This document shows positions 1-64,000 of a DNA stretch of 64,000 nucleotides, in pieces. Location of the stretch: sequence record OR544955; one strand, written 5' to 3'. The stretch is from Escherichia phage vB_EcoP_EP32B. Each line of letters opens with the position of its first letter. Within the stretch, counting starts at the first letter, position 1. Below the pieces are notes generated by a model that worked only from the letters and a program-made list of their open reading frames with translations, had not been told where the DNA came from and did not search any database. The translations under genes were made by a program, and so were the position numbers.

Positions 1-1
1 T

Positions 2-565
2 GAAACTAAATTTGCTGATAAATTTGCTTGTGAATTCAATAACCAAGTGAATATGCTTTTTAAACATTCACGTAAATTATTCACTGGCGGCGATGGCCGT
101 ACAAATAAAGTTCATGTTAAAGATTGGGTTACTGCAGTATTCAAACCAACTGGTAATGGTAACGCATCGTTATCAATTGATATCCAGGTTCCTTATTATT
201 ACTCACGTAATCTCGGTACCATGAAAGCCGAAGAAATTAATAAGCGCAACAAAACCATTCGTTCTCTGTCTTATAAACTTCGCATGATGTTACAGACTAT
301 GGATGTTGTTGAAATGTTCGACGAAACCGAAGATAACGGTTCAATGTTATTCAGTTCTCGAATTAAAATTAAACTGAAGAACCCTAATGTGTTTAAGCCT
401 ATTAAAGAACCTAAAGCAGAAAAGGTCGATATCATGGCCGAAGAACGCGAATATCTCAAATCTCGTCTGAAAGAAGTCGAAGCCCAGATTGCAGAACAAA
501 CTAAATCGTTAAAAGCTCTGAATGCGAAAGCGGACGGTTTACGAAATGCCATTGAGGTGTTATAA
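2..565 (+). CDS. hypothetical protein, probably 5-prime partial (frame open to window start), coiled-coil C-terminus
   Basis: ORF 47..565; no in-frame stop upstream to position 2. Confidence 0.45.
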   Translation, partial: ETKFADKFACEFNNQVNMLFKHSRKLFTGGDGRTNKVHVKDWVTAVFKPTGNGNASLSIDIQVPYYYSRNLGTMKAEEINKRNKTIRSLSYKLRMMLQTMDVVEMFDETEDNGSMLFSSRIKIKLKNPNVFKPIKEPKAEKVDIMAEEREYLKSRLKEVEAQIAEQTKSLKALNAKADGLRNAIEVL

Positions 566-870
566 TGAACCTACGTCTTCTAGAGGATATTGATATGAGC
601 ACTAATCATGGCTTGGTTAAGTTTATTGACGATAGTTCAAAGATTGAATTTGTTCAGCGAGATAAAATCCACGGTGAAGAAGAGTTCGTTCCTCCGGCAT
701 GGAACGAAATAATGAAAATGGTTGAACGACGTGAAAATGCTGCCAAATCGGCAGCAAAACATCCATGTCCGGAATGTGGAACTATCCAAGTCCAACTGGT
801 TAACTGGACCACTGATAACTTGAAATTGAAATGCCGTAAATGCTTCCACAAATTTGAGAGAACATTATAA
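565..870 (+). CDS. small zinc-ribbon protein (CPEC...CRKC)
   Basis: 101-aa ORF, ATGA start/stop overlap with upstream gene, two Cys pairs. Confidence 0.5.
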   Translation: MNLRLLEDIDMSTNHGLVKFIDDSSKIEFVQRDKIHGEEEFVPPAWNEIMKMVERRENAAKSAAKHPCPECGTIQVQLVNWTTDNLKLKCRKCFHKFERTL

Positions 871-1283
871 TGAGATATAGCCTTCGTTGTTTTATCGCAG
901 CTTTAGTTTTTGCCATCATTCCATTCATTTGGAACAGCCAGAATACTTACATGGAAACTAAAGTAATTCCTGTGGAGGTAGTGGAATTAATTTCAGGTCA
1001 ATCTACAGGAAAATATTCTAAATTGGAATTTATTGCAGTTTATAAAGATGAACAAGGTCGAGTTTTTGACAGGCATGTATCACCATCGTTTTATACGCTT
1101 CTTAATAAAGGTGATACGATAGCTATAGAAATTCGTGAGATGGATATCAAACAAACTACTAAAGATAACCTGATTTGGTTCTTTGGTACAGTGTTGATGT
1201 TCTCTATCGGTATCACAGGTTTTATTACATGCATTGTATTTGGTGTTGCATATTTAATCGATGAAAGGAAAAATAATGTTTAA
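870..1283 (+). CDS. membrane protein, N- and C-terminal hydrophobic segments
   Basis: 137-aa ORF coupled to neighbours. Confidence 0.5.
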   Translation: MRYSLRCFIAALVFAIIPFIWNSQNTYMETKVIPVEVVELISGQSTGKYSKLEFIAVYKDEQGRVFDRHVSPSFYTLLNKGDTIAIEIREMDIKQTTKDNLIWFFGTVLMFSIGITGFITCIVFGVAYLIDERKNNV

Positions 1284-1539
1284 AGTGTACGGGTATGACT
1301 CTACTATTCATAAATGCATTTATTGCGATAATGCGAAACGATTGCTGACTGTTAAGAAACAGCCATTCGAATTCATTAATGTTATGCCAGAAAAAGGTGT
1401 GTTCGATGATGAGAAAATTGCTGAGCTTCTGGTTAAGCTTGGCCGTGAATCACAAGTCGGATTGACTATGCCTCAAGTGTTTGCTCCTGATGGAACTTCG
1501 ATCGGTGGCTTTGACCAACTACGAGAATATTTTAAATGA
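1276..1539 (+). CDS. nrdC: glutaredoxin/thioredoxin NrdC
   Basis: MFKVYGYDS..CIYCDNAKRLL..GGFDQLREYFK, recalled T4 NrdC match; CxxC active site; RBS GAAAGGA. Confidence 0.9.
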   Translation: MFKVYGYDSTIHKCIYCDNAKRLLTVKKQPFEFINVMPEKGVFDDEKIAELLVKLGRESQVGLTMPQVFAPDGTSIGGFDQLREYFK

Positions 1540-1676
1540 CAATGGTTACCATTACCGTTGAAGAATATAATCGCCTGCAAGCCATTGAAGAGCTTCTTTG
1601 GGAAATTGAATCTGATTTGCCATCTGGGCTAGAATCCTGGGTTGATTATGAAGAGATCAATAAGCTCCGCGGTTAA
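1536..1676 (+). CDS. small hypothetical protein (46 aa)
   Basis: ATG overlaps nrdC stop (ATGA). Confidence 0.3.
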   Translation: MTMVTITVEEYNRLQAIEELLWEIESDLPSGLESWVDYEEINKLRG

Positions 1677-1804
1677 ACCGTGGTATTCGGCTCGATGGGA
1701 GACAGTCGAGCCAGACGTCGAAACGGTTTACAACTACGAAGAACCATGTTATGATGAACCTTCAATAAATGAATTAATTGATATGGAAATGGGAAGAGAT
1801 TATT

Positions 1805-1975
1805 ATGCAAGTTAAATTATTATACCGTTTATTAAAAAATGGCAAGCATGATTGGTATTTGCTTATTAAAACCGATCCGAATTTTTTCTCTGGACAACCA
1901 TTTACAGTTCGTCCTACTAAACGTCAGCTTCGCAAAGCTAAACGTTCTCATCGTAACTTTTATAGAGAATATTGA
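1805..1975 (+). CDS. small basic hypothetical protein
   Basis: ORF 1778..1975, internal ATG with upstream purine-rich tract. Confidence 0.3.
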   Translation: MQVKLLYRLLKNGKHDWYLLIKTDPNFFSGQPFTVRPTKRQLRKAKRSHRNFYREY

Positions 1976-1976
1976 T

Positions 1977-2390
1977 ATGAATATTTCTGAAACTCGCGGT
2001 AAATGGTTCAAGATTGTTAAAGAAGACGAAGAACTCCAAGATAAGTTTCCTGAATTAAAGAAAGATACGATCATCAAGGTAATTGGTACTACTACCGAAG
2101 ATGGTTATGGCGACCATGGCATTATCGAAGTGATGTTGAACACAGGTGAGAAACTTTGCATCTATGACCGTGATACTTCTCTTTGGTGCTTCTGGGAATC
2201 CCATTCAATAGATGAACTCGAAGAAATTGACCAAGTAGTTTGTGATGGTGGTCTTGGCGAATTCGAAGGTGAACGTATTTCTTATGCTTTAGCTAAATTA
2301 GCCGGTCAAGAAAATAACGACGGTTATGAAGGTAATCTGATGCAAGCAGCCGCAGAATACATTGAATATTTAGAAAGACGTTTAAGTTAA
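1977..2390 (+). CDS. hypothetical acidic protein (T4 pin/49.x position)
   Basis: 137-aa ORF between nrdC and gene 49. Confidence 0.5.
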   Translation: MNISETRGKWFKIVKEDEELQDKFPELKKDTIIKVIGTTTEDGYGDHGIIEVMLNTGEKLCIYDRDTSLWCFWESHSIDELEEIDQVVCDGGLGEFEGERISYALAKLAGQENNDGYEGNLMQAAAEYIEYLERRLS

Positions 2391-2429
2391 GTAATAAATA
2401 CCCTTATCTATTTAAGGTAAGGGTTTATC

Positions 2430-2903
2430 ATGTTATTATCAGGCGCAAAATATAAAGAAGAAAAACAAAAATTTTATGATGCACAGAATGGTAAGTGTCC
2501 TATTTGCCACCGTGAATTAGACCCTGATGTTCAAGGTAACCATCTTGACCACGACCATGAATTAAACGGGCCAAAAGCCGGTAGAGTTCGTGGGTTACTA
2601 TGTAACCTGTGCAATGCAGCAGAAGGTCAAATGAAGCATAAGTTCAACCGTTCTGGTCTTAAAGGTCAAAACGTTGACTACCTCGAATGGCTTGAAGCTC
2701 TTCTTGCTTATTTGAAACAAGATTATTCTGATAATAATATCCATCCTAATTTTGTTCCAGACAAAACTAAAGAGTTCTCAAGACTAGGTAAAGAGGAAAT
2801 GATGGCCGAGATGCTTCAAAGAGGATTTGAATATAATGAATCTGATACTAAAACACAATTAATAGCTTCATTCAAAAAGCAGCTTAGAAAGAGTTTAAAA
2901 TGA
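2430..2903 (+). CDS. 49: endonuclease VII (Holliday junction resolvase)
   Basis: 157 aa, zinc motif CPIC..C..C, HLDHDHELNGPKAGRVRGLLCNLCN as in T4 gp49. Confidence 0.95.
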   Translation: MLLSGAKYKEEKQKFYDAQNGKCPICHRELDPDVQGNHLDHDHELNGPKAGRVRGLLCNLCNAAEGQMKHKFNRSGLKGQNVDYLEWLEALLAYLKQDYSDNNIHPNFVPDKTKEFSRLGKEEMMAEMLQRGFEYNESDTKTQLIASFKKQLRKSLK

Positions 2904-4717
2904 AAATTGAAAAAGAAATTGAAGGATTAATTCGTAAAACTAATAAAGATCTTTTAAACGAGAATGCTAATAAAGATTCTCGTGTTTTTCCAACTCAACG
3001 GGACCTTATGGCTGGTATTGTGTCTAAGCACATTGCCAAAAATATGGTCCCGTCTTTTATTATGAAAGCGCATGAAAGTGGAATTATCCACATGCATGAT
3101 ATTGATTATTCTCCTGCTCTTCCGTTTACTAATTGTTGTTTAGTCGATTTAAAGGGGATGCTTGAGAACGGATTTAAATTAGGCAATGCTCAAATTGAAA
3201 CGCCTAAATCGATTGGTGTTGCTACTGCAATTATGGCACAAATTACTGCACAAGTTGCTTCACATCAGTATGGCGGAACTACATTTGCAAATGTCGATAA
3301 AGTTCTTTCTCCTTATGTTAAACGCACATACGCTAAACATGTTGAAGATGCGGAAAAATGGCAAATCGCTGATGCGTTGAATTATGCTCAATCCAAAACA
3401 GAAAAAGATGTCTATGACGCGTTCCAAGCTTATGAATATGAAGTAAATACTCTCTTTAGTTCAAATGGGCAAACGCCTTTTGTAACAATTACATTTGGTA
3501 CGGGAACCGACTGGACTGAACGAATGATTCAGAAGGCAATTCTTAAAAACCGCATTAAAGGTCTTGGTCGTGATGGAATAACTCCTATTTTCCCTAAGCT
3601 TGTTATGTTTGTTGAAGAAGGTGTTAATCTTTATAAAGATGATCCGAACTATGATATTAAGCAGCTTGCTCTAGAGTGTGCAAGTAAAAGGATGTATCCT
3701 GACATTATTTCGGTTAAGAATAATAAAGCTATTACCGGTTCTTCAATTCCAGTTTCTCCAATGGGTTGCCGTAGTTTCTTGGGCGTATGGAAAGATTCGA
3801 CTGGTAATGAAATTCTTGATGGACGTAATAATCTCGGTGTTGTAACGCTGAATCTTCCTCGAATTGCGTTAGATTCTTATATTGGAACACAATTTAACGA
3901 ACAGAAATTTGTTGAATTATTCAATGAACGAATGGATTTGTGTTTTGAAGCATTGATGTGTAGAATTAGTTCCTTAAAAGGAGTTAAAGCGACTGTTGCT
4001 CCTATTCTTTACCAAGAAGGTGCATTCGGGGTTCGTCTTAAACCCGATGACGATATAATTGAGTTATTTAAAAACGGTAGAAGTTCAGTGTCCTTAGGAT
4101 ACATTGGTATTCACGAATTGAATATTCTTGTTGGTCGTGATATTGGACAAGAAATTTTAACTAAAATGAATGCTCTTCTTAAACAATGGACTGAAAGAAC
4201 TGGGTTTGCTTTTAGCTTGTATTCTACACCTGCTGAAAACCTTTGTTATCGTTTCTGTAAACTAGACACAGAAAAATATGGAAGTGTAAAGGATGTTACT
4301 GATAAAGGATGGTATACTAACAGTTTCCACGTTTCAGTAGAAGAAAATATTACTCCGTTTGAAAAGATTTCTCGTGAAGCACCATATCATTTCATTGCGA
4401 CAGGTGGTCACATTTCTTATGTTGAACTTCCTGATATGAAAAACAACCTAAAAGGACTTGAGGCTGTATGGGATTATGCTGCACAGCATTTAGATTATTT
4501 TGGTGTTAATATGCCAGTAGATAAATGTTTTACATGTGGAAGTACCCATGAAATGACTCCGACTGAAAATGGATTTGTTTGTTCTATTTGTGGAGAAACT
4601 GATCCTAAAAAGATGAACACAATAAGAAGAACATGCGGCTATTTGGGGAATCCGAACGAACGAGGATTTAATCTCGGCAAAAATAAAGAAATCATGCATA
4701 GGGTTAAACACCAATGA
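2900..4717 (+). CDS. nrdD: anaerobic ribonucleoside-triphosphate reductase NrdD
   Basis: 605 aa continuous ORF, glycyl-radical C-terminus (RRTCGYLG), C-terminal zinc Cys cluster. Confidence 0.95.
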   Translation: MKIEKEIEGLIRKTNKDLLNENANKDSRVFPTQRDLMAGIVSKHIAKNMVPSFIMKAHESGIIHMHDIDYSPALPFTNCCLVDLKGMLENGFKLGNAQIETPKSIGVATAIMAQITAQVASHQYGGTTFANVDKVLSPYVKRTYAKHVEDAEKWQIADALNYAQSKTEKDVYDAFQAYEYEVNTLFSSNGQTPFVTITFGTGTDWTERMIQKAILKNRIKGLGRDGITPIFPKLVMFVEEGVNLYKDDPNYDIKQLALECASKRMYPDIISVKNNKAITGSSIPVSPMGCRSFLGVWKDSTGNEILDGRNNLGVVTLNLPRIALDSYIGTQFNEQKFVELFNERMDLCFEALMCRISSLKGVKATVAPILYQEGAFGVRLKPDDDIIELFKNGRSSVSLGYIGIHELNILVGRDIGQEILTKMNALLKQWTERTGFAFSLYSTPAENLCYRFCKLDTEKYGSVKDVTDKGWYTNSFHVSVEENITPFEKISREAPYHFIATGGHISYVELPDMKNNLKGLEAVWDYAAQHLDYFGVNMPVDKCFTCGSTHEMTPTENGFVCSICGETDPKKMNTIRRTCGYLGNPNERGFNLGKNKEIMHRVKHQ

Positions 4718-5184
4718 ATTATGATAGATTTTATCCTTGCGATTTTGTGAATGGCCCTGGTTGCAGGGTCGTTCTTTTCGTTACGGGTTGTTTGCATAAA
4801 TGCGAAGGGTGTTATAATAAATCAACATGGAATGCTAGAAATGGTACTCCATTCACTGGAGAGACACTAGAACAATTAATTGAATGTTTGAATAATGATT
4901 ATATAGAAGGATTGACTATAACCGGAGGAGACCCTCTCTATCCTGATAACCGAGATGTTATTCATCGCATTGCTCAAACAGTAAAAAATCTTTATCCTAA
5001 TAAAAGCATTTGGTTGTGGACAGGATACAAGTTTGAAGATATTAAACAACTAGAAATGCTTAAATATGTTGATGTTATTATTGATGGGAAGTATGAGAAA
5101 AATCTTCCGACTAAAAAGCTGTGGCGAGGATCAGATAATCAGCGACTTTGGTCAAATACCGATGGGGTGTGGAAACATGATTAA
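4714..5184 (+). CDS. nrdG: anaerobic RNR activating enzyme NrdG (radical SAM)
   Basis: 156 aa, CxxxCxxC (CLHKCEGC), translationally coupled to nrdD. Confidence 0.93.
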   Translation: MNYDRFYPCDFVNGPGCRVVLFVTGCLHKCEGCYNKSTWNARNGTPFTGETLEQLIECLNNDYIEGLTITGGDPLYPDNRDVIHRIAQTVKNLYPNKSIWLWTGYKFEDIKQLEMLKYVDVIIDGKYEKNLPTKKLWRGSDNQRLWSNTDGVWKHD

Positions 5185-5294
5185 ATTGAATTACATTATG
5201 GATACTATAAATGATATGATTTTTCGTTTTGGTCCAGAATTTTATTCGCAATATAGTTTAATGATTATCAATGCTTAGTTAATTAAGGGTAAAT

Positions 5295-5510
5295 ATGTAC
5301 AAATTTCGTAAAGGTTTAGCTGATTTTCTTACAACTGTAACGTTCTTTTTGTTTATGGCAGTTGGAGCTATTTTTCTTATTCCTTTTACTGCTGTATTTT
5401 TCGTGATTAGTTTAATTTCTCCGGAAAAGGGTTTATCCTCCAGCGAATTCAATGAACGTTTGGACAAAATTACTAATAAACTGAATTCTGTTCTTGATAA
5501 AAAGGCTTAA
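5295..5510 (+). CDS. small membrane protein
   Basis: 71 aa, long hydrophobic core. Confidence 0.45.
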   Translation: MYKFRKGLADFLTTVTFFLFMAVGAIFLIPFTAVFFVISLISPEKGLSSSEFNERLDKITNKLNSVLDKKA

Positions 5511-5512
5511 TT

Positions 5513-5821
5513 ATGATTAGTTTTGAGATTGAAATTTATGGCATCCCTGAAGAAGTAGGACGTTGTCCAGGATGTTATACTGTTACAAAACTTTTAAAGG
5601 AACTCAATGCTCCTTATACATTTTATAAAGTCCTCACTAATAATGGTAAGATTGAATATGACCGTCCTTTAATCGTATCTCTTGCTAAACGTGCAGGATT
5701 CACTTCACTTAATATTCGTTATCCTGTCATATTTTTAAATGGTAAGAAACAAAAGAATATTGCAGAGTTTAAAAAGTCCTTGATTTCATTAGGATACGAC
5801 TCTGATATCATAGAAGATTGA
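5513..5821 (+). CDS. nrdH: glutaredoxin-like protein NrdH
   Basis: 102 aa, CPGC redox motif, position after nrdG. Confidence 0.8.
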   Translation: MISFEIEIYGIPEEVGRCPGCYTVTKLLKELNAPYTFYKVLTNNGKIEYDRPLIVSLAKRAGFTSLNIRYPVIFLNGKKQKNIAEFKKSLISLGYDSDIIED

Positions 5822-5987
5822 CCAGGTGCTGCCTGGTCTTCTTTATCCCATTTCTAATATAATCCATTGGAATCTTCACTTCACTATCTCCTTGTGCCCC
5901 TCTCAAATCAAAAATATTTTCATAAAACAGTTTACATCCTCAATAGATATGTTAAGATTAACACCATCTACCACAGAGGAAAATAAA

Positions 5988-6170
5988 ATGACAATTGAAG
6001 ATAAAGAAATTAAGGCTGACCAGTACTATTCTGTCAACGGTAATGCAGTACAGATAACCAGAGTTTCAAGCCTGGATGTTTGGTACCGTTCAATCAAATA
6101 TCCAGAAATTGGTGAAATGCTTTGTGACCGTGGTATCTTCTGTTCAATTGCGAAGGAAATTAAGCCATGA
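5988..6170 (+). CDS. hypothetical protein
   Basis: internal ATG of ORF 5826..6170 preceded by AGAGGAAAATAAA. Confidence 0.4.
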   Translation: MTIEDKEIKADQYYSVNGNAVQITRVSSLDVWYRSIKYPEIGEMLCDRGIFCSIAKEIKP

Positions 6171-6394
6171 TTAGTTTAGATTCAAAGAAAGTTGTTCTAA
6201 CCCTTAAAGTTAATGCGATTTGCATGTTGAAATTGCTAATGGCGTTCGTACTTATCAAGCAAATAAAACTCATTGGGATTATATCCCGATGTTGACGCTT
6301 ACTCAGCGTTTAGAATCAATCGGTCTTAAAGACCTTTCAGTAAGTGAAGTGAATTTTATCAAACGCGTTGTATCAATCAACCTCTGAGGTACTT

Positions 6395-6556
6395 ATGGGT
6401 AAAACGTATCGTCGTAAAGATTTGAAAGTTCGCGATTATGACTATTTTGGTAAACGTAAAGCTCCTGACGGTGTTAGCCACAAAGACATGGTTGAAAACA
6501 TATTCCGCTCTGATAAATGGAAGCGTATGAAAGGCGTTGATTCTGAAGTCAAATGA
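6395..6556 (+). CDS. hypothetical protein
   Basis: ATG preceded by GAGGTACTT. Confidence 0.4.
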   Translation: MGKTYRRKDLKVRDYDYFGKRKAPDGVSHKDMVENIFRSDKWKRMKGVDSEVK

Positions 6557-6693
6557 AATGAATCGACAACTCCGCAAAGAAGTTCGTAAGTTGAAAAAAG
6601 ATGTTTACAGTAAAGAAGAGTATGATTATAATACTTCTCATACTGAAGCCAAACGTAAAGCTAACGAATGTTATCGTTACAGTTGAGGAAATT

Positions 6694-6828
6694 ATGAATA
6701 TCAAACGAATGCTTTTTAAGCAGGGATTATATACTTTAAATGTTAATCCAAAGGGTGATACAACTAAATGGTCTGTAAATGACTGGATTAAGTTCATCGA
6801 TGAAAATGGGGCGTGGAACACAAAATGA
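6694..6828 (+). CDS. hypothetical protein
   Basis: ATG preceded by GAGGAAATT. Confidence 0.35.
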   Translation: MNIKRMLFKQGLYTLNVNPKGDTTKWSVNDWIKFIDENGAWNTK

Positions 6829-7025
6829 ATCCTGAAAATATTGTGTCATGGCAACTTCGTGAAGAACGTGCCGAATTCTTTGCCAATATGAAACTCAACG
6901 GTGTTGAGGATGAAGACTTTTTACGTTGGTTCTGGATTTACAAATACAAAGAATGCCAACATGCTGTGCTATTGACTTGCGCAGTTATGTACGAAGGCTG
7001 GAAAGGCGCTAAAAAGTTCGGTTAA
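6825..7025 (+). CDS. hypothetical protein
   Basis: ATGA overlap coupling. Confidence 0.4.
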   Translation: MNPENIVSWQLREERAEFFANMKLNGVEDEDFLRWFWIYKYKECQHAVLLTCAVMYEGWKGAKKFG

Positions 7026-7088
7026 TAATATACAACGATAGGAAGATAATAACATGACTTCCTATCGTCTTAAAATGAGGAAAATATC

Positions 7089-7328
7089 ATGGCCCAAGAA
7101 TTAGATTTTATCAAATTCAAAAAACACCTCGACGTTAAAATTGGGGATTCAATTGTTAGGATTGAGTATGACATTTTAACAGATGCTATTACTGTTAGTT
7201 GTGATGGAAATAGTTTCAGCTTCGATACAACCGAAAACAAATACCCAATATATAAAGGTATCTTTGATATGGGTGTCGATATCAGCCCACGCGATACAAA
7301 TTACTTGCTTTTCATGCTTAAAAAATAG
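7089..7328 (+). CDS. hypothetical protein
   Basis: 79-aa ORF with RBS. Confidence 0.45.
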   Translation: MAQELDFIKFKKHLDVKIGDSIVRIEYDILTDAITVSCDGNSFSFDTTENKYPIYKGIFDMGVDISPRDTNYLLFMLKK

Positions 7329-7358
7329 TGTACAGACTCTTGAGAGCAGAGTATAATG
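7328..7358 (+). promoter_or_regulatory. early promoter
   Basis: -35 TGTACA, 17-nt spacer, -10 TATAAT; duplicate of 51186-51216. Confidence 0.6.
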
Positions 7359-7394
7359 CCCTCGTTGGATAATAAAATAACCGAGGAAAATAAT

Positions 7395-7727
7395 ATGTCT
7401 ACTAAAATCAAAAACGTAGTTAATTCTTTCGCTTTCGATAAAGTTGTTGCTCTTCTGGAATCCGGCAATATTGTTACTCCTCAAGTTCTTGACGCGTGGG
7501 AATTCCGTCTTTATGAAATCATGCAAAAACACGACCAGAAAATTGGACGTAATTCTATTCGTGAAATTCTAGTACAATATATTCTTTCTGAATTTGACGT
7601 TGCTGCATTTGGTGTTGAATCTAAAGCTTATCAGAAACATGAAATCTCTGAAAAGACTATCCGTCGTATGAAAAATCAACGTAAGAAAAAATTCGCTGAC
7701 TTGAAAATTGTTAAGGCGGTAAAATGA
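7395..7727 (+). CDS. hypothetical protein
   Basis: RBS GAGGAAAATAAT, downstream of early promoter 7328-7358. Confidence 0.5.
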   Translation: MSTKIKNVVNSFAFDKVVALLESGNIVTPQVLDAWEFRLYEIMQKHDQKIGRNSIREILVQYILSEFDVAAFGVESKAYQKHEISEKTIRRMKNQRKKKFADLKIVKAVK

Positions 7728-7951
7728 GCGTATTAACAGAAACTTTGATTAATGACCTGCGTCTAGCTGGTTACGAAGTTGGTACAAATAGCCTAGGTCT
7801 TCCTCAGATTGAAGGTCCTGGATTTATTTTGGAATATGAATTCAAACAATGGTGGTTATATGCTACGGTTGACGATGCGTTGAATATTGATTTCGTTGAC
7901 CAATTTGATTCGCTGGATGCTGCTCTTGAAGCAGCAAAGGAACTAGAATGA
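7724..7951 (+). CDS. hypothetical protein
   Basis: ATGA-coupled ORF. Confidence 0.5.
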   Translation: MSVLTETLINDLRLAGYEVGTNSLGLPQIEGPGFILEYEFKQWWLYATVDDALNIDFVDQFDSLDAALEAAKELE

Positions 7952-8217
7952 AATTAACTCGAATCAGTATAACTGAAGAAAAGCTGGGCGAATTTTATGT
8001 TGACGAATACATGAAAGTTACGTATTTTCCATTCGTTAAAGGTGTTGGTTTTTGGGAAACTCATGTATCTCAATTAAACGAAGGCGACTATAACGAAACA
8101 CATGAGAACTTTTTAGATTTTCTTTATAATGCCGGTCTTACTGAGCTTTATATCGATATCCATGAGTTCAAACGTTTAATGGAAAAAGTGTTTCAGGCTT
8201 ATTGTTTGCTCCGATAG
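7948..8217 (+). CDS. hypothetical protein
   Basis: ATGA-coupled ORF. Confidence 0.5.
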   Translation: MKLTRISITEEKLGEFYVDEYMKVTYFPFVKGVGFWETHVSQLNEGDYNETHENFLDFLYNAGLTELYIDIHEFKRLMEKVFQAYCLLR

Positions 8218-8224
8218 TATCTCG

Positions 8225-8268
8225 TGCTTTAAGATAGGTCTCTAAATATTATGATATAATAGACCTAT
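8225..8268 (+). promoter_or_regulatory. gene 55 promoter region: MotA box plus -10, with 8-bp inverted repeat around a second TATAAT
   Basis: TGCTTTA 8225-31; TAAATAT 8243-49; IR ATAGGTCT 8234-41 / AGACCTAT 8261-68. Confidence 0.5.
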
Positions 8269-8289
8269 GAATTGAGCCAAGAGGTACTT

Positions 8290-8847
8290 ATGACTGAACA
8301 AAAACCTAAAAATAACTATGTGAATAATAAAGAGCTTCTCGCCGCTATAATCGAGTGGAAAAAGGAGCTCTTAAATAATAAAGACCCAAACAAAATTATT
8401 CGTCAGAATGATACCATCGGTTTAGCAATTATGCTTATCGCCGAAGGCCTGTCCAAACGTTTCAACTTTTCAGGATATACCCAGTCTTGGAAGCAGGAGA
8501 TGATTGCAGATGGGATTGAAGCCTCTATTAAGGGACTTCATAATTTCGACGAAACTAAGTACAATAACCCACATGCATACATAACTCGAGCTTGTTTTAA
8601 TGCTTTTGTCCAACGTATCAAAAAAGAACGTAAGGAAGTTGCAAAGAAATATAGTTACTTCGTTCATAATGTCTACGACAGTCATGACGATGATATGGTA
8701 GCGTTGGTAGATGAAACGTTTATTCAAGACATCTACGATAAAATGACGCATTATGAAGAATCCGCTTATAAAGCTCCTGGGGCTGAAAAGAAGGAAGTTG
8801 TTAGCGATTCGCCTAGTTTGGATTTTTTATATGAGGATGACAATTGA
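8290..8847 (+). CDS. 55: late-transcription sigma factor gp55
   Basis: 185 aa, [61 protein letters not shown], recalled T4 gp55 match. Confidence 0.93.
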
Positions 8848-9046
8848 CATCTCTAACTACTTAGAAGAACCTTTTGACGAAGCAATCCCTTATTTGGTAA
8901 AACTGTTGGGTCGTGAATTTAAAATTAATTTTGACATCGACCCTTTGAACCCACACGACGTGTCATTTTCGATAAATGGGACTCCAGTTGAGTACGAGTT
9001 CTGTATTGAAGAGGATGGACGTTTTTATTTTAATTTAATGAGATAA
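8831..9046 (+). CDS. hypothetical protein
   Basis: overlaps gene 55 end; start uncertain (8831 or 8837). Confidence 0.35.
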
Positions 9047-9047
9047 T

Positions 9048-9371
9048 ATGACTACCGAGATTATTGAAAATAAAGAAGCAGAAGATGCAGTAGCTAAAAT
9101 GCTACAAGAAATCCAAAAGAAAAATGAAGCTGAAGCACGTAAAAAATCCGAAAAGATTCTTAAAAAGAATCGTTTTGAACTAAACCGTCTTTATGCTCAC
9201 GCTCAAGAAGCAGCAATTCAAAACAACTTCGAAGCTTACGAATATGCTATTAAGAAATCTCGGGATATTCTACGACAACCATATAATGACAAGTTAATTA
9301 AAATCCAGTGGGTTACTACTCGTCAGGCTATTGAGGACATTATTAATGGCGCTAGTTCAAACAAAGTTTAA
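9048..9371 (+). CDS. hypothetical basic coiled-coil protein
   Basis: 107-aa ORF. Confidence 0.5.
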   Translation: MTTEIIENKEAEDAVAKMLQEIQKKNEAEARKKSEKILKKNRFELNRLYAHAQEAAIQNNFEAYEYAIKKSRDILRQPYNDKLIKIQWVTTRQAIEDIINGASSNKV

Positions 9372-9552
9372 ACGTCTGAAACTGAACGCAGGGTTCACCC
9401 TTAAATTGGGAGGTCCTCTTTGTGTTAAAATTTCTGAAAAGGAATATCACGACGGTTCTATTACAGAAATTTGTCCGCCTATTGTAAAGGCAGACCCAAA
9501 ACAACTCGTATGGGTCGATTCATTTCAAGTTAAGAAATGGTGGAAACGATGA
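9346..9552 (+). CDS. hypothetical protein
   Basis: ATG after GAGGA. Confidence 0.4.
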   Translation: MALVQTKFKRLKLNAGFTLKLGGPLCVKISEKEYHDGSITEICPPIVKADPKQLVWVDSFQVKKWWKR

Positions 9553-9591
9553 GAGAAATTGATTTAGGCATTTTCTGAGAGGTGCTTATGC

Positions 9592-9765
9592 ATGACGAAC
9601 ATCCCGACTTCTGAAAATTTCGATAAAATCCGTAAAGGCAAAGCAGAAAGAATGAGACGTTTTAAAGAGTCTTATGATAAAGCTAAAGCCGAAGGAACTA
9701 TTACATACAAGCCCATTCGATTTAAAAGTTCAAATGAGCCTCTGTACGGCGTACTATGTGGATAG
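9592..9765 (+). CDS. hypothetical protein (57 aa)
   Basis: ATG after GAGAGG; ends at hairpin terminator. Confidence 0.4.
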   Translation: MTNIPTSENFDKIRKGKAERMRRFKESYDKAKAEGTITYKPIRFKSSNEPLYGVLCG

Positions 9766-9789
9766 GAACTCTTCGGAGTTCCTTTTTTT
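9764..9789 (+). terminator. UUCG-tetraloop hairpin plus T7 run
   Basis: AGGAACTC TTCG GAGTTCCT then TTTTTTT. Confidence 0.75.
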
Positions 9790-9813
9790 GCTTTATAAAC
9801 GGATGATAGAATG
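9786..9813 (+). promoter_or_regulatory. middle (MotA-dependent) promoter upstream of gene 47
   Basis: MotA box TGCTTTA at 9789-9795, -10 TAGAAT at 9807-9812. Confidence 0.55.
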
Positions 9814-9835
9814 AATTAATTAATGAGGAAATAAT

Positions 9836-10855
9836 ATGAAAATTTTGCACTTAGGCGACTTCCATATCGGAGTCAAACAAGACGACCCATGGGTTCAAGA
9901 TATTCAACGTGATGGTATTCGTCAAGCAATTGAATACTCTAAGAAACACGGGATTAAAACTTGGATTCAGTACGGTGATTGGTTTGACGTCCGTAAAGCA
10001 ATAACGCATCGTACAATGGAATTCAATCGTGAAATCGTTGATATGATTTCTAAAGCAGGCATTCACGTTCATGTCACGATAGGAAACCATGACATGGCGT
10101 TTAAGAATACAATAACACCTAACACTGTTTCTGAATTGTTAACTCAATTTGAAAACTTTACTATTTACGAACATCCAACTACTGTAGATTTTGACGGATG
10201 TCTGATTGATATCGTTCCATGGATGTGTGAAGAAAATACAGGTGAAATCTTAGAGCACATCAAGACTTCTTCTGCGGCGTATTGTGTTGGTCACTGGGAA
10301 CTGAACGGCTTCTATTTCTATAAAGGAATGAAGTCTCATGGGCTTGAACCTGATTTCTTAAAGACCTATAAACAAGTTTGGTCCGGCCACTTCCACACAA
10401 TCTCTGAAGCTGCTAACGTCAAATATATTGGAACACCGTGGACCCTTACTGCAGGCGATGAGAACGATCCTCGCGGATTCTGGGTATTTGACACTGATGT
10501 TGAACGTATGGAATTTATTCCTAATGAAACAACATGGCATCGACGAATCACTTATCCATTTAAAGGCAAAATCAATTATTCTGATTATACTAATCTAGCC
10601 GTACGTGTTATAGTATCAGAAATTGATTCAGAGTTGACTAAGTTTGAATCTGAACTTGAAAAAGTAGTTCACTCTCTTCGTATGGTTTCTAAAGTTGATA
10701 ACAGTGTTGAATCTGATGACGACCAGGAAATCGAGATTAAATCACTTCAAGATATCATTAAAGAATATATTGACGCGATTCCGGATATCTCAGACGAAGA
10801 CAGAGAAGCGCTGGTCAAATATTCAAACGAACTTTATATTGAGGCAACACAATGA
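9836..10855 (+). CDS. 47: recombination endonuclease subunit gp47 (Mre11-like)
   Basis: 339 aa, phosphoesterase motifs LHLGDFH, GDWFD, GNHD, GHWE, GHFH. Confidence 0.95.
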   Translation: MKILHLGDFHIGVKQDDPWVQDIQRDGIRQAIEYSKKHGIKTWIQYGDWFDVRKAITHRTMEFNREIVDMISKAGIHVHVTIGNHDMAFKNTITPNTVSELLTQFENFTIYEHPTTVDFDGCLIDIVPWMCEENTGEILEHIKTSSAAYCVGHWELNGFYFYKGMKSHGLEPDFLKTYKQVWSGHFHTISEAANVKYIGTPWTLTAGDENDPRGFWVFDTDVERMEFIPNETTWHRRITYPFKGKINYSDYTNLAVRVIVSEIDSELTKFESELEKVVHSLRMVSKVDNSVESDDDQEIEIKSLQDIIKEYIDAIPDISDEDREALVKYSNELYIEATQ

Positions 10856-11109
10856 CTTTAGATGAATTTAACAATGCCGGGCTTGGGCTTGAAGTTGAAA
10901 TAGACGTTAAAGATGATGATGGATTCGAGAACACTATTAAGTATTGGATTGAGCCATTACGCGTTGAAGGCAATGAAGTTAAAGCCGTTCATGTCTGTAC
11001 CGACTGGGCTATTGAATTTAGCTTTAATATAATGGACACTGATACTCCTGGCTCTATTCTTAAAATGGCTGAAGCGTGTATTGAGGATGCGTATAATGAC
11101 GAAGACTGA
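10852..11109 (+). CDS. hypothetical acidic protein
   Basis: 85-aa ORF coupled to 47. Confidence 0.5.
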   Translation: MTLDEFNNAGLGLEVEIDVKDDDGFENTIKYWIEPLRVEGNEVKAVHVCTDWAIEFSFNIMDTDTPGSILKMAEACIEDAYNDED

Positions 11110-11317
11110 TTATGAAATCCATCGTCATGAATTTAGTATTGGTGACGGTTATATTGGTATAGTTTTATGAGGAGACAACTCCTCGTTTCTTTGGAACCAT
11201 GTATGTTACTTGTGAGTACGCACCAGGTGTTGTTATGTATGCAGAACTAGATGAATATTTTGCTGATAGAGATGACATGTTAAAATATGTAGAGGACTTC
11301 ATTCGAAGAGAATACAT

Positions 11318-12880
11318 ATGAAATCATTTAAATTAAATCGTGTTCGTTATCAAAACATCATGTCAGTAGGTGGGAATCCTATTGATATCCAATTAGATAA
11401 AGTCCAAAAGACATTAATCACTGGTAAAAATGGCGGTGGTAAATCTACGATGTTAGAAGCCATTACTTTCGGACTTTTCGGTAAACCATTTCGTGATGTT
11501 AAGAAAGGACAAATCATTAATAGCATGAACAAGAAAGAGCTCTTAGTTGAGCTTTGGATGGAATTCGATGATAAAAAATACTTCATTAAACGTGGCCAAA
11601 AGCCCAATATTTTCGAAATCTCCGTTGACGGTGTTCGTCTCGATGAATCTGCCAGCAGTCGTGACTTCCAAGAAGAATTTGAACGTAGCATCGGAATGTC
11701 ATACGCGTCTTTTAAACAAATCGTTGTGCTTGGGACGGCAGGGTATACCCCTTTCATGGCTCTTAGCACCCCTGCTCGTAGAAAGCTTGTTGAAGACTTA
11801 TTAGAAGTTGGCACACTCGCTGAAATGGATAAAATCAATAAGTCTCAAGTTCGCGAACTTAATTCTCAGGGACAAGTTCTTGATGCCAAGAAAGATGGTA
11901 TTATCCAACAAATTAAGATTTATAACGAGAATATCGAACGTCAAAAGAAATTATCTGGTGATAATGTAGCGCGTCTACAGAATATGTATGACGACCTAGC
12001 CAAAGAAGCTCGGTCATTAAAAGCAGAAATCGAAGAAGCTAATGAGCGACTACTTAATATCGTTCTTGATGAAGACCCTACTGAGGCATTCAACAAGATA
12101 GGACAAGAAGCATTCTTGATTAAATCTAAAATTGACTCATATAACAAAGTTATTAAGATGTATCATGATGGCGGTACATGTCCTACTTGTGCATCACAGT
12201 TGCACCAGGGTGACCCTATTGTCTCTAAGATTACCGATAAGCTTCATGAATGTAATCACTCATTCGAGCAACTTACATGTCACAGAGATAATCTGAGTGT
12301 CCTAGTGGACGAATATAGAGCTAATGTCAAGACTAAACAGGACCTTGCATCTGATATTCGTACCAAGAAACAAGCAATGATTGCCACTATTGATAAAGCT
12401 AAGAAAGTTAAAGCTGCAATAGAACAAGCCTCAGCAGAATTTATCGACCATGCCGATGAGATAGCTTTGCTTCAAAAAGAACTTGATAAAATCATTAAAA
12501 CAAAATCGGATATCGTTCTTGAAAAATACCATCGTGGTATTATCACAGATATGTTAAAAGATTCTGGTATTAAAGGTGCTATCATTAAAAAATATGTGCC
12601 TCTGTTCAACAAGCAGATTAACCATTATCTTAAAATCATGGAAGCTGATTACGTGTTTTCTATTGACGAAGAATTCAATGAATCTATAAAATCACGTGGC
12701 CGTGAAGAGTTCAGTTATGCTTCATTTAGTCAAGGCGAAAAAGCGCGTATCGATATCGCATTGTTGTTTACATGGCGAGATATTGCTGAAAAGGTCTCTG
12801 GTGTTAAAATCAACACAACGTGTTCATTATTTCTCACAGAGACCATGACCCACAAGCTTATGGACAACATCTTCAAATGA
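11318..12880 (+). CDS. 46: recombination ATPase gp46 (Rad50/SbcC-like); C-terminus disrupted, H-loop segment continues in another frame to 12918
   Basis: Walker A GKNGGGKST, zinc hook CPTC, signature SQGEKARIDIAL; no Walker B in frame; VFIISHRDHDPQ in other frame. Confidence 0.85.
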   Translation: MKSFKLNRVRYQNIMSVGGNPIDIQLDKVQKTLITGKNGGGKSTMLEAITFGLFGKPFRDVKKGQIINSMNKKELLVELWMEFDDKKYFIKRGQKPNIFEISVDGVRLDESASSRDFQEEFERSIGMSYASFKQIVVLGTAGYTPFMALSTPARRKLVEDLLEVGTLAEMDKINKSQVRELNSQGQVLDAKKDGIIQQIKIYNENIERQKKLSGDNVARLQNMYDDLAKEARSLKAEIEEANERLLNIVLDEDPTEAFNKIGQEAFLIKSKIDSYNKVIKMYHDGGTCPTCASQLHQGDPIVSKITDKLHECNHSFEQLTCHRDNLSVLVDEYRANVKTKQDLASDIRTKKQAMIATIDKAKKVKAAIEQASAEFIDHADEIALLQKELDKIIKTKSDIVLEKYHRGIITDMLKDSGIKGAIIKKYVPLFNKQINHYLKIMEADYVFSIDEEFNESIKSRGREEFSYASFSQGEKARIDIALLFTWRDIAEKVSGVKINTTCSLFLTETMTHKLMDNIFK

Positions 12881-12972
12881 GCAAAGTTGGACGATTTACG
12901 GTAATGACTGTTTCATAAACGCTTTAACACGATGTGGTTATAATGACCACATCAAATTAAATGGAGAACAAC

Positions 12973-13161
12973 ATGGAGTATTCAACCGGTCAACATCTTC
13001 TTGTTGTCCCTGAAATTAAAAAATATGTTTTGACCAATACGTTTTCAGGTGAAGAACATATTGTTACTGAACAAATGCTCAAATCTGCTTTTAAAGATGA
13101 GTATAATAAAATAATGTCTAATCGCAATTCCGCATGGACAGTTACCGACTTCTACGAATAA
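12973..13161 (+). CDS. hypothetical protein (T4 45.2 position)
   Basis: 62 aa, RBS GGAG. Confidence 0.55.
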   Translation: MEYSTGQHLLVVPEIKKYVLTNTFSGEEHIVTEQMLKSAFKDEYNKIMSNRNSAWTVTDFYE

Positions 13162-13173
13162 GAGAGAAATAAT

Positions 13174-13590
13174 ATGTTTACTACTGCTAAAGGTTTTACC
13201 GCTGCTGATCTGAAAGTTACTTCTATCCGTACTGACGCTAACCCGCATAACCATAATCGTGTTCGTAAAGCATGGGTCCTGCATTGTGATGACGCAAGTG
13301 CTAAAAAGCTTCAATCTTTGCCACAAGAAACTCGTTTTATGATTTATGGTTTTATTGATAACGATGTATCTGATATGTGGATTCATTTGATGCGTAAGCA
13401 CTATAAAGATTCTATCGAAGCAGGTGCTAAAATCGTTCTTGATAAAGATGGTTCTGAGCGTCTGGAAGATTTCTACTGTGTTGATGCCGATGAACAATTA
13501 ATTGCAGCTGGCGAAATTGTTGCTTCTAAAATTCCAGAATATATTGAATCACTGCCTGAAGCTATTAAAAAGCAGATGGTTGCTGCATAA
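13174..13590 (+). CDS. rpbA: RNA polymerase-binding protein RpbA-like (by synteny)
   Basis: 138-aa ORF between 45.2 and 45. Confidence 0.55.
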   Translation: MFTTAKGFTAADLKVTSIRTDANPHNHNRVRKAWVLHCDDASAKKLQSLPQETRFMIYGFIDNDVSDMWIHLMRKHYKDSIEAGAKIVLDKDGSERLEDFYCVDADEQLIAAGEIVASKIPEYIESLPEAIKKQMVAA

Positions 13591-13632
13591 TAAATTTGTT
13601 ATAAACTTTGAATTGTCTTGAAAGGAAATAAA

Positions 13633-14319
13633 ATGAAACTGTCTAAAGATACTATCGCTATTCTGAAAAACTTTGCCTCTATTAACTCAGGCATTCTGCT
13701 GAGTCAAGGTAAATTTATTATGACTCGTGCAGTTAATGGCACCACTTATGCGGAAGCAAATATCTCTGATGAAATTGATTTTGACGTAGCACTTTATGAT
13801 TTGAATAGCTTCTTAAGCATTTTGAGTCTAGTGTCTGATGATGCTGAAATTTCAATGCACACCGATGGCAATATTAAAATTGCAGACACACGTTCCACAG
13901 TTTATTGGCCTGCCGCTGACAAGAGCACCATTGTTTTTCCTAATAAGCCAATTCAATTCCCAGTGGCTTCTGTGATTACTGAAATTAAAGCTGAAGACCT
14001 TCAACAATTGCTTCGAGTTTCACGTGGTCTTCAGATTGATACAATTGCTATTACAAATAAAGATGGTAAAATTGTTATCAACGGCTATAATAAAGTTGAA
14101 GATTCCGGACTAACTCGTCCTAAGTATTCTTTGACTCTTACCGATTATGATGGCTCTAATAACTTTAACTTTGTAATCAATATGGCTAATATGAAAATCC
14201 AGCCAGGTAACTATAAAGTAATGTTGTGGGGAGCTGGTGATAAAGTTGCAGCTAAGTTTGAAAGCTCTCAAGTAAGTTATGTTATTGCAATGGAAGCCGA
14301 TTCTACTCACGACTTCTAA
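13633..14319 (+). CDS. 45: sliding clamp gp45
   Basis: 228 aa, MKLSKDTIAILKNFASINSGI...ADSTHDF, recalled T4 gp45 match. Confidence 0.95.
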   Translation: MKLSKDTIAILKNFASINSGILLSQGKFIMTRAVNGTTYAEANISDEIDFDVALYDLNSFLSILSLVSDDAEISMHTDGNIKIADTRSTVYWPAADKSTIVFPNKPIQFPVASVITEIKAEDLQQLLRVSRGLQIDTIAITNKDGKIVINGYNKVEDSGLTRPKYSLTLTDYDGSNNFNFVINMANMKIQPGNYKVMLWGAGDKVAAKFESSQVSYVIAMEADSTHDF

Positions 14320-14394
14320 GACAAAGATTTACGTTTAATGTGATACGATTATGGAGGAGAAATCCTCCAGTTTAATGATAATGAGGAAAATTAC

Positions 14395-15357
14395 ATGATT
14401 ACTATCAATTCCAAAGAACACATTCTAGAACAGAAATATCGTCCTTCTTCCATTGACGAATGTATTCTGCCTGCGTATGACCATGAAACATTCAAGTCTT
14501 TAGTATCTAAAGGAAAACTTCCTCATATTATTTTACACTCTCCATCTCCTGGTACCGGTAAAACCACCGTGGCAAAAGCATTATGTAATGATATCAACGC
14601 TGAAATGATGTTTGTCAACGGTTCTGATTGTAAAATTGATTTTGTACGCGGTCCGTTAACTGCATTTGCTCGTTCAGTCTCAATGGAAGGCAAGCCTAAA
14701 GTTATTGTTATTGATGAATTTGACCGTAGTGGCCTCGCCGAATCACAACGTCACCTTCGTACGTTTATGGAAGAATTCTCTAGTAACTGCTCTATTGTTA
14801 TTACTGCTAACAACATTGATGGAATTATTGAACCATTACGTAGCCGTTGTCGAGTTATAGAATTCGGTCGTCCGACTGAAGAAGATAAAATCTCGATGAT
14901 GAAGAAAATGATTCATCGTATGGTTGAAATCTGTAAGAATGAAAATATCGAAATCGCTGATATGAAAGTTGTTGCAGCTCTGGTTAAAAAGAACTTCCCG
15001 GACTTTCGTCGTACAATTGGTCAATTAGACCAGTACTCGTCTAAAGGTGTTCTTGATGCAGGTATTTTGTCTATCGTAACTAATGACCGTGGCACAGTCT
15101 CTGATGTTATCGAAGCAATGAAGAACAAAGATATCAAACAACTTCGTGCATTAGCTCCAAAATATGCTGCAGATTATTCATGGTTCATCGATAAATTAGT
15201 TTCAGAATGTTATGACCAAGTTGCACCTGGTAAAAGTATTATTTCGCTTTATGAAATTGCAGGCGAAAATAATAAGTTTCATGGATTAGCAAGTAATATT
15301 GAATTACATGTTATGTATATGCTTCTTCAACTGACCTGCGAACTGACTTGGAAATAA
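14395..15357 (+). CDS. 44: clamp loader large subunit gp44 (AAA+)
   Basis: Walker A GTGKTT, Walker [12 protein letters not shown] motif. Confidence 0.95.
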
Positions 15358-15358
15358 T

Positions 15359-15922
15359 ATGAACTTATTTGATGATGACGTCCGGCTTAACGAGCACCAA
15401 ATTGCATGGAAGTCTAATGACGCTGATGCGATTCAAAAATGTGCTGACATGTTTAAAGAAAAACCTGAGAATGAATTCTTTAAAATCATTAATGCTATTA
15501 ATGAAAAGAAATCTATGTCAATTGCTCAGGTCGACTACTCAAAATTTATGGTTGAGAACTCATTATCACAGTTCCCGGAATGTATGCCAGCTGTTTACAT
15601 GATGAACTTAGTCGGTTCTGAATTAAGTGATGAAGCGCACTTCAACTATATGATGGCGGCAATTCCGCATGGTCGTCGATTCTCTAAATGGGCTAAACTA
15701 GTCGAAGACACTTCAGAGTTACTAGTTATCAAACTGTTGATGAAACGTTACACAATCAACATGAATGATGCTACCGAGTATAAGCGGCTCCTTGAAAAAA
15801 ATAACAAGCTGCCAATAGTCCTTAAAGAACTGAAGGCCATGGTCACTGATGAGTTTCTCAAAGAAGTTACAAAAAATGTGAAAGAACAAAAACAATTTAA
15901 AAAATTAGCATTGGAATGGTAA
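15359..15922 (+). CDS. 62: clamp loader small subunit gp62
   Basis: 187 aa, coupled to 44. Confidence 0.88.
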
Positions 15923-15924
15923 AA

Positions 15925-16293
15925 ATGATCGAAATTAAATTGAAGAACCCCGAAGATTTTCTTAAAGTCAAAGAGACTCTGACCCGTATGGGCATCGCTA
16001 ATAACAAGGATAAAGTTCTTTATCAGTCCTGTCATATCCTCCAAAAGCAAGGTAAATATTACATCGTCCACTTTAAAGAAATGTTGCGTATGGACGGGCG
16101 TCAAGTTGATATTGATGGTGAAGACTACCAACGACGTGATTCGATTGCCCAGTTGCTTGAAGACTGGGGATTGATTGCTATTGAAGACTCTGCTCGTGAA
16201 GATCTGTTTGGCCTAACTAATAACTTCCGTGTTATCTCTTTTAAACAGAAAGATGACTGGACTTTGAAAGCAAAATATACAATTGGTAATTAA
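15925..16293 (+). CDS. regA: translational repressor RegA
   Basis: MIEIKLKNPEDFLKVKETLTRMGIANNKDKVLYQSCHILQK, recalled T4 RegA match. Confidence 0.9.
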   Translation: MIEIKLKNPEDFLKVKETLTRMGIANNKDKVLYQSCHILQKQGKYYIVHFKEMLRMDGRQVDIDGEDYQRRDSIAQLLEDWGLIAIEDSAREDLFGLTNNFRVISFKQKDDWTLKAKYTIGN

Positions 16294-16297
16294 AGCA

Positions 16298-16315
16298 ATG
16301 GGACTTCGGTCCCAT
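16298..16315 (+). other. UUCG-tetraloop hairpin between regA and 43, followed by TATAAT
   Basis: ATGGGAC TTCG GTCCCAT; no long T run. Confidence 0.5.
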
Positions 16316-16374
16316 TTGGAGTATAATAAGTTCATCAACAAACAAAAGACAATAACTCGTCTAAAGGAAATTAA

Positions 16375-19059
16375 ATGAAAGAATTTTACTTAACGGTTGA
16401 ACAGATTGGTGATTCAATTTTTGAACGTTACATCGATTCTAATGGCCGTGAACGTACTCGTGAAGTAGAATATAAACCATCACTGTTTGCTCATTGTCCA
16501 GAAAGTCAGGCTACGAAATATTTCGATATCTACGGTAAGCCGTGTACTCGTAAGTTGTTCGCTAATATGCGTGATGCCTCCCAATGGATTAAACGTATGG
16601 AAGATATCGGACTTGAAGCACTTGGCATGGACGATTTCAAATTGGCGTATTTGTCTGACACTTATAACTATGAAATCAAATACGACCATACAAAAATTCG
16701 TGTGGCTAACTTCGACATCGAAGTAACATCTCCGGACGGGTTCCCTGAGCCGTCACAAGCAAAACATCCGATTGATGCTATCACCCATTATGACTCAATT
16801 GACGACAGGTTCTACGTATTTGATCTATTGAATTCTCCATATGGTAATGTAGAAGAATGGTCTATCGAAATTGCAGCTAAGCTTCAAGAACAAGGTGGTG
16901 ATGAAGTTCCATCCGAAATTATCGATAAAATCATTTATATGCCGTTCGATAACGAAAAAGAATTGTTGATGGAATATCTCAACTTCTGGCAACAGAAAAC
17001 TCCTGTCATTTTGACTGGATGGAACGTTGAGTCATTTGATATTCCATATGTGTATAACCGAATCAAGAATATTTTTGGCGAATCTACTGCGAAACGTTTA
17101 TCACCACATCGTAAAACTCGTGTTAAAGTTATCGAAAACATGTATGGTTCTCGTGAAATCATTACATTGTTCGGTATCTCTGTTCTTGATTATATTGACC
17201 TTTACAAAAAATTCTCTTTTACCAATCAACCGTCGTATTCTCTGGATTACATTTCAGAATTTGAATTGAACGTTGGTAAACTGAAATACGACGGTCCTAT
17301 TTCTAAACTTCGTTATAACATCATCGACGTATATCGTGTATTGCAAATTGATGCTAAACGCCAGTTCATTAACTTGAGTTTGGACATGGGTTATTATGCT
17401 AAGATACAGATTCAATCTGTGTTTAGCCCAATTAAAACATGGGATGCTATTATTTTTAATAGCCTTAAAGAACAAAACAAGGTGATTCCACAAGGTCGTT
17501 CGCATCCAGTTCAACCTTACCCGGGTGCTTTTGTTAAGGAACCTATTCCAAATCGATACAAATATGTAATGAGTTTCGACCTTACATCTCTGTATCCAAG
17601 TATTATTCGCCAAGTGAATATTAGCCCGGAAACAATAGCAGGAACGTTTAAAGTAGCTCCACTGCATGATTATATTAACGCAATCGCTGAACGTCCTTCA
17701 GATGTGTACAGTTGCTCTCCTAACGGCATGATGTATTATAAAGACCGTGACGGTGTTGTTCCAACTGAAATCACTAAGGTCTTTAATCAACGTAAAGAAC
17801 ATAAAGGTTATATGCTTGCAGCTCAACGTAATGGTGAAATAATTAAAGAGGCATTGCATAATCCTAATCTTTCTGTTGACGAACCATTAGATGTTGATTA
17901 TCGTTTCGACTTCAGCGATGAGATTAAAGAAAAGATTAAAAAGTTGTCTGCTAAATCTCTTAATGAAATGTTGTTTAGAGCTCAACGTACTGAAGTTGCA
18001 GGTATGACTGCACAGATTAACCGTAAATTGCTTATCAACTCACTTTATGGTGCACTTGGAAACGTTTGGTTCCGTTATTATGATTTGCGTAATGCTACTG
18101 CAATCACAACATTCGGACAAATGGCTTTACAGTGGATTGAACGTAAAGTTAATGAATATCTGAATGAAGTTTGCGGTACAGAAGGTGAAGCTTTCGTTCT
18201 TTATGGTGATACAGACTCTATTTACGTATCTGCTGATAAAATTATCGATAAGGTTGGTGAATCTAAATTCCGTGATACCAACCATTGGGTAGACTTCTTA
18301 GATAAGTTCGCTCGTGAACGTATGGAACCTGCTATTGATAGAGGTTTCCGTGAAATGTGCGAATACATGAATAATAAGCAACATTTGATGTTCATGGACC
18401 GAGAAGCTATCGCTGGTCCTCCGCTCGGTTCTAAAGGTATTGGTGGATTTTGGACTGGTAAGAAACGTTATGCATTAAACGTGTGGGATATGGAAGGTAC
18501 TCGTTACGCTGAGCCTAAACTCAAAATCATGGGTCTAGAGACTCAGAAATCTTCGACACCTAAAGCAGTACAGAAAGCTCTTAAAGAATGTATTCGTCGT
18601 ATGCTTCAAGAAGGTGAAGAATCATTACAAGAATATTTTAAAGAGTTTGAAAAAGAATTCCGTCAATTGAATTATATTAGCATCGCGTCGGTATCTTCTG
18701 CGAATAACATTGCTAAATATGATGTCGGTGGATTCCCTGGCCCCAAATGTCCGTTCCATATTCGTGGAATTCTGACATATAACCGAGCTATCAAAGGTAA
18801 TATCGATGCACCGCAAGTTGTAGAAGGTGAAAAAGTATATGTTCTGCCTTTACGTGAAGGAAACCCATTCGGTGATAAATGTATCGCATGGCCTTCTGGT
18901 ACGGAAATCACTGATTTAATCAAAGATGATGTACTTCATTGGATGGACTACACGGTTCTCCTTGAGAAGACATTTATTAAACCACTTGAAGGATTCACAT
19001 CAGCAGCTAAACTCGATTACGAGAAGAAAGCATCTCTGTTCGATATGTTTGATTTTTGA
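16375..19059 (+). CDS. 43: DNA polymerase gp43 (family B, RB69-type numbering)
   Basis: 894 aa; Exo I FDIE (D114/E116), D222, YGDTDS, KILINSLYG; strong match to recalled RB69 gp43. Confidence 0.97.
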   Translation: MKEFYLTVEQIGDSIFERYIDSNGRERTREVEYKPSLFAHCPESQATKYFDIYGKPCTRKLFANMRDASQWIKRMEDIGLEALGMDDFKLAYLSDTYNYEIKYDHTKIRVANFDIEVTSPDGFPEPSQAKHPIDAITHYDSIDDRFYVFDLLNSPYGNVEEWSIEIAAKLQEQGGDEVPSEIIDKIIYMPFDNEKELLMEYLNFWQQKTPVILTGWNVESFDIPYVYNRIKNIFGESTAKRLSPHRKTRVKVIENMYGSREIITLFGISVLDYIDLYKKFSFTNQPSYSLDYISEFELNVGKLKYDGPISKLRYNIIDVYRVLQIDAKRQFINLSLDMGYYAKIQIQSVFSPIKTWDAIIFNSLKEQNKVIPQGRSHPVQPYPGAFVKEPIPNRYKYVMSFDLTSLYPSIIRQVNISPETIAGTFKVAPLHDYINAIAERPSDVYSCSPNGMMYYKDRDGVVPTEITKVFNQRKEHKGYMLAAQRNGEIIKEALHNPNLSVDEPLDVDYRFDFSDEIKEKIKKLSAKSLNEMLFRAQRTEVAGMTAQINRKLLINSLYGALGNVWFRYYDLRNATAITTFGQMALQWIERKVNEYLNEVCGTEGEAFVLYGDTDSIYVSADKIIDKVGESKFRDTNHWVDFLDKFARERMEPAIDRGFREMCEYMNNKQHLMFMDREAIAGPPLGSKGIGGFWTGKKRYALNVWDMEGTRYAEPKLKIMGLETQKSSTPKAVQKALKECIRRMLQEGEESLQEYFKEFEKEFRQLNYISIASVSSANNIAKYDVGGFPGPKCPFHIRGILTYNRAIKGNIDAPQVVEGEKVYVLPLREGNPFGDKCIAWPSGTEITDLIKDDVLHWMDYTVLLEKTFIKPLEGFTSAAKLDYEKKASLFDMFDF

Positions 19060-19099
19060 TATAATGCCAAGGACGGCCAACTAATTAAATGAGAGAAAT

Positions 19100-19408
19100 A
19101 TGAAAACTACTCCTATTACTATCGCTATTGACGCAATCATAAAACAAGCTTCTTCTTTGGCCGCTATGGCCAAAGTAATTAGTCAAAACCCTGCTCGTTA
19201 TAATGCTATTCTAGAAACTCTTCGACGCCCTGGACTGAGTAATTATGAAAGTCGTGTAATTATTACAGGTGTTGGTAAGAACGCTAATATCGCAACTAAA
19301 GCTTCCGAGACATTTGCTTCACTCGGTATCCCGAGTATGTACTTGAACACTGGGCATTATTCTCACGGTGATGCAGGATTCATTGCGCCTAATGAGGCAT
19401 CGCGGTAG
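19100..19408 (+). CDS. KdsD/GutQ-like SIS-domain sugar-phosphate isomerase, N-terminal part (gene frameshifted, continues 19396-19575)
   Basis: ITGVGKNANIATK..TFASLGIPS..HGD; downstream frame has LAPTMSTT and HPGGALG. Confidence 0.6.
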   Translation: MKTTPITIAIDAIIKQASSLAAMAKVISQNPARYNAILETLRRPGLSNYESRVIITGVGKNANIATKASETFASLGIPSMYLNTGHYSHGDAGFIAPNEASR

Positions 19409-19575
19409 AGGTTGATGAGAATTCTCTGGCTCCGACAATGTCTACTACATTGTTGTTAGCGCTTATCGATACGTTCGCTATCAACCTTTCGTCTGAACGT
19501 GGATTTACCTCTAATGATTTCCTTAAGTTCCATCCAGGCGGTGCACTAGGTGCCATGTTACGAGGCGAACAATGA
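19396..19575 (+). pseudogene. C-terminal segment of the SIS isomerase in the -1 frame
   Basis: open frame from 19396 encoding GIAVEVDENSLAPTMSTT...GFTSNDFLKFHPGGALG, no start codon. Confidence 0.55.
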
Positions 19576-19715
19576 AAGCAATAACAATAGGACTTTTACT
19601 ATTGATGCTTGTCATGACTATCTACTGGAGCTTAACGGCTCCGGTAATGATTCCAACACTTGTAATTGGATGGATTATGATTGGACTACAAGCAAAGTAT
19701 GAATGCTTTAACTAG
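19572..19715 (+). CDS. small membrane protein (47 aa)
   Basis: ATGA overlap, hydrophobic. Confidence 0.4.
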   Translation: MKAITIGLLLLMLVMTIYWSLTAPVMIPTLVIGWIMIGLQAKYECFN

Positions 19716-19756
19716 AATAGTGTACAATACACCTACTTACCAATGAGGACTTCAAC

Positions 19757-21442
19757 ATGAAAAAAGCTGTTATTCTTGGTGCTGGACTGGCAACTCGTTT
19801 GTATCCAATAACGCATCATATTCCAAAAGTTCTTGTGAACTATAAACAAGACACTATTCTGAGCAATTTGTATACAATTTATTCTGACCTTGGCGCAGAT
19901 GAAATTATTGTAGTAGTTCATTCAAAATTTGCTGAAACTGTTCGAGCTTATTGTGAGCAAGAAGGGTTCAATGTGACTATTCGTACAGTTGATGAAGCGT
20001 ATGGTTCTGCTTATGCTCTTGCTAAATTACACAAAGATTTAGATGGCCATAACGTAATTGTTAACTGGTGTGATATTATTCCTGATTTTGGTTCATGGTC
20101 TTGGAATGTTAATGCAATCTATGTTAAGGGTGACGAATGTCGATATAATTTTGACGGTGAAAATATCACTAACGTAGGTTCAACAGGTGGTAATGTTGTA
20201 GGAATTTATCAGTTCAAAGACTGGGAATTCTACATGGGTTCTACTGATGAGGAAATTCACGAATACTGCAAAGGTCGTGATTTCGTAGAATTCCTTTACG
20301 GCAGCGCATTCAATAAATCAGAGCTTATGAATCTAATTGATTTAGGTGATATGCCTAAACTTGAAAAAGCTCATGAAGTTCGTGAACTTAATCGTAGTTT
20401 TAATGCAGTTGAAATTGGTGAAGAAACTGTAACTAAATTCGCATTAACCGAACAAGGTCGAGCTCTTCAAAAAGATGAGATTTCATGGTATTTGAAAGTG
20501 AAATCAGATTCAGTTCCTCAGTTAGTTTCGGTAAATGAAAATAATTTTGAAATGGAACGCATTAAAGGTAAGCCGGCATTTGAATATATTAAATCCAAAT
20601 CAAGTCTTGCTCGTCCACAAATTGTTGATGCAATTTTAGATGCACTGAAATTCAGCACAGACACTTATTTTGTAAGTCCTGAAACTGTTCGTCGTGATTT
20701 CACTAAAGAATTCTATACGAAAGTTATTGATCGTTGTGAAAGCATTCAGCCATTGATTGATTCATTTGGTAAAATCACACACGTGAACTACACTAAGATT
20801 GGACGTCTGAAGCCAATGCTGAAGCAAGCTTTAGAACATCTTATTCGTTATCATACCCGTTCTCAGGGACAGTACTCTGTTATTCATGGTGACCCGAACT
20901 TCAGTAATACTATGATTACTGATAATGGCGAAGTCAAGTTTATCGACCCTCGTGGATATTTTGGCGAAACCAAGATTTACGGGCCAAAATTGTACGATGA
21001 AGCTAAAGTGCTTTATGCTGTTTCAGGTTATGATGAATTCAACGCTAATCCGACCTGGGGACAGTTTACTATTGACGAAACAACTTGTAATGTGACTATT
21101 AACATCAATCCATTAGTTTACAAATATGGAAAGATGAGTTCGTTTAACGAGTATCATCATTTGGCTGTAGCAATTATCTGGATTGCATTAGGTGGTTATT
21201 TCAAGAATAATCCACTTAAAGCGGTAGCCGCATATTATAAAGGTATGGAACTTCTGACTAAGCAATTACGTAACATGGGCCGTGTACTTCAAGACGGCTC
21301 TATTAGTTATGACGTAGCAGAACCTGTAACGGCTACTCTGATTACAAAAAATCCTGGTAAATGGGTACTAACTGATAAAGAAACTGGTGTTTCTTATCGT
21401 CCAATCGGTGGCGATATCACTCATCAATGGGAACGAATCTAA
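19757..21442 (+). CDS. bifunctional sugar-1-phosphate nucleotidyltransferase / sugar kinase (APH-choline-kinase-like)
   Basis: N-term GAGLATRL; C-term HGDPNFSN catalytic loop and IDPRG; 561 aa. Confidence 0.75.
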   Translation: MKKAVILGAGLATRLYPITHHIPKVLVNYKQDTILSNLYTIYSDLGADEIIVVVHSKFAETVRAYCEQEGFNVTIRTVDEAYGSAYALAKLHKDLDGHNVIVNWCDIIPDFGSWSWNVNAIYVKGDECRYNFDGENITNVGSTGGNVVGIYQFKDWEFYMGSTDEEIHEYCKGRDFVEFLYGSAFNKSELMNLIDLGDMPKLEKAHEVRELNRSFNAVEIGEETVTKFALTEQGRALQKDEISWYLKVKSDSVPQLVSVNENNFEMERIKGKPAFEYIKSKSSLARPQIVDAILDALKFSTDTYFVSPETVRRDFTKEFYTKVIDRCESIQPLIDSFGKITHVNYTKIGRLKPMLKQALEHLIRYHTRSQGQYSVIHGDPNFSNTMITDNGEVKFIDPRGYFGETKIYGPKLYDEAKVLYAVSGYDEFNANPTWGQFTIDETTCNVTININPLVYKYGKMSSFNEYHHLAVAIIWIALGGYFKNNPLKAVAAYYKGMELLTKQLRNMGRVLQDGSISYDVAEPVTATLITKNPGKWVLTDKETGVSYRPIGGDITHQWERI

Positions 21443-21828
21443 TGCACCGTGTAGAAAACATGCTTAATCTTTGTTTTGATGTCGATGATTGTATAACAGA
21501 GTGGAATAACAATCGTGATTACGTGAACTTCAAACCAGACGTCGAAATGGTGACTGCTATTAATGCCCTGTATGATGCAGGGCATACCATAACGCTTTAC
21601 ACTGCTCGTGGTATGAAGTCAGTAGGTCCTGGTCGTATAGCAATTGACATTCTCCCAAGTCTGATTCAGAACTTGGAAAACATTGGTTTGAAGTACCATA
21701 ATTTGCTAACACATAAACCAGTATATGATTGGATTATCGACGACAAAGCTATGCGTCCCGACGAATTCAAAGCTCTTATGAATAAAGGCGAATTCGAAAC
21801 ATTTAAATCATATAAACCGAATCTATAA
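21442..21828 (+). CDS. HAD-superfamily phosphatase
   Basis: motif I FDVDDCIT (DxDxT); TAATG coupling. Confidence 0.65.
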   Translation: MHRVENMLNLCFDVDDCITEWNNNRDYVNFKPDVEMVTAINALYDAGHTITLYTARGMKSVGPGRIAIDILPSLIQNLENIGLKYHNLLTHKPVYDWIIDDKAMRPDEFKALMNKGEFETFKSYKPNL

Positions 21829-21884
21829 TAATTTAAGTAAGACCTGCAAAAACCATCGCATAAATTAACGTGAGATGCAAAAAA

Positions 21885-23045
21885 ATGAATACTTTTAAAA
21901 TTGGAACGAATTTTGATTTAGCTCTTCTTGATAAAATCGTAGAGCTCAATAAAACTTATCCTAATAGCTTGATAAACGAAGTATACGGCTCTACAAGAGA
22001 AATGGCTTTTGTAGCAGCCAGACCTGATTTTAGGCTTCCTGACGTTGACAAAAAGATGTTAGAAGATTACGTTAAACGTTGTAACGAATTAGGTATTTGC
22101 TTTAACTATACACTCAACACGATAAATCCTGGTTCAAAAAGAGAACTAGTCGAGTGGAAGAAGAAAGCTATTCAGGATTATGTTCAGTATCTTTGGTCAA
22201 TAGGCGTATGGCGTATTACTATCGCTAACCCTGTTGTTATGGAAATTGTTCGTGAAGTCAATAAAGACATTGAGATTGAAGTTTCAACAATTCTACATGT
22301 CGATGCTGTAACTCAAATAAAATACTTGCATGACCAATATAATATCAAAAAGGTCTGCTGTGGAATTCATAAGAACCGTTCAGTTTCTTTCCTGAAGCGT
22401 GCAGCAGAGTTTTGCAATAAGAACAATATAATATTTGAAGTTCTTGTAAATGAGTTCTGTTCTAATGCTGGTAAAGGGTATACAACACATTGTAGCTATC
22501 GTGACTCTTGCTATATTTTCCATAGTACTGATGTTACAGCCGATGATGCTAAATCCTTAAACGGGTATCCTATGCAGCACTGTATTAAAGCTCGTGATAC
22601 AGACCCATTTAACTGGTTGAGAACTCGTTTTGTTCGTCCTCAAGATTTGAAACTTTATAATGATATTGGTATCACTCAATTCAAAGTTTCAGGACGTACA
22701 GGTAGCACAGACTACATTTTGAAAGTTCTTGAAGCATACGCTTCTGAAAAGTTTGAAGGTAATTTGTTAGAACTGTGGAAGCCTTTAGAGACTATTTTCA
22801 CTCTTGAAAATGAAACTGAGTTTTCACATACAGTAAATATTGAAACCTCTTTGTTAGATGGCTTTTTAGAAAAAAGGTGGTTCAGACATCCAGATTTTGA
22901 TTGTGCTAATGAAATCTGTGGATCAACGTGTACATATTGTGAAAGATATTATAAACGTCAATTATCTAAAAACGGGTTAGCAGAAAACTCTATATCTATT
23001 ATTGATATAACTAACTCTGATGACGCTTTGAGGTACCCGGAATGA
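21885..23045 (+). CDS. hypothetical protein with Cys-rich C-terminus; faint peptidase-U32-like motif
   Basis: 386 aa; NEFCSNAGKGYTTHCS and CANEICGSTCTYC. Confidence 0.5.
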   Translation: MNTFKIGTNFDLALLDKIVELNKTYPNSLINEVYGSTREMAFVAARPDFRLPDVDKKMLEDYVKRCNELGICFNYTLNTINPGSKRELVEWKKKAIQDYVQYLWSIGVWRITIANPVVMEIVREVNKDIEIEVSTILHVDAVTQIKYLHDQYNIKKVCCGIHKNRSVSFLKRAAEFCNKNNIIFEVLVNEFCSNAGKGYTTHCSYRDSCYIFHSTDVTADDAKSLNGYPMQHCIKARDTDPFNWLRTRFVRPQDLKLYNDIGITQFKVSGRTGSTDYILKVLEAYASEKFEGNLLELWKPLETIFTLENETEFSHTVNIETSLLDGFLEKRWFRHPDFDCANEICGSTCTYCERYYKRQLSKNGLAENSISIIDITNSDDALRYPE

Positions 23046-23323
23046 TTTCTAGAAAAACTTTTAATCACCAACTTAATGAAGAGATTTTGACTATTAAAAT
23101 TAACACTAACGAACAAATTCTTAAAAAGGCCCTTATGGGCCTGTTTGAAACTAAAGCGGCTAAAGTGATTAAAGAACCTGTTCAATTGGAATACTACGCT
23201 GATGCATTTCTTCATAGTGTTCTTGGAAGTATCGATGCTGAAGCTTTACGTTATATCAACATTGTCAAGAAATTCAAATAAGCTTTACGAATTGAGTATA
23301 TAATAAATTGTATTGAGGTAAAC

Positions 23324-24040
23324 ATGGGAAAACATAACACAATGAAATATATCAAAGCCGCAGATTTTCAAACCGCATTTAAAGCAGTCAATCGTGAAAT
23401 TTTAGAAAACCCGGAATTCGTAACTGATTCTCGTATTGGACGTTGTAATGAAATTGGGTCTATGACAGTAGTTGTTGACACTCCATCATCATTCAAAATG
23501 ACCGACCCGCGTATTAACCGCATCTCTTATGAATATGCCGAAGACTTCTGGAAGTTTATGATTTCTGGTGGTACTGACGCAGAAGAAGCGTTTAAGGCAT
23601 ATCCTAATGTCGCTAAATTTATTTCTAAACCAAAATCAGATGCTTTGCCTGCAAACTTCAACACTTTCTATGGTCCTCGCATTGCGGCCCAATTACCAGC
23701 TCTTCTAAAAGAACTTAAAGAGAAGCCTAACTCCAGAAGAGTTGTGTTCCAAATTCTAGAAAGTTCTGATCAGGCTTTGCTTGATTCGGACGAAACGCTT
23801 GAATATCCATGTACTGACTCAGTGACTTATTATATTCGTGACGGTAAGCTTTATACCCACTGTCATATGCGTTCCCAGAACTGTGCTGTTGTTATGCAGT
23901 TGGATTTTTATCTCCAAGGAAAATTACTTCATTATATCGCTAACGAATGCGGTGTAGAAGTTGGTGATTATACTCATACCATGGTAAGTGCCCATGTGTT
24001 TGAACGTGATTTTGATTATGTTAAAGGATTCCTTGACTAA
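23324..24040 (+). CDS. thymidylate-synthase-family deoxypyrimidylate hydroxymethylase (gene 42 position)
   Basis: NSRR, catalytic Cys in YPCT, MRSQN..D; RBS GAGG. Confidence 0.65.
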   Translation: MGKHNTMKYIKAADFQTAFKAVNREILENPEFVTDSRIGRCNEIGSMTVVVDTPSSFKMTDPRINRISYEYAEDFWKFMISGGTDAEEAFKAYPNVAKFISKPKSDALPANFNTFYGPRIAAQLPALLKELKEKPNSRRVVFQILESSDQALLDSDETLEYPCTDSVTYYIRDGKLYTHCHMRSQNCAVVMQLDFYLQGKLLHYIANECGVEVGDYTHTMVSAHVFERDFDYVKGFLD

Positions 24041-24939
24041 TGGCTATTTTCCGCGTACCAATCTTGAGTATGCGGTCTTATGAAACTGGTCAGTATGCTA
24101 TCCTTAAGGATGGCAACTTCCAACTTCATTTGCACCGTGCTAATCCGGGTGATGTGATTACATATCCACGTAATGCATCTGATATTAAAGAATGCGAACG
24201 TCTTTTTCCGGAATTTAAGTTTGTTCCATTATGGTATAAAGATAACGCGTATAACACTCGTAAATATTTCTGGTCTGAAAATGAATTTGTGGTTGATTCA
24301 TTAATTGCTTATTATGATTGTGATTTTCTAATCACAGATATCACTGGTTATGATGGCGCTTTTGACGTAGAATTCAATTTCAATATCACTGCAGACCCTA
24401 ATAAACCACGTTTTTATATTGATGAATTCTTAAAAACTGATATGTTGTCGGTTAATCGTTCACTTCAAACTACTGTGTTGAATGAACGTCAAAAAGAAGT
24501 GCTGGTTAACGCAGGTGCAGATGGTAATAAGATTATCGTAACGCAGAAAGTTATACGTCCTTCCGTCATGCAGCGTCTTGTAGGTGATTTGGCTCCTATT
24601 CATCTAGATGGTATTTTTCATCCATTTCGAATTAGTGACCCATGCTATCGTTTTGAACAAGTGGTTGAATGCGCAATTCAATTAGGTCAACCGCTTTATA
24701 TAACTGATCCAAATAATAGTTTCGACAGAAATAAGTATCCTGAAGAAGCGCTGATTCGAATTTTTAATCCAACTAAAACTGAGTACTATCAAATTCTTAA
24801 AGGACGTCCGAAGATTCAATATTTCGAAAATCCTGAAGAAGTATTCCATCCAGGTCTTGGTGAGTTCATCTACTTTAATGCTTTAATTTCTTCACCGTAT
24901 AATATACCTAAATACGAAGATGTCGTAATCGAGGAATAA
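24040..24939 (+). CDS. hypothetical protein (beta-gt position, no recognisable motifs)
   Basis: 299-aa ORF coupled ATGGCT after TAA. Confidence 0.5.
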   Translation: MAIFRVPILSMRSYETGQYAILKDGNFQLHLHRANPGDVITYPRNASDIKECERLFPEFKFVPLWYKDNAYNTRKYFWSENEFVVDSLIAYYDCDFLITDITGYDGAFDVEFNFNITADPNKPRFYIDEFLKTDMLSVNRSLQTTVLNERQKEVLVNAGADGNKIIVTQKVIRPSVMQRLVGDLAPIHLDGIFHPFRISDPCYRFEQVVECAIQLGQPLYITDPNNSFDRNKYPEEALIRIFNPTKTEYYQILKGRPKIQYFENPEEVFHPGLGEFIYFNALISSPYNIPKYEDVVIEE

Positions 24940-24940
24940 A

Positions 24941-25489
24941 ATGGCTAAAATTATTTTAGTAGACGGGCCGGATAATGCTGGTAAAACAACTTTCATTAAT
25001 GACATAATGGAAATTAGTGAAAGATATGTAAAGATTGATTTCCCTAAACGAACAGTTGATGGGCGTTTCGATGTTAAGTCTCGAAATGAAGTCGGCTGTT
25101 TCGAAACGATGTTGAATTATTTGGACCCTACTAAGATTTATCTGTTAGACCGTGGATATATTAGTAACTGGGTTTATGGACGTATTCGACAAGATGTGGA
25201 CTCGGTTCTTGACGTTTATGAACAGGATTATGTTCGTCTTTGCCAAAACCATGATGTGTTCACAATTATTTTAACACGTAACGAAATGACTGAAAGTTTT
25301 GAAGACGACCTTATTACTTTGTCTTCATTCGGTTTTAATACAGTCATTTCATATTTTGAAGAGTTTGCAATTCATAACAAAATCCAAACGTATCAATTAC
25401 TTAATCATGATGGTGCTAATAAAGTTATAGGATTTAACGCAAGCGAACGTAATAATTTGATTACAGAAATCATCAAATGGGCTCGTTAA
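24941..25489 (+). CDS. P-loop nucleotide kinase-like protein
   Basis: ILVDGPDNAGKTTF Walker A; 182 aa. Confidence 0.6.
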   Translation: MAKIILVDGPDNAGKTTFINDIMEISERYVKIDFPKRTVDGRFDVKSRNEVGCFETMLNYLDPTKIYLLDRGYISNWVYGRIRQDVDSVLDVYEQDYVRLCQNHDVFTIILTRNEMTESFEDDLITLSSFGFNTVISYFEEFAIHNKIQTYQLLNHDGANKVIGFNASERNNLITEIIKWAR

Positions 25490-25587
25490 GAGCCATTTAA
25501 AGTTTTAAATGCTGTATAACCCTTAGTATATAATCATCTTATCTTTTAAACATGAGTAAAATATAATGATGCCTATGGAAAAATACA

Positions 25588-26760
25588 ATGTCTGATTTAA
25601 AATCTCGTCTGATTAAAGCTTCTACTTCTAAAATGACTGCAGACTTGACTAAGTCTAAGCTGTTTAATAATCGTGATGAAGTCCCTACTCGTATTCCGAT
25701 GTTGAATATTGCATTAGGTGGTGCACTGAATGCCGGGTTGCAATCAGGCTTAACTATTTTTGCTGCTCCTTCTAAACACTTTAAAACGTTGTTTGGACTA
25801 ACTATGGTTGCAGCGTATATGAAGAAATATAAAGATGCAATCTGTTTGTTTTATGACTCAGAATTCGGTGCTTCGGAATCTTATTTTCGTTCAATGGGTG
25901 TTGATTTAGACCGTGTAGTTCATACTCCGATTCAATCTGTCGAACAACTTAAGGTTGATATGACTAATCAGCTTGACGCGATTGAACGCGGTGATAAAGT
26001 TATTATCTTTATCGATTCAATCGGTAATACTGCATCTAAGAAAGAAACCGAAGATGCGTTGAACGAGAAAGTTGTAGGTGATATGTCTCGTGCTAAGGCA
26101 CTTAAATCTCTGTTCCGCATTGTGACTCCTTATCTGACTATTAAAGATATTCCGTGTGTTGCAATTAACCATACTGCAATGGAAATTGGCGGACTATATC
26201 CTAAAGAGATTATGGGCGGTGGTACAGGTATTCTTTATTCTGCCAACACGGTATTTTTTATCTCTAAACGTCAGGTTAAAGAAGGTACAGAATTGACCGG
26301 TTATGACTTTACGTTGAAAGCGGAAAAATCTCGTACAGTTAAAGAGAAATCTACTTTCCCGATCACGGTTAATTTTGATGGCGGTATTGACCCATTCAGT
26401 GGCTTGTTAGAAATGGCAACTGAAATTGGATTTGTTGTTAAGCCTAAAGCCGGGTGGTATGCTCGTGAATTCCTTGACGAAGAAACAGGTGAAATGATTC
26501 GTGAAGAAAAATCATGGCGTGCTAAAGCTACTGATTGTGTAGAATTCTGGGGACCTTTGTTTAAACACAAACCTTTCCGAGATGCAATTGAAACTAAATA
26601 TAAACTAGGTGCTATCTCTTCTATTAAAGAAGTTGATGACGCTGTTAACGACCTTATTAATTGCAAAGCAACAACTAAAGTTCCGGTTAAAACTTCTGAT
26701 GCTCCGTCTGCAGCAGATATAGAAAACGACCTTGACGAAATGGAAGATTTCGATGAATAA
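25588..26760 (+). CDS. uvsX: recombinase UvsX (RecA-like)
   Basis: 390 aa, RecA fold motifs, recalled T4 UvsX match. Confidence 0.96.
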   Translation: MSDLKSRLIKASTSKMTADLTKSKLFNNRDEVPTRIPMLNIALGGALNAGLQSGLTIFAAPSKHFKTLFGLTMVAAYMKKYKDAICLFYDSEFGASESYFRSMGVDLDRVVHTPIQSVEQLKVDMTNQLDAIERGDKVIIFIDSIGNTASKKETEDALNEKVVGDMSRAKALKSLFRIVTPYLTIKDIPCVAINHTAMEIGGLYPKEIMGGGTGILYSANTVFFISKRQVKEGTELTGYDFTLKAEKSRTVKEKSTFPITVNFDGGIDPFSGLLEMATEIGFVVKPKAGWYAREFLDEETGEMIREEKSWRAKATDCVEFWGPLFKHKPFRDAIETKYKLGAISSIKEVDDAVNDLINCKATTKVPVKTSDAPSAADIENDLDEMEDFDE

Positions 26761-27094
26761 TCTCGATGATTTAAATCTAGAAATCGTTGATGAATCCCCT
26801 TCTTTGGAAGGGGAGGACATTCGCAAAGAACGAGTGTTTAATGAATCTCTTAAAATTGTCCGTTCAGCAATGGAAAATGTCATTCAAGAGATTCTGATTA
26901 CACTTGAAGACGGTTCCCATCATATAGTCTATATTACAAAACTAGACTGGGTTGATGGTAAAATCGTAATGGACTTTGCAGTTCTTGACCAGGACAGAAA
27001 AGCAGAACTTGCGCCACATGTTGAAAAATGTGTTACAATGCAAGTACAACAAGCTTTTAATGAACGGACCAAGAAAAAATTTAAATTCTTTTAA
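26753..27094 (+). CDS. 40: gene 40-like protein (by synteny)
   Basis: 114-aa ORF between uvsX and 41. Confidence 0.55.
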   Translation: MNNLDDLNLEIVDESPSLEGEDIRKERVFNESLKIVRSAMENVIQEILITLEDGSHHIVYITKLDWVDGKIVMDFAVLDQDRKAELAPHVEKCVTMQVQQAFNERTKKKFKFF

Positions 27095-27103
27095 GGAGTT
27101 ATC

Positions 27104-28546
27104 GTGGTAGAAATTATTTTGTCTCATCTCGTATATGACCAGGCTTATTTTTCTAAGGTCTGGCCTTATATGGATTCTGAGTATTTTGAGCGTGGACCGG
27201 CAAAAAACGTCTTTAAAATTATAAAGAGCCACGTTAACGAATATAATGCAATGCCATCTATCAATGCATTAAAGGTGGCTTTAGATAACAGTTCTTTAAC
27301 TGAAGCCGAATATAAAGGAACTTCAGACCTAATTGAAAAATTGGCTGATACTCCTGAAGACCATGAATGGTTGGTTAAAGAAACTGAGAAATATGTCCAG
27401 CAAAAAGCGATGTATAATGCTACATCCAAAATTATTGAGATTCAGTCTAATGCTGAACTACCTCCAGAACAACGTAACAAGAAAATGCCTGATGTAGGAG
27501 CTATTCCTGATATTATGCGTCAAGCACTTTCAATTTCGTTCGATAGTTATGTTGGGCATGACTGGATGGAAGACTATGAAGCACGTTGGCTTTCTTATCT
27601 AAATAAAGCACGTAAGGTCCCGTTCAAATTAAACATTTTGAATAAAATCACCAAAGGCGGCGCAGAAACAGGTACACTAAACGTTTTAATGGCTGGTGTT
27701 AACGTCGGTAAATCTTTAGGCCTTTGTTCACTTGCTGCAGATTATCTTCAAACAGGTCATAATGTTCTTTATATTTCCATGGAAATGGCTGAAGAAGTTT
27801 GTGCTAAGCGTATAGATGCAAACATGCTTGACGTATCACTTGATGATATTGATGATGGTAACGTATCTTATGCTGAATATAAAGCCAAGATGGAAAAATG
27901 GCGTTCAAAAACAACATTAGGACGTTTAGTAGTTAAACAGTATCCTACTGGTGGAGCTAATGCTAATACATTTCGTGCATTGCTTAATGAGTTAAAACTT
28001 AAGAAGAACTTTGTGCCATCTGTAATCATGGTTGATTACTTAGGTATTTGTGGGTCTTGTCGTATCAGAGTTTACACTGAAAATAGCTACACATTAGTTA
28101 AAGCTATCGCAGAAGAACTTCGTGCATTAGCAGTAGAATCTGAAACAGTTCTATGGACTGCAGCTCAAGTAGGACGTGCAGCATGGGATGCTTCGGATAT
28201 GAACATGAGCGATATTGCAGAATCAGCAGGTTTACCAGCAACGGCAGATTTCATGTTGGCCGTAATTGAAACCGAAGAACTTGCACAAGCTGAACAACAA
28301 CTTATCAAACAAATCAAATCACGATACGGTGATAAGAATAAGTGGAACAAGTTCTTGATGGGTGTACGTAAAGGCAACCAGAAATGGATTGAGATTGAGC
28401 AAGAAGGCATGAACACACCTAACACAGTAAATGAAAACGCAGGTGCTCAGATGCGTCAGGCAGAGGTGAATCGTACGGAACGCGTAGGTAAAGCCAAAGC
28501 AACACGTGCTGACCTAGATAGCTTAGCCAATGAGTTAAAATTTTAA
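27104..28546 (+). CDS. 41: replicative helicase gp41 (DnaB-like)
   Basis: GTG start after AAGGAG; Walker A GVNVGKS; recalled T4 gp41 match. Confidence 0.96.
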   Translation: MVEIILSHLVYDQAYFSKVWPYMDSEYFERGPAKNVFKIIKSHVNEYNAMPSINALKVALDNSSLTEAEYKGTSDLIEKLADTPEDHEWLVKETEKYVQQKAMYNATSKIIEIQSNAELPPEQRNKKMPDVGAIPDIMRQALSISFDSYVGHDWMEDYEARWLSYLNKARKVPFKLNILNKITKGGAETGTLNVLMAGVNVGKSLGLCSLAADYLQTGHNVLYISMEMAEEVCAKRIDANMLDVSLDDIDDGNVSYAEYKAKMEKWRSKTTLGRLVVKQYPTGGANANTFRALLNELKLKKNFVPSVIMVDYLGICGSCRIRVYTENSYTLVKAIAEELRALAVESETVLWTAAQVGRAAWDASDMNMSDIAESAGLPATADFMLAVIETEELAQAEQQLIKQIKSRYGDKNKWNKFLMGVRKGNQKWIEIEQEGMNTPNTVNENAGAQMRQAEVNRTERVGKAKATRADLDSLANELKF

Positions 28547-28550
28547 TAAA

Positions 28551-28570
28551 AAGGAGACTTCGGTCTCCTT
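28551..28570 (+). other. UUCG-tetraloop hairpin after gene 41
   Basis: AAGGAGAC TTCG GTCTCCTT; weak U tract. Confidence 0.5.
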
Positions 28571-28634
28571 TCGGGGTTTACATCTTCCTCTAGGCATGAT
28601 ATGATGTACTTACACAAACCAAGAGGAAAACATT

Positions 28635-29009
28635 ATGAATATGTCTCAAGCAATTTTTACTGCAATCACCGAAAACACAACTGTTGAAGTAGTTTCTCCG
28701 CTGGCAACCTACGTTATTCTTGCTCCTAAAACTATTGTATCTCGTATGGAAAACATGGGCAAACGTATCGTACAAATAGTTGGAGCTGGAAATCAAAAAC
28801 TTGATTATCTACGAACCATCAAAGCTTATGAACATTTCCAACTCGAAAAAGGTTCTCCTATCCAGGTAGAACTCGTAAATGGTGATATCGTTCGAGCAAT
28901 GTTCCATCATTTCTATGCATTGAATGACCCATCTAAAGCGGTTCGTTTAATTGCATACGACGCAAACCAAAACGAAATCAACGCAGACATATCTAAATTA
29001 CGTTTTTAA
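28635..29009 (+). CDS. hypothetical protein
   Basis: 124 aa, RBS AGGAAAACATT. Confidence 0.5.
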   Translation: MNMSQAIFTAITENTTVEVVSPLATYVILAPKTIVSRMENMGKRIVQIVGAGNQKLDYLRTIKAYEHFQLEKGSPIQVELVNGDIVRAMFHHFYALNDPSKAVRLIAYDANQNEINADISKLRF

Positions 29010-29060
29010 GTTTACTTCTCCAGTAGTTGTGTTATTATAGACCTATCAACTACTGGAGAA
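29010..29060 (+). promoter_or_regulatory. early promoter with 14-bp inverted repeat flanking the -10; distal arm contains the SD of the next gene
   Basis: -35 GTTTAC 29010-15, -10 TATTAT 29033-38, IR 29016-29029 / 29047-29060. Confidence 0.6.
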
Positions 29061-29064
29061 CAAA

Positions 29065-29382
29065 ATGAAAACCATCGATTGTAAAGCAGAATTTAAGATT
29101 TTTTATCACGGTTCAAGTAGTTCAGCTAACATCGAAAACATGCTTTGTCCTCCTGAGGAAACAGGAGTTCTGTCTGAAACTGGACGTAAGAAAAACTTGG
29201 ATCGTGTATTCTTTACTGAAGATATCGGTTTAGCAAAGATTTATGCAGGACGAGCAGCACGCTCTTATGGAGGTGAACCACGTCTCTATCGAGTAATTTC
29301 TCCGGTAGATGTAGTTCAAATGAATGATACTAAAGGTGCTACAGTTTATCACGCTGAATGGGCATTTTGCGAGGAAATATGA
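29065..29382 (+). CDS. hypothetical protein
   Basis: 105-aa ORF. Confidence 0.5.
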   Translation: MKTIDCKAEFKIFYHGSSSSANIENMLCPPEETGVLSETGRKKNLDRVFFTEDIGLAKIYAGRAARSYGGEPRLYRVISPVDVVQMNDTKGATVYHAEWAFCEEI

Positions 29383-29633
29383 GCAAATTAACTAAGGTTA
29401 CTTTTATCGGTTGGTTTAAAAGCGGTGAGATGTTCACTAAAGATATCATGTTATCAGGTGATCGCGAAGAAATCGAGTGGGTTACGGTACAACTTGCTGA
29501 AGTGAACAAAGCATTAGTTAAAGCGTTTGTTAATGACGAGAAAGTTTTTGAAGCTGATTTCAAGTTTAAAATAGCTGTTTACAAGCCCCACATATTGTGT
29601 TACTATCTTTCTATCAACTACAGAGGAAATTGA
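29379..29633 (+). CDS. hypothetical protein
   Basis: ATGA coupling. Confidence 0.45.
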   Translation: MSKLTKVTFIGWFKSGEMFTKDIMLSGDREEIEWVTVQLAEVNKALVKAFVNDEKVFEADFKFKIAVYKPHILCYYLSINYRGN

Positions 29634-29634
29634 A

Positions 29635-30003
29635 ATGAAAAAATTAATCGCTTTAGCAATGGTATTTGGATTAACCGGATGTGGTGCCCATGGCTTTATC
29701 CCTAATAACGTTGGCCAATTGATTTACAATCCGAATGTTAAACAGTATGACCAACCTAAAGTTGAAGTGGAAGACCCGGTTACTGTAGGTAATCGAATGA
29801 TTCAAGCTGATGCCCATGCTCAACGTTATCGTGACTCTGATACTGTAGCATTGTCAAAAGAACAACGCGTTAAAGAACATTGTCTACAGGCTACTGAAAT
29901 CGCATTCATTCGCTATGTTGAAACAACTGGTAAAGAGCCTACCCAGAAACAAATAGCGAATAACTACGTCCAGTGTATTGAACGTTTAAACAAATTTAAT
30001 TAA
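29635..30003 (+). CDS. putative lipoprotein
   Basis: signal peptide plus lipobox LTGC. Confidence 0.55.
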   Translation: MKKLIALAMVFGLTGCGAHGFIPNNVGQLIYNPNVKQYDQPKVEVEDPVTVGNRMIQADAHAQRYRDSDTVALSKEQRVKEHCLQATEIAFIRYVETTGKEPTQKQIANNYVQCIERLNKFN

Positions 30004-30064
30004 TTGGTTTACACCAAAGTTAAAACAAGATACTATAAACATAACAAATCAAGAGGAAATTAAC

Positions 30065-30313
30065 ATGGAATTATTCGTGGCTAGTTCAGTAGCAGTTTTA
30101 ATCGCAGGTATTGGTTCAATCATCATTTACATGTTGCCTTGGGTAATCGCACTTATTCGTGGCACAAAAAGCACAACAGCAATCTTCTTTGTATCTTTAC
30201 TCTTTAACTGGACGATGGTTGGTTGGATTGGAACTTTAATTTGGTCTATCGTTGCCGAAAAGAAATCTGCTCAGCAGCCTCAACAAGTAATTATTATTCG
30301 CGAAAAAGAATAA
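30065..30313 (+). CDS. two-TM membrane protein, possible superinfection-immunity type
   Basis: 82 aa, two hydrophobic helices. Confidence 0.45.
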   Translation: MELFVASSVAVLIAGIGSIIIYMLPWVIALIRGTKSTTAIFFVSLLFNWTMVGWIGTLIWSIVAEKKSAQQPQQVIIIREKE

Positions 30314-30317
30314 ACTT

Positions 30318-30353
30318 GTTTACATTATAGATGGACTATAGTATAGTAGTCCT
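30318..30353 (+). promoter_or_regulatory. early promoter with GGACTA/TAGTCC inverted repeat around -10
   Basis: -35 GTTTACA 30318-24, -10 TATAGT 30342-47. Confidence 0.5.
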
Positions 30354-30376
30354 ATCAAATCAACTAAGGAGTTAAA

Positions 30377-30670
30377 ATGAAAAAGTTATCATTGGCAGCA
30401 ATCTTACTTGCAGTATCATGTGCACCGGCTCCAGTTACGGCAGGTTATGATAAAGACCTCTGTGAGTGGTCAATGACTGCAAATCAAGAAGATGTTGAAC
30501 AACAAATCTTCTCTGATATCATGAACATCACTAAACGAGACCGTCCTAATATGGTTAATAAAGTTGTTGAACAACTTAAGTCTGGCGGTATCATGCAGTA
30601 CAACTATGTTTTGTATTGTGACCCTAATTTCGATAACAAAGATATCGTAACCGAAATCACAGGTGAATAA
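30377..30670 (+). CDS. sp: periplasmic superinfection-exclusion protein Spackle
   Basis: 97 aa, signal peptide, GYDKDLCEWSMTA..LKSGG.MQYNYVLYCD as recalled for T4 sp. Confidence 0.75.
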   Translation: MKKLSLAAILLAVSCAPAPVTAGYDKDLCEWSMTANQEDVEQQIFSDIMNITKRDRPNMVNKVVEQLKSGGIMQYNYVLYCDPNFDNKDIVTEITGE

Positions 30671-30671
30671 T

Positions 30672-31088
30672 ATGATTTATTATATGCACAAAAATGCGCC
30701 ATTTAAATATGGTAAATTTCCTAATGCACAATGTTATAATATAACGCCTAATGAAAATAATAACGGATACCATCTCGGTGTAATTTTTGTAATTGTTAAA
30801 GATAACGAAATCGTTGCCTGGGCAGATTTTAAAGGTACAACATATGATGTTAATCCTGTGCCTTTCACATATTATAATTTAATGGATTTGGCATATGATT
30901 ATAATTGGTTTAATCATGAAGGATTTGACATCTCTTATTCTAGCTATTCATTATGTCCTATGAGCCGAGCTCACGGTAAAGATGTATCATATCTTTCAAT
31001 TCGGAAACGTGTAAACTTCAAACGTAGTACAGAGTATGTTGGTGGACTCTTTGTTAAAGATAATAAAATAACATTAGTTATCCTCTAA
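30672..31088 (+). CDS. hypothetical protein; reading frame appears to continue in -1 frame to about 31294
   Basis: 138-aa ORF; adjacent start-less open frame 31067-31294. Confidence 0.4.
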   Translation: MIYYMHKNAPFKYGKFPNAQCYNITPNENNNGYHLGVIFVIVKDNEIVAWADFKGTTYDVNPVPFTYYNLMDLAYDYNWFNHEGFDISYSSYSLCPMSRAHGKDVSYLSIRKRVNFKRSTEYVGGLFVKDNKITLVIL

Positions 31089-31295
31089 GTGTAGGCCAAA
31101 AAGATGTTGATGTTGATTTGGACTTAACTGAAAATAACATTAATCGTATTGCTTCTGTATATTTTGATATCGATGAAAAAATTGTAGTGTGTGGATACGA
31201 ATTACCACCTGAAGAAAAGGCCGAAACAATTGAAGTCGAATTAGAAATTTCTGTTGATGACCAAATATTTAATGCATTTATGAATCGAGGTTAAA

Positions 31296-31481
31296 ATGAC
31301 TACTGCAATTTGCACTGGTTCTAAAATTAGTGTTTTTACAAGTTTTGAAGATTATGAAGTTGTTTCAAAACACCAATGCCATATTAGCGTAAAAGCTAAT
31401 GACGGTGTAATTTGGAATATTCCACAGTATGAAGGCACTACATATGAAGTCACAGATAAAGCAATCTTTGTAATTGATTAA
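31296..31481 (+). CDS. hypothetical protein
   Basis: 61-aa ORF. Confidence 0.4.
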   Translation: MTTAICTGSKISVFTSFEDYEVVSKHQCHISVKANDGVIWNIPQYEGTTYEVTDKAIFVID

Positions 31482-31500
31482 ATATACTCAGGAGGTACCT

Positions 31501-31968
31501 ATGGGTATTATTAACACTGCAATAGATTCTGTTTACGCATATAAGTTTATTCGACTAATGCAAAAACCTTTTACCGAATGGAAAGCGTACGAAGCCAAAA
31601 TAATCGATGAACGTGGAAGTGTTCTTAAACGTCCTTCTACTCCTGAAGAGAAAGCGGCTTATACACCTTTTCATGCTTCAGTTCGTTCAATGAAGCGAAT
31701 GATGAGTACTGTTCCAGGTCTTAATGGAATGGCCTCAATGATGTCTGCCTGGAGTGCTGTAGCTTCACGCTATAACATTACTGAAGAACAACAGAAAGAA
31801 ATATTTAAAGAACTCCCTTTATTTGAGGATATGGTTGCTGGTGATTCAGGCGGCAGTCCTCAAGCTATTGCATCAGGAACAACTACAGGTGCAGTCGTAA
31901 ATAAAGGTCCAGAACAAATTCCTTCCAAGAAAAGAAAGCGAATTAAAGTAAATATTAATAAGTTGTGA
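31501..31968 (+). CDS. hypothetical protein
   Basis: RBS CAGGAGG. Confidence 0.5.
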   Translation: MGIINTAIDSVYAYKFIRLMQKPFTEWKAYEAKIIDERGSVLKRPSTPEEKAAYTPFHASVRSMKRMMSTVPGLNGMASMMSAWSAVASRYNITEEQQKEIFKELPLFEDMVAGDSGGSPQAIASGTTTGAVVNKGPEQIPSKKRKRIKVNINKL

Positions 31969-32007
31969 TAAGATGGCCTTATTAATTTAAGGCCTCTGGA
32001 GAATACT

Positions 32008-33030
32008 ATGGCTGAATGGATAGATAATGAATTTGCTTATCGTGCGTTTTCTCACCTACCTCGTTTTAGACAAATCAATAATTCAAGTACATTTAAATTA
32101 ACATTTCGATGTCCAGTTTGTGGCGACTCCCAGACAGATGCAATGAAAGCTCGCGGATGGTATTATGGCGGTACTCCTGGTAATGTACATTGCTATAACT
32201 GTCAATACCACAATACAATTTCAGGATACTTAAAAGAGTATGATGAAGAGCTTTATCGCGAATATCTAATGGAAGTTCGTAAAGAAAAAGCTAGAATGGA
32301 ACCAAAGATTGAAAAGGTTCCTGAACATAAACCAGAACCGGAGAAAAAGACTATAAATTCTTTGCCGTCTTGTTCTCGTCTAGACAAGTTGCCTGAAGAG
32401 CATCCTATTGTGAAATATGTTAAGTCTCGGTGTATTCCTAAAGAATCGTGGAATAGATTATGGTTCACATTAGAATGGCCTAAATTGGTCAACAAGATTC
32501 AACCTGGTACGTATAAGAAAGAGATTCCCGAGCCACGTTTAGTGATTCCTATTTTTAATAAAGACGGGAAGGCCGAGTCATTCCAAGGACGTGCACTTCG
32601 TAAAGATGCTCCTCAGAAATATATCACTATTAAAGCGTTTGAGTCTGCAACAAAAATTTATGGCGTTGAACGTGTTAAGGAAGGAGACGTCTGGGTAATG
32701 GAAGGCCCTATTGATAGTTTATTCATACCCAATGCAATCGCTATTACAGGCGGCTCGATAGATTTAGATGTGGTACCATTTAAAGAACGACGGGTATGGG
32801 TAATGGATAATGAACCTAGGCATCCGGATACTATAGCTCGCATGAAGCGATTAGTTGATGCAGGCGAACGTGTCATGTTCTGGGATAGAGCTCCATGGAG
32901 TTCAAAGGATGTGAATGATATGGTAATGAAAGAAAATGCAACACCACAAGAAATTTTAGAATATATGAAACAGAATATTTCAAGTGGGTTGCATGCTAAA
33001 ATGAGATTATCTCGTTATTCGAAGATTTAA
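32008..33030 (+). CDS. 61: DNA primase gp61
   Basis: 340 aa, zinc ribbon CPVCGDS..CYNC, TOPRIM; recalled T4 gp61 match. Confidence 0.95.
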   Translation: MAEWIDNEFAYRAFSHLPRFRQINNSSTFKLTFRCPVCGDSQTDAMKARGWYYGGTPGNVHCYNCQYHNTISGYLKEYDEELYREYLMEVRKEKARMEPKIEKVPEHKPEPEKKTINSLPSCSRLDKLPEEHPIVKYVKSRCIPKESWNRLWFTLEWPKLVNKIQPGTYKKEIPEPRLVIPIFNKDGKAESFQGRALRKDAPQKYITIKAFESATKIYGVERVKEGDVWVMEGPIDSLFIPNAIAITGGSIDLDVVPFKERRVWVMDNEPRHPDTIARMKRLVDAGERVMFWDRAPWSSKDVNDMVMKENATPQEILEYMKQNISSGLHAKMRLSRYSKI

Positions 33031-33224
33031 ACAAGCCCTATAATAGCAAAGGCCAAATCAACTACAGTATCCAATGGAACAGAAGGAACTATAATACCAT
33101 GGGCAACTAACAATGGTGCAATCCCGAAGTTCCATGAAATAATGCCACCTACAACTATTGCAGCGATAGCATTTTTCTTTTTATTGCCTTTAATAGCGTT
33201 GATTAACGATGGAAGTTTAAACAT
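33027..33224 (-). CDS. small membrane protein on opposite strand
   Basis: 65 aa, RBS TAAGGAG on - strand; late-promoter-like AATAAATA upstream. Confidence 0.45.
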   Translation of the reverse strand: MFKLPSLINAIKGNKKKNAIAAIVVGGIISWNFGIAPLLVAHGIIVPSVPLDTVVDLAFAIIGLV

Positions 33225-33313
33225 AATATCTCCTTAGTTACCTATTATTTATTACGCTTTATAAAATTAATGTTAGAATTAACTCACTTATTACTGAATT
33301 GAAAGGAAAAATA

Positions 33314-33628
33314 ATGGCGCACTTTAATGAATGTTCACAACTTATTTCTGGTGTTGATAAAGCAGAAGAAGCTTATTTTAATGCTCTGATTCACGAAGAT
33401 AAAGACCCACTTCAGGTAATGCTTGATATGCAGAAATCTTTACAGGTTCGTCTGGCAAATGACAAGCCTGAACATAACAAACATCCTGATGAATTGGCTA
33501 CTGCCGGTGATGTTGTTGATTGGCTGCGTAATCAGAAAGATTATATTGATGATGAATTCCGTGAACTGTTGACTTCACTTGGTGGTATGATTATAAATAC
33601 ACCTGTAATTAAACAACAAAGGAGTTAA
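33314..33628 (+). CDS. MazG-like all-alpha NTP pyrophosphatase (gene 56 dCTPase-like), possibly short
   Basis: 104 aa; DDEFRELL motif; position after 61. Confidence 0.45.
   Translation: MAHFNECSQLISGVDKAEEAYFNALIHEDKDPLQVMLDMQKSLQVRLANDKPEHNKHPDELATAGDVVDWLRNQKDYIDDEFRELLTSLGGMIINTPVIKQQRS
33592..33599 (+). promoter_or_regulatory. late promoter TATAAATA for soc
   Basis: exact TATAAATA about 32 nt upstream of soc ATG. Confidence 0.7.
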
Positions 33629-33630
33629 TT

Positions 33631-33774
33631 ATGGGTGGTTATGTAAACATCAAAACCTTTACGCATCCTGCTGGTGAAGGCAAAGAAGTTAAAGGTATGG
33701 AAGTTTCTGTACCGTTTGAGATTTATTCAAACGAACATCGGATTGCTGATTCTCATTACCAAGTAAGTGGTTAA
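33631..33774 (+). CDS. soc: small outer capsid protein Soc, short form (47 aa)
   Basis: MGGYVNIKTF..EVSVPFEIYSNEHRIADSHYQ resembles recalled T4/RB69 Soc N-terminal half. Confidence 0.6.
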   Translation: MGGYVNIKTFTHPAGEGKEVKGMEVSVPFEIYSNEHRIADSHYQVSG

Positions 33775-33782
33775 ATAATTTA

Positions 33783-33808
33783 AGGAATCCTTCGGGATTC
33801 CTTTTTTT
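33783..33808 (+). terminator. UUCG-tetraloop hairpin plus T7 run
   Basis: AGGAATCC TTCG GGATTCC TTTTTTT. Confidence 0.75.
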
Positions 33809-33817
33809 GTTTCTACA

Positions 33818-33848
33818 GTTTACAACCACTAAAAACTGTGTTAAGATA
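33818..33848 (+). promoter_or_regulatory. early promoter
   Basis: -35 GTTTACA, 17-nt spacer, -10 TAAGAT. Confidence 0.55.
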
Positions 33849-33875
33849 TTTTTACTTACTCAAGAGGAGAACAAT

Positions 33876-34103
33876 ATGTTAAATCGTTGGATTAAACCTA
33901 ATAACACATTAGGTGCTTTGATTGCTCAAGAAGTTTCATTAAAGTACGGTCTTGGATATTACGATGATGTAGTCGTACACTCATTCATGATGGATGGTGA
34001 AGACGTCAAATTTAATGCCGAAATCCGCTGGGATGACGGTGGTGTTCGTTTTGTTCGAGGAACAATTAATGCTTACGATACTGAAGAAGTTGTTTGCTGT
34101 TAA
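33876..34103 (+). CDS. hypothetical protein
   Basis: RBS GAGGAGAACAAT. Confidence 0.45.
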   Translation: MLNRWIKPNNTLGALIAQEVSLKYGLGYYDDVVVHSFMMDGEDVKFNAEIRWDDGGVRFVRGTINAYDTEEVVCC

Positions 34104-34116
34104 ACCAGGCGAAGGT

Positions 34117-34317
34117 ATGATGCCTATTCCTGATACACACGAAAAAAGTTGGGAATATATCGGTGACGGCATGATGGAAGAAGTTGTTCGTCCAAAAACA
34201 AAACAGGTTAATGCTTCAAGCTCTTCAAGTTATAATCATTCATACGTATCGTCTTGGCCTGGTGATTCTGGGTCAAGTTATTCTGATTGTGGTTCAAACT
34301 CAGGGAGCTGCGAATGA
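34117..34317 (+). CDS. hypothetical Ser-rich protein
   Basis: internal ATG of ORF 33994..34317. Confidence 0.35.
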   Translation: MMPIPDTHEKSWEYIGDGMMEEVVRPKTKQVNASSSSSYNHSYVSSWPGDSGSSYSDCGSNSGSCE

Positions 34318-34493
34318 ACAAGATAGTTAAATGGTTTAAAAGCTGGGACGATGGTGTCGGTCCAGAAGATTGGCTGGATGTTCTTGAAGAGAATATGGCT
34401 AAAGAATTCCAAAAACATGAAGAGAAGCTCGTCGAAGATGAAGGCGAACGTATTGTAAAACTTTATATGGGTGAACCATCGAGGAAATTATAA
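34314..34493 (+). CDS. hypothetical protein
   Basis: ATGA coupling. Confidence 0.35.
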   Translation: MNKIVKWFKSWDDGVGPEDWLDVLEENMAKEFQKHEEKLVEDEGERIVKLYMGEPSRKL

Positions 34494-34957
34494 TGGATGC
34501 TATGTTATTTAAAATGTATTTGCTTGAAGCCAAGTCGTTTAAACATATACCAGTAGAAGATAAGACTCCACTAGAAATAGCTATTCTCATTAACAAAAGT
34601 CTAAATAATCCGCAATATATCGTAGAAGAATTCTGCAAATTGCAGATTCCTAAAGGTTACAAAATTCGTGTAGAGCGAGTTGGAGCTATTACTCGTTCTA
34701 AAAATTCTCCGTTTAGTCTTGAAGAAGGCATAAAGGACTTAGGTTATGAATCTACGGAAAATGCCGTTTATGCGAATCCTGAAAAGCGTTTAGACTTGTT
34801 TGAAAAGCGAGACCACAAATATTTTGCCAAAAAATACTTTATTACATCATTAGCAGATTTAATCCATTTGCAACGAGCTATTTGGAAATTTTTTAAGACA
34901 AAAGGTGTAGCGCTAGAAACATTTTCTGAACCGGCTAGTTTTTATCTCGGTGAATAA
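34493..34957 (+). CDS. hypothetical protein
   Basis: 154-aa ORF. Confidence 0.5.
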   Translation: MDAMLFKMYLLEAKSFKHIPVEDKTPLEIAILINKSLNNPQYIVEEFCKLQIPKGYKIRVERVGAITRSKNSPFSLEEGIKDLGYESTENAVYANPEKRLDLFEKRDHKYFAKKYFITSLADLIHLQRAIWKFFKTKGVALETFSEPASFYLGE

Positions 34958-34958
34958 T

Positions 34959-35138
34959 ATGGACTTGATGAGTATGTTTGATGAGCCTGAAGTTGAGGCT
35001 CCTAAAGTTCATCGTAGTGAACTTGTCGATGAACTAGATAGTATTATACAACGTCACGGCTTTAGTTTACCATTAGAAGTCCTGAAAGACCTTGCCTCTT
35101 ATTATGATGACCCTCCACCATGGAGTCCTTGGAAATGA
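34959..35138 (+). CDS. hypothetical acidic protein
   Basis: 59 aa. Confidence 0.4.
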   Translation: MDLMSMFDEPEVEAPKVHRSELVDELDSIIQRHGFSLPLEVLKDLASYYDDPPPWSPWK

Positions 35139-35299
35139 AAGAGAAATTGAAAGAGAAATTCTTACTAGAAATCAAGGAAAAAGACTTTGAGACATGGTAT
35201 CGAATGGTGAAAGGGTTGACATTGCTTTTTAAAGCATCGTTATTCATGTTAGAACAACCTGGTCCTGATGGTCCTTTAGTAGGAAAGCTTAAAAAGTAG
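35135..35299 (+). CDS. hypothetical protein (54 aa)
   Basis: ATGA coupling. Confidence 0.3.
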   Translation: MKEKLKEKFLLEIKEKDFETWYRMVKGLTLLFKASLFMLEQPGPDGPLVGKLKK

Positions 35300-35328
35300 T
35301 TTACATTCCCTCCTCTCGTGTTATGATA
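35299..35328 (+). promoter_or_regulatory. early promoter
   Basis: -35 GTTTACA 35299-305, -10 TATGAT 35322-27. Confidence 0.55.
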
Positions 35329-35354
35329 GGCTTATCTTTAAATGGAGGTCTATC

Positions 35355-35936
35355 ATGACATGTCAATCTGAACTTCAAGAACGCGAATACCTAACAAATC
35401 TGATTGATAGCAAATTCACCCGCCAAGAACAAAACATTCTCTGGGCTTGCACCGATTCTAAGGAAGACCCGGATTTCCACTATGAATTAGACCATCTTGT
35501 TCGTAAGCATATGACTTCTACAGTACCGGTAGAGCTCTACCGTGGTGTAACTCCAGAAGAAGTAGAACGTCTTTCCCTTCTTTCTGTTGGATGCCATTGG
35601 TCTCCTGGACGAGTAACATCGTTCACAACTGATTTCAGTACAGCTCGTCAATTCTCCGGGAGATGGGAATATCAGACGTACACTATTCTTAGTCTCAGGA
35701 ATGCTCCATTCATTTTTGATTACTACCAAAACATGGTTAACATTGTACTCGCCGGAAAGAACCCTAAGCATGTTATGGAAGAAACGCGTGTTGACGTCCT
35801 AGATATGATTGAATCTGAACAAGAGTACATGGTCTCAGGTATCTCTAGATTTGAGATTGTGGAAATTGAAGACTTAGAATATGACCCTTTATCTCGATTA
35901 TACAAAATCATTCATTTGAAAATGTTGAATTTTTAG
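35355..35936 (+). CDS. ADP-ribosyltransferase, ModA/ModB family
   Basis: R-S-E motifs: ELYRG, SFTTD, ESEQEY; 193 aa. Confidence 0.6.
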   Translation: MTCQSELQEREYLTNLIDSKFTRQEQNILWACTDSKEDPDFHYELDHLVRKHMTSTVPVELYRGVTPEEVERLSLLSVGCHWSPGRVTSFTTDFSTARQFSGRWEYQTYTILSLRNAPFIFDYYQNMVNIVLAGKNPKHVMEETRVDVLDMIESEQEYMVSGISRFEIVEIEDLEYDPLSRLYKIIHLKMLNF

Positions 35937-36046
35937 TGTACAAACTCTTCCGATGATGATACTATACCTCTATCAACCACAGGAGAAACCTAAATGTTTA
36001 TGCCGTATAACGAGTGTGAAATTGAAGAAATGGTTCGTCGTGCTCA

Positions 36047-36505
36047 ATGCCCGGATTATCAAGATTAAGTGCAATTGTTCGTAGAAATTGGTCGTCTTCT
36101 GTTCCTGAGACAATGTATCGTGGAATCTCTAAGAAAACTATGGCCACACTCGATGATAAAGGTATTGGTAGTATTATTAAATTTGACAGAGTAATGAGCT
36201 TCAGCCCAGTGTTCGGTGTAGCACGTAACTTTGCTTCGTATAATTTTTACGGAACATTTAATATGTTCTGCATCAAAGATGCACCATTTGCTTTCAACTT
36301 CCGTGAACATATGCTTAACATGATTCTGGCTGCGCCATCTTGTGAGTTCAATGGAGCTTTCCCTGAAGCGACAAGACGGTCTAATGCTAGACTTATATCT
36401 GACGAATGTGAATTTATGCTCCCTATAGGGACTACACTGCGTGTAGATTCTATTATTCAAGATGGAAGTTATACAATCTGGAATCTGTCTATTGTCAGTT
36501 ACTGA
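36047..36505 (+). CDS. ADP-ribosyltransferase paralog; N-terminus apparently frameshifted (RBS and ATG at about 35994 in another frame)
   Basis: MYRG, SFSPV, ECEFML motifs; upstream 24-codon ORF with strong RBS ends at 36069. Confidence 0.55.
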   Translation: MPGLSRLSAIVRRNWSSSVPETMYRGISKKTMATLDDKGIGSIIKFDRVMSFSPVFGVARNFASYNFYGTFNMFCIKDAPFAFNFREHMLNMILAAPSCEFNGAFPEATRRSNARLISDECEFMLPIGTTLRVDSIIQDGSYTIWNLSIVSY

Positions 36506-36658
36506 CTGAATTGGAATAACCGGATGGAACTCAGAACCATTATAACACATAAAAAATTAAAGCATTTTATGAAAAAAGAGTGTACACTACCTGAGGGCAT
36601 GATATTATAAGCTTATCAGCTAAATGACCTTAACGTCCGTAAGACAGAGGAAAATATT

Positions 36659-37405
36659 ATGTTATCAAATAATAAAATTAACAAAATCAATCGTCGTCTT
36701 GACCACACCAGAGCTTCTGCGAAGAGACGCTCTAAGGATTTTAACTTAGACTTTAATTACCTTAAAAACATTCTTGATCAAAAGGTCTGCGCTTACTCAG
36801 GTGAATCTTTTAATAACTCTGTTGAAGGTGAGAAATTATCCTTAGAACGTTTTAATAATGATATAGGCTACATTAAAGGTAATGTTATCCCAGTTAAGAA
36901 AAAATATAACACGGCTCGTTCTGATTTAACACTAGAAGAACTTATTGGGAAACGCGATGCCATTGCAAGACGTATCGCTAATCCTTCTGCCCGTAAAGTA
37001 GAGAAACTTAATCTCGACGAGAAGAAATGGGCCCAAATTAAAAAGGTTTATGGTACTATTTTAAAAATCCGAGCAAAACGTGAAAATCGTGTTAAGCATA
37101 TGGCGAACATGATGAAAAATCAACCTTTATCTAACGAATCTAAACTTAGAATTGTTGCTTTGAAAGCACGCATTAATGGCTCACATCAAGCAGAAGGCCA
37201 TGAACTTACTAAACTCAACGTTCTTCTTAAAGGCTCTGACTGGAAAACTAAAACTAAATTAACTGACGCTGAATCGCTTTTCGATACATATGATAAAGTT
37301 ATCCAAGGTCTGCAACGTTTTGAAAAGATTGGTTTCATTGGTAAATTAAAATTGAAACGTGGCTTACCACTTAGCGCATCATTATTCCAACTGATTAAAG
37401 GTTAA
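36659..37405 (+). CDS. hypothetical basic protein (Srd position); faint HNH-like segment
   Basis: 248-aa ORF. Confidence 0.45.
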   Translation: MLSNNKINKINRRLDHTRASAKRRSKDFNLDFNYLKNILDQKVCAYSGESFNNSVEGEKLSLERFNNDIGYIKGNVIPVKKKYNTARSDLTLEELIGKRDAIARRIANPSARKVEKLNLDEKKWAQIKKVYGTILKIRAKRENRVKHMANMMKNQPLSNESKLRIVALKARINGSHQAEGHELTKLNVLLKGSDWKTKTKLTDAESLFDTYDKVIQGLQRFEKIGFIGKLKLKRGLPLSASLFQLIKG

Positions 37406-37407
37406 TT

Positions 37408-37719
37408 ATGGTTTATGTATATGCAATAGTTTATCGAGATATGGAAGGATTTACTGTCCCGGTTCCACTTGATGAGCATCGTCCTGCAGTATTTTTTAGA
37501 AAGGATATTGCAGATAAAGTTTTCGATACTTTGAAAACACAGTATAAAACAGATTTAAAAATGGGAGTTCTAAGAATGGTCGAAACTCCGCGTAAGTTCT
37601 GGTTTAATAAGCTTGAAATGAAACACGTTAAACTAGATGCGGAGACGCAAAGATTGTATCAACGAATCCTGGACACAGGCCGTATTGTTAGTATTCCAAT
37701 TGCAGGGACTTTACGATGA
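37408..37719 (+). CDS. hypothetical protein
   Basis: 103-aa ORF coupled to dda. Confidence 0.5.
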   Translation: MVYVYAIVYRDMEGFTVPVPLDEHRPAVFFRKDIADKVFDTLKTQYKTDLKMGVLRMVETPRKFWFNKLEMKHVKLDAETQRLYQRILDTGRIVSIPIAGTLR

Positions 37720-39029
37720 CATTTGATGATTTGACTGAAGGCCAGAAAAACGCCTTCAACGTTGTTATGGAAGCTATTAAAGAAAAGAAACATCATGTAA
37801 CTATTAATGGACCTGCTGGTACAGGTAAAACAACCCTTACTAGATTCATCGTTGAAGCCCTTATTTCTTCTGGAGAATCAGGTATTATTTTAGCAGCCCC
37901 TACACATGCTGCTAAAAAGGTTCTAAGCAAACTTGCAGGTCAAGAAGCATCGACTATTCATAGCATTCTTAAAATCAACCCAACTACATACGAAGAAAAC
38001 GTATTGTTTGAACAGAAAAAGGTTCCCGACTTAGCCTTGTGTCGTGTACTGTTATTTGATGAAGCGTCAATGTGCGACCGTTCTCTGTTTAAAATAATGT
38101 TAGCTAGTATCCCTAAATGGTGCACAGTAATTGGAATCGGCGACCGATGCCAGATTCGTCCGGTAGACCCAGGCGAATCAACTGCGTATCTAAGTCCTTT
38201 CTTCACTCACAAAGACTTCGTGCAATGCAACCTTACAGAAGTTAAACGTAGCAATGCACCAATTATTGATGTTGCGACCGATATTCGTAATGGCAAATGG
38301 ATTTACGATAAAGTAGTTGATGGACACGGTGTTCATGGATATACAGACCTTAAATCATATATGATGAACTATTTTAACGTCGTTAAAACTCCTGAAGACC
38401 TTTTCGAAAATCGAATGATGGCATTCACAAATAAGTCGGTGGACAAGTTAAATTCAATTATTCGCCGAAAACTTCTTGAAACAGAAAAACCATTTATTAA
38501 AGACGAAGTCATTGTTCTACAAGAGCCATTTACTAAGACATATAAGCTAGACGGTAAAAATATGACCGAAATGCTTTTCAATAATGGGCAATTCGTTCGT
38601 ATTCGAGATGCTGTAGAAACGTCTACATTCGTTAAAGCACGTGGCGTTTCAGGCGAATATATGATACGATACTGGAATCTTACAGTAGAAACATATGGCG
38701 ATGATGAAGAATACGTCCGAGAGGATATAAAGGTTATTTCTTCTGAAGAAGAGCTTTATAAATTCAATTTGTTTTTGGCTAAGACCGCAGAAACATACAA
38801 ATTCTGGAATAAAGGTGGTAAAGCTCCATGGAGCGAATTCTGGGATGCTAAACGTATGTTCACTAAGGTGAAGGCACTACCAGTATCAACCTTCCATAAG
38901 GCCCAGGGTATGTCTGTTGACACGGCCTTTGTTTATACACCGTGTATCCATTATGCTGATTCAGAATTAGCTAAACAGTTATTGTATGTCGGCACGACTC
39001 GTGGTCGTTTTGACGTCCATTTTATTTGA
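37716..39029 (+). CDS. dda: DNA helicase Dda (SF1B)
   Basis: 437 aa, Walker A GPAGTGKTT, Walker B LLFDEASM; recalled T4 Dda match. Confidence 0.95.
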   Translation: MTFDDLTEGQKNAFNVVMEAIKEKKHHVTINGPAGTGKTTLTRFIVEALISSGESGIILAAPTHAAKKVLSKLAGQEASTIHSILKINPTTYEENVLFEQKKVPDLALCRVLLFDEASMCDRSLFKIMLASIPKWCTVIGIGDRCQIRPVDPGESTAYLSPFFTHKDFVQCNLTEVKRSNAPIIDVATDIRNGKWIYDKVVDGHGVHGYTDLKSYMMNYFNVVKTPEDLFENRMMAFTNKSVDKLNSIIRRKLLETEKPFIKDEVIVLQEPFTKTYKLDGKNMTEMLFNNGQFVRIRDAVETSTFVKARGVSGEYMIRYWNLTVETYGDDEEYVREDIKVISSEEELYKFNLFLAKTAETYKFWNKGGKAPWSEFWDAKRMFTKVKALPVSTFHKAQGMSVDTAFVYTPCIHYADSELAKQLLYVGTTRGRFDVHFI

Positions 39030-39038
39030 GAGAAAATT

Positions 39039-39716
39039 ATGAGCACTGATGTTATTATAGATTTTGAAACATTCGGCAATACATCAAAAGCGGCTGTTAT
39101 TGACCTTGCGGTTATTGCATATAATTCCGACCCTGAAGTTGTTGAATCATTTGAAGAACTTGTTCAACGAGGTAAGCGAATTAAATTTAATTTAGCTTCT
39201 CAAAAAGGGAAGCGAGTTTTCGCTAAATCCACTATGAAATGGTGGAAAGAACAGTCAGCAGAAGCGCGTAAAAACCTGGCTCCGTCTGAAGACGATGTCA
39301 CTACGCTTGAAGGCATTAAAATCTTTTTAGACTATTGCCGAGCTAATAAAGTTGACCAATGGAAATCACAGATGTGGTGCCGTGGTATGAGCTTTGACTT
39401 CCCGATCTTGGTCGATTTGATTCGTGACCTCTATCGTGATGAAGGTGTTCTTGAACCAGATATTGATACTGATAAATTAGAACCGGTTAAATTCTGGGCT
39501 CAACGTGATATTCGTACGGCAATCGAAGCTTACTCGTTGACACGAGGATTAAGTATGTGTCCATTACCGATGGGTACGCTAAAAGGATTCGTTGCCCATG
39601 ATAGTATTCATGATTGTGCTAAAGATATTTTGATGTTAAAATATGCTCAGCGTTATGCGCTTGGCCTTGAAGATGTCCCTGAGAATCCTGACCCGTTAAG
39701 TGTAAAACAGCGATAA
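39039..39716 (+). CDS. dexA: exonuclease A DexA (DEDDh)
   Basis: 225 aa, IIDFETFG exo motif, HD near C-terminus. Confidence 0.85.
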   Translation: MSTDVIIDFETFGNTSKAAVIDLAVIAYNSDPEVVESFEELVQRGKRIKFNLASQKGKRVFAKSTMKWWKEQSAEARKNLAPSEDDVTTLEGIKIFLDYCRANKVDQWKSQMWCRGMSFDFPILVDLIRDLYRDEGVLEPDIDTDKLEPVKFWAQRDIRTAIEAYSLTRGLSMCPLPMGTLKGFVAHDSIHDCAKDILMLKYAQRYALGLEDVPENPDPLSVKQR

Positions 39717-39722
39717 AACCAG

Positions 39723-39753
39723 TTTACAACCAAGGATGGTTGGAGTATAATGA
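39723..39753 (+). promoter_or_regulatory. early promoter
   Basis: -35 GTTTACA, 17-nt spacer, -10 TATAAT; shares CCAAGGATGG box with 40280 promoter. Confidence 0.6.
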
Positions 39754-39781
39754 ATCTATCTTAACCAAACAGGAAACCATT

Positions 39782-40276
39782 ATGAATATCAATACTACGG
39801 CTACTTACATCCTGAAAGATGAAAAACAAATCAACTGGTATGGTGCTTCAGTGCGAGCTTATGAAAAGTTTTGTGAAATTTTAGGTGCCACTCAAGGTAA
39901 TAGTTTCACTATTGTTAACTTCATCAAACAAGTTGAAGGCCCTTGGTTATTCTTAGAAATTAAAAATTCATATGGTACAATTTCTACTACCGCCCTTCCA
40001 AGCACCGACTTTGAACTGTTGATTGAAGAAGCACCTGTTAAAGATGGTCTCCACTTTGATATGGATATCGCTTGTATGTACGGTACTTTAGTTAAACCTA
40101 TCGAGCCTACAGACTTGTTGTGTAAAGCAGTTTCAATTCGTCGACCATTCGCTGGACCGGTAAGTGGCTGGGTAACTGACCAGTGGATTGAAGACGGTGT
40201 TGAACTTCTGAACGTTGTTCATGCAGGTGATTTTAGTGTAGTTCCACGTAGTGCTGTGGTTAATATTCTAAATTAA
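39782..40276 (+). CDS. paralog family member 1 (C-terminal WxxDxWIEDG..LxNVV motif)
   Basis: RBS CAGGAAACC; C-terminal motif shared with next two genes. Confidence 0.55.
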   Translation: MNINTTATYILKDEKQINWYGASVRAYEKFCEILGATQGNSFTIVNFIKQVEGPWLFLEIKNSYGTISTTALPSTDFELLIEEAPVKDGLHFDMDIACMYGTLVKPIEPTDLLCKAVSIRRPFAGPVSGWVTDQWIEDGVELLNVVHAGDFSVVPRSAVVNILN

Positions 40277-40279
40277 TGT

Positions 40280-40310
40280 TGTACATCCAAGGATGGATGG
40301 AGTATAGTGA
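40280..40310 (+). promoter_or_regulatory. early promoter
   Basis: -35 TTGTACA, -10 TATAGT. Confidence 0.55.
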
Positions 40311-40336
40311 ATTCAATTTAAACAAAGAGAGAAATT

Positions 40337-40792
40337 ATGATTACTATTGGTGAAATTAAGCGTGTATCAACTGCATCCCGTTCTAAAGCCGCAGGTCGTC
40401 TGGTTGAAGTAGTAGGACTTCGTACTAATGGCATGGGCCGTATTAAAGAAGTTAAAGTTCGAATCATTCCTAGTTTTGGACGTCAGGATACTCAGTACGC
40501 TTACGTAAGTCCTAAATTCTTGGAAACTCATGTGAGCGCTCATTTTGCTTCTACTGAACCTAATGTACAGTTCAAATGGGCCCTTTGCAAAGGCGTTGAA
40601 TTCCGGACTGATAAAGAATTTGATTTCATCGACGAATACGGCTATCCAAACAAAACTGATATTATGTGCGGCTTCATCAGTGACCGATGGGTTGAAGATG
40701 GTGAAAAGTTATACAATATCGTATTCTTAGGTGACTTCCGAGTTGTTAAAGAATCTGAAATCACTCGCTATGTGTCTCCTCGTAAAGCTTAA
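40337..40792 (+). CDS. paralog family member 2
   Basis: 151 aa; CGFISDRWVEDGEKLYNIVFLGDFRVV. Confidence 0.6.
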   Translation: MITIGEIKRVSTASRSKAAGRLVEVVGLRTNGMGRIKEVKVRIIPSFGRQDTQYAYVSPKFLETHVSAHFASTEPNVQFKWALCKGVEFRTDKEFDFIDEYGYPNKTDIMCGFISDRWVEDGEKLYNIVFLGDFRVVKESEITRYVSPRKA

Positions 40793-40801
40793 GGAATTAT
40801 T

Positions 40802-41221
40802 ATGAATATTGTAAATCTCTCTACAGGTGATTACGTATATGTATCTGTTGCTTCTCGCTCTAAAGTTGCCGGGAAGTTGGTTGAAGTTCTTTCTGTGAGT
40901 GATCCGGTTTTTGGTCGTAACCAAGTTAAAGTTCGTGATGCTAATGGTAATATTGGCTACGTTACAAGCCAATTCATTGAACCAGAAGAAAAAGCGTTCA
41001 AATGGGGACTATGCAGATCAGTTTCTGTTGAAAAAGACCATGAATTCACTATTGCTGCAGCAACTGATGGAACACCGTGGAAAACTAAGCAAATCGCCGG
41101 ATTTATTAGCGACCGTTGGGTAGAAGATGGTGTTAAGCTTTATAACATCGTTTTCGCTGGTCAGTTCATGGTAGTTCCTGAATTCCAAATCAAAAAATAT
41201 AGCCCAGCTGCTTTCGCATAA
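40802..41221 (+). CDS. paralog family member 3
   Basis: 139 aa; AGFISDRWVEDGVKLYNIVFAGQFMVV. Confidence 0.6.
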   Translation: MNIVNLSTGDYVYVSVASRSKVAGKLVEVLSVSDPVFGRNQVKVRDANGNIGYVTSQFIEPEEKAFKWGLCRSVSVEKDHEFTIAAATDGTPWKTKQIAGFISDRWVEDGVKLYNIVFAGQFMVVPEFQIKKYSPAAFA

Positions 41222-41225
41222 AGTT

Positions 41226-41275
41226 GTTTACTTCTCCTCTGGTTTTGATATTATATCCATATCAACCAGAGGAGA
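41226..41275 (+). promoter_or_regulatory. early promoter with 12-bp inverted repeat flanking -10; distal arm includes SD
   Basis: -35 GTTTAC 41226-31; IR 41233-41244 / 41264-41275. Confidence 0.6.
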
Positions 41276-41280
41276 ATAGT

Positions 41281-41805
41281 ATGTTAGTTTACCGCGTAGA
41301 ACGTAGTTTTTGTACTCAACGTGAATCATTACCAGGAATTGCTATCGAAGACGGTAAAGCCGTCAGAATTTGGGAAACCTCTTGGAATAAAGAACCTCGC
41401 TCGCCTTACGGTTGGTCGGGCACTGACAACTCTGAAGAAACATGGGAGTTCCTTGATAAGCATGGAATACTCTCAGGCAACTTCTACCATCACGGCGACA
41501 ACTATAATGTCCCTAATCGTCCTACAGTAAATGAAGACAAACTCCTTGAACAAAATATCTTAAGATACTATAGAATTGATTACACATTTGAATTGAGTGA
41601 AGATTGGGCTCAAGGGTTCTATTTTGGATTTGAAAGTGTTGACGCGGTTTATGCATGGTTTGATGACCAGGTGGATGTTGAACTCTTGAAAGCTAAAGGA
41701 TACTACATCGCGGTCTATGAAGCACCTGATTTCATCCTCGGAAGTTGTCAATTAATGTTTAGACGTTCATTGGCAGAACAAGTTGATTTTATTTTGCTAA
41801 AATGA
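41281..41805 (+). CDS. hypothetical protein
   Basis: RBS AGAGGAG. Confidence 0.5.
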   Translation: MLVYRVERSFCTQRESLPGIAIEDGKAVRIWETSWNKEPRSPYGWSGTDNSEETWEFLDKHGILSGNFYHHGDNYNVPNRPTVNEDKLLEQNILRYYRIDYTFELSEDWAQGFYFGFESVDAVYAWFDDQVDVELLKAKGYYIAVYEAPDFILGSCQLMFRRSLAEQVDFILLK

Positions 41806-41862
41806 TGTACAACAACTATGGTCTATGATACTATAGACCTATCAAAACAAGAGGAGAATATT

Positions 41863-42090
41863 ATGAAACGTCAAATCATTAAAAACGTAACTACTGATTC
41901 AAACATCGATGAGTTTGAAGATGTTCTGTTTAATCCTGATTTAGTTGTTGTACAGAAAAACTGGACTGAATTTTTATGCTACACTGAAGTGGTTTACGTT
42001 TACGAAAAACTAGGTGACGAAATGCCTATCTATGGTATCTTCCGTGAAATCACTGAAAATGGTACAACTTATTGGAAGGAAACTTACTAA
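41863..42090 (+). CDS. hypothetical protein
   Basis: RBS AAGAGGAG. Confidence 0.45.
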
Positions 42091-42500
42091 TGGCTAATAA
42101 ATTCCGCGTTAACTCATGGTACCAATTTATAGATAAACGTGCCCAAGAAGAGTTTATTAAAGACCACACTGATAATGGGATTTATGCACGACGTCTTGGC
42201 ATGGAACCATTTAAAGTATTAGATGTTGACCATCTTGGTCGTCCTACTAAAATTGTGACATCTACTGGCACGGTTGGATACGCAACAGGCGGTGATATCC
42301 TTGATGAAAACTTTATCTGGCTCTCCACGAACGAAGCAGAGTTTTTTGATGAAGTGGAAAATCCATATCAAGCGTCTGAAGAGCAAGATTCTGGTGAACT
42401 TGGCGAATTGTCTGAATTTCCTGTGATGACGATTACTATCGAAAATAATGACCAGGCATGGTCTTTGTATCAAATGTTGAAAGCACATTTTAAGGAATAA
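42090..42500 (+). CDS. hypothetical acidic protein
   Basis: TAATG coupling. Confidence 0.5.
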
Positions 42501-42502
42501 TA

Positions 42503-42682
42503 ATGCCGTTATACGACTATAAATGCCAATCTGAAGATTGTGGTCATGAATATGAAAAAATTAAAAGAATTTCTGAACGAGAAAACGATGTTTGCCCTGA
42601 ATGTCATCGTCTGTCTACTCGTCGGGTTTCTGCTCCTAAACATGTGAACGGTGGTTTTTACGACTTACTTAAGAAGGGTTAA
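42503..42682 (+). CDS. zinc-ribbon protein (CxxxxC...CxxC), 59 aa
   Basis: MPLYDYKCQSEDCGHEYEK...CPECHR; RBS AAGGAATAAT. Confidence 0.5.
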   Translation: MPLYDYKCQSEDCGHEYEKIKRISERENDVCPECHRLSTRRVSAPKHVNGGFYDLLKKG

Positions 42683-42684
42683 TT

Positions 42685-43107
42685 ATGGCTTTTAAAGGTT
42701 TTGAAGTTGGTAAGAAATATCGTATTATCAAAGGTCAAGAAGATAATTTCTTGAGAATTCTTAATACAACTGGTAAACGTCTTAACACTACTCTGCATAC
42801 AGTTTTATTATCAAGAGATTTTATTGTAGAAGAGATGATTGGTTACGGTGTTTCAATGATTGCCGCTGAAACCGATGGACCTGGGCGTACAATCATTAGT
42901 ATGCAAGGTGATATTCTGCTTTATGGTGCAGAATTTAAATTCTTTGAAGAAGTTCCGGAACCAGATACAGCTGTCGATTTCAAAAAAGGCTCTATAGAAT
43001 TTGTTGATGGTTCGGTGATCGTATCAGGCGATGTGGTCATTACAGTTAAAAGTGAACAAGGGCGTTTGGCTGCAATTGATGCACTTCAGAAAATTAAATT
43101 TAAATAA
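42685..43107 (+). CDS. hypothetical protein
   Basis: 140-aa ORF. Confidence 0.5.
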   Translation: MAFKGFEVGKKYRIIKGQEDNFLRILNTTGKRLNTTLHTVLLSRDFIVEEMIGYGVSMIAAETDGPGRTIISMQGDILLYGAEFKFFEEVPEPDTAVDFKKGSIEFVDGSVIVSGDVVITVKSEQGRLAAIDALQKIKFK

Positions 43108-43124
43108 GGGCTTCGGCCCTTTTT
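43106..43124 (+). terminator. UUCG-tetraloop hairpin plus T run
   Basis: AAGGGC TTCG GCCCTT TTT. Confidence 0.7.
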
Positions 43125-43149
43125 GCTTTAGATTTCGGATGATAGAATA
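43121..43149 (+). promoter_or_regulatory. middle (MotA-dependent) promoter upstream of gene 39
   Basis: MotA box TGCTTTA 43124-30, -10 TAGAAT 43143-48; near-identical to cassette at 9786-9813. Confidence 0.55.
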
Positions 43150-43170
43150 CCTTCATAACGAGGAGACAAC

Positions 43171-44988
43171 ATGATTAAAAATGAAATTAAGGTATTGTCA
43201 GATGTAGAACATATTAAGAAACGTAGTGGTATGTATATTGGTTCTTCGGCCAAAGAAGCACATGAGCGTTTTTTGTTTGGTAAATATCAACAAGTTGAAT
43301 ATGTTCCTGGTCTGGTTAAATTAATCGATGAGATTATTGACAACTCGGTTGATGAAGCTATTCGTACATCATTTAAGTTTGCAAATAAAATTGATGTGCA
43401 AATTAAAAATAATCAAGTTTCGGTGGAAGATAACGGGCGTGGTATTCCTCAAGGTTTAGTTACCGACCAAACAGGTGAACAAATTCCTGGGCCTGTAGCA
43501 GCCTGGACTATTCCAAAAGCCGGTGGTAACTTTGGCGATGACTCTGAACGCAAGACTGGTGGTATGAACGGCGTCGGGAGTAGTTTAACTAATATCTTCT
43601 CTACGTTGTTTACAGGCATCACGTCAGATGGCGAAAACGAAATCACTGTTAACTGTTCAAACGGAATGGAAAACAAATCATGGTCTTCTAAGAAATCTAA
43701 AGGTAAAGGCACTAAAGTAATCTTCACTCCTGATTTCTCTTCGTTTGAAGAGCATAATTTATCTCAAATTTATTTAGATATTACTTTAGACCGACTTCAA
43801 ACATTGGCAGTCGTTTATCCTGATATCAAGTTCACATTTAACGGTAAAAAGGTTGATGGTAATTTTAAACGATTTGCTAAACAATTTGGTGAAGATAACA
43901 TCATTCAAGAAAATGATAAAGTCTCTATAGCATTCACAACATCACCAGATGGCTTCCGTCATTTAACTTATGTGAATAACATCCATACTAAAAATGGCGG
44001 TCATCATGTTGAATGTGTAATGGATGATATCTGTGAACATCTTTTACCTGGTATTAAAAAGAAATATAAGGGTATTGAAGTCACTAAAGCTCGTGTTAAA
44101 GAATGCCTCACAATGTTGATGTTTATTAGAGACATGAGCAACATGCGTTTTGATTCTCAGACTAAAGAACGTTTAACGTCAACGTATGGTGATATTCGTA
44201 ATCATATCCAATTAGATGCTAAGAAAATTGCTCAGGCACTTCTTAAAAACGAAGCCTTGATTATGCCTATTGTTGAAGCGGCATTAGCTCGTAAATTGGC
44301 GGCAGAAAAGGCTGCAGAAACTAAAGCGGCTAAAAAGGCAACTAAAGCTAAGGTTCATAAGCATATTAAAGCTAACCAATGTGGTAAAGATGCAGATACG
44401 ACATTGTTCTTAACAGAAGGTGATTCGGCAATTGGTTATCTCATTGATGTTCGTGACCGTGAACTACACGGCGGATTCCCATTACGTGGTAAGGTGATGA
44501 ACAGCTGGGGTATGTCATATGCTGATATGATGAAGAACAAAGAGCTCTTTGATATCTGTGCTATCACAGGTCTTATTCTTGGTGAAAAGGCAGAGAATAC
44601 GAACTATCGTAATATTGCAATTATGACTGATGCAGATCACGACGGTCTTGGAAGTATCTATCCGGCTTTGCTTGCTTTCTTTAGTAATTGGCCCGAATTG
44701 TTTGAACAAGGACGTATTCGCTTTGTTAAAACGCCTGTAATTATTGCACAAATTGGCAAAACTCAAAAATGGTTTTATACTGTAGCTGAGTATGAAGAAG
44801 TTAAAGATACACTGCCTAAGCATAGTATTCGATACATCAAGGGATTAGGCTCACTTGAAAAGTCAGAATATCGTGAAATGATTCAGAACCCTGTGTACGA
44901 CGTAGTTAAACTTCCTGAAAATTGGAAAGAACTCTTTGAAATGTTGATGGGTGATGATTCAGAACTTCGTAAAGAATGGATGTCCTAA
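43171..44988 (+). CDS. 39: DNA topoisomerase II large subunit gp39 (GyrB-like; 39 and 60 fused)
   Basis: 605 aa; GHKL ATPase motifs, TOPRIM; single continuous ORF. Confidence 0.95.
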   Translation: MIKNEIKVLSDVEHIKKRSGMYIGSSAKEAHERFLFGKYQQVEYVPGLVKLIDEIIDNSVDEAIRTSFKFANKIDVQIKNNQVSVEDNGRGIPQGLVTDQTGEQIPGPVAAWTIPKAGGNFGDDSERKTGGMNGVGSSLTNIFSTLFTGITSDGENEITVNCSNGMENKSWSSKKSKGKGTKVIFTPDFSSFEEHNLSQIYLDITLDRLQTLAVVYPDIKFTFNGKKVDGNFKRFAKQFGEDNIIQENDKVSIAFTTSPDGFRHLTYVNNIHTKNGGHHVECVMDDICEHLLPGIKKKYKGIEVTKARVKECLTMLMFIRDMSNMRFDSQTKERLTSTYGDIRNHIQLDAKKIAQALLKNEALIMPIVEAALARKLAAEKAAETKAAKKATKAKVHKHIKANQCGKDADTTLFLTEGDSAIGYLIDVRDRELHGGFPLRGKVMNSWGMSYADMMKNKELFDICAITGLILGEKAENTNYRNIAIMTDADHDGLGSIYPALLAFFSNWPELFEQGRIRFVKTPVIIAQIGKTQKWFYTVAEYEEVKDTLPKHSIRYIKGLGSLEKSEYREMIQNPVYDVVKLPENWKELFEMLMGDDSELRKEWMS

Positions 44989-45030
44989 GCTCCTTCGGGA
45001 GCTTCATTTTAATTTTAATAAGGCTTAATT

Positions 45031-45621
45031 ATGAAAGTTATGTTTATCCCATCTCGCGCAGTCCCATTTAATCCTGACCGTGTACAAGGTGGACTTGAAG
45101 CAGTACATTTAAATGTGTTGAAATATTTAGTTTCTATCGGTGCCGATATTGATTATATTGGTTTTGATAATGACACATTTGGTGATTGGAAGGTTAATCA
45201 TCATCCTGTTGGTCATCTGACTAAATTCAGTCTAGGTATGAGTTATACTATGGCCCGTAAGATTGTTGAACTAGCCGGCATCCATGAATACGATTTTGTT
45301 GTTACTATGGAACCGACTAAACTAACCGTCCAAGCAATTAAAGATGCTGGACTCTCTAAAGTTCATAAGAATTTTATGGCAACACCGTTTGAACCGGTAT
45401 CTCGTGGCATTGTTCAAATTTGGGACCAGACTATTCAAATTCATAAGAATGGTGGTAAGAGTTATGCTCCTACTAAAGCCTTCCGTGAATTTGAACGTAA
45501 ATATTGTTATATGACTTCAGGTCTGACTGACAAAATTGATTATGATTATTGGCGAGCAAATCCGTTGTTTGAAGCCGAAGATTATCCGGTTATTTGTTTG
45601 AATGAGAAACCTGAGATCTGA
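45031..45621 (+). CDS. GT-B-fold glycosyltransferase, N-terminal domain (gene split by frameshift)
   Basis: MKVMFIPSRAVPFNPDRVQGGLE..; ends NEKPEI. Confidence 0.55.
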   Translation: MKVMFIPSRAVPFNPDRVQGGLEAVHLNVLKYLVSIGADIDYIGFDNDTFGDWKVNHHPVGHLTKFSLGMSYTMARKIVELAGIHEYDFVVTMEPTKLTVQAIKDAGLSKVHKNFMATPFEPVSRGIVQIWDQTIQIHKNGGKSYAPTKAFREFERKYCYMTSGLTDKIDYDYWRANPLFEAEDYPVICLNEKPEI

Positions 45622-46115
45622 TTATTAGTGCACAACGTTATGACACTAAAATGCGTCGTACTGATGTTGCTCTTGAAGCGATTAAAGCACTAGGCGAAAA
45701 TGGTGCAGGATACTGTCCAAGCAAATGGGCACCACCAGCTAAATATCCTGTTATTATTGATGCTCAACACAGTGAAATCATGGAACGTCTTAAAACAGCT
45801 AAAGCACTTATTAATACGTGTCCTGACACAGGTACGGTAGAGAATAGTTCTATTGAAGCCATCTCTAAAGGTGTCCCTGTAATCCAGTTAGTTTTTAAGG
45901 ATTATCCTCATGCGACATTCGAATACGACCCAGATACTGTGCGTGTAGAAATTGATTCCTCTACTCCTAAGAAAGAAGTAGTTGCGCTTTACACAAAAGC
46001 TGTATTAGAATTCACTGACACATACGAAGCTCGAGTTAAACGTGCTGAAGCAGTATGGAAGAAGTATAATCGAGATGCAGTTGTTGCGATGTGGGATAAA
46101 ATCTTCACAGCGTAA
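45615..46115 (+). CDS. GT-B-fold glycosyltransferase, C-terminal domain (-1 frame; first ATG at 45651)
   Basis: frame open from 45615: DLIISAQRYDTKMRRTDVALEAIKAL, typical of GT4 C-domain start. Confidence 0.55.
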   Translation, partial: DLIISAQRYDTKMRRTDVALEAIKALGENGAGYCPSKWAPPAKYPVIIDAQHSEIMERLKTAKALINTCPDTGTVENSSIEAISKGVPVIQLVFKDYPHATFEYDPDTVRVEIDSSTPKKEVVALYTKAVLEFTDTYEARVKRAEAVWKKYNRDAVVAMWDKIFTA

Positions 46116-46207
46116 ATCCTGAATAGCCTGAGGCACTATTACACATAAGATGATAAATTATATGGTCTTTAGTAATAGTGTCCTAGGAATCTACTGAAGA
46201 GAATATT

Positions 46208-46408
46208 ATGAGAACGTATAACGTGGACTTGGAACTTTTTGATAAAGCAGTGCTCCGGGAATTCCGGCTTATCCAAAGATTTTTTGATATCGAGTCAGCA
46301 GAGTCCTTTAAAGAACGCTTTAAAGAAATACGATATAAAATACAAACCGATACAGCTACTAAAGAAGAACTTCTTGAAGTAGCAGAAATTTTTAAACGTA
46401 ACTTGTGA
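46208..46408 (+). CDS. hypothetical protein (rIIA.1 position)
   Basis: 66-aa ORF. Confidence 0.45.
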   Translation: MRTYNVDLELFDKAVLREFRLIQRFFDIESAESFKERFKEIRYKIQTDTATKEELLEVAEIFKRNL

Positions 46409-46420
46409 TGAGAGAAAAAT

Positions 46421-48634
46421 ATGATTATTGAAACGGCTAAAGAAACGATTATTGGTTCAGGCGGTAAGAGCACAGCATTCACTATTCAAGGCAATAGCAA
46501 AGTTTATAAGATTTTGTCTAATGACCTTTATACAAACAAAGAATTGGCTTGTGTACGTGAATTAATCACAAACTGTATCGACGGACAAATTCTTAATGGT
46601 TGCACTGATAAGTTTATTGTTCAGGCTCCAGGTCGTTTAGACCCACGTTTTGTAGTTCGAGACTTTGGTCCTGGTATGAGTGATTTCACCATTCGAGGTA
46701 ATGACGAAGAGCCAGGAATCTATAACTCATATTTTGCTTCAACTAAAACATCGAGTAACGATTTCATTGGTGGATTCGGACTCGGCTCTAAAGCTCCACT
46801 AGCATATACCGATACGTTTAACCTTACGTCTTATCACAACGGTGAAGTTCGTGGTTATGTAATTTACCAAGATGACACAGGTCCACAAATTAAGCCGACC
46901 TTTGTAGATAAGATGGGTCCTGATGACCGTACGGGTGTAGAAGTAGTCGTACCGGTTAACCCGGAAGATTTTGAAAAGTTTGCATCCGAAATTGCATATG
47001 TTATGCGTCCTCTAGGTGATATTGCAGAAGTTCGTGGTGTTAAAGATATTAAATACTTCCCTGAATTTGACGATGTATATTTGGCCAAGGAAGCTCCATG
47101 GGGTGAACGCGGTAATATCATGGCTGTTTATGGTGGTATTGTATATCCAATCGGAAGTGTTATTAAAGAACAAACATGGATGATGACGCGATGCACTACA
47201 GCTTATATTAAATTCCCTATGGGTGAACTAGATGTAGCTCCGTCTCGTGAAGCATTGTCATTTGATAAACGTACAGTAGCAAATATCCATAAACGCGTTG
47301 CAGAAATCGATGCTAAATTGTTCGCTGAAGATTCTAAGAAATGGATTGATTGTAAATACCCGCGTCATGTATTCCGTGAAATTGATTCTCTCGGCTATAC
47401 CGCTCGTAAATACATGGAAAAGGCCGGGTCTAATATTGAATCACTGAAATACTCTAAAGAACAACTAACTTATTCTGAGTTGTACAAACGTTTTAAAATG
47501 GGGCCTGAGTGGTGTAATCTTGGCGTCGTATACGATATCGTTGAATCCCCTCGTCTTCGTCGTATTCGTGAAAGTGGTAGCTCATCATCAACTATTTCAA
47601 TTAACAGCCTGATTGGCATTAACATTAAAAACGTTGAAATTGTTATTGACGACGTTAAGGGACGCGTTCCATTAATGCGAGCTCTTAATTCGATTGAAAT
47701 GTCTAAAGACGAGGTTAAATTAACCGGTAAAGTTCCACGCGGTTTTGGTAAAAGCGTACTATTCGTTGACCCTACAGACGAAGATGCAATGAAACTTCTT
47801 GAACGTCTTAAAGTTATCTTTGATGGCGACAACATTAACATGTACAAGACTTCAGAGCTTTTACAAATCGTTAAGCCATGGATTGAAGTCAGGAAACGGA
47901 CTAATGAGCCTCGCCCTAAATCACCGAGTGCCCATCGTTTCTTCAAGAACGAAAACGATGTTTGGGTATCGGAAGATCTCTTTATTCCAGCGAGTGAAGC
48001 TGATGAAATCCAAGGTTATGCTATAGTTCGTAATCGTTCTAATGCTGAATGTCTTGACGCAGATAAAGGTTGGTTGAACTATGACTCTAATTTCTTGACT
48101 CGTATTGCCGATTTGTCAGGTATTAAAGAGTTCACTGTAGTTCGCCCACAAATTGCTAAGAAAGTTCGTAAACTTGGTGAAGTAGAATGTTTGTTTGAAA
48201 AATCAATTAATGACTATATTATGCTAATCGATAAAGTAGATTATGATGAGTATGTATCACCAAGTCGTAGAGCACAGCCTTATTTGAATCATATTACTCG
48301 TAATGAAGAGCTTAACTTCCTTAGTAAGTATTTTAGCTCTAAGAACAAAGAAATCAGTAAAGACTTTGCAAAACTCTCAACAGTAAATAATCGCTGGGGA
48401 TGGAATCGATTCGCAGGTGCTGATAACAGAGACCTTAACAGGAAGTTAGAATTGTGTGCTAAAATTTTCGATAAGCTTAAAGATAATGCTTACGATAATG
48501 ATGATAAAATGGTTATTGAATTTGAAACCAATTATCATATTGTGTCAGAATACATGGGACGACGTGGTACTCTTTCCAAAGAACAGGTCGCTCAAATCGT
48601 TAAATTCATGAAGGCCGTGGAAGCGGCCAAATAA
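46421..48634 (+). CDS. rIIA: rIIA protein (GHKL-ATPase-like)
   Basis: 737 aa; N-terminus MIIETAKETIIG..VRELITNCID..FGPGMS as recalled for T4 rIIA. Confidence 0.9.
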   Translation: MIIETAKETIIGSGGKSTAFTIQGNSKVYKILSNDLYTNKELACVRELITNCIDGQILNGCTDKFIVQAPGRLDPRFVVRDFGPGMSDFTIRGNDEEPGIYNSYFASTKTSSNDFIGGFGLGSKAPLAYTDTFNLTSYHNGEVRGYVIYQDDTGPQIKPTFVDKMGPDDRTGVEVVVPVNPEDFEKFASEIAYVMRPLGDIAEVRGVKDIKYFPEFDDVYLAKEAPWGERGNIMAVYGGIVYPIGSVIKEQTWMMTRCTTAYIKFPMGELDVAPSREALSFDKRTVANIHKRVAEIDAKLFAEDSKKWIDCKYPRHVFREIDSLGYTARKYMEKAGSNIESLKYSKEQLTYSELYKRFKMGPEWCNLGVVYDIVESPRLRRIRESGSSSSTISINSLIGINIKNVEIVIDDVKGRVPLMRALNSIEMSKDEVKLTGKVPRGFGKSVLFVDPTDEDAMKLLERLKVIFDGDNINMYKTSELLQIVKPWIEVRKRTNEPRPKSPSAHRFFKNENDVWVSEDLFIPASEADEIQGYAIVRNRSNAECLDADKGWLNYDSNFLTRIADLSGIKEFTVVRPQIAKKVRKLGEVECLFEKSINDYIMLIDKVDYDEYVSPSRRAQPYLNHITRNEELNFLSKYFSSKNKEISKDFAKLSTVNNRWGWNRFAGADNRDLNRKLELCAKIFDKLKDNAYDNDDKMVIEFETNYHIVSEYMGRRGTLSKEQVAQIVKFMKAVEAAK

Positions 48635-48643
48635 GGAAACATT

Positions 48644-49591
48644 ATGTACAATATCAAATGCTTGTCCCAAGAAGAACAGTTAGAAGCTTACGGCCTTGTT
48701 GAATCAGGCAAATGGACTCGTAAAGAAATTGCCGATTACTTCGACATTTCAACAGATACTCTTCGTAAGATTGTTAAGAATTTTAAAGCAGAAGGCGTTG
48801 TCCCTGAAGCAAACGATGCCTCTTATGTAATCGAAGAAGTTCCAGAAAATGATGAACCTATTATCGGCGGACATCGTCCTGAAATCGTATGGAACGCGTC
48901 ATCTAAATTTATTTCAATTATTGAAGGACGCGTAGCATACAATGCGACCCCATCAAGTCATGCAAATTTTGAAGAAATTAAAGCTAATTTGGTCGCAGGA
49001 AACCTTAGTAAAGCTGTCGAACTTATTAACATCAAGAAAGCTATTAGTAAGTTTGTTGATGGTAATGTTACTATTGAAGGTGGTAGTTTATTTTATCAAG
49101 GTATAGAAATTCGTTCAGGACTGGTTAACCGTATTATTGATTCCATGGAAAAAGGTGAAGACTTTAAATTCTATCTGCCGTTCCTTGAAAACCTGTTAGA
49201 AAACCCAAGCGAAAAAGCTGTACAACGTTTATTCGACTTCTTGGTTGCAAATGATATTGAAATCACTGAAGATGGGTATTTCTATGCGTGGAAAGTAGTT
49301 CGTAAGGACTATTTAGACTGCTATAGTGGTACATTTGATAACTCCCCAGGTAAAGTTGTTTCAATGCCTCGTACTCGTGTTAACGATGATGATACGCAAA
49401 CCTGTTCTCGCGGTCTCCACGTTTGTGCTAAATCTTATATTCGCCACTTTGGTTCAAGCTCAGATAAAGTTGTTAAGGTTAAAGTTCATCCACGTGATGT
49501 TGTGTCCATCCCAGTTGACTATGGTGATGCTAAGATGCGTACTTGTCGTTATGAAGTAATTTCAGACGTTACTGAATTATTTGCAGAATAA
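48644..49591 (+). CDS. rIIB: rIIB protein
   Basis: 315 aa; MYNIKCL..; FDFLVANDIEITEDGYFYAWKVVR as recalled for T4 rIIB. Confidence 0.9.
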   Translation: MYNIKCLSQEEQLEAYGLVESGKWTRKEIADYFDISTDTLRKIVKNFKAEGVVPEANDASYVIEEVPENDEPIIGGHRPEIVWNASSKFISIIEGRVAYNATPSSHANFEEIKANLVAGNLSKAVELINIKKAISKFVDGNVTIEGGSLFYQGIEIRSGLVNRIIDSMEKGEDFKFYLPFLENLLENPSEKAVQRLFDFLVANDIEITEDGYFYAWKVVRKDYLDCYSGTFDNSPGKVVSMPRTRVNDDDTQTCSRGLHVCAKSYIRHFGSSSDKVVKVKVHPRDVVSIPVDYGDAKMRTCRYEVISDVTELFAE

Positions 49592-49596
49592 TAATT

Positions 49597-49618
49597 GGGG
49601 ACTTCGGTCCCCTTTTTT
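49597..49618 (+). terminator. UUCG-tetraloop hairpin plus T6 run
   Basis: GGGGAC TTCG GTCCCC TTTTTT. Confidence 0.8.
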
Positions 49619-49632
49619 CTTTAGGGGTAATT

Positions 49633-49920
49633 ATGATTCATCCATTTGACGTATCAGAATCCAAAATTGCTAATCTTCGTGGTCATCATAAGTGTAAATC
49701 AGTTTATTGTGCTAAATTGGTAAAACATCCTGGCGATGCACACTACGGCTGGTTAGAATGCGACGAAGTTGTTATTGAAATTCCGCCGGTAGATGCAGAA
49801 TATCTTGAAGAAGGTGACCGCATTTATTTTGGCGAACTACACATCAGAGGTATCTATGGTAAAGACGAACTTGGGACTGTTGAGACTGAAGAATCTTCCG
49901 ACATTTATCCTGTCGAATGA
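49633..49920 (+). CDS. hypothetical protein
   Basis: 95-aa ORF. Confidence 0.5.
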   Translation: MIHPFDVSESKIANLRGHHKCKSVYCAKLVKHPGDAHYGWLECDEVVIEIPPVDAEYLEEGDRIYFGELHIRGIYGKDELGTVETEESSDIYPVE

Positions 49921-49935
49921 GTTTTTGACTAGTGA

Positions 49936-50399
49936 AATGAAGGTTAAGATCGCTGATACTGCTCGGTACTCGTTGACAAATAAAAGAAGACGTTGTTCGA
50001 CGTTGTAAGGTTGCAATCTTTGCAGAGTATGTAGTAGCAAATTGGCTAGATGGATATGTTAATAAAGGTAATGAAGACGTAGAAGACCCGTACACGTATG
50101 CATGGGACGTTTTAGCTCATCCTAAGTACTGTGGTCTACGCGTAGAAGTAAAGACCCATCAGATGGATTCGAAATGGATTTCGGTTACCACAGGATACAG
50201 TGGTGATTATCCGGGTGGTAATGGAATCAATATAGGGCCCTTCTTGAACCATCGAGTCGCAGATTGCATTATTATATTAGATGTCAAAGAAACCTCACCT
50301 GACGTCTTCTCTTATTCTATAAAGTTCGTGGGAGACCATGAAGACCTAAAGAAAATCGTCCGTAAGAGCAACTACAACGGGTGGTATCTTCATCTTTAA
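49936..50399 (+). pseudogene. interrupted ORF: 23-codon start segment (49936-50007) plus start-less open frame 49977-50399 (possible DenB-position nuclease)
   Basis: 62 codons of open frame with no ATG/GTG/TTG before M at 50163. Confidence 0.4.
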
Positions 50400-50411
50400 T
50401 TTCATAAAGGT

Positions 50412-50447
50412 GTTTACAACTAAGTAGGACTATGATATAGTAGTCCT
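50412..50447 (+). promoter_or_regulatory. early promoter with AGGACTA/TAGTCCT inverted repeat
   Basis: -35 GTTTACA, -10 TATGAT. Confidence 0.5.
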
Positions 50448-50467
50448 ATCTAAAAGAGGATAACATC

Positions 50468-50731
50468 ATGAAATTTAAATTTTTCTACGCAAAACATAAA
50501 GTAACAGGTGAGTTTGTTTCAATGTACAACACCGCAGATGACGAAGGGATGATTTATACCCATTTAGGTCTATCTCACTGGGACTCGGACGTGCCTTATA
50601 TGTCATCTGAAGCCGAAATAACTCGTTTAGTTAACGGACATATGAACGACCATTTTGGTGTTATTCTTTCTAAAGACCTTAAAGAGGTTATCAACAAAGG
50701 ATATATGGAACTCGCGGAAGTTGAGATATGA
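50468..50731 (+). CDS. hypothetical protein
   Basis: 87-aa ORF, RBS AAGAGGA. Confidence 0.5.
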   Translation: MKFKFFYAKHKVTGEFVSMYNTADDEGMIYTHLGLSHWDSDVPYMSSEAEITRLVNGHMNDHFGVILSKDLKEVINKGYMELAEVEI

Positions 50732-50981
50732 GCTCTAAAATGTGGATCGGAATATGGTTGCTTAGTATCCCAATGATTTGTATAATATTTTCAATTGTGT
50801 TGAGGTACTTATGAAAAATGCACTTCTTATTGTACTAAGAACAATTTGCGATACAGGTTTTTACATCGCATGTTCGTTCACTGGAACATGGTTGGCTTTA
50901 ACATATTTTAATGTAATTTAATTGTTTACATCAAGGTAGGATTATGGTATAGTAGTCCTATCGAAACACGAGGAATACAAA

Positions 50982-51182
50982 ATGGCTAAGCTTTTTAAAG
51001 ATGTTGAAATTGGTGAAAAATTTGTCCTGAATAATGGTCAGCAGCTTATTCGTGTAGCTTCTATCGCCGGACAAACTCATAACTGTATCGCCCCAACGTG
51101 TTGGACTCGATTTTTTATTGAAGATGACACTGAATGTTTAACTGTTGAAGAGCTTTTTGAACGTTCTGATATAGCCGAATAA
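50982..51182 (+). CDS. hypothetical protein
   Basis: 66 aa, RBS GAGGAATAC. Confidence 0.45.
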   Translation: MAKLFKDVEIGEKFVLNNGQQLIRVASIAGQTHNCIAPTCWTRFFIEDDTECLTVEELFERSDIAE

Positions 51183-51185
51183 AAT

Positions 51186-51216
51186 TGTACAAACTCTTGA
51201 GAGCAGAGTATAATGC
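51186..51216 (+). promoter_or_regulatory. early promoter, near-identical copy of 7328-7358
   Basis: TTGTACAAACTCTTGAGAGCAGAGTATAATGC. Confidence 0.6.
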
Positions 51217-51258
51217 TCTCATGGATTACAAAAACATTAATCAATTGAGGAAATTAGC

Positions 51259-51705
51259 ATGTCCAAATATTTAACTCGTAAAGACCTTCTGGCAGTTGGC
51301 GGTGAAGTTGTTGCAGTAGTTCGTAATGGCGAATATGGTTCTGAAGTTTCTAAAGAGTTTCGTTCTCGTGAAGGTTTTTACTTCTTTGTTAAAGGTTCAT
51401 CAGATTGGCGACAAGTAGCAGCACGGTTCTTTGTAGGACGTCAACGTTCTAAACAAGGGTTGGATGCAATTCTTTCTCACATTCGTCAAGGCCGTTCGCA
51501 ACTGGCTCGTACCATGGGCACTAACAATATTGAATATGATGTAATCTTTGTTGCAGCTAAGAACATGAAACCACTGACTACTGGTTACGGTAAAGGTCAA
51601 TTGGCTCTGGCATTCACTCGCAACCATACATCAGAATATCAAACACTCACTGAAATGAACCGTCTTCTGGCTGATAACTTCAAATTCATTCTGCAGAGTT
51701 ATTAA
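51259..51705 (+). CDS. ndd: nucleoid disruption protein Ndd
   Basis: 148 aa; ..[56 protein letters not shown] as recalled for T4 Ndd. Confidence 0.75.
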
Positions 51706-51758
51706 TTTATACGGGGCCTATTAAGTTGGGCCTTTAATTTATTTTTGAGGTAATTAAA

Positions 51759-51905
51759 ATGGTAGCATGGATTATTGCATTGCTGTGTTGGTCGTTTTTA
51801 TTCGTTAACACTTTAGTTACAGGCGAAACAACAGTATTTCAACAGGCCGTATCACAAGGTACCTTAGCGGTCTTAGCTCTTCTTAACGTGTTAAAAGGCG
51901 AGTAA
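51759..51905 (+). CDS. small membrane protein (48 aa)
   Basis: RBS GAGG; hydrophobic. Confidence 0.35.
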   Translation: MVAWIIALLCWSFLFVNTLVTGETTVFQQAVSQGTLAVLALLNVLKGE

Positions 51906-52045
51906 TGATTAAGAAAATCTTAGCAGGAGCCTTCGGGCTCTTGTTGCTGCTTACGGTTCTGTACTATGGTGTGATGTTTGGACTAATCCAAGTAGTGCTT
52001 TTCATTTCAGATGTTATAATGGTTATTCGTTCATTAATATGGTGA
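51905..52045 (+). CDS. small membrane protein (46 aa)
   Basis: TAATG coupling. Confidence 0.35.
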   Translation: MIKKILAGAFGLLLLLTVLYYGVMFGLIQVVLFISDVIMVIRSLIW

Positions 52046-52049
52046 AAAT

Positions 52050-53375
52050 ATGCAATTGAATTCTCGTAATCTAAAAAGTATTATTGATAACGAAGCCTTA
52101 GCATATGCGATGTACACCGTTGAAAACCGTGCAATCCCAAACATGATTGATGGATTTAAGCCGGTTCAACGTTTTGTGGTTCATCGTGCGTTAGATTTGG
52201 CTCGTGGTAATAAAGAAAAATTTCATAAACTTGCGTCAATTGCAGGAGGTGTTGCAGATTTAGGTTATCACCATGGTGAATCTTCTGCACAAGATGCAGG
52301 TGCATTGATGGCTAACACGTGGAACAACAACTATCCACTGTTAGATGGCCAAGGCAACTTTGGTTCTAGAACAGTCCAAAAAGCTGCAGCATCTCGTTAT
52401 ATTTTTGCTCGTGTAAGTAAAAATTTCTATAACGTATATAAAGATACTGAATATGCTCCAGCTCATGAAGATAAAGAACACATTCCACCAAAATTCTATC
52501 TTCCTATTATTCCGACAGTTCTTTTGAATGGTGTTTCTGGTATTGCAACCGGTTACGCAACAAATATTCTGCCTCATAGTTTTAAATCGGTAAAAAAGGC
52601 TGTATTACAAGCTCTTCAAGGTAAAAATGTCACTAAGCCAAAAGTTGAATTCCCGGAATTCCGTGGTGAAGTACATGAAGTTGATGGGCGTTATGAGATT
52701 CACGGAACATATAAGTTCACATCTCGTACTCAAATGCAGATAACTGAAATCCCATATAAATTCGACCGTGAAACGTATGTGAGTAAGGTTCTTGACCCGT
52801 TGGAAGACAAAGGTCTAATCTCATGGGAAGATGATTGCGGTGAACACGGCTTTGGGTTTAAGGTGAAGTTCCGTAAAGAGTACTCGCTTCCTGATGATGA
52901 AGAGCTACGTCATGAAAAAATCATGAAAGATTTTAGTCTCATCGAACGTCGTTCACAAAACATCACAGTGATTAATGAAAAGGGTAAATTAGCTGTCTAC
53001 GATAACGTAGTGGACTTAATCAAAGATTTTGTTGAAGTCCGTAAGACTTACGTTCAGAAACGTATTGACAACAAAATCCTTGAATCTGAAAAAGCATTTA
53101 AACTTGCTTTTGCTAAGGCACACTTCATCAAAAAAGTTATCAGTGGTGAAATTGTGATTCAGGGCAAGACTCGTAAAGCTTTGACTGAAGAGCTAGCACA
53201 AATCGAAATGTATAAAGAACATGTCGATAAACTGGTATGTCTTAACATCTTCCATATCACTTCCGACGAAGCACGTAAACTAGCAGAAGAAGCTAAAGCT
53301 AAGAAAGAAGAAAATGAGTATTGGAAGTCTACTGATGTTGTGACAGAGTACACTAAAGACTTGGAGGCACTTTGA
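52050..53375 (+). CDS. 52: DNA topoisomerase II medium subunit gp52 (GyrA-like)
   Basis: 441 aa; ..AIPNMIDGFKPVQRF.. and active-site Tyr region. Confidence 0.95.
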   Translation: MQLNSRNLKSIIDNEALAYAMYTVENRAIPNMIDGFKPVQRFVVHRALDLARGNKEKFHKLASIAGGVADLGYHHGESSAQDAGALMANTWNNNYPLLDGQGNFGSRTVQKAAASRYIFARVSKNFYNVYKDTEYAPAHEDKEHIPPKFYLPIIPTVLLNGVSGIATGYATNILPHSFKSVKKAVLQALQGKNVTKPKVEFPEFRGEVHEVDGRYEIHGTYKFTSRTQMQITEIPYKFDRETYVSKVLDPLEDKGLISWEDDCGEHGFGFKVKFRKEYSLPDDEELRHEKIMKDFSLIERRSQNITVINEKGKLAVYDNVVDLIKDFVEVRKTYVQKRIDNKILESEKAFKLAFAKAHFIKKVISGEIVIQGKTRKALTEELAQIEMYKEHVDKLVCLNIFHITSDEARKLAEEAKAKKEENEYWKSTDVVTEYTKDLEAL

Positions 53376-53450
53376 GTGCCCTAGCCTTAGGATTTCTCGG
53401 TGCAATAGCTGCACTAGTGATTTGGCTGTATTGGTTGGACAAACATGATT

Positions 53451-53474
53451 AGGGAGCTTCGAAGCTCCCTTTTG
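53451..53474 (+). terminator. perfect palindromic hairpin plus T run
   Basis: AGGGAGCTTCGAAGCTCCCT TTTT. Confidence 0.7.
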
Positions 53475-53494
53475 TGCATTTTTCTCACAAAACA

Positions 53495-53525
53495 GTTTAC
53501 ATGTGCTTCAAACATGATATTATAG
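53495..53525 (+). promoter_or_regulatory. early promoter upstream of motA
   Basis: -35 GTTTACA, -10 GATATT/TATTAT, then conserved ATAGACCTATCAA start region. Confidence 0.55.
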
Positions 53526-53562
53526 ACCTATCAAAACAAAACAACCAAATTGGAGAAATGAA

Positions 53563-54195
53563 ATGTCTAAAGTTACTTACATCATCAAAGCTTCTGAAAA
53601 CGCTCTGAATGAAAAAACTGCTGCAATAATGGTTTATATCATTAAGAACAACTTCACCACTGCTGCCAATGTCCGTGAAGCTCTGGAAGCAGAATACAGT
53701 GCATCAGTTGTTAACTCTAACATTGGTGTATTGATTAAGAAAGGTTTAGTCGAAAAATCCGGTGATGGACTTGTAGCAACAGGCGAAGCAATGGATATTA
53801 TCCAAAAAGCTGCAGACCTCTTTGCCCAAGAAAATGCTCCAGAACTTCTTCAGAAACGTAACACCAGAAAAGCACGTGGAGTTACTCCTGAAATGCATGA
53901 ACTAGCAAACTTTGTTTTTGAAAATATTAAAGATAAAGTTGAAGTTAAAGAAATTGGTGAAAACCGTAGTAACTTAGAAGTTCGATTTGCAAAACGAGTT
54001 CTAGGTATTCGTCAGATCGAAATTCGTCGAGATGGTTCTCTTAGAATCTTTGCATACAACATGTCAGAAACTGAATCAAAGCTGTTTACTTCTCTTGAAA
54101 ATGATGTTAAGATTAAGATCGGTGGTAAATATACTTACATTGACTTCCCTAATGTGTCCAAAGAAATCATTACCCTTGTAACTAACGTACTGTGA
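53563..54195 (+). CDS. motA: middle-transcription activator MotA
   Basis: 210 aa; MSKVTYIIKAS..NSNIGVLIKKGLVEKSGDGL as recalled for T4 MotA. Confidence 0.9.
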   Translation: MSKVTYIIKASENALNEKTAAIMVYIIKNNFTTAANVREALEAEYSASVVNSNIGVLIKKGLVEKSGDGLVATGEAMDIIQKAADLFAQENAPELLQKRNTRKARGVTPEMHELANFVFENIKDKVEVKEIGENRSNLEVRFAKRVLGIRQIEIRRDGSLRIFAYNMSETESKLFTSLENDVKIKIGGKYTYIDFPNVSKEIITLVTNVL

Positions 54196-54205
54196 GGAAT
54201 ACATA

Positions 54206-54535
54206 ATGAATAAGCTGAATATTATTAACGAACTTCGTAAATGTGCAGAACCTACTCAAGAAGGATGGGATATTTGGTACCACGGTGCTTATTTAGGGAC
54301 AATTGTAAAGATTAAAGCAGGCCAATATACGGTTATTCGTGAAAATAATGACGCGCCATTTGGTCTTCGTAAAAACTACATGGCAGCGATCAGTTCGTTT
54401 GTTGATGCAGCTTACGAAATCTATAAAGAAGATTATAAAGAGTATCAGCAGTCACAACCGGTTATTCGTTCGATTGGTGTAAATAAACAAGCACAAAAAT
54501 CTATTTGGCAACGTATTAAGGAATGGTTTAAATGA
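54206..54535 (+). CDS. hypothetical protein
   Basis: 109-aa ORF. Confidence 0.5.
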   Translation: MNKLNIINELRKCAEPTQEGWDIWYHGAYLGTIVKIKAGQYTVIRENNDAPFGLRKNYMAAISSFVDAAYEIYKEDYKEYQQSQPVIRSIGVNKQAQKSIWQRIKEWFK

Positions 54536-54623
54536 AATCATTTAAAGAACGTTTAGAAATGAAGTTCCTGAAATCTGTTGGCAAACTCTGGTTATTCCTG
54601 GAGTTCGTCATTACTCTAAAGAT

Positions 54624-54818
54624 ATGGCTGAAGTACTTGATATAGTTGGTCCTCAATTAGTCTCGCAACAAGTTTGTGGCGATGACCAAGGCTTTATCGA
54701 CCAATACTCTAATTACTGGACTCGTGAAGAAGCAATGATTATTGCAACATATGCTGGACAGGTACGTATTGAACGTGGCGGAAGTGAGAAAGAACTTTAT
54801 TCAGAGGACCTTTATTAA
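54624..54818 (+). CDS. hypothetical protein
   Basis: 64-aa ORF. Confidence 0.4.
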
Positions 54819-55099
54819 TGAATATTAAACAACTCCAGAAAGATGCTATTGAATCACGTATCCAAGATATCAAACGCCTGAATGCTATGATGGAAGAAAA
54901 TTATGGTATGTATGCTAATCAGCCTGGTTGGGATGCTTTAGACCATCCTTATTTGGTTAATTTATGTAAAGGTGATACGTTAGCAATTATTCGTGATGGG
55001 TTAAAACCTTTCTTGCGAGACATGTATATTAAAATGAACGAAGAAATTATTAGCTCGTTGCAATATCAATTAAGGAAATTAGATGATGAGAATAATTGA
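54818..55099 (+). CDS. hypothetical protein (Arn-like position)
   Basis: 93-aa ORF between motA and asiA. Confidence 0.4.
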   Translation: MNIKQLQKDAIESRIQDIKRLNAMMEENYGMYANQPGWDALDHPYLVNLCKGDTLAIIRDGLKPFLRDMYIKMNEEIISSLQYQLRKLDDENN

Positions 55100-55310
55100 T
55101 TCTAAAGCAGATTATTTTAATTCTGTTAATGATAAGAATAAAGCTTTAATTCGCCACTTTATTACTAAGATGGGTTATACTGACTCTAAAGATTTGAAAG
55201 AGCACATTATCGAATGTTCTGTGGCTAAAAAGTTTTCTTTCACAGACAAATGTTTAAACGAGGTTATAAATCATTATGAACAATCTTGTAGCAAAACACG
55301 ATTTCAATAA
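55083..55310 (+). CDS. hypothetical protein
   Basis: 75-aa ORF. Confidence 0.4.
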   Translation: MMRIIDSKADYFNSVNDKNKALIRHFITKMGYTDSKDLKEHIIECSVAKKFSFTDKCLNEVINHYEQSCSKTRFQ

Positions 55311-55384
55311 GGCTTCTGTTCATAAGGACAAGAAGAAATCAGAACTTCAATCTAAACGCAAACAAAAACATAAGGGTAAAGACT

Positions 55385-55684
55385 ATGCTTACTAAAATCA
55401 AAGAAAATCCTGCCACTGAACTTGTTATTCGATGTGAAGAACTTGCAGAGCTTTATCAGGTTAACAGAGAAGTGTGTCGTAGTGTTATCGTAGATATGGA
55501 AGATGAAGTCTGTTCTCGTATTCCTTTTAGTGTCGATTTCAATCACATGAAGCCTGGTGAAATCACTATCGTCTTTGGTTCTGACTATACTGAAGAACGG
55601 GCTCTTAATGTCCTAGAATATGAAATGTCATTCTTTGACATACAGGACTACATTGATAGTTATAAGGAACAATATGAGTCATAA
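55385..55684 (+). CDS. hypothetical acidic protein
   Basis: 99-aa ORF. Confidence 0.45.
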   Translation: MLTKIKENPATELVIRCEELAELYQVNREVCRSVIVDMEDEVCSRIPFSVDFNHMKPGEITIVFGSDYTEERALNVLEYEMSFFDIQDYIDSYKEQYES

Positions 55685-55835
55685 TCTTCAGAACGTAGTA
55701 GAGGCCGAACGTGAGCGTGAGGCTTTAGTCTATAATGAACTATTAGCTTTGTTCTTAGCCTTAAACTCGTACGAACAGGAAGACTACACTAATTACGTTA
55801 AAAGCGTAGAAAAAGCCGTTTACAATCAACACTGA
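55674..55835 (+). CDS. hypothetical protein
   Basis: internal ATG of ORF 55620..55835. Confidence 0.35.
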   Translation: MSHNLQNVVEAEREREALVYNELLALFLALNSYEQEDYTNYVKSVEKAVYNQH

Positions 55836-55881
55836 TAATGGTACTATATCCATATCAACTAAGTGGAATGAATAAAACGTT

Positions 55882-56154
55882 ATGAATAAAGACATTGAAA
55901 TCGTACGTGAAATTATTACTATTGCTTCTATTTTGATTAAATTCTCTAGGGAAGATATTGTTGAAGACCGAGCAAGTTTCATCGGATTCTTGAATGAGAT
56001 TGGAATTAAAAAAGATGGTCGGCAGCTAAATCAGAATTCGTTCAGAAAACTAATTACAAATTTAACTGCCGAAGAAAAGAAAACACTGATTAGTGAATTC
56101 AATGAAGGTTTTGAAAATATTTATCGTCATTTAGCGATGTATTCTAACAACTAA
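55882..56154 (+). CDS. asiA: anti-sigma-70 factor AsiA
   Basis: 90 aa; REIIT.ASILIKFSREDIVE.RA.FI.FLNEIG...GR.LNQNSFRK as recalled for T4 AsiA. Confidence 0.9.
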   Translation: MNKDIEIVREIITIASILIKFSREDIVEDRASFIGFLNEIGIKKDGRQLNQNSFRKLITNLTAEEKKTLISEFNEGFENIYRHLAMYSNN

Positions 56155-56814
56155 TTATTTAGCCCTTCCTAGTATTCGGACCGCTTGGTTGCATATAGCC
56201 GCTAAGCGATCTTCCTCAAGTATATTATTCCCCTTATACCAATACATCGTCACAGTTCCAGCATAGATGTTATCCAAATTAAAGTATGGACAACTATACA
56301 TATAAGAAAGTTCGGCAGTCTTAGATTTTGTAGGCAAAAATGCAAATTCTGATTTAGATGAGAAATGACGGCCGCTTAAATGAATTATATATTCATTAGC
56401 CGTTTTATCCACTGGGAATCCGCCAAGGGACTTTTCAGAAATTGTGCTAGGTAGTTTGCCTTCATAAGCTATAAGGTCGACAAAATAATTTAAGTTTTTA
56501 GGTCTGAAAGAATACACAGCACTAAAATCTGCACCAGATGAGATATGAACTATTTGCAGTTGTTCTAGAGCCGCAGATTCAAAACGTAAAGCTCGTTCTT
56601 TTTGGATTATTTCAGTATAAGTATCATACTTAGCTCTTACATAATAATCCAGCAAAATACTTCCTTTGTACCATATTAGTGCCATTAGGAACAAAAGAAT
56701 AATTACCGCCACTCGGGACATTAAAACCTTTCCGGTAGCGTTATCTTTGAAAATACGATCTAGCAACCCAAATAGAATATCACTAAGCGAAAATGATACT
56801 TTTGGTGTTGCCAT
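56155..56814 (-). CDS. t: holin T
   Basis: 219 aa; single N-terminal TM, FSLSDILFG.LDR.FKDNATGKVL; recalled T4 t match. Confidence 0.95.
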   Translation of the reverse strand: MATPKVSFSLSDILFGLLDRIFKDNATGKVLMSRVAVIILLFLMALIWYKGSILLDYYVRAKYDTYTEIIQKERALRFESAALEQLQIVHISSGADFSAVYSFRPKNLNYFVDLIAYEGKLPSTISEKSLGGFPVDKTANEYIIHLSGRHFSSKSEFAFLPTKSKTAELSYMYSCPYFNLDNIYAGTVTMYWYKGNNILEEDRLAAICNQAVRILGRAK

Positions 56815-56823
56815 AATACCTCC

Positions 56824-57375
56824 TTACTTAAAGATATTTATAATCGCTTTGATAATAGATTTGTTTTCAAGGTCAGGGAATTTAGGGAATTCGCCGCCAA
56901 GATGTTCATGTTTTTCTAAAAGGGCAAAGAATTTTTTGAGCTCTTTAAATTTTCGTTTTTCTTCTCTATTAGCAACCTCTGCGTCAATAAGAGAACTTAA
57001 AACACTGAATAATTTATAGAGTTCATGAATTTTCTTATCACGTTGAACTACACGTTTATATGCTTCATCTTCCTTCCACCCGTCGTCGGTCCAAAGGTCA
57101 AATTCACCAGGTTCTTCTGTAGTAACATTTTGAAGAGCACCTGGAGTGTCAATAACAATTTTTTGCTTATCATATGTCCATACTGTTTTTCCACGATGGT
57201 CTTCAACATATACCCATTCTTGTTCGCGTTCATCAAATACAACAGCATAGCCTTCTTTAGGGTCTAAAGGTTTTTTTGGTGTCGAATGAGCCGGAAATCC
57301 TACGCCTTTTAATGGTTTATAATTTTCTTCTTTGTAAAATTCTTTAGTGTCAAAATAATAGTGATAGAGTTTCAT
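56824..57375 (-). CDS. 38: tail fiber assembly/adhesin protein gp38 (T4 type)
   Basis: 183 aa; MKLYHYYFDTKEFYKEENYKP..FALLEKHEHLGGEFP. Confidence 0.9.
   Translation of the reverse strand: MKLYHYYFDTKEFYKEENYKPLKGVGFPAHSTPKKPLDPKEGYAVVFDEREQEWVYVEDHRGKTVWTYDKQKIVIDTPGALQNVTTEEPGEFDLWTDDGWKEDEAYKRVVQRDKKIHELYKLFSVLSSLIDAEVANREEKRKFKELKKFFALLEKHEHLGGEFPKFPDLENKSIIKAIINIFK
56835..56842 (-). promoter_or_regulatory. late promoter TATAAATA for t (inside 3-prime end of gene 38)
   Basis: + strand TATTTATA about 20 nt upstream of t start. Confidence 0.6.
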
Positions 57376-57408
57376 ATTATAAAAAAGGGACCGAAGTCCC
57401 TTCTCCTT
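57376..57408 (-). promoter_or_regulatory. gene 38 translation initiation region: SD separated from AUG by a UUCG hairpin
   Basis: mRNA UAAGGAGAA GGGACUUCGGUCCC UUUUUUAUAAU AUG. Confidence 0.65.
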
Positions 57409-58992
57409 ATGCTAAACGAACGATATAGTTAAAAGCAACGTTTTTAACTGTGTTTTCTGTATTTCCTGTGGCATTTACAGTTATTGTATGTCCATGGGAA
57501 CCAATTGCAACAGTATGAGAATGAGCACCAATACCTACCGAATGGGTATGAGCGCCAATACCCACAGTATGAGCATGGTTACCCGTGGTACTTGTGGTTC
57601 CTGACCAAGAGTGTGTATGGTTACCTTCTGAAGAAGTTTTGGCTATATTCGACCCTGCAGTAGCACCGTTCACGGTTCCAGTGAATTTAGAGCACTATGG
57701 TTATGAGACTTAATACCATCTGCTTCTGTACTTAATACAGCACGCCCAGATGGTTTACCTTTAATCGTTTGCCCACGCATATCAGGCAGAGAGCCGGAAG
57801 GATACACCGCAGCTAACTTAGGATACAAGCCAGCATCAAATGTTTGACCTTCCATTATGGCATAACCTTCAGGAGGTGTATCAGTAGGCCATGGAATCGG
57901 AGCACCAATTGGGTAACTCGACACAATATCCGTCTTAAGGTTATTTATTGTGGTATTCAAGTTAGCAAAATTACCAGAACCGCCGGTGATATTACCATCA
58001 GTACCAATAATTGTCCTAATTGCATACGGTAATTAGGAGAAATGCGACTATGACTAGTTATAACAACAAGTTTATTATCATTATCAACGGTCACCATATT
58101 ACCGCCAGCACCATCATCACCTAACGTAACAGAATGGCGCATTTGAACCATACCGTTAATAGTGGTTCATTTTACCACCAGCATTGTACCCGATATGGGT
58201 TTGTCCGTCTCCAGCATTGTTATTATCAGCTTGTGTTTGAACCCTTGGTCTTCTGAACGTCCAAATATACCTTTACGAGTACTACGGAAACTGTCAGGAG
58301 TAATAGAAGCAACAGAATTCCAATTACCTACTAAATCATAAACTCCTTGCTTAATATATTTTAAGCCAGTAGCAGCATCCCCCAAAGCAATATATCTTTC
58401 TCCCATTGGAGTAGGAGAGCCGTAGTTATTGGTATTTTCGTCAGCAGTAATTGTGCCAATAGCAAGTGAACGACGTAATACCATTGCTCCATCATTACGA
58501 AGACCCATTAATTTAGTAGTAAGTATATTTCCGGTCCACCAAGAAATTTCATCATTCTTACCAGTTTGAGCTGAAGCGATTTCATGGTAAATAGTTCCGC
58601 CTGATTTAGCTCGAACTTTACGAAGATAGTTTATACCATTTTCTTCACCTGTTCCAGGATAAACATATTGAACTAATGACTGCGAATCGTATTGTCCAAA
58701 TGCTTTTGTGTCCAAAACAATGGTTTTCGTATTAACTTGCGGAGCAGAAACTATACCATTAGCGGAGTTAATATTGCCGGACGCAGAAATATTACCTGCG
58801 TTGAGTTACATTACCGTTAATATCCCCGCCCTTAGCAAAGCCTAGGCTAATAATATTACCGAGGTCATCTTTAGTAAAAAGAGTTCGATCTTTTAAGTTT
58901 ATCGCTAATTCGCCTTCGGCTAATTGTGCTGCAGTAGGATTAACTCCTGCTACTTTGCTTCTTTTAAATTGTATCTGTTTTAATGTAGCCAT
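57407..58992 (-). pseudogene. 37: distal tail fiber gene 37 (T4 type), reading frame broken into at least five segments
   Basis: N-term [13 protein letters not shown]; internal [23 protein letters not shown]; His-box C-term [22 protein letters not shown]; frame changes near 58790, 58235, 58155, 57670. Confidence 0.8.
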
Positions 58993-59000
58993 AAGTCCTC

Positions 59001-59666
59001 TTAATAATAGCCGAAATCTTGAACAGAATCTTTAATTACAATCTGGTCGAAACGAGGAACATGATTAGCCTCAGACGCCGGATTCTGTGAGAAAAAGTTT
59101 GGTGCTGTTAAAGTACCAGTCATGGTATCGCCTTTACGCAATACACGGGAATTTGCGTTATCCGTAACAATATTTATTCGTCCATCAACATAATCTTTTC
59201 TTGTGAGATCATTTGCTGCTATAGGAGCAGCCGCATCACTTCTTACTTGACCAGCTGCCGACACAACGCCTTTTGTATTAATATCACCATTACGTGTATT
59301 AATTACTACAGTTCTACCCGCTGTTCCTTGTGATGATTTAAAACCAATACCATACCACGAAACAATATCAATATTTGCTGTAACAAAAGTAGCTGCATCT
59401 CCATTACCAGGATAAATACCAGATTGATTTGTATTGTTTATAGCATATGGTATTTGAACACCGCCGTTAAATGTTACCTTTGAAGCATAAGTACCACCAT
59501 TAGCTTTAGAAACGAAATCGTTATCAGCAGCTTGTGGTTTATTATATTCTGAATAGAGTTTAAACGTTTTATACAGGACGTCATCACCTGCTGGCATTAA
59601 AGGGAAATTACCTTGATGCCATATAACAGCACCGCCAGTTGTACTACCAGCTTTTAAATCGGCCAT
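59001..59666 (-). CDS. 36: tail fiber protein gp36
   Basis: 221 aa; [38 protein letters not shown]. Confidence 0.92.
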
Positions 59667-59690
59667 AGTTGTCTCCTTATATGTATACCA

Positions 59691-59698
59691 TATTTATA
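59691..59698 (-). promoter_or_regulatory. late promoter TATAAATA upstream of gene 36
   Basis: + strand TATTTATA, 24 nt upstream of gp36 ATG. Confidence 0.7.
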
Positions 59699-59705
59699 CA
59701 AAAAT

Positions 59706-59723
59706 GGGAGCCCGAAGGCTCCC
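59706..59723 (-). terminator. UUCG-tetraloop hairpin after gene 35
   Basis: GGGAGCC TTCG GGCTCCC on - strand. Confidence 0.6.
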
Positions 59724-59728
59724 TAAAT

Positions 59729-60856
59729 TTATTCTGATGCTTCTTTAAATTCTTGTCCAAATACCTTACCAGTATCAGTTGAAGATTGAGTAGGTAATGT
59801 CATTATGTCTGGAGCACTTAAAGATTCTGAAACATAATTTACACGAATACCATTTATACCAAACTCCGCAGGTTTTGAAACGCTTCCATTACATGATACT
59901 TCAGTGAATATAACGTTTCTTAATCCACCTTGCCCGACTGGAGCCGTACGATAACAATAAATCGTGAACCCGTCAGCACCAGCAGGAATTTCTATGTAGT
60001 CTTCATATATCTTCCATTCACCTGCACCCCCGTCAAAGTTTATATCCTTAAATGAAATAGGTGAAGTAGAAGGAGATTTAAAGAAACGAATAGAAAGTCG
60101 TGTCGTCCCTTGTGCTAACAAATCAGCATCGGCCATTAGTTGGAATTTCATATAAAGGAAATCTCCAGGCTTCAATTTATACCCAGCGAGAGGTGTAATA
60201 ATGGATGTTGTAGGCATCCTTTTAATTTCATTATTAGTACCTCCAATGGCAGATAAAAATGTGTCTGTCGATTCGTACGTACGTCTAGGGAAGCCGGTAG
60301 CACCAATATCATCGATCGTGTCGTACACAACATCAAGTGGTGTACTATAGTCGGTTGAAGTTTTCTTATTACTATACTTAATATGTTCTAGTGCTATAGC
60401 ATTCTTACCAGAAATATAAAATGCAGAATAAGAAATGTCCACTATATTTAAAACTTGTTGAGCTAATGGAATAGCAGAACTCCCAGCTTTAGTAAACCAT
60501 GCAAGAACTTCTGGTGGAAAGTTTGTTTTAGCGTTAGTAACAAGAGCAAATATAAAATTTGAAGCATATGTGTCCATGAAAGTAACAAATGCACTTGACG
60601 TGGCGTCGTTTTCAGTAGAGAAATTATATGTCTTAGATTCAACTACTGTACCTGTTGTAGGATTTATTACACGAACGTTTAATCCAACGGAAAAAACCTG
60701 AGACCCAAGTGGATTATCCTGGAACTTAATATAAGCAGGAGATGTTGATAGCGGGCAAGAGCCCGCTATGCTTAATTTAAATCGTACTGAATTGCTTTCC
60801 GATAAAAATGGCGTTTGGACGTATCCTTGTCCAAACTTAGCCATAAATTTTTCCAT
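59729..60856 (-). CDS. 35: tail fiber hinge protein gp35
   Basis: 375 aa; MEKFMAKFGQGYVQTPFLSESNSVR. Confidence 0.92.
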   Translation of the reverse strand: MEKFMAKFGQGYVQTPFLSESNSVRFKLSIAGSCPLSTSPAYIKFQDNPLGSQVFSVGLNVRVINPTTGTVVESKTYNFSTENDATSSAFVTFMDTYASNFIFALVTNAKTNFPPEVLAWFTKAGSSAIPLAQQVLNIVDISYSAFYISGKNAIALEHIKYSNKKTSTDYSTPLDVVYDTIDDIGATGFPRRTYESTDTFLSAIGGTNNEIKRMPTTSIITPLAGYKLKPGDFLYMKFQLMADADLLAQGTTRLSIRFFKSPSTSPISFKDINFDGGAGEWKIYEDYIEIPAGADGFTIYCYRTAPVGQGGLRNVIFTEVSCNGSVSKPAEFGINGIRVNYVSESLSAPDIMTLPTQSSTDTGKVFGQEFKEASE

Positions 60857-60864
60857 AATACCTC

Positions 60865-63800
60865 TTATTCAATCCACTCGAATTTAACAGATTTATTCAC
60901 AGGGTCTGGAATAATGCGGACATTACCAATCCTTAAGAAATCCCTTATTGTCAAGTTTCCGATTGTTGCATTATCAGAAGGTAAAGCACCAATATCAGAA
61001 GGTTGAGGAGGGTTTCCACCATCAAATACCTGAACAAAACTTGACCAAGAATTTTTAGTTTTCTGCCATGTACGAGTCCAACGGGTTGTACGTGCTTCTG
61101 GAGTTGTTGGATAAGTAATCCAATCTTGGTAAAGTGAATCAAGTGTGTTACCAAACTGAGTCAAAGTACCAGGAGATTTAACTTCTTCACCACGTTCTAA
61201 GTATGGAAGTCCAGACACTTCATTAGTTTTTTCAACCATTTTAAAATAACCCGGGAATTGGTTATAAGTGGCTGAATCGTTAATATCAATTGACCAGAAT
61301 CCTACATTATCAGATGTTGGCGCACGGGTATATAAATCGGATGTTTTAGTACCCTGAGAACGAATTCTCGAGTTAACAGTCAAACCGCCAGAATTTATAG
61401 TAGCACCATTGGCAATGATTAAGCCTTCACCAATTGTAATCTGACCGGATTGGTTATTAATTGATAATGGACGTAATCCATTAAATCCGCCAGTCTGATC
61501 ACCGGATGCGGTGATCATAAAATATGTGCTGCCGCCATCATTGCGAATAAAGAATCCATAATCACCACTAATTGCTCTAAATGCATTTGCAGACTTGCTA
61601 ATGAATTCGCCATTGGCTGTAACTGAACGACCAAATGTTGCAACGCCATTCGCATTTAACGTGCCTGAAGCGTTAACATTTATTGGCATCACAGTACCAT
61701 TAATGCTAAACGTTATATTCCCAGCTTTATTACGTTGAGAATAAAAGTGATTAGATGTTTCATCGCCAACTTCAAATACAGTAGAACGTGTTGTATCTGA
61801 ACCACCACCAAATTCATTTCCCCAAACTCTGATAGTTATCGTTTGAGCAGGATTTGTTCCAGTTTGAGGTCCTTTTTCAAAAATCAGACGAGTTGCTGTT
61901 CCAGTATTAGAAATAGTTAATGTACTATTTGCCGAAACTGAACCACCAAACGTAGCAGTACTAGATGATACAAGAGGGGCACTCAGATTCGTTTGCTGGG
62001 TTAAGGTTAGTGAACCATTAACCGTCTGTGCAATGTCCCTACGAATGAACTGAGATGAATCTAGGCCATCTAATAAATTACTATCTATGGCTTTTGCTTT
62101 TAATGGTAAATAGTTAGCAAGTACACGGTTTAATTCATATGGTGATATAGCATAGCTATTTTTTTCATATGATTCTAAAGGTTGTGTTGAACCAACTGTA
62201 TCATTACCAACAAATGTAATAGAACCGGATGAAGTTTTAACGAATCCGCGAATTGCCGTAGTAGCAGCCCATGTTGGTTCGTTCTGGACAATCCATTTTA
62301 AATTCTTAGGCGATACAGCAGTATTAGCAGAAGTTCCTGTTACAGTTTCAGCCCGAGTAGCAACCTTAATTACACCTTCAGACGTTTCAGTGGACTTAGT
62401 CCCTAAAAGCTTTTTAGGAGTAATAAGAACATCATCTAAAGTTCCTGCATTAGATTCTGCCTGAGTCGCTACGCGAAGTGTACCACGTTGTGTTTCATTT
62501 GCTTTAGAAATATCAAGAGTATAATGGTTCCACAAGGTTCCTTCTTCAATAAGTCCGGAATCAGAATTAACACTGGTACGGTCAGAAGAATCAAAATGAG
62601 TTTTAATTTTCAGTGGAGTCGAGATACGAGTATCATCAGTTCCAGTATCAAATTCAACTTGCGTAGCAATTTCGGCTATGCCGGATAATCCTTCCGTAGC
62701 TTTCCTATCATTTAACGTCTTAGGCGTTACTGCACGTGTATAATCAGTCCCAGCATTAGTTTCTACTTGCGTAGCAATTTCAATTAAACCAATACGTCCA
62801 TCAGTAGAAGTTTTCTTATGTAGTGTTTCAGGAGTTACTACAGCGTGAGAATAACCTGCTTGAGATTGTCCAGCAATTACTTCACTATCAACAGCTAAAA
62901 TTACTGCACCTTGTTGAGCATAAGTTGCTTTATATTGGTCAAGGGCTTTAGGAGAAATAGTTAAATTATTTACGGTTTTATTATAAACGTTAGTGCCTGC
63001 GGCCCCACGAGTTTCAGCAGGAGTAGCAGAAGTAGTTGATACATATTTAACTATACCAGATAGTGTTTCAGAACCCTGACGTGCCTGCAATTTCTTAGGT
63101 GTAATAATCGTTGTGTCATCAAGACCAGCATCGGTTTCAGCCTGAGTAGCAATTTCAGCAAGACCACGACGAGTTTCAGTTGCTGTACGCTCATTTAGTT
63201 TTTTAGGCGTAACAATAGTATCGTCAACGAATGTTGCTGTGGAATTCTGATTAACTTGTGCTGTTGTAGCAATTTTAGCGATACCACGTCGAGCTTCGGT
63301 TGCTGTACGATTTGCCAACGTTTCAGGAGTAATAGCCACTTCTTTAGCTGGAGTATTCTCTAAATCAACATTTGCTTGCGCTTGAGTAGCAAGAGCAATA
63401 ACACCTAAACGAGCTCGTGTAGCATCAGTTCCAGCATCAACACGTTCTACCGTAGGGACATTCTGTTGCACAACCCAATAATGAGTGTCGGAATCGGTGT
63501 CTTCAATATATGCTAATTCTAATACAGGAACATATGAAGTAGTGCCATTGAATTCTAGTTCAGTAACAGAGACCCATTGAGCATCAGGTGGATATTCAGA
63601 ACGTTTAGGGAACTGAAGCAATGCAACAGAAGAAGCAATTGTATCACCTTCGGCAGCTTTAATTTTTACTGTTTGGCCTTTACGCATGTAGTTCATTGAA
63701 ATTTTAACAGTGTCACCACTCAAAATTCCTGTAGGCAGCGTAAGATTAATAGTTCCGGTTGTAGCGTTATTTGTGCCAAAAATAAGAACTTCTTCATTTG

Positions 63801-64000
63801 GACGAATATTTGAATCCGCACGGATAATACGAAGACGTGATTTCTGATCGCCTTCCCATATACGCCATAAACTATTTGAAGCATCAAAAACAAAAAACGC
63901 GTCAGAGTCATTTCTGCCTTCGGCAATATGAGTCCCGACTTCACCAATAGACGTTGTATCATCAAATGTTTTAACAATTGTATGATACAGTGGGTTTAAT
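60865..64000 (-). CDS. 34: proximal long tail fiber protein gp34, 5-prime partial (runs off window end)
   Basis: frame open from 60865 to 64000; ..RIIRADSNIRPNEEVLIFGTNNATTGTINLTLPTGILSGDTVKISMNYMRKGQ.. to ..VKFEWIE. Confidence 0.95.
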   Translation of the reverse strand, partial: LNPLYHTIVKTFDDTTSIGEVGTHIAEGRNDSDAFFVFDASNSLWRIWEGDQKSRLRIIRADSNIRPNEEVLIFGTNNATTGTINLTLPTGILSGDTVKISMNYMRKGQTVKIKAAEGDTIASSVALLQFPKRSEYPPDAQWVSVTELEFNGTTSYVPVLELAYIEDTDSDTHYWVVQQNVPTVERVDAGTDATRARLGVIALATQAQANVDLENTPAKEVAITPETLANRTATEARRGIAKIATTAQVNQNSTATFVDDTIVTPKKLNERTATETRRGLAEIATQAETDAGLDDTTIITPKKLQARQGSETLSGIVKYVSTTSATPAETRGAAGTNVYNKTVNNLTISPKALDQYKATYAQQGAVILAVDSEVIAGQSQAGYSHAVVTPETLHKKTSTDGRIGLIEIATQVETNAGTDYTRAVTPKTLNDRKATEGLSGIAEIATQVEFDTGTDDTRISTPLKIKTHFDSSDRTSVNSDSGLIEEGTLWNHYTLDISKANETQRGTLRVATQAESNAGTLDDVLITPKKLLGTKSTETSEGVIKVATRAETVTGTSANTAVSPKNLKWIVQNEPTWAATTAIRGFVKTSSGSITFVGNDTVGSTQPLESYEKNSYAISPYELNRVLANYLPLKAKAIDSNLLDGLDSSQFIRRDIAQTVNGSLTLTQQTNLSAPLVSSSTATFGGSVSANSTLTISNTGTATRLIFEKGPQTGTNPAQTITIRVWGNEFGGGSDTTRSTVFEVGDETSNHFYSQRNKAGNITFSINGTVMPINVNASGTLNANGVATFGRSVTANGEFISKSANAFRAISGDYGFFIRNDGGSTYFMITASGDQTGGFNGLRPLSINNQSGQITIGEGLIIANGATINSGGLTVNSRIRSQGTKTSDLYTRAPTSDNVGFWSIDINDSATYNQFPGYFKMVEKTNEVSGLPYLERGEEVKSPGTLTQFGNTLDSLYQDWITYPTTPEARTTRWTRTWQKTKNSWSSFVQVFDGGNPPQPSDIGALPSDNATIGNLTIRDFLRIGNVRIIPDPVNKSVKFEWIE

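Follow-up and report, generated by a model that had tools for sequence, protein, structure and literature searches.

The 88-nucleotide gap in gene 46 of Escherichia phage vB_EcoP_EP32b is very probably an artefact of the deposited record

The genome record of Escherichia phage vB_EcoP_EP32b (OR544955), a Mosigvirus, raises the question of whether a natural T-even phage may dispense with its Mre11-Rad50 ATPase. In the 64-kb stretch of this record analysed here (64,000 nucleotides; hereafter the window), which is T-even and RB69-like and whose first 25 kb are 97.7-97.8% identical to the O157 typing phages 3, 6 and 13, gene 46 is interrupted by an internal gap. Were this deletion true, end resection by gp46/gp47 would be bypassed in this phage, which would then be of interest for research on recombination-dependent replication. 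The comparisons reported below lead us to conclude that the gap is very probably an assembly or consensus artefact of OR544955 and not a property of the phage, which most likely encodes a normal gp46 of 562 aa.

Gene 46 and its neighborhood as deposited

The open reading frame at 11318..12880 on the plus strand encodes 520 aa, ends with a stop codon at 12878-12880 and has a product that corresponds exactly to WPK29061.1. Codons 1-500 (11318..12817) constitute the authentic part of gene 46 and contain the Walker A motif GKNGGGKST (aa 36-44, nt 11423-11449), the zinc hook CPTC within the central coiled coil (aa 288-291, nt 12179-12190) and the ABC signature SQGEKA (aa 471-476, nt 12728-12745). 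These motifs were assigned by aligning an intact homologue to the Thermotoga maritima Rad50 structure 3qf7, in which SGGERA is the counterpart of the signature. The last authentic residue is T500, and it is followed by 20 out-of-frame codons (CSLFLTETMTHKLMDNIFK...; 12818..12880) and the stop. The initial annotation had listed the same three motifs in an ORF that terminates at 12880 with no Walker B, and this description is borne out, except that the stop lies 44 residues past the signature and not 21. Of the Pfam profiles, AAA_23, AAA_29 and ABC_tran match the N-terminal ATPase half of the 520-aa ORF only, and besides these there is a weak hit to Rad50_zn_hook (E=0.009, under the Pfam cut-off).

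Neither the Walker B motif (hhhhDE) nor the D-loop (LILDEVFDG...) was found in any frame of the deposited sequence. The H-loop ISHRDHD is encoded, yet it is out of frame with the N-terminal part: codons 530-562 and the natural stop (NVFIISHRDHD...TVS*; 12817..12918, plus strand), comprising the H-loop and a C-terminus identical to that of relatives, lie in the +2 frame relative to codons 1-500. In translation they appear as a short second ORF, (N)VFIISHRDHDPQAYGQHLQMSKVGRFTVMTVS*, at 12817/12820..12918 in the +2 (= -1) frame. With the PHROG 77 profile the 520-aa ORF matches positions 293-892 and the tail positions 923-953, leaving the 30 positions 893-922 unmatched. Together with the alignments to relatives, this confirms the earlier claim of an internal deletion that takes Walker B and the D-loop and puts the H-loop out of frame. 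The size given for that loss, about 65-70 nt, needs correction: the gene measures 1601 nt in the window as against 1689 nt in RB69, JK36 and O157 typing phage 3, so that exactly 88 nt are lost. Alignments to relatives place the junction at 12816|12817 on the plus strand and identify the missing part as codons 501-529, namely Walker B (LILDE), the D-loop and the next helix, which would read LILDEVFDGAVDSEAVKAIDTILGSLQNT if the nearest haplotype is taken as the guide. A search for the 88-nt segment elsewhere in the 64-kb window returned just chance matches of 10-15 nt.

The local gene order, 47, 46.2, 46.1, 46, 45.2, rpbA and 45, is that of T-even phages. Gene 47 (9836..10855, plus strand), which codes for the Mre11/SbcD-like nuclease subunit, is intact with 339 aa (PHROG 100, E=1.6e-135), and an identical gp47 is encoded on at least 24 other contigs; wherever the gene beside it was examined on these contigs (10 of 10), gp46 has 562 aa. 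Gene 46.1 (DUF5487) is represented by a remnant at 11096..11321 on the plus strand, in which a 14-nt gap at 11164|11165 shifts the frame, as seen in alignment with typing phage 3, Escherichia phage vB_EcoM_EP32a and RB69. This lesion is situated 150 nt upstream of gene 46 and leaves gp46.1 with a coverage of 0.65 by tblastn. In some relatives free-standing homing-endonuclease genes adjoin gene 46 (locus L013, 9179-9895, minus strand; locus L015, 7261-8121, plus strand), both matching PHROG 655 (E=7e-67 and 1e-31, respectively); one of them overlaps the gene 46 stop on the opposite strand and the other replaces or extends gp46.1. Neither of these gene-46-flanking endonuclease genes is present in the window.

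The gap among relatives and the two-version patch

The region matches 180 phage records, and among those listed that cover both flanks the alignment falls into two pieces spanning 1731 nt, with the flanks 88 nt further apart than in the window. The sole exception among these records is EP32a (OR544954), which aligns in one piece. It lacks 89 nt at the same position of gene 46, which is annotated there as two CDSs (WPK28852.1 and WPK28853.1), and its gene 46 differs from that of EP32b by about 2%. Since EP32a comes from the same study and pipeline and shows the same kind of defects, it does not provide independent support for the deletion. Relatives with a gp46 ending in the same way had been named in the initial annotation as what would speak against a disruption; EP32a does end so, but it originates from the same laboratory and pipeline, and the other relatives examined have 562 aa. 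Thus, in the 216-member cluster of WPK29061.1 at 90% identity all 14 other listed members are 562 aa long, and the 10 independent contigs with a gp47 identical to that of the window all keep the full 88 nt. A degenerate-pattern search for the junction gave 0 matches in IMG/VR, the JGI metagenome contigs and the GTDB genome contigs; the same pattern matched the window and EP32a, which served as positive controls. Likewise, zero contigs in the gene-position index encode this truncated gp46.

In intact Mosigvirus relatives the missing 88 nt lie at the heart of a patch that comes in two versions. One version, of the RB69 type, reads LIMDEVMDSATDSEGIKAISTILNSLTDA, and the other, of the typing-phage-3 type, reads LILDEVFDGAVDSEAVKAIDTILGSLQNT. 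Between RB69 and typing phage 3, identity falls from 97.2% in the flanks to 65.9% within the patch. The typing-phage-3 version is matched at 90% identity or more by about 90 records and at about 75-78% by the other sampled Mosigvirus records. The patch is sharply bounded, extending over about codons 495-540 of gene 46, that is Walker B, the D-loop and the next helix (loci L002, L004 and L011-L020), and both versions are common. Recombination with another T-even lineage and a homing-endonuclease co-conversion tract are possibilities for its origin. A link between the patch version and the neighboring homing-endonuclease genes was considered but is not supported by the few loci examined, in which each version occurs both with and without these genes. 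The flanks of the gap in the window are of the typing-phage-3 type right beside the gap and of the RB69 type from about 25 nt downstream, and in EP32a markers of both types alternate in the flanks. Such mixed markers are what a consensus drawn from two related phages would look like.

Further gaps in the window and the origin of the records

The gap in gene 46 is accompanied by many others. We compared the window by blastn with O157 typing phage 3, which is 97.8% identical to it and covers it from end to end. Relative to this phage 13 segments are excised, of 216, 190, 298, 88, 160, 594, 93, 96, 175, 247, 334, 722 and 350 nt (3,563 nt in total). All but one of these excisions are clean, with nothing inserted; the exception is the 175-nt site, where 201 nt are replaced by about 26 unaligned bases. 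A further 16 small deletions of 1-43 nt (198 nt in total) lie inside the aligned blocks, as against merely 5 insertions of 1-3 nt each (9 nt in total). With typing phage 3 as reference, the overall balance is therefore 29 deletions (3,761 nt) versus 5 insertions (9 nt), and not one N occurs in the window. Over the first five excision sites RB69 is colinear with typing phage 3, which shows that these five do not reflect natural polymorphism between the pair.

Several of these lesions damage genes severely. The strongest sign that the record is unfaithful is the collapse of gp37, the distal tail fibre (57407..58990, minus strand), where excisions of 247, 334, 722 and 350 nt at 57690, 58009, 58157 and 58800 and a 43-nt gap reduce the gene to about 1.6 kb, left in several out-of-frame pieces with ORFs of 88, 96 and 182 aa. 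The region spans 1,625 nt in comparison with 3,321 nt in the best-matching records, to which it aligns in six pieces. A 594-nt gap at 33589|33590 (region 33299-33774) leaves only the first 92 of the 173 residues of the gp56 dCTPase and removes two small ORFs, and 93 nt are missing inside soc at 33762|33763, leaving 47 aa versus 78 aa. A 160-nt gap at 19395|19396 frameshifts a gene for a KpsF/GutQ-like isomerase, of which a 102-aa remnant is left versus 211 aa. Small gaps of 2-28 nt relative to all relatives are found at 11164|11165, 6216, 6553, 17313, 31073, 45615 and 49977; they frameshift gp46.1, small 55.x ORFs, the RB69ORF003c homologue and denB, and at 17313 the DNA polymerase gp43 loses 27 nt in frame. 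About thirty similar gaps, which also wreck indispensable genes, point to a faulty assembly rather than to biology. In a separate case the 298-nt excision at 5527|5528 creates an in-frame fusion in which codons 1-5 of the RB69ORF082c homologue are followed by nrdH from codon 11 onwards, and which may reflect either a natural deletion or a collapse during assembly.

The gene 46 patch, the gp56-soc region and gp37 are divergent among relatives, and several other excised pieces (216, 298, 160 and 96 nt) are well conserved, being 96-99% identical between RB69 and typing phage 3; the drop-out of hypervariable patches as the single cause of all excisions is accordingly rejected. Base-composition bias is equally unsuitable as a cause, with a GC content of 0.33-0.43 in the missing segments versus 0.37 overall, and so is microhomology-mediated deletion, the overlap being 0 nt at gene 46 relative to the nearest haplotype and mostly 0-2 nt at the other junctions. 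As a measure of record quality we also tried counting the typing phage 3 genes covered to less than 90% by a single HSP (window 20, RB69 14, EP32a 7). It proved noisy, because RB69 has natural differences in gene structure as well as divergent patches, and individual lesions were used instead.

EP32a and EP32b were described together, both having been isolated on E. coli O157:H7 strain J32, purified by three rounds of plaque purification and titrated (PMC11657129). Sequencing was by Illumina 2x150 and de novo assembly by SPAdes 3.13.0, contig joining is not described, and the data deposit consists of GenBank accessions only, with no read archive listed (PMC11657129). The genome sizes are given as 163,906 bp for EP32a and 156,698 bp for EP32b (PMC11657129), the latter being the deposited length of OR544955, as compared to about 160-171 kb in related records. 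A third genome of the study is reportedly devoid of TerL (PMC11657129). The name vB_EcoP denotes a podovirus morphotype determined by TEM, yet the genome is that of a T4-like myovirus, and the genera in the abstract of the paper are inconsistent with those in its table (PMC11657129). These mismatches of name and genus suggest impure stocks or sample mix-ups.

Weighing the explanations

The loss of a functional gp46 that the initial annotation implies is not supported, the gap being one of about 30 deletion-type defects, several of them in indispensable genes (gp37, gp56). A phage without a distal tail fibre and dCTPase could not be plaque-purified and titrated; the defects in gp37 and gp56 are thus incompatible with the isolate as described, and the record does not faithfully represent the phage. 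As to how the gaps arose, the genome was probably built from a gappy consensus or by joining several short-read contigs, and the unassembled pieces were probably dropped silently, with no Ns put in their place. If the lysate or library held two related Mosigviruses, as the shared host strain of EP32a and EP32b might suggest, the assembly would have broken at the patch of gene 46 that exists in two versions, a short-read assembly graph being expected to break at such a patch. Some points weigh against an artefact. The paper reports SPAdes and no joining of contigs, so the route to the artefact is one that we infer. Drop-out of divergent patches does not explain all of the gaps, as it leaves unaccounted for several excisions in segments that relatives conserve at 98-99% identity. 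The difference between 88 and 89 nt would also fit two related real alleles. Finally, T4 mutants in genes 46 and 47 have a DNA-arrest phenotype and are leaky and suppressible by das mutations, which makes a gp46-null phage conceivable and not strictly impossible.

This last point, along with the observation that two records about 2% apart in gene 46 lose the same segment and that a microhomology of 1-2 nt can be read at the junction in an RB69-type background, would favor a deletion that is real and fixed, with EP32b (and EP32a) growing in the absence of functional gp46 by means of a das-like suppressor or host nucleases and the allele being shared by, or recurrent among, phages of this locality. 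We regard this as very unlikely, given that both records come from one study and pipeline and carry lethal-looking gaps elsewhere, including the collapsed gp37, that 88 and 89 nt are both out of frame, that the microhomology vanishes against the nearest haplotype, and that the junction occurs in no other collection searched while all other gp46 proteins examined have 562 aa. A genuine 88/89-nt deletion would mean that two wild Mosigviruses sharing one sewage source multiply on E. coli O157:H7 with no Rad50-like ATPase gp46, which we likewise hold to be very unlikely. Alternatively, the lysate might have been mixed and only some of its genomes defective, these carrying the deletion and being complemented by an intact co-infecting phage, with the assembler having taken the deleted path. 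The flanking SNPs that combine markers of both patch versions agree with such a mixture, as does the hint of impure stocks in a TEM-based "P" name attached to a T4-like genome. However, this would require each of about 30 deletions, many of which shift the frame, to be a high-frequency defective allele, and three rounds of plaque purification speak against stable defective populations, which makes this scenario very unlikely too. The two CDSs annotated in EP32a could be taken to mean that the gene is split or recoded and regains activity, either through the 500-aa N-terminal part acting together with a 33-aa H-loop peptide or through a programmed frameshift. An ABC ATPase needs the Walker B glutamate for ATP hydrolysis, and the Walker B and D-loop residues are in neither frame, no other part of the window contains the lost segment and the arrangement is seen in no relative examined; as no frame codes for a Walker B, this option is essentially excluded.

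An artefact of assembly or consensus hence remains by far the best explanation of the gap, and its import is one of data quality, with little biological weight. OR544955, and to a lesser degree OR544954, are unfit as evidence of gene loss, of pseudogenes in the T-even core or of short tail-fibre variants, and automated scans will go on flagging the roughly 30 gaps as "disrupted essential genes".

In T4-type recombination the Rad50-like ATPase gp46 and the nuclease gp47 resect DNA ends (PMC3016280). The gene 46 of the window is about 98% identical in nucleotide sequence to that of RB69 over 1601 nt, in the same synteny (47-46.2-46.1-46-45.2-rpbA-45), and like the Rad50/SbcC-type gp46 proteins of T4 and RB69 (PHROG 77) it has a recognizable Walker A, coiled coil with CPTC, signature and H-loop tail. 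Unlike these it is short of 88 nt and frameshifted, every other member examined having 562 aa. EP32a resembles EP32b in study, host strain, sequencing and assembly, in the position of the gap and in a collapsed gp37 (about 0.9 kb in EP32a), and it shares with EP32b the 190-nt gap and part of the gap at gp56-soc. It differs in the size of the gene 46 gap (89 versus 88 nt), in several flank SNPs, in having fewer excisions (about 6 in the homologous 64 kb) and in its length of 163.9 kb. In contrast to both, the O157 typing phages 3, 6 and 13 (Mosigvirus 0157tp3), which are the nearest complete relatives and share the haplotype of the flanks adjacent to the gap, hold all 13 segments absent from the window and have intact gp46, gp56 and gp37.

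Follow-up and report, generated by a model that had tools for sequence, protein, structure and literature searches.

A nine-codon gap ahead of the Exo III motif of gp43 in the Escherichia phage EP32b record is most likely an assembly or consensus artefact

The window analysed here is a stretch of 64,000 nucleotides of OR544955, the 156,698-bp record of the RB69-like Mosigvirus vB_EcoP_EP32b, and all positions are those of the window. Gene 43 lies in it between regA and a KpsF-like gene, a gene order common to the window and RB69. The polymerase gene and its elements are located as follows.

16375..19059, plus strand: open reading frame of the family-B DNA polymerase gp43, from the list of open reading frames; 894 aa, RB69 and all close relatives having 903 aa
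16714..16722, plus strand: Exo I, D114-I115-E116; invariant columns, RB69 numbering kept
17038..17040, plus strand: Exo II, D222; invariant column, RB69 numbering kept
17313..17314, plus strand: junction of the absent 27 bp (nine codons), between the R313 codon CGT (17311-17313) and the Y314 codon TAT (17314-17316)
17314..17328, plus strand: retained Exo III core YNIID; invariant columns, Y314 and D318 being RB69 Y323 and D327
17578..17601, plus strand: polymerase motif A, DLTSLYPS (D402-S409; RB69 D411-S418), shifted by nine

The exact 894-aa protein is deposited at NCBI as WPK29069.1 (vB_EcoP_EP32B). Both Pfam domains of the family, PF03104 (DNA_pol_B_exo1, 102.1 bits) and PF00136 (DNA_pol_B, 92.9 bits), are found in it far above the gathering cut-off of 23, and it matches the chains of RB69 and T4 gp43 (for T4, PDB 9e5y and 1noy) with E = 0. 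End-to-end alignment with the 903-aa RB69 gp43 of the PDB chains (e.g., 1clq, 1ig9) revealed identity at 892 of the 894 aligned positions, a sole substitution (I437 for RB69 V446, V446I) and a sole gap of exactly nine residues, E314-S322 (ESNHQRYIS), so that R313 is followed directly by Y314 where RB69 reads R313-ESNHQRYIS-Y323. A chance effect of alignment is ruled out for this gap because the protein is otherwise 99.9% identical to RB69 gp43. The same is seen in the DNA, where the window reads CTTCG|TTATAAC and the relatives read CTTCG-TGAAAGCAATCACCAACGATATATTTC-TTATAAC, 27 bp thus being absent. If an ambiguity of one T is allowed the junction becomes 17312|17313, and microhomology is limited to that 1 nt. 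An alternative to the RB69-type 27 nt as a fill for the window is CGAAAGTAATCATCAACGATATATAAGC.

The first-pass annotation, made from the sequence alone, had described gp43 as nine residues shorter just before Exo III within 17250-17360, and the alignment to RB69 together with the 27 bp missing from the DNA bears this out, the junction falling inside that interval. It had placed D114, E116 and D222 at RB69 numbering and the later landmarks nine positions lower, which agrees with the invariant columns of the alignment (D402...Y407 equals RB69 D411...Y416, as Y314/D318 equals Y323/D327); the length of 903 aa that it gave for RB69 gp43 is that of the PDB chains. Its location of the gap at KLR|YNIID in the 3′-5′ exonuclease domain, adjoining the Exo III Tyr and Asp, is likewise correct, and the pairwise comparison with close relatives that it had named as a possible refutation contains the gap. 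What is not supported is the implied distinctive, shortened polymerase: the gap occurs in one public record only, and the same 64 kb has about 20 similar dropouts, several of them lethal if they were genuine. Its caution over read support around 17300 was well placed.

The 27 bp are present in all 181 phage records that match the junction region, which spans 348 nt there versus 321 nt in the query, and the gp43 junction pattern gave no match in IMG/VR, metagenome contigs or bacterial genome contigs. Among 106 full-length homologues (39-99% identity) no natural indel was found at the site and the nine residues are kept in every one; the deleted residues are strongly conserved, Q318 being nearly invariant. 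The T4-length cluster P0051 (898 aa, 61% identity) has RETNHQRYIS at the gap site, followed by YNIID. NRG-P0074 and a20, which have most local SNPs in common with the window, keep the 27-bp segment and encode RESNHQRYIS, and in EP32a, the sister phage isolated together with EP32b, the gp43 gene is full length (2712 nt).

The gap is accompanied by many others in the window, which are listed below.

1541, plus strand: 216 bp absent, from the window only
~2384-2391, plus strand: 190 bp absent, also from NRG-P0074; EP32a has no gap at ~2388
5527, plus strand: 298 bp absent, also from NRG-P0074
6215, plus strand: 28 bp absent, from the window only
11164, plus strand: 14 bp absent in gene 46.1, from the window only
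12816..12817, plus strand: 88 bp absent in the gene of gp46, a recombination nuclease subunit, with a frameshift at about residues 500-507 of 562
19395..19396, plus strand: 160 bp absent in the KpsF/GutQ-like gene (RB69ORF055c) just 3′ of gp43; segment present in tp3, EP32a, RB69 and NRG-P0074
within 30919..31458, plus strand: gene 61.2, with 24 bp absent at 30919/20 and 4 bp at 31072/73
within 30919..31458, plus strand: RB69ORF033c, with 12 bp absent at 31457/58
33589..33590, plus strand: 3′ half of the gp56 dCTPase gene absent, 440-594 bp versus RB69 and tp3, 250 bp versus EP32a and NRG-P0074
~33762, plus strand: soc shortened by a second dropout, ~94 bp
36065, plus strand: modA frameshift, ~97 bp absent
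45614..45615, plus strand: RB69ORF003c frameshift, 16 bp absent; annotated as a glycosyltransferase in NRG-P0074, block invariant in all relatives
49976, plus strand: 14 bp absent at the N-terminus of denB
54557-54583, plus strand: arn.3, 26 unaligned nt in place of 201 bp
57690..58801, minus strand: gp37 distal tail-fibre gene in six fragments in alternating frames, with five junctions (57690/91, 247 bp absent; 58009/10, 334 bp; 58157/58, 722 bp; 58242/43, 43 bp; 58800/01, 350 bp)

Genes broken in the window are thus those of gp56, gp37 and gp46 together with 46.1, 61.2, modA, denB, the KpsF-like gene, RB69ORF003c and soc. The dCTPase retains residues 1-92 of 173, and the KpsF/GutQ-like gene is frameshifted to an ORF of 102 aa (19100..19408) instead of 211 aa. 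From their distribution among the relatives, the absences of 190 bp and 298 bp probably represent natural presence/absence polymorphism. Compared with tp3 (O157 typing phage 3), the nearest relative, 22 segments of 4-765 bp are absent from the window (threshold at least 4 bp) and none is extra. As a control, finished relatives were set against one another across that region, and they differ by only 2-6 events in each direction, most of them the size of a gene (homing endonucleases, small ORFs). About 17 of the dropouts are missing relative to every reference comparable at those sites. The lengths show no in-frame bias (about 7 of 22 divisible by three), and none of the 20 junctions examined has more than 1 nt of microhomology. 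Several small dropouts fall in sequence that is invariant across relatives; the blocks lost from 61.2 and RB69ORF033c, for instance, are identical or nearly so in all four relatives, with one variable base.

Other explanations of the absent blocks were tried and did not hold. The only direct repeat near the gp43 junction, TATTTCT, has its copies 36 nt apart, and slippage between them would delete 36 nt and leave PIS|YN, in contrast to the observed 1 nt of microhomology. Coverage bias from GC content or modified bases is not supported, the deleted blocks having 33-56% GC against 37% overall (gp43 block, 33%) with no consistent trend. The general rule that dropouts are divergent blocks fits gp43, gp46 and gp37 and fails for the blocks of 4, 12, 16 and 24 bp as well as in the comparison of blocks with their flanks, so that divergence stays only a partial rival.

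The record as a whole is also short. Tp3 has 168,733 bp, about 12 kb more than OR544955, and most other relatives listed have ~164-171 kb; out of 68 kb, ~3.75-3.95 kb are absent from the window, a proportion that roughly accounts for the deficit of the whole genome. The isolation paper of EP32b gives the same 156,698 bp and no tRNA, reports Illumina 2x150 reads, Trimmomatic and SPAdes 3.13 only, and lists GenBank accessions only in its data statement. The sister record from that study and pipeline, OR544954 (vB_EcoM_EP32a), obtained from the same host and enrichment according to the paper, has 163.9 kb, below most relatives listed. Its assembly has unmarked gaps and similar damage, EP32b having more dropouts: gp37 is truncated, and gp46 is split at the same spot as in EP32b, with 89 bp lacking and a boundary that differs by 1 nt.

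Taken together, these comparisons make it very likely that the 27-bp gap in gp43 is an artefact of how OR544955 was built and does not reflect a shortened enzyme. Judged from sequence, the actual phage almost certainly encodes an ordinary gp43 of 903 aa with RESNHQRYIS ahead of YNIID. Viability points the same way: deletions such as those in gp56, gp37 and gp46 would be lethal if real, yet EP32b forms plaques on seven O157 hosts (isolation paper). At about 22 dropouts per 64 kb, ~0.9 would be expected in a gene of 2.7 kb, so about one in gp43 is due by chance, and one in three would be in frame. Short stretches would have been lost from the assembled or consensus sequence and their flanks joined directly, perhaps by removal of low-coverage positions or of inter-contig N-runs followed by concatenation. 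An unreported post-processing step must be assumed for this in the production of OR544955, since a de novo SPAdes contig rarely gives a 27-bp deletion without spanning reads.

A feature that runs counter to an artefact is that the gp43 deletion is in frame and leaves every catalytic carboxylate and the Exo III Tyr and Asp in place, which is what one would expect of a natural deletion that is tolerated. In RB69 the 3′-5′ exonuclease domain comprises residues 109-339 (PMC5009745) and D327 is named as its ExoIII residue (PMC3564110). Motif A, DxxSLYPS (D402...Y407-P408), motif B, KxxxNSxYG (K551...N555/Y558/G559), and motif C, DTDS (D612-T613-D614-S615), are all present as invariant columns, and Exo I, Exo II, the Exo III Tyr and Asp and motifs A/B/C are common to the query and RB69 gp43 (UniProt DPOL_BPR69, NP_861746; PDB 1clq, 1ig9, 1ih7 and ~100 other entries). 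In the wild-type AF2 model, that of the 99% identical cluster representative P0002, the lost residues close helix 309-315 and supply the first six positions of helix 317-338, while the Y-x3-D residues Y314/D318 are kept. When the 894-aa protein is modelled with AF2, the Exo III helix begins at Y314 and the overall fold is kept (mean pLDDT 88.5).

By taking away RB69 314-322, a real and recent in-frame deletion would trim one short helix at its end, strip the Exo III helix of its first two turns and misposition Y323/D327 relative to Exo I/II; replication would be kept, proofreading would be poor and the phage would be a mutator. The retained reading frame, exonuclease residues and polymerase motifs and the overall fold of the model speak for it, as does the viability of T4 gp43 exonuclease-site mutants. 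Lethality does not argue against it, since a T4 recombinant with Y320A/D324A gp43 was recovered, which means that phage with disabled proofreading is viable (PMC11693715). We nevertheless regard it as very improbable: the gap is unique against the 181 records and 106 homologues, its junction is absent from the three contig collections, the lost residues are strongly conserved, and a record full of impossible dropouts is expected to have one in gp43 by chance. The model also loses confidence locally, with pLDDT of 57/76 instead of 82/90 over residues 301-320 and of 79/72/70 instead of 90/92/86 over residues 151-180, and no change elsewhere. Moreover, severe exonuclease defects often impair T4 polymerase activity as well (PMC5009745). 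Literature on mutations within T4 311-319 or RB69 314-322 yielded only data of the Y320/D324 type and no characterised deletion of the segment. An extension of the same idea, in which all deletions are real and were made by the defective polymerase in a mutator population, has in its favour only that a polymerase lesion and many deletions co-occur in one record, and is barely conceivable. A phage that had lost half of gp56 and whose gp37 lay in six out-of-frame fragments could form no plaques, yet seven O157 hosts were plaqued, and this essential-gene argument effectively refutes it. EP32a shows similar damage with an intact gp43. In T4 mutators, proofreading defects chiefly raise substitutions and small frameshifts, a spectrum that losses of 100-700 bp without microhomology do not fit.

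A special case of an artefact would be a library containing two related Mosigvirus haplotypes, e.g., an EP32a-like one and EP32b, with the assembler or consensus caller failing across a locally divergent block. The missing block is just where the two haplotype classes diverge: 7 of its 28 nt are different, and one serine codon is switched between TCT and AGC. The flanks in the window carry SNPs of class B (NRG-P0074/a20) and the single retained junction base T is that of class A, the class of EP32a, whose host and enrichment were those of EP32b. In addition, the gp46 dropout lies at a hypervariable block and is found in the assemblies of both phages. Still, we consider mixed haplotypes rather unlikely, though far from negligible: the dropouts of 4, 12 and 16 bp, and that of 24 bp with its one variable base, lie in identical or nearly identical sequence where divergence cannot explain them, deleted blocks are not, as a rule, more divergent than their flanks among the three references, and bubble popping usually retains one arm and does not delete both.

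Known mutants of the same enzyme family differ in kind from the query. The T4 gp43 exonuclease-site mutants (Y320A, D324A/G, E191A/D324G) are point substitutions of catalytic residues that lose proofreading and often some polymerase activity, whereas the query keeps the catalytic Tyr and Asp and lacks the nine residues before them. Its difference from RB69 gp43, that is the loss of E314-S322 together with V446I, most likely has no biological basis. OR544955 carries the label of a complete genome, yet about 20 unmarked gaps lie in the 64-kb window alone, which is a warning on data quality; alignments, structure models, pangenomes and phage-therapy safety calls that use its proteins inherit the errors, among them WPK29069.1, the truncated dCTPase and the fragmented tail fibre. 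The polymerase of EP32b is probably an ordinary RB69-type gp43, so that as biology the gap is most likely unimportant. A real gap would deprive the Exo III helix of its start and would probably impair proofreading. EP32b would then be a wild RB69-like mutator phage of the T-even type in which a near-invariant segment is dispensable for viability, and it would serve as an uncommon experiment of nature on how far the Exo III helix of a family-B polymerase can be cut back.

The gp43 of the window is nine residues shorter than its RB69 counterpart just before the Exo III motif, as the first-pass annotation had noticed, and alignment with RB69 confirmed both the shortening and its location.

16375..19059, plus strand: gp43 ORF, 894 aa
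17313/17314, plus strand: 27 bp missing, window CTTCG/TTATAAC, with TGAAAGCAATCACCAACGATATATTTC intervening in relatives

The PDB chains of RB69 gp43 (903 aa) align end to end with the window protein, from which they differ at two places in total, I437 and one gap at RB69 E314-S322 (ESNHQRYIS). Besides the gap, V446I (RB69 numbering; window codon 437, 17683-17685) is the sole amino-acid change. Exo I D114/E116 and D222 keep their RB69 numbering, R313 directly abuts Y314 (RB69 Y323), and the downstream landmarks Y314/D318 and D402...Y407 are all shifted by nine, in agreement with that annotation. Pfam supports a family-B polymerase with an exonuclease domain. Exact-sequence look-up found the 894-aa protein once, as WPK29069.1, annotated "hypothetical protein" of Escherichia phage vB_EcoP_EP32B, while the other full-length members listed in its 90% cluster, including RB69 NP_861746, have 903 aa.

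The 27 bp are kept in 181 of 181 phage records matching window 17150-17470 (348 nt there versus 321 in the query), in a collection that included the co-isolated phage EP32a and excluded OR544955 itself. The top full-gene gp43 matches are all 2712 nt long versus 2685 in the window, and gp43 of EP32a is likewise full length at 2712 nt. A degenerate pattern for the junction gave no match in IMG/VR, metagenome contigs or genome contigs, and no indel occurs at the site among 106 aligned full-length homologues of 99% down to 39% identity, whose conserved pattern over the missing segment is x-x-(N/D)-(H/P)-Q-x-Y-(I/V)-x, Q318 being nearly invariant. Most synonymous SNPs of the window around the gap also occur in NRG-P0074 and a20, yet both retain the segment as CGAAAGTAATCATCAACGATATATAAGC, encoding the same RESNHQRYIS. 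As far as these sequences reach, a real deletion at this site is never seen in any relative.

The gp43 gap has company. Alignment of the window with its closest relative, E. coli O157 typing phage 3 (tp3; 97.8% identity; segments of at least 4 bp counted), revealed 22 missing segments and no extra one, the lengths being 216, 190, 4, 298, 28, 14, 88, 27, 160, 24, 4, 12, 594, 94, 96, 16, 14, 175, 247, 334, 765 (722 + 43) and 350 bp. Pairwise comparison of three finished genomes (tp3, RB69 and NRG-P0074) over the same region served as control and gave only 2-6 events either way; most of these were small ORFs or homing endonucleases 700-840 bp long. The large natural indels in this comparison arise because NRG-P0074 (L015) carries four annotated homing endonuclease genes, which have no counterparts in the window, RB69 or tp3.

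L015 10991-11845: homing endonuclease gene
L015 13546-14262: homing endonuclease gene
L015 22984-23745: homing endonuclease gene
L015 47732-48529: homing endonuclease gene

The 190- and 298-bp blocks are probably natural polymorphisms, since both are missing from NRG-P0074 and EP32a is ungapped at the 190-bp block. About 17 segments are missing from the window alone, versus every reference comparable there. Lengths divisible by three (~7 of 22) indicate no in-frame preference, junction microhomology is 0-1 nt at all 20 junctions examined, as expected of random breakpoints, and the 4-, 12-, 16- and 24-bp dropouts lie in sequence identical or nearly so across all relatives.

The consequences for other genes were read by tblastn of RB69 and tp3 proteins against the window.

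33299-33830 region: gp56 dCTPase, only residues 1-92 of 173 present, dropout of 440-594 bp
33299-33830 region: soc, only residues 1-45 of 78 present, dropout of ~94 bp
12816/12817: gp46, 88 bp missing, frameshift near residue 500-507
57400-59000, minus strand: gp37 distal tail fibre, six fragments in alternating frames
19100-19600: RB69ORF055c, KpsF/GutQ-like arabinose-5-phosphate isomerase gene, 160 bp missing at 19395/19396, frameshift

The gp37 fragments (aa 1-69, 180-367, 382-411, 651-699, 812-917 and 1000-1093) are each 94-100% identical to tp3 and joined without overlap. RB69ORF055c, immediately downstream of gp43, is left as a 102-aa ORF versus 211 aa expected, and its gap is apparently a dropout of the gp43 kind. 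The genes 46.1, 61.2, modA, denB, RB69ORF003c and arn.3 are also broken. Genes 56 and 37 are required for productive T4 infection. Because these genes are essential, yet EP32b forms plaques on seven O157:H7 strains (PMC11657129), losses of the gp56 and gp37 type lie in the record and not in the phage.

The sister assembly EP32a (L008) has an intact gp43 but damage of the same kind: gp46 breaks there at the same position, with 89 bp missing versus 88 in EP32b, and gp37 is also truncated.

L008 ~44276-44298: gp46 dropout of EP32a, counterpart of window 12816/12817

As the same damage appears in both assemblies, the evidence points to the pipeline rather than the phages. The gp46 block is hypervariable (tp3 versus RB69, 58% identity; flanks, 96%), which suggests that part of the dropout process may be triggered by divergent sequence.

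We consider the gp43 gap very probably an assembly artefact and not biology: sequence missing, unmarked, from a public genome of draft quality. Some 22 dropouts per 64 kb predict ~0.9 in a 2.7-kb gene, one in three being in frame by chance; a hit in gp43 is thus expected from dropout density, while a real deletion is unseen in relatives. Mixed haplotypes are hinted at for this gap, since two Mosigvirus haplotype classes (L013 and L014 versus L001, L004 and L010 for the 27-nt block) have different bases at 7 of 28 nt, precisely across it, both encoding RESNHQRYIS; the window flanks are those of one class, whereas the only junction base retained belongs to the other. The differences include a TCT/AGC serine codon switch at S322; such a switch requires at least two substitutions via non-serine intermediates, or recombination. 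As a general cause, however, mixed haplotypes are excluded, since invariant sequence has dropouts too. We also rejected the idea that a defective polymerase itself generated all the other deletions, because essential genes are broken in the record and EP32a is damaged despite its intact gp43.

A real deletion, which we regard as most improbable, would probably impair proofreading and possibly reduce polymerase activity. The RB69 exonuclease domain spans residues 109-339 (PMC5009745), with ExoIII centred on D327 (PMC3564110). When the 903-aa representative of the cluster is modelled with AlphaFold2, residues 309-315 form a short helix and residues 317-338 the Exo III helix, which bears Y323 and D327. 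The missing 314-322 would thus take in the tail of the former, the kink, and six residues at the start of the latter; in the 894-aa model the Exo III helix starts exactly at Y314. Confidence falls from 82/90/96 to 57/76/90 over residues 301-330 and from 90/92/86 to 79/72/70 over 151-180 of the exonuclease domain, the rest of the protein being unchanged. AlphaFold being no predictor of stability, this local drop is only suggestive. The predicted effect resembles that of T4 Y320 and D324 mutants (PMC5009745), and such phages can be viable, as with T4 Y320A/D324A (PMC11693715).

The source study trimmed Illumina NextSeq 2x150 reads with Trimmomatic and assembled them with SPAdes 3.13 (PMC11657129). 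Low-coverage positions or N-runs may have been removed and the flanks then joined, which would fit the clean abutting junctions, the sizes from 4 bp and the greater size of losses in regions that are hypervariable among relatives. A SPAdes contig alone would not normally yield such dropouts, which implies an unreported processing step. OR544955 is 156,698 bp long with no tRNA reported, and the co-isolated vB_EcoM_EP32a (OR544954) 163,906 bp (PMC11657129); tp3 has 168,733 bp and most other relatives listed ~164-171 kb. At 156.7 kb and without a tRNA, the record bears the label "complete genome"; EP32a, described in the same study, has two tRNAs. The vB_EcoP name (podovirus morphotype) and the abstract's "Phapecoctavirus" clash with a Straboviridae Mosigvirus genome (PMC11657129); morphology, taxonomy and sequence of OR544955 are mutually inconsistent. 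Caution is advised for users of OR544955 and of the protein records derived from it.

Follow-up and report, generated by a model that had tools for sequence, protein, structure and literature searches.

A probable arabinosyl-5-hydroxycytosine gene cluster in Escherichia phage vB_EcoP_EP32B and a possible role of its U32-family protein in cytosine hydroxylation

Introduction

Arabinosylated cytosines are made by RB69-like phages. An Afh cluster of phage HY126 is reportedly described by He et al. in Nat Chem Biol (2026), and the same arabinosyl-5-hydroxycytosine system is said to be the subject of Mahler et al. in Cell Host Microbe (2025). In RB69, the genes gp45-gp55 were assigned to arabinosyl-5-hydroxycytosine biosynthesis (Lee et al., NAR 2026; PMC13326640). 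In that study RB69 gp48 was shown to hydroxylate dCMP, incorporating 18O from 18O2 and binding FMN; NMR revealed an ether link at C5, and an Asn at the position of ThyA Asp169 was linked to 5-hydroxy-dCMP synthesis, the Asp being kept in other TS-family enzymes (PMC13326640). Later work identified arabosyl-O-5-cytosine as mono- and di-arabinosyl-5-hydroxycytosine, called the 'ara-hmC' of 2018 erroneous, and independently confirmed 5-ara-dC in the Mosigvirus NP (PMC13390438). Arabinosyl-5-hydroxy-dC has been found in the virion DNA of both RB69 (PMC13326640) and phage NP (PMC13390438). Since the module was published in papers from 2018 to 2026, its occurrence in a further RB69-like phage is not in itself a new finding. 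The value of the present re-analysis is that the base is corrected, the transferases are located and the isomerase gene is seen to be broken in this copy.

Results

The DNA analysed is a stretch of 64,000 nucleotides from Escherichia phage vB_EcoP_EP32B (OR544955), hereafter the window; the genes of the module lie on its plus strand. A co-oriented gene block occupies exactly positions 19100-25489, with gp43 (16375-19059) on one side and uvsX (25588-26760) on the other. When compared with approximately 150 Mosigvirus genomes, RB69 among them, the block displayed 97.6-98.5% DNA identity over 100% of the query, in the same gene order. This synteny agrees with the original prediction, made from the sequence alone, that a sugar-nucleotide and modified-deoxycytidylate module takes the slot of imm, 42 and beta-gt in T4, and the identity of ca. 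98% to RB69-like Mosigviruses agrees with the membership in the RB69 group that it proposed. The seven co-oriented genes that it counted between gp43 and uvsX were correct in orientation and position, but the ORF list holds nine, those at 19572-19715 and 23042-23281 having been missed. The first of these encodes a conserved 47-aa protein of the RB69 ORF054c family (phrog_3610, E 7e-27), membrane-type by prediction and annotated in RB69, AlbertHofmann and LC53. We consider the block, with a probability of about 0.92, to be the arabinosyl-5-hydroxycytosine DNA hypermodification cluster of RB69/HY126-type Mosigviruses.

The HMM searches that had been suggested returned NTP_transferase, HAD, Thymidylat_synt and P-loop kinase families and a weak APH signal, but no Pfam SIS match. 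The 561-aa product of 19757-21442 (RB69 gp52:53) combines an N-terminal sugar-1-phosphate nucleotidylyltransferase with a C-terminal APH/choline-kinase-like kinase, a fusion already recognized in the original prediction: residues 3-99 match Pfam NTP_transferase (E 8e-10), NCBIfam sugar-1-phosphate nucleotidylyltransferases and PDB 1jyk match as well, and the APH/fructosamine-kinase matches at residues 354-405 are weak. The HAD phosphatase called next to it is a 133-aa protein (21427-21828; RB69 gp51 homolog, analogous to HY126 AfhF) of the capsule-biosynthesis type (TIGR01689, E 2e-13), nearly identical over residues 5-133 to PDB 9IQW (E 1e-86). The two partners by which such clusters make UDP-arabinose, a bifunctional nucleotidyltransferase/sugar kinase and a HAD phosphatase, are thus both present, and the expectation that the module makes an NDP-arabinose donor was borne out.

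The order of steps had been expected to run through free arabinose. According to the account of He et al. given in PMC13326640, the HY126 route passes instead through arabinose-1,5-bisphosphate: arabinose-5-phosphate (A5P) is converted to the bisphosphate by the kinase domain, then to arabinose-1-phosphate by the HAD enzyme and finally to UDP-Araf, and the 561-aa type is termed analogous to AfhE, an A5P 1-kinase and UDP-arabinose pyrophosphorylase. In the window, A5P would be supplied by the phage isomerase if intact, or else by KdsD/GutQ of the host; phosphorylation at C1 would fall to the kinase domain of the 561-aa protein, the HAD phosphatase would take the 5-phosphate off arabinose-1,5-bisphosphate to leave arabinose-1-phosphate, and the nucleotidyltransferase domain would yield UDP-arabinofuranose. 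We infer the kinase, phosphatase and UDP-Araf steps from near-identity to AfhE and AfhF, for which that account gives them as demonstrated. The earlier remark that the individual enzymes are not biochemically defined is therefore outdated for the bifunctional enzyme and the phosphatase, as it is for the hydroxylase.

The latter is the 238-aa product of 23324-24040 (RB69 gp48 homolog), a predicted flavin- and O2-dependent 5-hydroxy-dCMP synthase of thymidylate-synthase fold that matches Pfam Thymidylat_synt (E 2e-15) and is identical at 235 of 238 positions to the phage HY126 structures PDB 9IQC/9IR2. It carries Asn at ThyA Asp169, Asp at Asn177 and Glu at Leu143 (D169N, N177D, L143E). These residues lie in a sequence with the motifs MRSQN...D and EYPCT; aligned to the thymidylate synthase 4dq1, RSaD reads RSqN and pfN reads qlD. 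All six TS-like homologs aligned (6/6) bear the 5-hydroxy-dCMP synthase signature, and the Asp at ThyA-169 of a T4-type gp42 is replaced by Asn in the 238-aa protein. An Asn here marks out the 5-hydroxy-dCMP synthases, and a hydroxymethylase is therefore not what this gene encodes; the original assignment was right as to family and wrong as to reaction. Judged by sequence, the base of this phage would be arabinosyl-5-hydroxycytosine and not hydroxymethylcytosine, and the arabinosyl-hmC first proposed repeats an assignment since called erroneous (PMC13390438).

A folate-dependent dCMP hydroxymethylase, leading to hmC and then to ara-hmC, with NDP-arabinose made via free arabinose (A5P to arabinose to arabinose-1-phosphate), would be compatible with the place of the 238-aa protein in the TS/dCMP-hydroxymethylase superfamily and with the ara-hmC reported for RB69 in 2018 (PMC6024577). 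We regard this scheme as extremely improbable, given the Asn in place of the folate-site Asp169, the 18O taken from O2 and the FMN bound by RB69 gp48 and the C5 ether link (PMC13326640), the later verdict on the 2018 assignment (PMC13390438), and the use of arabinose-1,5-bisphosphate by HY126 AfhE/AfhF (He et al., cited in PMC13326640). For RB69 itself the hmC route is already refuted. On the 5-hydroxycytosine reading, the TS-fold enzyme would convert dCMP to 5-hydroxy-dCMP with reduced flavin and O2, and two enzymes whose genes lie beyond the block, a dCTPase and a dNMP kinase, would channel this product into DNA in place of dC, the dCTPase (gp56) being needed to keep dCTP out of the pool. 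RB69-like phages have gut bacteria as hosts and carry an anaerobic ribonucleotide reductase; the known hydroxylase requires O2.

The 299-aa protein encoded at 24040-24939 (RB69 gp46:47 homolog), previously left as an unknown, is a GT-B glycosyltransferase by HMM and fold; a PDB sequence search gave no match. It adjoins the hydroxylase gene, as the GT-B arabinosyltransferase of such clusters does, and we propose that it is the base-proximal arabinosyltransferase 1, predicted to place the first arabinose on the 5-OH. No demonstration of this activity was found in the searchable literature, to which He et al. 2026 and Mahler et al. 2025 do not belong; purified DLP3 glycosyltransferases, taken singly, were inactive on 5hoC-DNA (PMC13326640). 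A second GT-B arabinosyltransferase gene, homologous to RB69 ORF003c and the HY126 glycosyltransferase, lies at 45031-46115 and is predicted to add the second arabinose. Here it is not intact: relative to two references it has lost 16 bp at ca. 45615, and its two ORFs (196 and 154 aa) correspond to residues 4-199 and 216-369 of PDB 9IQZ ('phage HY126 glycosyltransferase'). With the 299-aa protein and this gene, two GT-B transferases are present in the window, for which no alpha-gt or beta-gt homolog had been reported.

The last gene of the block (24941-25489) encodes a 182-aa thymidylate-kinase-like P-loop kinase (RB69 gp45 homolog), in keeping with the original call: phrog_761, labelled 'thymidylate kinase', matches at E 7e-45, NCBIfam dTMP kinase weakly, and PDB sequences at chance level only (E 0.06 or worse). 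Homologs were found in all Straboviridae modules checked; in one other viral locus (L021) a homolog (E 5e-17) directly follows the TS-like gene and the transferase, and in two more (L041 and L051) TMPK-like genes lie near a U32 gene. The kinase probably phosphorylates a modified dNMP. That hydroxylase, GT-B enzyme and TMPK-like kinase are conserved as a trio could indicate attachment of the first sugar to the nucleotide and not to DNA.

The first gene of the block had been described as a SIS isomerase with HGD and HPGGALG motifs, but it is broken. Alignment to RB69 and AlbertHofmann shows that 160 bp are missing after 19395, with the loss of residues ~99-152, including the phosphate-binding loop ISRSGKTEE. 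What remains is a 102-aa 5' fragment of an arabinose-5-phosphate isomerase (19100-19408; RB69 gp55 homolog) and an out-of-frame 3' remnant (19396-19575) whose translation ends in FHPGGALGAMLRGEQ and a stop. HPGGALG falls within this remnant, in a frame other than that of the ATG at 19100; the deletion shifts the frame and so separates it from HGD. The fragment covers only positions 2-98 of the 210 in PHROG 5670 ('arabinose 5-phosphate isomerase'), lacks a complete SIS domain with its SxSGxT loop, and has no Pfam SIS match, whereas the intact RB69 protein matches PF01380. An intact isomerase is a feature of the RB69/HY126 cluster that the window therefore lacks; it is not universal, as Dhakavirus Bp7 is without the gene, and no match was found in 4 of the 15 Straboviridae loci of our census. 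The deletion junction was absent from the 150 phage records covering this stretch, and an exact search of IMG/VR returned no contig.

Similar lesions occur elsewhere. Compared with two independent references, the window has some 17 deletions and no insertion longer than 3 bp; among them are frameshifts or truncations of gp46 and of the dCTPase gene and a 27-bp loss in gp43. The dCTPase (gp56; 33314-33628) is truncated to ~104 aa by a deletion of 250-594 bp relative to every relative, and none of the junctions in gp46, gp56 and the isomerase gene recurs in another phage record. Most likely, the deletions in the isomerase, second transferase and dCTPase genes, common to no relative, are artefacts of the sequence. 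As these three genes are interrupted, the pathway as encoded in the window is incomplete, and with a broken isomerase gene the enzyme set cannot be called sufficient as it had been.

Escherichia coli produces A5P for KDO synthesis. If the deletions were real, with the isomerase and the second transferase lost, this host pool could serve as the source, A5P would come from KdsD/GutQ, and the DNA would be mono-arabinosylated only. The phage isomerase is dispensable in principle: Bp7 has the nucleotidyltransferase-kinase, HAD, kinase, TS-like and GT genes without it, and the census loci that lack a match point the same way. We nevertheless think a real loss improbable. So many deletions in one window with no insertion of comparable length, the damage to gp46, the dCTPase gene and gp43, and junctions unique among phage records, that of the isomerase being absent from IMG/VR too, all speak against it, and a phage carrying all of these lesions would hardly be viable.

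The remaining large gene (21885-23045) encodes a 386-aa homolog of RB69 gp50. It had been noted as a Cys-rich unknown; the Cys-rich character holds, with 10 Cys invariant across 51 homologs, and the family can now be named, for the protein has the Peptidase_U32 domain (PF01136, E 7e-11) and its TIM-barrel fold. No other protein of the module is as well conserved, and a PDB sequence search gave no match. An hhalign comparison with RlhA gave E 1.4e-5 at a probability of only 80%, placing the invariant C203/C209 (CX5C) on C169/C176, the two U32-motif cysteines on which RlhA depends, an alignment from which that of MAFFT differs. The family profile scored weakly against RlhA, TrhP, UbiU and UbiV, and the phage protein was therefore not assigned to any one E. 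coli subfamily.

In five other genera, and in many unrelated viral loci too, U32 is directly followed by a chorismate mutase; in LC53, Thanatos-2, F48, phiR1-RT and PEi20 the CM_2 score of this gene exceeds the Pfam cut-off, L051 has it as a DAHP-synthase/chorismate mutase fusion, and L053 also has a chorismate mutase. In 32 of 33 non-Straboviridae viral U32 loci no TS-like gene lies within the flanks examined, and the same GT and arabinose genes often adjoin. In the window this link to prephenate is missing, whereas relatives have it. The conserved 79-aa ORF that follows U32 here (23042-23281; phrog_8601, RB69 ORF049c) occupies the position at which Entb_45 and LC53 have a chorismate mutase annotated. 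It gave no CM_2 match even at E 10, is just 15-23% identical to true chorismate mutases, and is 48% identical to its homolog g049 of Yersinia phage phiR1-RT, in which the CM_2 gene is a separate one, g048.

Discussion

RlhA, TrhP and UbiU/V, the three U32 systems whose role in the cell is defined, have all been linked to O2-independent, prephenate-dependent C-hydroxylation, and the product of RlhA is 5-hydroxycytidine. The chorismate mutase linkage and the U32 loci without a TS homolog fit a cytosine hydroxylase of this kind. We give an even chance to the reading that the U32 protein is a prephenate-dependent, O2-independent pyrimidine C5 hydroxylase, an anoxic back-up in this phage and the only hydroxylase of many other viruses. 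It would work with the adjacent phage chorismate mutase in most related genera, would supply the 5-hydroxy-dC precursor where the flavin/O2 TS-like hydroxylase cannot, for example in the anoxic gut, and would thus serve infection of anaerobically growing hosts. No statement of this idea was found in the searchable literature, He et al. 2026 and Mahler et al. 2025 lying outside that scope.

Another possibility is that the protein is no hydroxylase at all but a reductase acting on a sugar or heterocycle, or a peptidase/collagenase. RB69 gp50 is listed as a 'sugar or heterocycle reductase' in Table 1 of Lee et al. (PMC13326640), collagenase activity has been reported for some U32 proteins, hydroxylation by a U32 protein has yet to be reconstituted in vitro, and Dhakavirus and Acinetobacter phages have the remainder of the module but no U32. 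We find such a role rather unlikely, in view of the hydroxylation to which RlhA, TrhP and UbiU/V are all linked, the true chorismate mutases directly 3' of U32, and the many loci where U32 stands beside GT and arabinose genes with no TS-like gene. A strict correspondence between U32 and host oxygen use was also considered and is partial only, Bp7, an E. coli Dhakavirus, being without U32. U32 was absent from the organism names listed for 221 records, and 57 Acinetobacter phages carry the nucleotidyltransferase-kinase.

If the hydroxylase reading is true, the U32 family would here enter DNA-base biosynthesis for the first time, and the pair would be a fourth case of an aerobic enzyme with an anaerobic U32 back-up after TrhO/TrhP, UbiIHF/UbiUV and the RlhA case. 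An O2-free route to the same base would then explain how DNA protection is kept in anoxic hosts, many uncultured viruses would glycosylate hydroxypyrimidines without any TS homolog, and a large, poorly understood family would gain a tractable nucleotide substrate.

The E. coli proteins RlhA (ho5C2501 in 23S rRNA), TrhP (ho5U34 in tRNA) and UbiU/UbiV (anaerobic ubiquinone hydroxylation) share with the phage protein the Pfam U32 domain and the fold, and the link to prephenate supply recurs genetically in its relatives. Known cases also back up O2-dependent enzymes, TrhP for TrhO and UbiU/V for UbiI/H/F. The phage protein differs in forming a distant, distinct subfamily with a C-terminal CX4CX3CX2C motif of its own, and in its presumed substrate, a deoxynucleotide or DNA rather than RNA or a quinone. 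As for KdsD/GutQ/KpsF, the N-terminal 99 residues of the isomerase fragment match both the phage API family and KdsD, whereas the SIS phosphate-binding loop and everything downstream are deleted or out of frame; the CBS domain pair is lacking even in the intact 211-aa phage protein.

The closest system is that of RB69 gp45-gp55 and the HY126 Afh cluster, identical to the block in genes and order at ca. 98% DNA identity, with the hydroxylase, the phosphatase and the second transferase of the window nearly identical to the solved HY126 structures. It lacks the deletions in the isomerase, second transferase and dCTPase genes that are unique to the window; conversely, the 561-aa and 299-aa genes, each split by sequencing errors in the RB69 reference record, are intact here. 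T4 gene 42 and the alpha- and beta-glucosyltransferases occupy the same slot, from gene 43 to uvsX, and follow the same logic, with a TS-fold enzyme for the modification of dCMP, a dCTPase to keep dCTP out and GT-B enzymes to attach the sugar. T4, however, hydroxymethylates with folate and attaches glucose from host UDP-glucose to a base with a methylene bridge, whereas the enzyme of the block is predicted to hydroxylate with flavin and O2 (D169N), and its sugar would be arabinofuranose from phage-made UDP-Araf, joined to C5 by an ether without that bridge.

Composition and relatives of the module

The ORFs of the module are co-oriented and extend over 19100-25489, between gp43 (16375-19059) and uvsX (25588-26760), with a GC content of 0.33-0.41 and a base composition uniform with that of the flanks. 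When 19060-25560 was used as a megablast query, 258 phage records were matched, 151 of them with at least 80% query coverage; the best 40 of these 151 were 97.6-98.5% identical and were all RB69-like Mosigviruses, from E. coli and Shigella. As gene order is also identical to that of RB69 (gp55 to gp45) and AlbertHofmann (bas47_0153 to 0145), the window is a close relative of RB69, and the module is one already known from published work. The original prediction, a sugar-nucleotide and DNA hypermodification module at this place, was partly confirmed as an observation and partly supported in its interpretation.

Family searches bore out the nucleotidyltransferase-kinase fusion, a 561-aa protein (19757-21442) with an N-terminal NTP_transferase domain (E 8e-10) and weak APH/fructosamine-kinase matches near HGDPNFSN. 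They also upheld the HAD phosphatase (133 aa, 21427-21828; TIGR01689 capsule-biosynthesis family, E 2e-13; near-identical to PDB 9IQW, E 1e-86) and the P-loop kinase (182 aa, 24941-25489; PHROG 'thymidylate kinase', E 7e-45). The count of seven genes was too low, as it omitted two small conserved ORFs, one of 47 aa encoding a predicted membrane protein (19572-19715) and one of 79 aa (23042-23281). The 561-aa gene and the 299-aa transferase gene (24040-24939) are each a single ORF in the window; the RB69 reference record (L001) divides each into two (4505-5545 / 3859-4524; 8142-9042). The unsplit ORFs agree with the published view that sequencing errors account for the splits in RB69.

The Dhakavirus module of Escherichia phage Bp7 (L010, 7971-12151) holds only nucleotidyltransferase-kinase, HAD, kinase, TS-like and GT genes, without isomerase, U32 or chorismate mutase, and imm still lies beside gp43. 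It looks like a minimal core of the system.

Chemistry of the modification

Arabinose was detected in RB69 DNA by Thomas et al. (2018), who proposed ara-hmC and singled out ORF055c, ORF53_52c and ORF003c (PMC6024577). Lee et al. (2026) found by MS and NMR that this arabinose is ether-linked to C5, so that the base derives from 5-hydroxycytosine (PMC13326640), and the hmC assignment was termed erroneous in a later paper (PMC13390438); the ara-hmC product originally proposed is thereby contradicted. RB69 gp48, a TS homolog that carries FMN, produces 5-hydroxy-dCMP whose added oxygen derives from 18O2, and an Asn at the position of ThyA Asp169 marks the TS homologs that do so (PMC13326640). The 238-aa protein of the window (23324-24040) is a member of the thymidylate-synthase family, identical at 235 of 238 positions to PDB 9IQC/9IR2, and in the alignment it has Asn at ThyA position 169, Asp at 177 and Glu at 143. 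Its family was thus correctly recognized, and the hydroxymethylase role given to it has to be replaced by that of a hydroxylase.

According to Lee et al., the sugar arm was reconstituted for phage HY126 in the work of He et al. (2026): AfhE acts twice, first converting arabinose-5-P to the 1,5-bisphosphate and, once AfhF has taken off the 5-phosphate, forming UDP-arabinose (PMC13326640). On this account the route passes through the bisphosphate and not, as had been suggested, through free arabinose, and with RB69 gp48 and HY126 AfhE and AfhF characterised, these three enzymes can no longer be called biochemically undefined. The general picture of the module was right when set beside this published RB69/HY126 work. 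Lee et al. assign gp46:47 the predicted role of arabinosyltransferase 1, and gp3 that of transferase 2; gp50, the RB69 homolog of the window's U32 protein, is tagged only 'sugar or heterocycle reductase', without discussion (PMC13326640).

Deletions in the window

Both the HGD and the HPGGALG motifs of the predicted SIS isomerase are present, in different frames, as the gene is broken by a deletion. Its ORF starts at 19100 and stops at 19408 (102 codons); alignment to RB69 and AlbertHofmann showed 160 bp to be absent after 19395, so that residues ~99-152 are lost, and with them the phosphate-binding loop (ISRSGKTEE) of the SIS domain, and the frame of the HPGGALG end (19396-19575) is shifted. 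Every phage record spanning the junction aligns as two pieces 160 bp apart, and an exact search found the junction in no IMG/VR contig.

Compared with two independent references, RB69 and O157 typing phage 3, the window has about 17 deletions of 4 to ~594 bp, in the same places against both references, and no insertion above 3 bp. The positions listed are 1541, 2385, 5527, 6216, 11165, 12817, 17332, 19395, 30920, 31073, 31458, 33590, 33758, 36063 and 45615. Frameshifting deletions affect gp46 (88 bp) and the second glycosyltransferase (16 bp; 45031-46115), dCTPase gp56 is truncated, and gp43 has lost 27 bp (9 codons) in frame; the junctions in gp46 and gp56 are likewise unique to the window, with no match in any other record. 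Since essential genes are affected, we regard the deletions as most likely defects of the sequence and not biology: the window looks damaged or mis-assembled.

Gene context of U32 proteins

Homologs of the 386-aa U32 protein (21885-23045), at 44-58% identity, are common among viral and metagenome contigs. The context of 33 non-Straboviridae U32 loci was surveyed in flanks fetched up to 10 kb on each side. A TS-family gene was found in these flanks at one locus of the 33, and a homolog of the 299-aa transferase at 17, lying immediately upstream of U32 in nine (L016, L022, L023, L024, L041, L045, L046, L052 and L063). Isomerase, nucleotidyltransferase-kinase, transferase and U32 occur together in eight loci (L047, L048, L049, L051, L054, L055, L059 and L064); at others the neighbours are thymidylate kinase, UDG, dCMP deaminase, dUTPase, NT5C and dNK genes. 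Two further loci, L020 and L021, are without U32 and have the order Flavodoxin_2, TS-like, transferase (a distant homolog), kinase. Overall, either the TS-like hydroxylase or U32, and in some modules both, accompanies the transferase; such a pattern would be expected if both provided one and the same acceptor.

The Flavodoxin_2 gene, of the NAD(P)H:flavin reductase type, lies before or near the TS-like gene, the transferase and a ~181-aa ORF (L020 605-1123, 5944-9607; L021 6739-9594), the last being a kinase homolog in L021; its position fits the hydroxylase's need for reduced flavin. In viral loci outside the Straboviridae, a radical SAM/SPASM gene recurs no more than 1-2 genes away from the transferase-U32 pair (L022 7980-9011; L024 7972-9000; L013 12160-13185; L012 1-249); it could contribute to an additional modification of base or sugar.

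From this gene context we infer that U32 may provide an oxygen-free route to the 5-hydroxypyrimidine. By synteny with L003 and RB69, the window encodes an anaerobic ribonucleotide reductase (nrdD/nrdG, at about 2400-5000); the phage is thus equipped for replication without O2, though the known dCMP hydroxylase needs O2. Against such a role for U32 stand the Dhakavirus and Acinetobacter phage modules, which work without it, and the literature, which reports no in vitro reconstitution of a U32 hydroxylase. In the literature searched, nothing relevant was found on U32, prephenate or chorismate mutase in phage DNA modification; the point may already be treated in the papers of He et al. and Mahler et al.

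The TMPK-like kinase gene is usually close to the transferase in the loci examined, and isolated DLP3 transferases were reported to be inactive on 5hoC-DNA (PMC13326640). For these two reasons it may be speculated that the nucleotide is what receives the first sugar.

Possible prephenate supply and comparison with cellular U32 systems

In cells, three U32 systems have been linked to hydroxylation that proceeds without O2 and needs both Fe-S clusters and prephenate: RlhA (5-hydroxycytidine in 23S rRNA), TrhP (5-hydroxyuridine in tRNA) and UbiU/UbiV. Prephenate is the product of chorismate mutase, and a chorismate mutase gene scoring above the Pfam cut-off lies directly 3' of U32 in Serratia LC53, Shewanella Thanatos-2, Klebsiella F48, Yersinia phiR1-RT and Edwardsiella PEi20, with the small g049 ORF intervening in phiR1-RT; in Thanatos the pair has been relocated as one unit. 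The 79-aa ORF 3' of U32 in the window was considered as a chorismate mutase and rejected, being a homolog of phiR1-RT g049, so that Mosigviruses would rely on host PheA/TyrA.

Outside the Straboviridae, a chorismate mutase domain lies beside U32 in at least 10 of the 33 loci. L053 has CM_2 (55 bits) near U32, and L051 a DAHP-synthase/chorismate mutase fusion (7302-8357; 125 + 65 bits) one gene upstream of the viral U32. In an 80-kb Logan contig a DAHP_synth_1 gene is directly 3' of U32. Such DAHP-synthase genes by U32 may serve viruses to raise the output of the shikimate pathway and so to supply prephenate.

U32 is the best-conserved protein of the module, with identities to Serratia LC53 and Shewanella Thanatos-2 of 84% and 79%, respectively, compared to 81% and 72% for the TS-like enzyme, 70% and 68% for UvsX, and 60% and 48% for the 299-aa glycosyltransferase. 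Ten Cys residues are invariant across 51 homologs. The relationship to the four E. coli U32 paralogs is a distant one; in the hhalign alignment (E 1.4e-5, probability 80%) the invariant C203 and C209 of the phage protein are matched to C169 and C176, which are essential in RlhA.

Follow-up and report, generated by a model that had tools for sequence, protein, structure and literature searches.

A split arabinose-5-phosphate isomerase gene in an RB69-like phage sequence belongs to a window-wide series of blunt deletions of probably artefactual origin

The gene at positions 19100-19575 of the OR544955 window (the whole stretch of 64,000 nt that was analysed) is by sequence similarity orthologous to RB69p055, which encodes the SIS-type arabinose-5-phosphate isomerase in the cluster for DNA arabinosylation. 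A central part of this gene is missing, and the missing part is one of a window-wide series of unselected blunt deletions. Most likely, at a probability of about 80%, the isomerase deletion is an artefact of assembly or sequence processing or a deliberate edit. Since at least 20 more such deletions are present and essential genes are included among their targets, the split of the isomerase gene has to be regarded as a problem of sequence quality and not as an event specific to this gene.

Judged by its closest relatives the window is that of an RB69-like T-even phage (Mosigvirus). A 24-kb query was 97.9% identical to O157 typing phage 3 (O157tp3) and 97.5% identical to RB69, and the 894-aa open reading frame at 16375-19059 is the T-even DNA polymerase gp43. 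A megablast search with positions 18900-19800 matched 154 phage records, all of the Mosigvirus type with 90-97% identity, among them RB69, O157 typing phages 3/6/13, JS09, and phiE142. The GenBank record of phiE142 (121,442 bp) is about 47 kb below the other Mosigvirus genomes and may be incomplete. When 13 genes were compared with O157tp3, the third codon position accounted for 302 of 335 substitutions (90%), with 270 transitions and 65 transversions. The remnant of the isomerase gene differs from O157tp3 at 11 nucleotides, all of them third codon positions, and no amino acid is changed. Because of this substitution pattern, in the isomerase gene as in the other genes, the underlying genome is that of a genuine, distinct Mosigvirus under purifying selection, the isomerase gene included.

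In the relatives the orthologue is a single open reading frame of 636 bp and 211 aa directly after gp43 (RB69p055, ECTP3_00356), annotated as arabinose 5-phosphate isomerase or KpsF. A three-way DNA alignment with RB69 and O157tp3 revealed that exactly 160 bp are absent from the gene in the window, which is otherwise free of indels. The gene is laid out as follows:

19100..19408, plus strand: 5' isomerase fragment, a 102-aa open reading frame with ATG start, 100% amino acid identity to residues 1-98 of RB69p055
19394..19396, plus strand: junction of the 160-bp deletion, located by alignment; the relatives encode residues 99-152 here
19396..19575, plus strand: 3' isomerase fragment in the -1 frame, 59 codons, residues 153-211

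The 5' fragment reads HYSHGDAGFIAPNE near its end, followed by TAG. Its product would be a stub of 98 native residues (up to HGDAGFIAPN) and the out-of-frame residues E-A-S-R, so that the frame ends at 19408 after the HGD motif, just as the first-pass annotation had described. The frame open from 19396 is preceded by a TGA at 19393-19395 and extends to the stop codon at 19573-19575, reading GIAVEVDENSLAPTMSTT...FHPGGALGAMLRGEQ; the protein encoded by this fragment (GIAVEVDENSLAPTMSTT...HPGGALGAMLRGEQ) is 100% identical to RB69p055. The segments LAPTxSTT and HPGGALG were indeed found in this -1 frame, and together with HGD, which is in frame 0, all three are retained. The position of the junction is ambiguous by 1 nt (an A) and is either after 19394 or after 19395. 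Contrary to the same annotation, the downstream frame does possess a start codon: the ATG at 19438 (the Met of LAPTMSTT) opens a 45-aa reading frame (19438-19575), which comprises only a C-terminal scrap of the protein. The residues missing from the window protein are D-VLIHISRSGKTEEMIGVAKHLKMIRPNVKQILLHCNPDIPQENEALFDYSFCT (99-152), and 160 nt correspond to 53 residues and one base; the annotation had correctly recognised the loss of the SxSGxT motif and had put its size too low at roughly 40 residues. The motif SRSGKT, which is the SxSGxT-type loop of the orthologues, is situated inside the deleted 160 bp. The alignment to RB69 and O157tp3 hence agrees with the view that the gene is frameshifted and has lost the middle of the SIS domain, this loop included.

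Both fragments are identical in protein sequence to RB69p055, and therefore the split gene is not a chance pattern. A DNA identity of about 97% and the same neighbours as in 153 records identify it as the remnant of an RB69p055 orthologue. Purifying selection acted on the gene until the deletion, since 98 plus 59 residues are 100% identical to RB69p055 and all 11 nucleotide differences are third-position changes. Signs of an evolved pseudogene were not found: the remaining coding sequence has no non-synonymous excess, and the junction is not common to the relatives.

The intact RB69p055 protein matched the Pfam SIS family PF01380 with 41.9 bits (cut-off 25, E = 1e-10), whereas no match to PF01380 was obtained from either fragment of the window. 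RB69p055 also aligned over the whole SIS domain, deleted segment included, with the solved isomerases 3etn, 5uqi, and 2xhz (E = 3e-25 to 4e-19; 2.6e-25 for 3etn). The deleted residues 99-152 comprise one strand of the core, the SRSGKT loop, and then a helix and a further strand.

These results bear on two further readings. First, the arrangement could be functional, both fragments being joined by programmed -1 frameshifting or in a shortened SIS isoform. The fragments are in adjacent frames and overlap by 13 nt (19396-19408), as such a reading would have it. However, all relatives encode one frame of 211 aa, the joined product would be without the residues that align with the core of the three solved structures, neither fragment reaches a SIS-domain score, and the two-frame layout was encountered neither in the phage, IMG/VR, and metagenome collections nor in the genome collection. 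The single frame of the relatives, the lost core, and the missing SIS match all but rule out programmed frameshifting and a functional short isoform. Second, the 160 bp could be a mobile or intervening insertion in the relatives, with the window as the ancestral state. The difference in length would suit this reading and nothing more does, but the frame is broken without the 160 bp. Because the deleted segment aligns residue by residue with the bacterial isomerase structures, the 160 bp are the conserved, ancestral SIS core and not an insertion, and this reading is refuted.

The deletion is unique to the window. The full 1061-bp stretch that is the counterpart of 901 bp in the window was spanned by 153 of the 154 matching phage records, and the comparison with orthologues that the first-pass annotation had proposed yielded the short single-frame form in 0 of 154. 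A 40-mer centred on the junction, which seeds a megablast match only where the junction itself exists, was absent from 50,697 phage genomes, and a 26-mer of the junction was absent from IMG/VR, a metagenome collection, and a genome collection. When the junction 40-mers of all 21 deletions described below were combined into one query, no match was obtained in the phage collection, while control 40-mers located 60 bp upstream of each junction matched 446 records at 1907 places. The IMG/VR contig IMGVR_UViG_2974739009_000001 (121,442 bp) shares the local SNP pattern of the window in the 5' part of the isomerase gene. This contig was rejected as the parent haplotype of the window, for it retains the 160 bp and is only about 97% identical to the window overall. 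Look-ups by exact protein sequence with the 102-aa stub and with the intact 561-aa protein encoded nearby matched no recorded entry.

When the whole window was compared with O157tp3 and RB69, at least 21 blunt deletions emerged, with lengths of 4-722 bp; their positions agree between the two references, and all are unique to the window. Insertions of 4 bp or more relative to these two phages were not found in the window. As a baseline, RB69 and O157tp3, whose mutual divergence equals that of the window from either of them, differ by only two large indels in about 50 kb; these are of the gene presence/absence kind, and the other gaps measure 1-3 bp. Besides the isomerase gene the following genes are affected:

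1539..6216, plus strand: small early genes with four unique blunt deletions
11164..11165, plus strand: gp46.1 homologue with a 14-bp frameshifting deletion
11318-12880, plus strand: gp46 (Rad50/SbcC-like) with an 88-bp frameshifting deletion at 12816..12817
16375..19059, plus strand: gp43 DNA polymerase, 894 aa versus 903, with a 27-bp in-frame deletion after 17312
30919..31458, plus strand: gp61.2 homologue and the next gene with three deletions
33589..33590, plus strand: gp56 dCTPase with a 594-bp deletion, 92 of 173 residues left
33761..36065, plus strand: deletions in soc and modA
45031..46115, plus strand: RB69p003 homologue, open reading frames of 196 aa and 154 aa, with a 16-bp deletion after 45614
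49976..49977, plus strand: ECTP3_00409 homologue with a 14-bp frameshifting deletion
57690..58801, minus strand: gp37 distal long tail fibre with five deletions, pieces within 57407-58992

The deletions in the early genes follow positions 1539 (216 bp), 2391 (188 bp), 5525 (298 bp), and 6215 (28 bp). The deletion in gp43 removes ESNHQRYIS (approximately residues 314-322), the stretch that directly precedes the YNIIDV (Exo III) motif, and gp46 is left with 520 instead of 562 aa and without the C-terminal ATPase part. In the gp61.2 homologue 24 bp are missing after 30919, and a second deletion of 4 bp after 31072 shifts the frame; 12 bp are deleted after 31457 in the gene that follows. The 594-bp deletion takes the C-terminal 81 aa of gp56 and two small genes after it, and the remainder of gp56 now reads on, in the same frame, into the final 12 codons of the second of these genes. 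In soc, a 93-bp deletion after 33761 leaves only residues 1-45 of 78 matching, and a 97-bp deletion after 36064 shifts the frame of modA. The deletions in gp37 comprise 247, 334, 722, 43, and 350 bp after 57690, 58009, 58157, 58242, and 58800, respectively; the pieces are in three frames, the longest open reading frames being 96 and 182 aa. The adjacent genes gp38 and gp36 are intact, and in the control search several retained pieces of gp37 were 100% identical in DNA sequence to O157 typing phages 3/6/13. Throughout the window, the surviving pieces of broken genes have 97-100% protein identity to the relatives. At 54557-54584, inside the ECTP3_00419 homologue, about 26 bp replace about 201 bp of O157tp3; this is not a blunt deletion and may be natural variation or another lesion.

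The 21 deletions measure 4, 12, 14, 14, 16, 24, 27, 28, 43, 88, 93, 97, 160, 188, 216, 247, 298, 334, 350, 594, and 722 bp, which amounts to about 3.6-3.7 kb of lost DNA. Their lengths modulo 3 are distributed 6/10/5, as expected by chance. The deleted DNA has no composition bias (GC content 0.388 versus 0.372 for the window), and microhomology at the junctions is 0 nt at 14, 1 nt at five, and 2 nt at two of them, compared with about 75/19/5% by chance. With junction microhomology of only 0-2 nt and no shared k-mers, repeat collapse or De Bruijn misassembly is unlikely, and a repeat-mediated natural deletion was rejected on the same microhomology values. We also discarded an in-silico mutation of the whole sequence: the substitutions, 90% of them at third positions and with a 4:1 ratio of transitions to transversions, look natural, and only the deletions do not.

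The lesions are unique and blind to reading frame and to essentiality, and they are found amid normal substitutions. Since reading frame and gene essentiality are ignored, the deletions have never been exposed to selection. Genes 37, 46, and 56 are needed for growth of T4, and because these three genes are broken a phage with the sequence of the window could not propagate. The record could nevertheless be faithful to real but defective DNA, for example non-viable deletion genomes that intact phages in the same cell carried along, or environmental DNA that had been damaged. Such an origin would be in keeping with the natural substitution pattern and with the fact that all the lesions are deletions. 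It would, however, require at least 21 independent events without microhomology on one 64-kb stretch, and the resulting genome would on its own be unable to replicate, package, or adsorb (gp46, gp56, and gp37 broken). Short direct repeats are the typical end points of deletions in T4, and none were seen at the junctions. We therefore consider defective DNA an unlikely source of the sequence.

That the isomerase deletion is unique, that it belongs to a series across the window, and that this series escaped selection leads us to infer an artefactual origin and the kind of artefact. The 160-bp deletion would then neither have arisen nor persisted in a replicating phage, and the deletions would have been superimposed on a natural genome during production or handling of the sequence. 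This may have happened by dropping uncovered positions from a reference-guided consensus, by butting contigs together without gaps, or by deliberate or accidental editing of the sequence. The deletions are mildly clustered: six spacings are below 400 bp (P ~0.02), and gp37 accounts for five. Such clustering hints that the cause was linked to certain regions and to that extent counts against our preferred explanation; on the other hand, the five deletions in the mosaic gene gp37 would fit the dropping of regions that have low coverage or map poorly.

As to the pathway in which the isomerase is predicted to act, Thomas et al. 2018 (PMC6024577) proposed that ORF055c and ORF53_52c serve in the synthesis of UDP-arabinose for the arabinosylated cytosine found in RB69. 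In a 2026 study (PMC13326640) gp55 was assigned to the predicted step from ribulose-5-phosphate to arabinofuranose-5-phosphate, gp52:53 (AfhE-like) to the kinase and pyrophosphorylase steps, gp51 (AfhF-like, HAD-like) to the phosphatase step, and RB69p003 to the role of arabinosyltransferase. In both publications the isomerase activity of RB69p055 is a prediction only (PMC6024577, PMC13326640). An intact isomerase of the RB69p055 type is thus predicted to convert ribulose-5-phosphate to arabinose-5-phosphate in the first step of the NDP-arabinose pathway, a 561-aa nucleotidyltransferase-kinase would carry out the next step, and the pathway would lead to the arabinosylation of modified cytosine in the DNA of RB69-like phages. 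The isomerase sequence as written would give rise only to the 102-aa stub and to no enzyme. A second broken gene of the pathway in the window is the homologue of RB69p003, the candidate arabinosyltransferase. The genes that follow the isomerase gene are intact:

19572..19715, plus strand: 47-aa hydrophobic open reading frame, its ATG overlapping the isomerase stop codon (ATGA)
19757..21442, plus strand: 561-aa nucleotidyltransferase and kinase-like protein (RB69 ORF53_52c / AfhE-like), Pfam NTP_transferase
21427..21828, plus strand: RB69p051 homologue (HAD-like phosphatase, AfhF-like, PMC13326640)

The 47-aa open reading frame (MKAITIGLLLLMLVMTIYW...) is strongly hydrophobic and kept in the relatives; it is annotated with 111 bp in RB69 and 144 bp in O157tp3.

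E. coli makes arabinose-5-phosphate with KdsD and GutQ. For this reason the loss of the isomerase alone could be tolerated, and consequently this single deletion could be real without the others being so. The deletion would then be a genuine recent event in a viable phage that obtains arabinose-5-phosphate from the host enzymes KdsD, GutQ, or KpsF, and the remaining deletions would be unrelated errors. The 160-bp deletion is cleanly defined, host enzymes with the same activity exist, and the adjoining pathway genes are intact, all of which would suit a real event. Yet the deletion has the same form as 20 others that are impossible in a viable phage, its junction occurs in 0 of the 154 matching records, and the flanking sequences are without relaxed selection. 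Moreover, the arabinosyltransferase homologue was struck as well, which points to random damage and not to the loss of a single step. A genuine recent deletion is accordingly quite improbable, and we regard it as very unlikely that a viable RB69-like phage with a real 160-bp deletion feeds its DNA arabinosylation from the KdsD/GutQ pool of the host. If this were true, the phage isomerase would be an accessory booster of flux and not a required step.

The isomerase gene belongs to the RB69-type arabinosylation cluster, in which it is well known and conserved, and under the artefact explanation its disruption in this sequence tells us nothing reliable about the phage. Other findings in the window of frameshifted, truncated, domain-less, or short proteins should be read as the same artefact; this caution applies to gp43, gp46, gp56, gp37, the RB69p003 homologue, modA, and soc.

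The bacterial isomerases (the SIS domain 2xhz of E. coli KdsD, 3etn of Bacteroides fragilis, and 5uqi) can be aligned with the intact phage orthologue, with which they have in common the segments HGD, S-x-SG-x-T, (L/M)(A/T)PT-x-STT, and H-x-GG-x-LG. KdsD has CBS domains, whereas the phage protein consists of a SIS domain only. Unlike the bacterial isomerases, the copy in the window has neither the S-x-SG-x-T loop nor two of the secondary-structure elements of the core and is below the Pfam SIS threshold. RB69p055 and the Mosigvirus orthologues occupy the same site, directly after gp43 and ahead of the small membrane open reading frame and the 561-aa nucleotidyltransferase-kinase. Compared with RB69p055, the 157 residues retained in the window are identical, 160 bp are gone, and the gene is split over two frames, which is the case in no other record. 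The RB69 GenBank record itself offers a likeness: a one-base error splits the gene downstream into ORF053c and ORF052c (PMC6024577), and the single 561-aa open reading frame at 19757-21442 agrees with the published correction of that record (PMC6024577). As probably here, an arabinosylation gene is split there by the sequence record and not in the phage; the RB69 record contains one extra base, whereas in the window 160 bp are missing alongside 20 further deletions.
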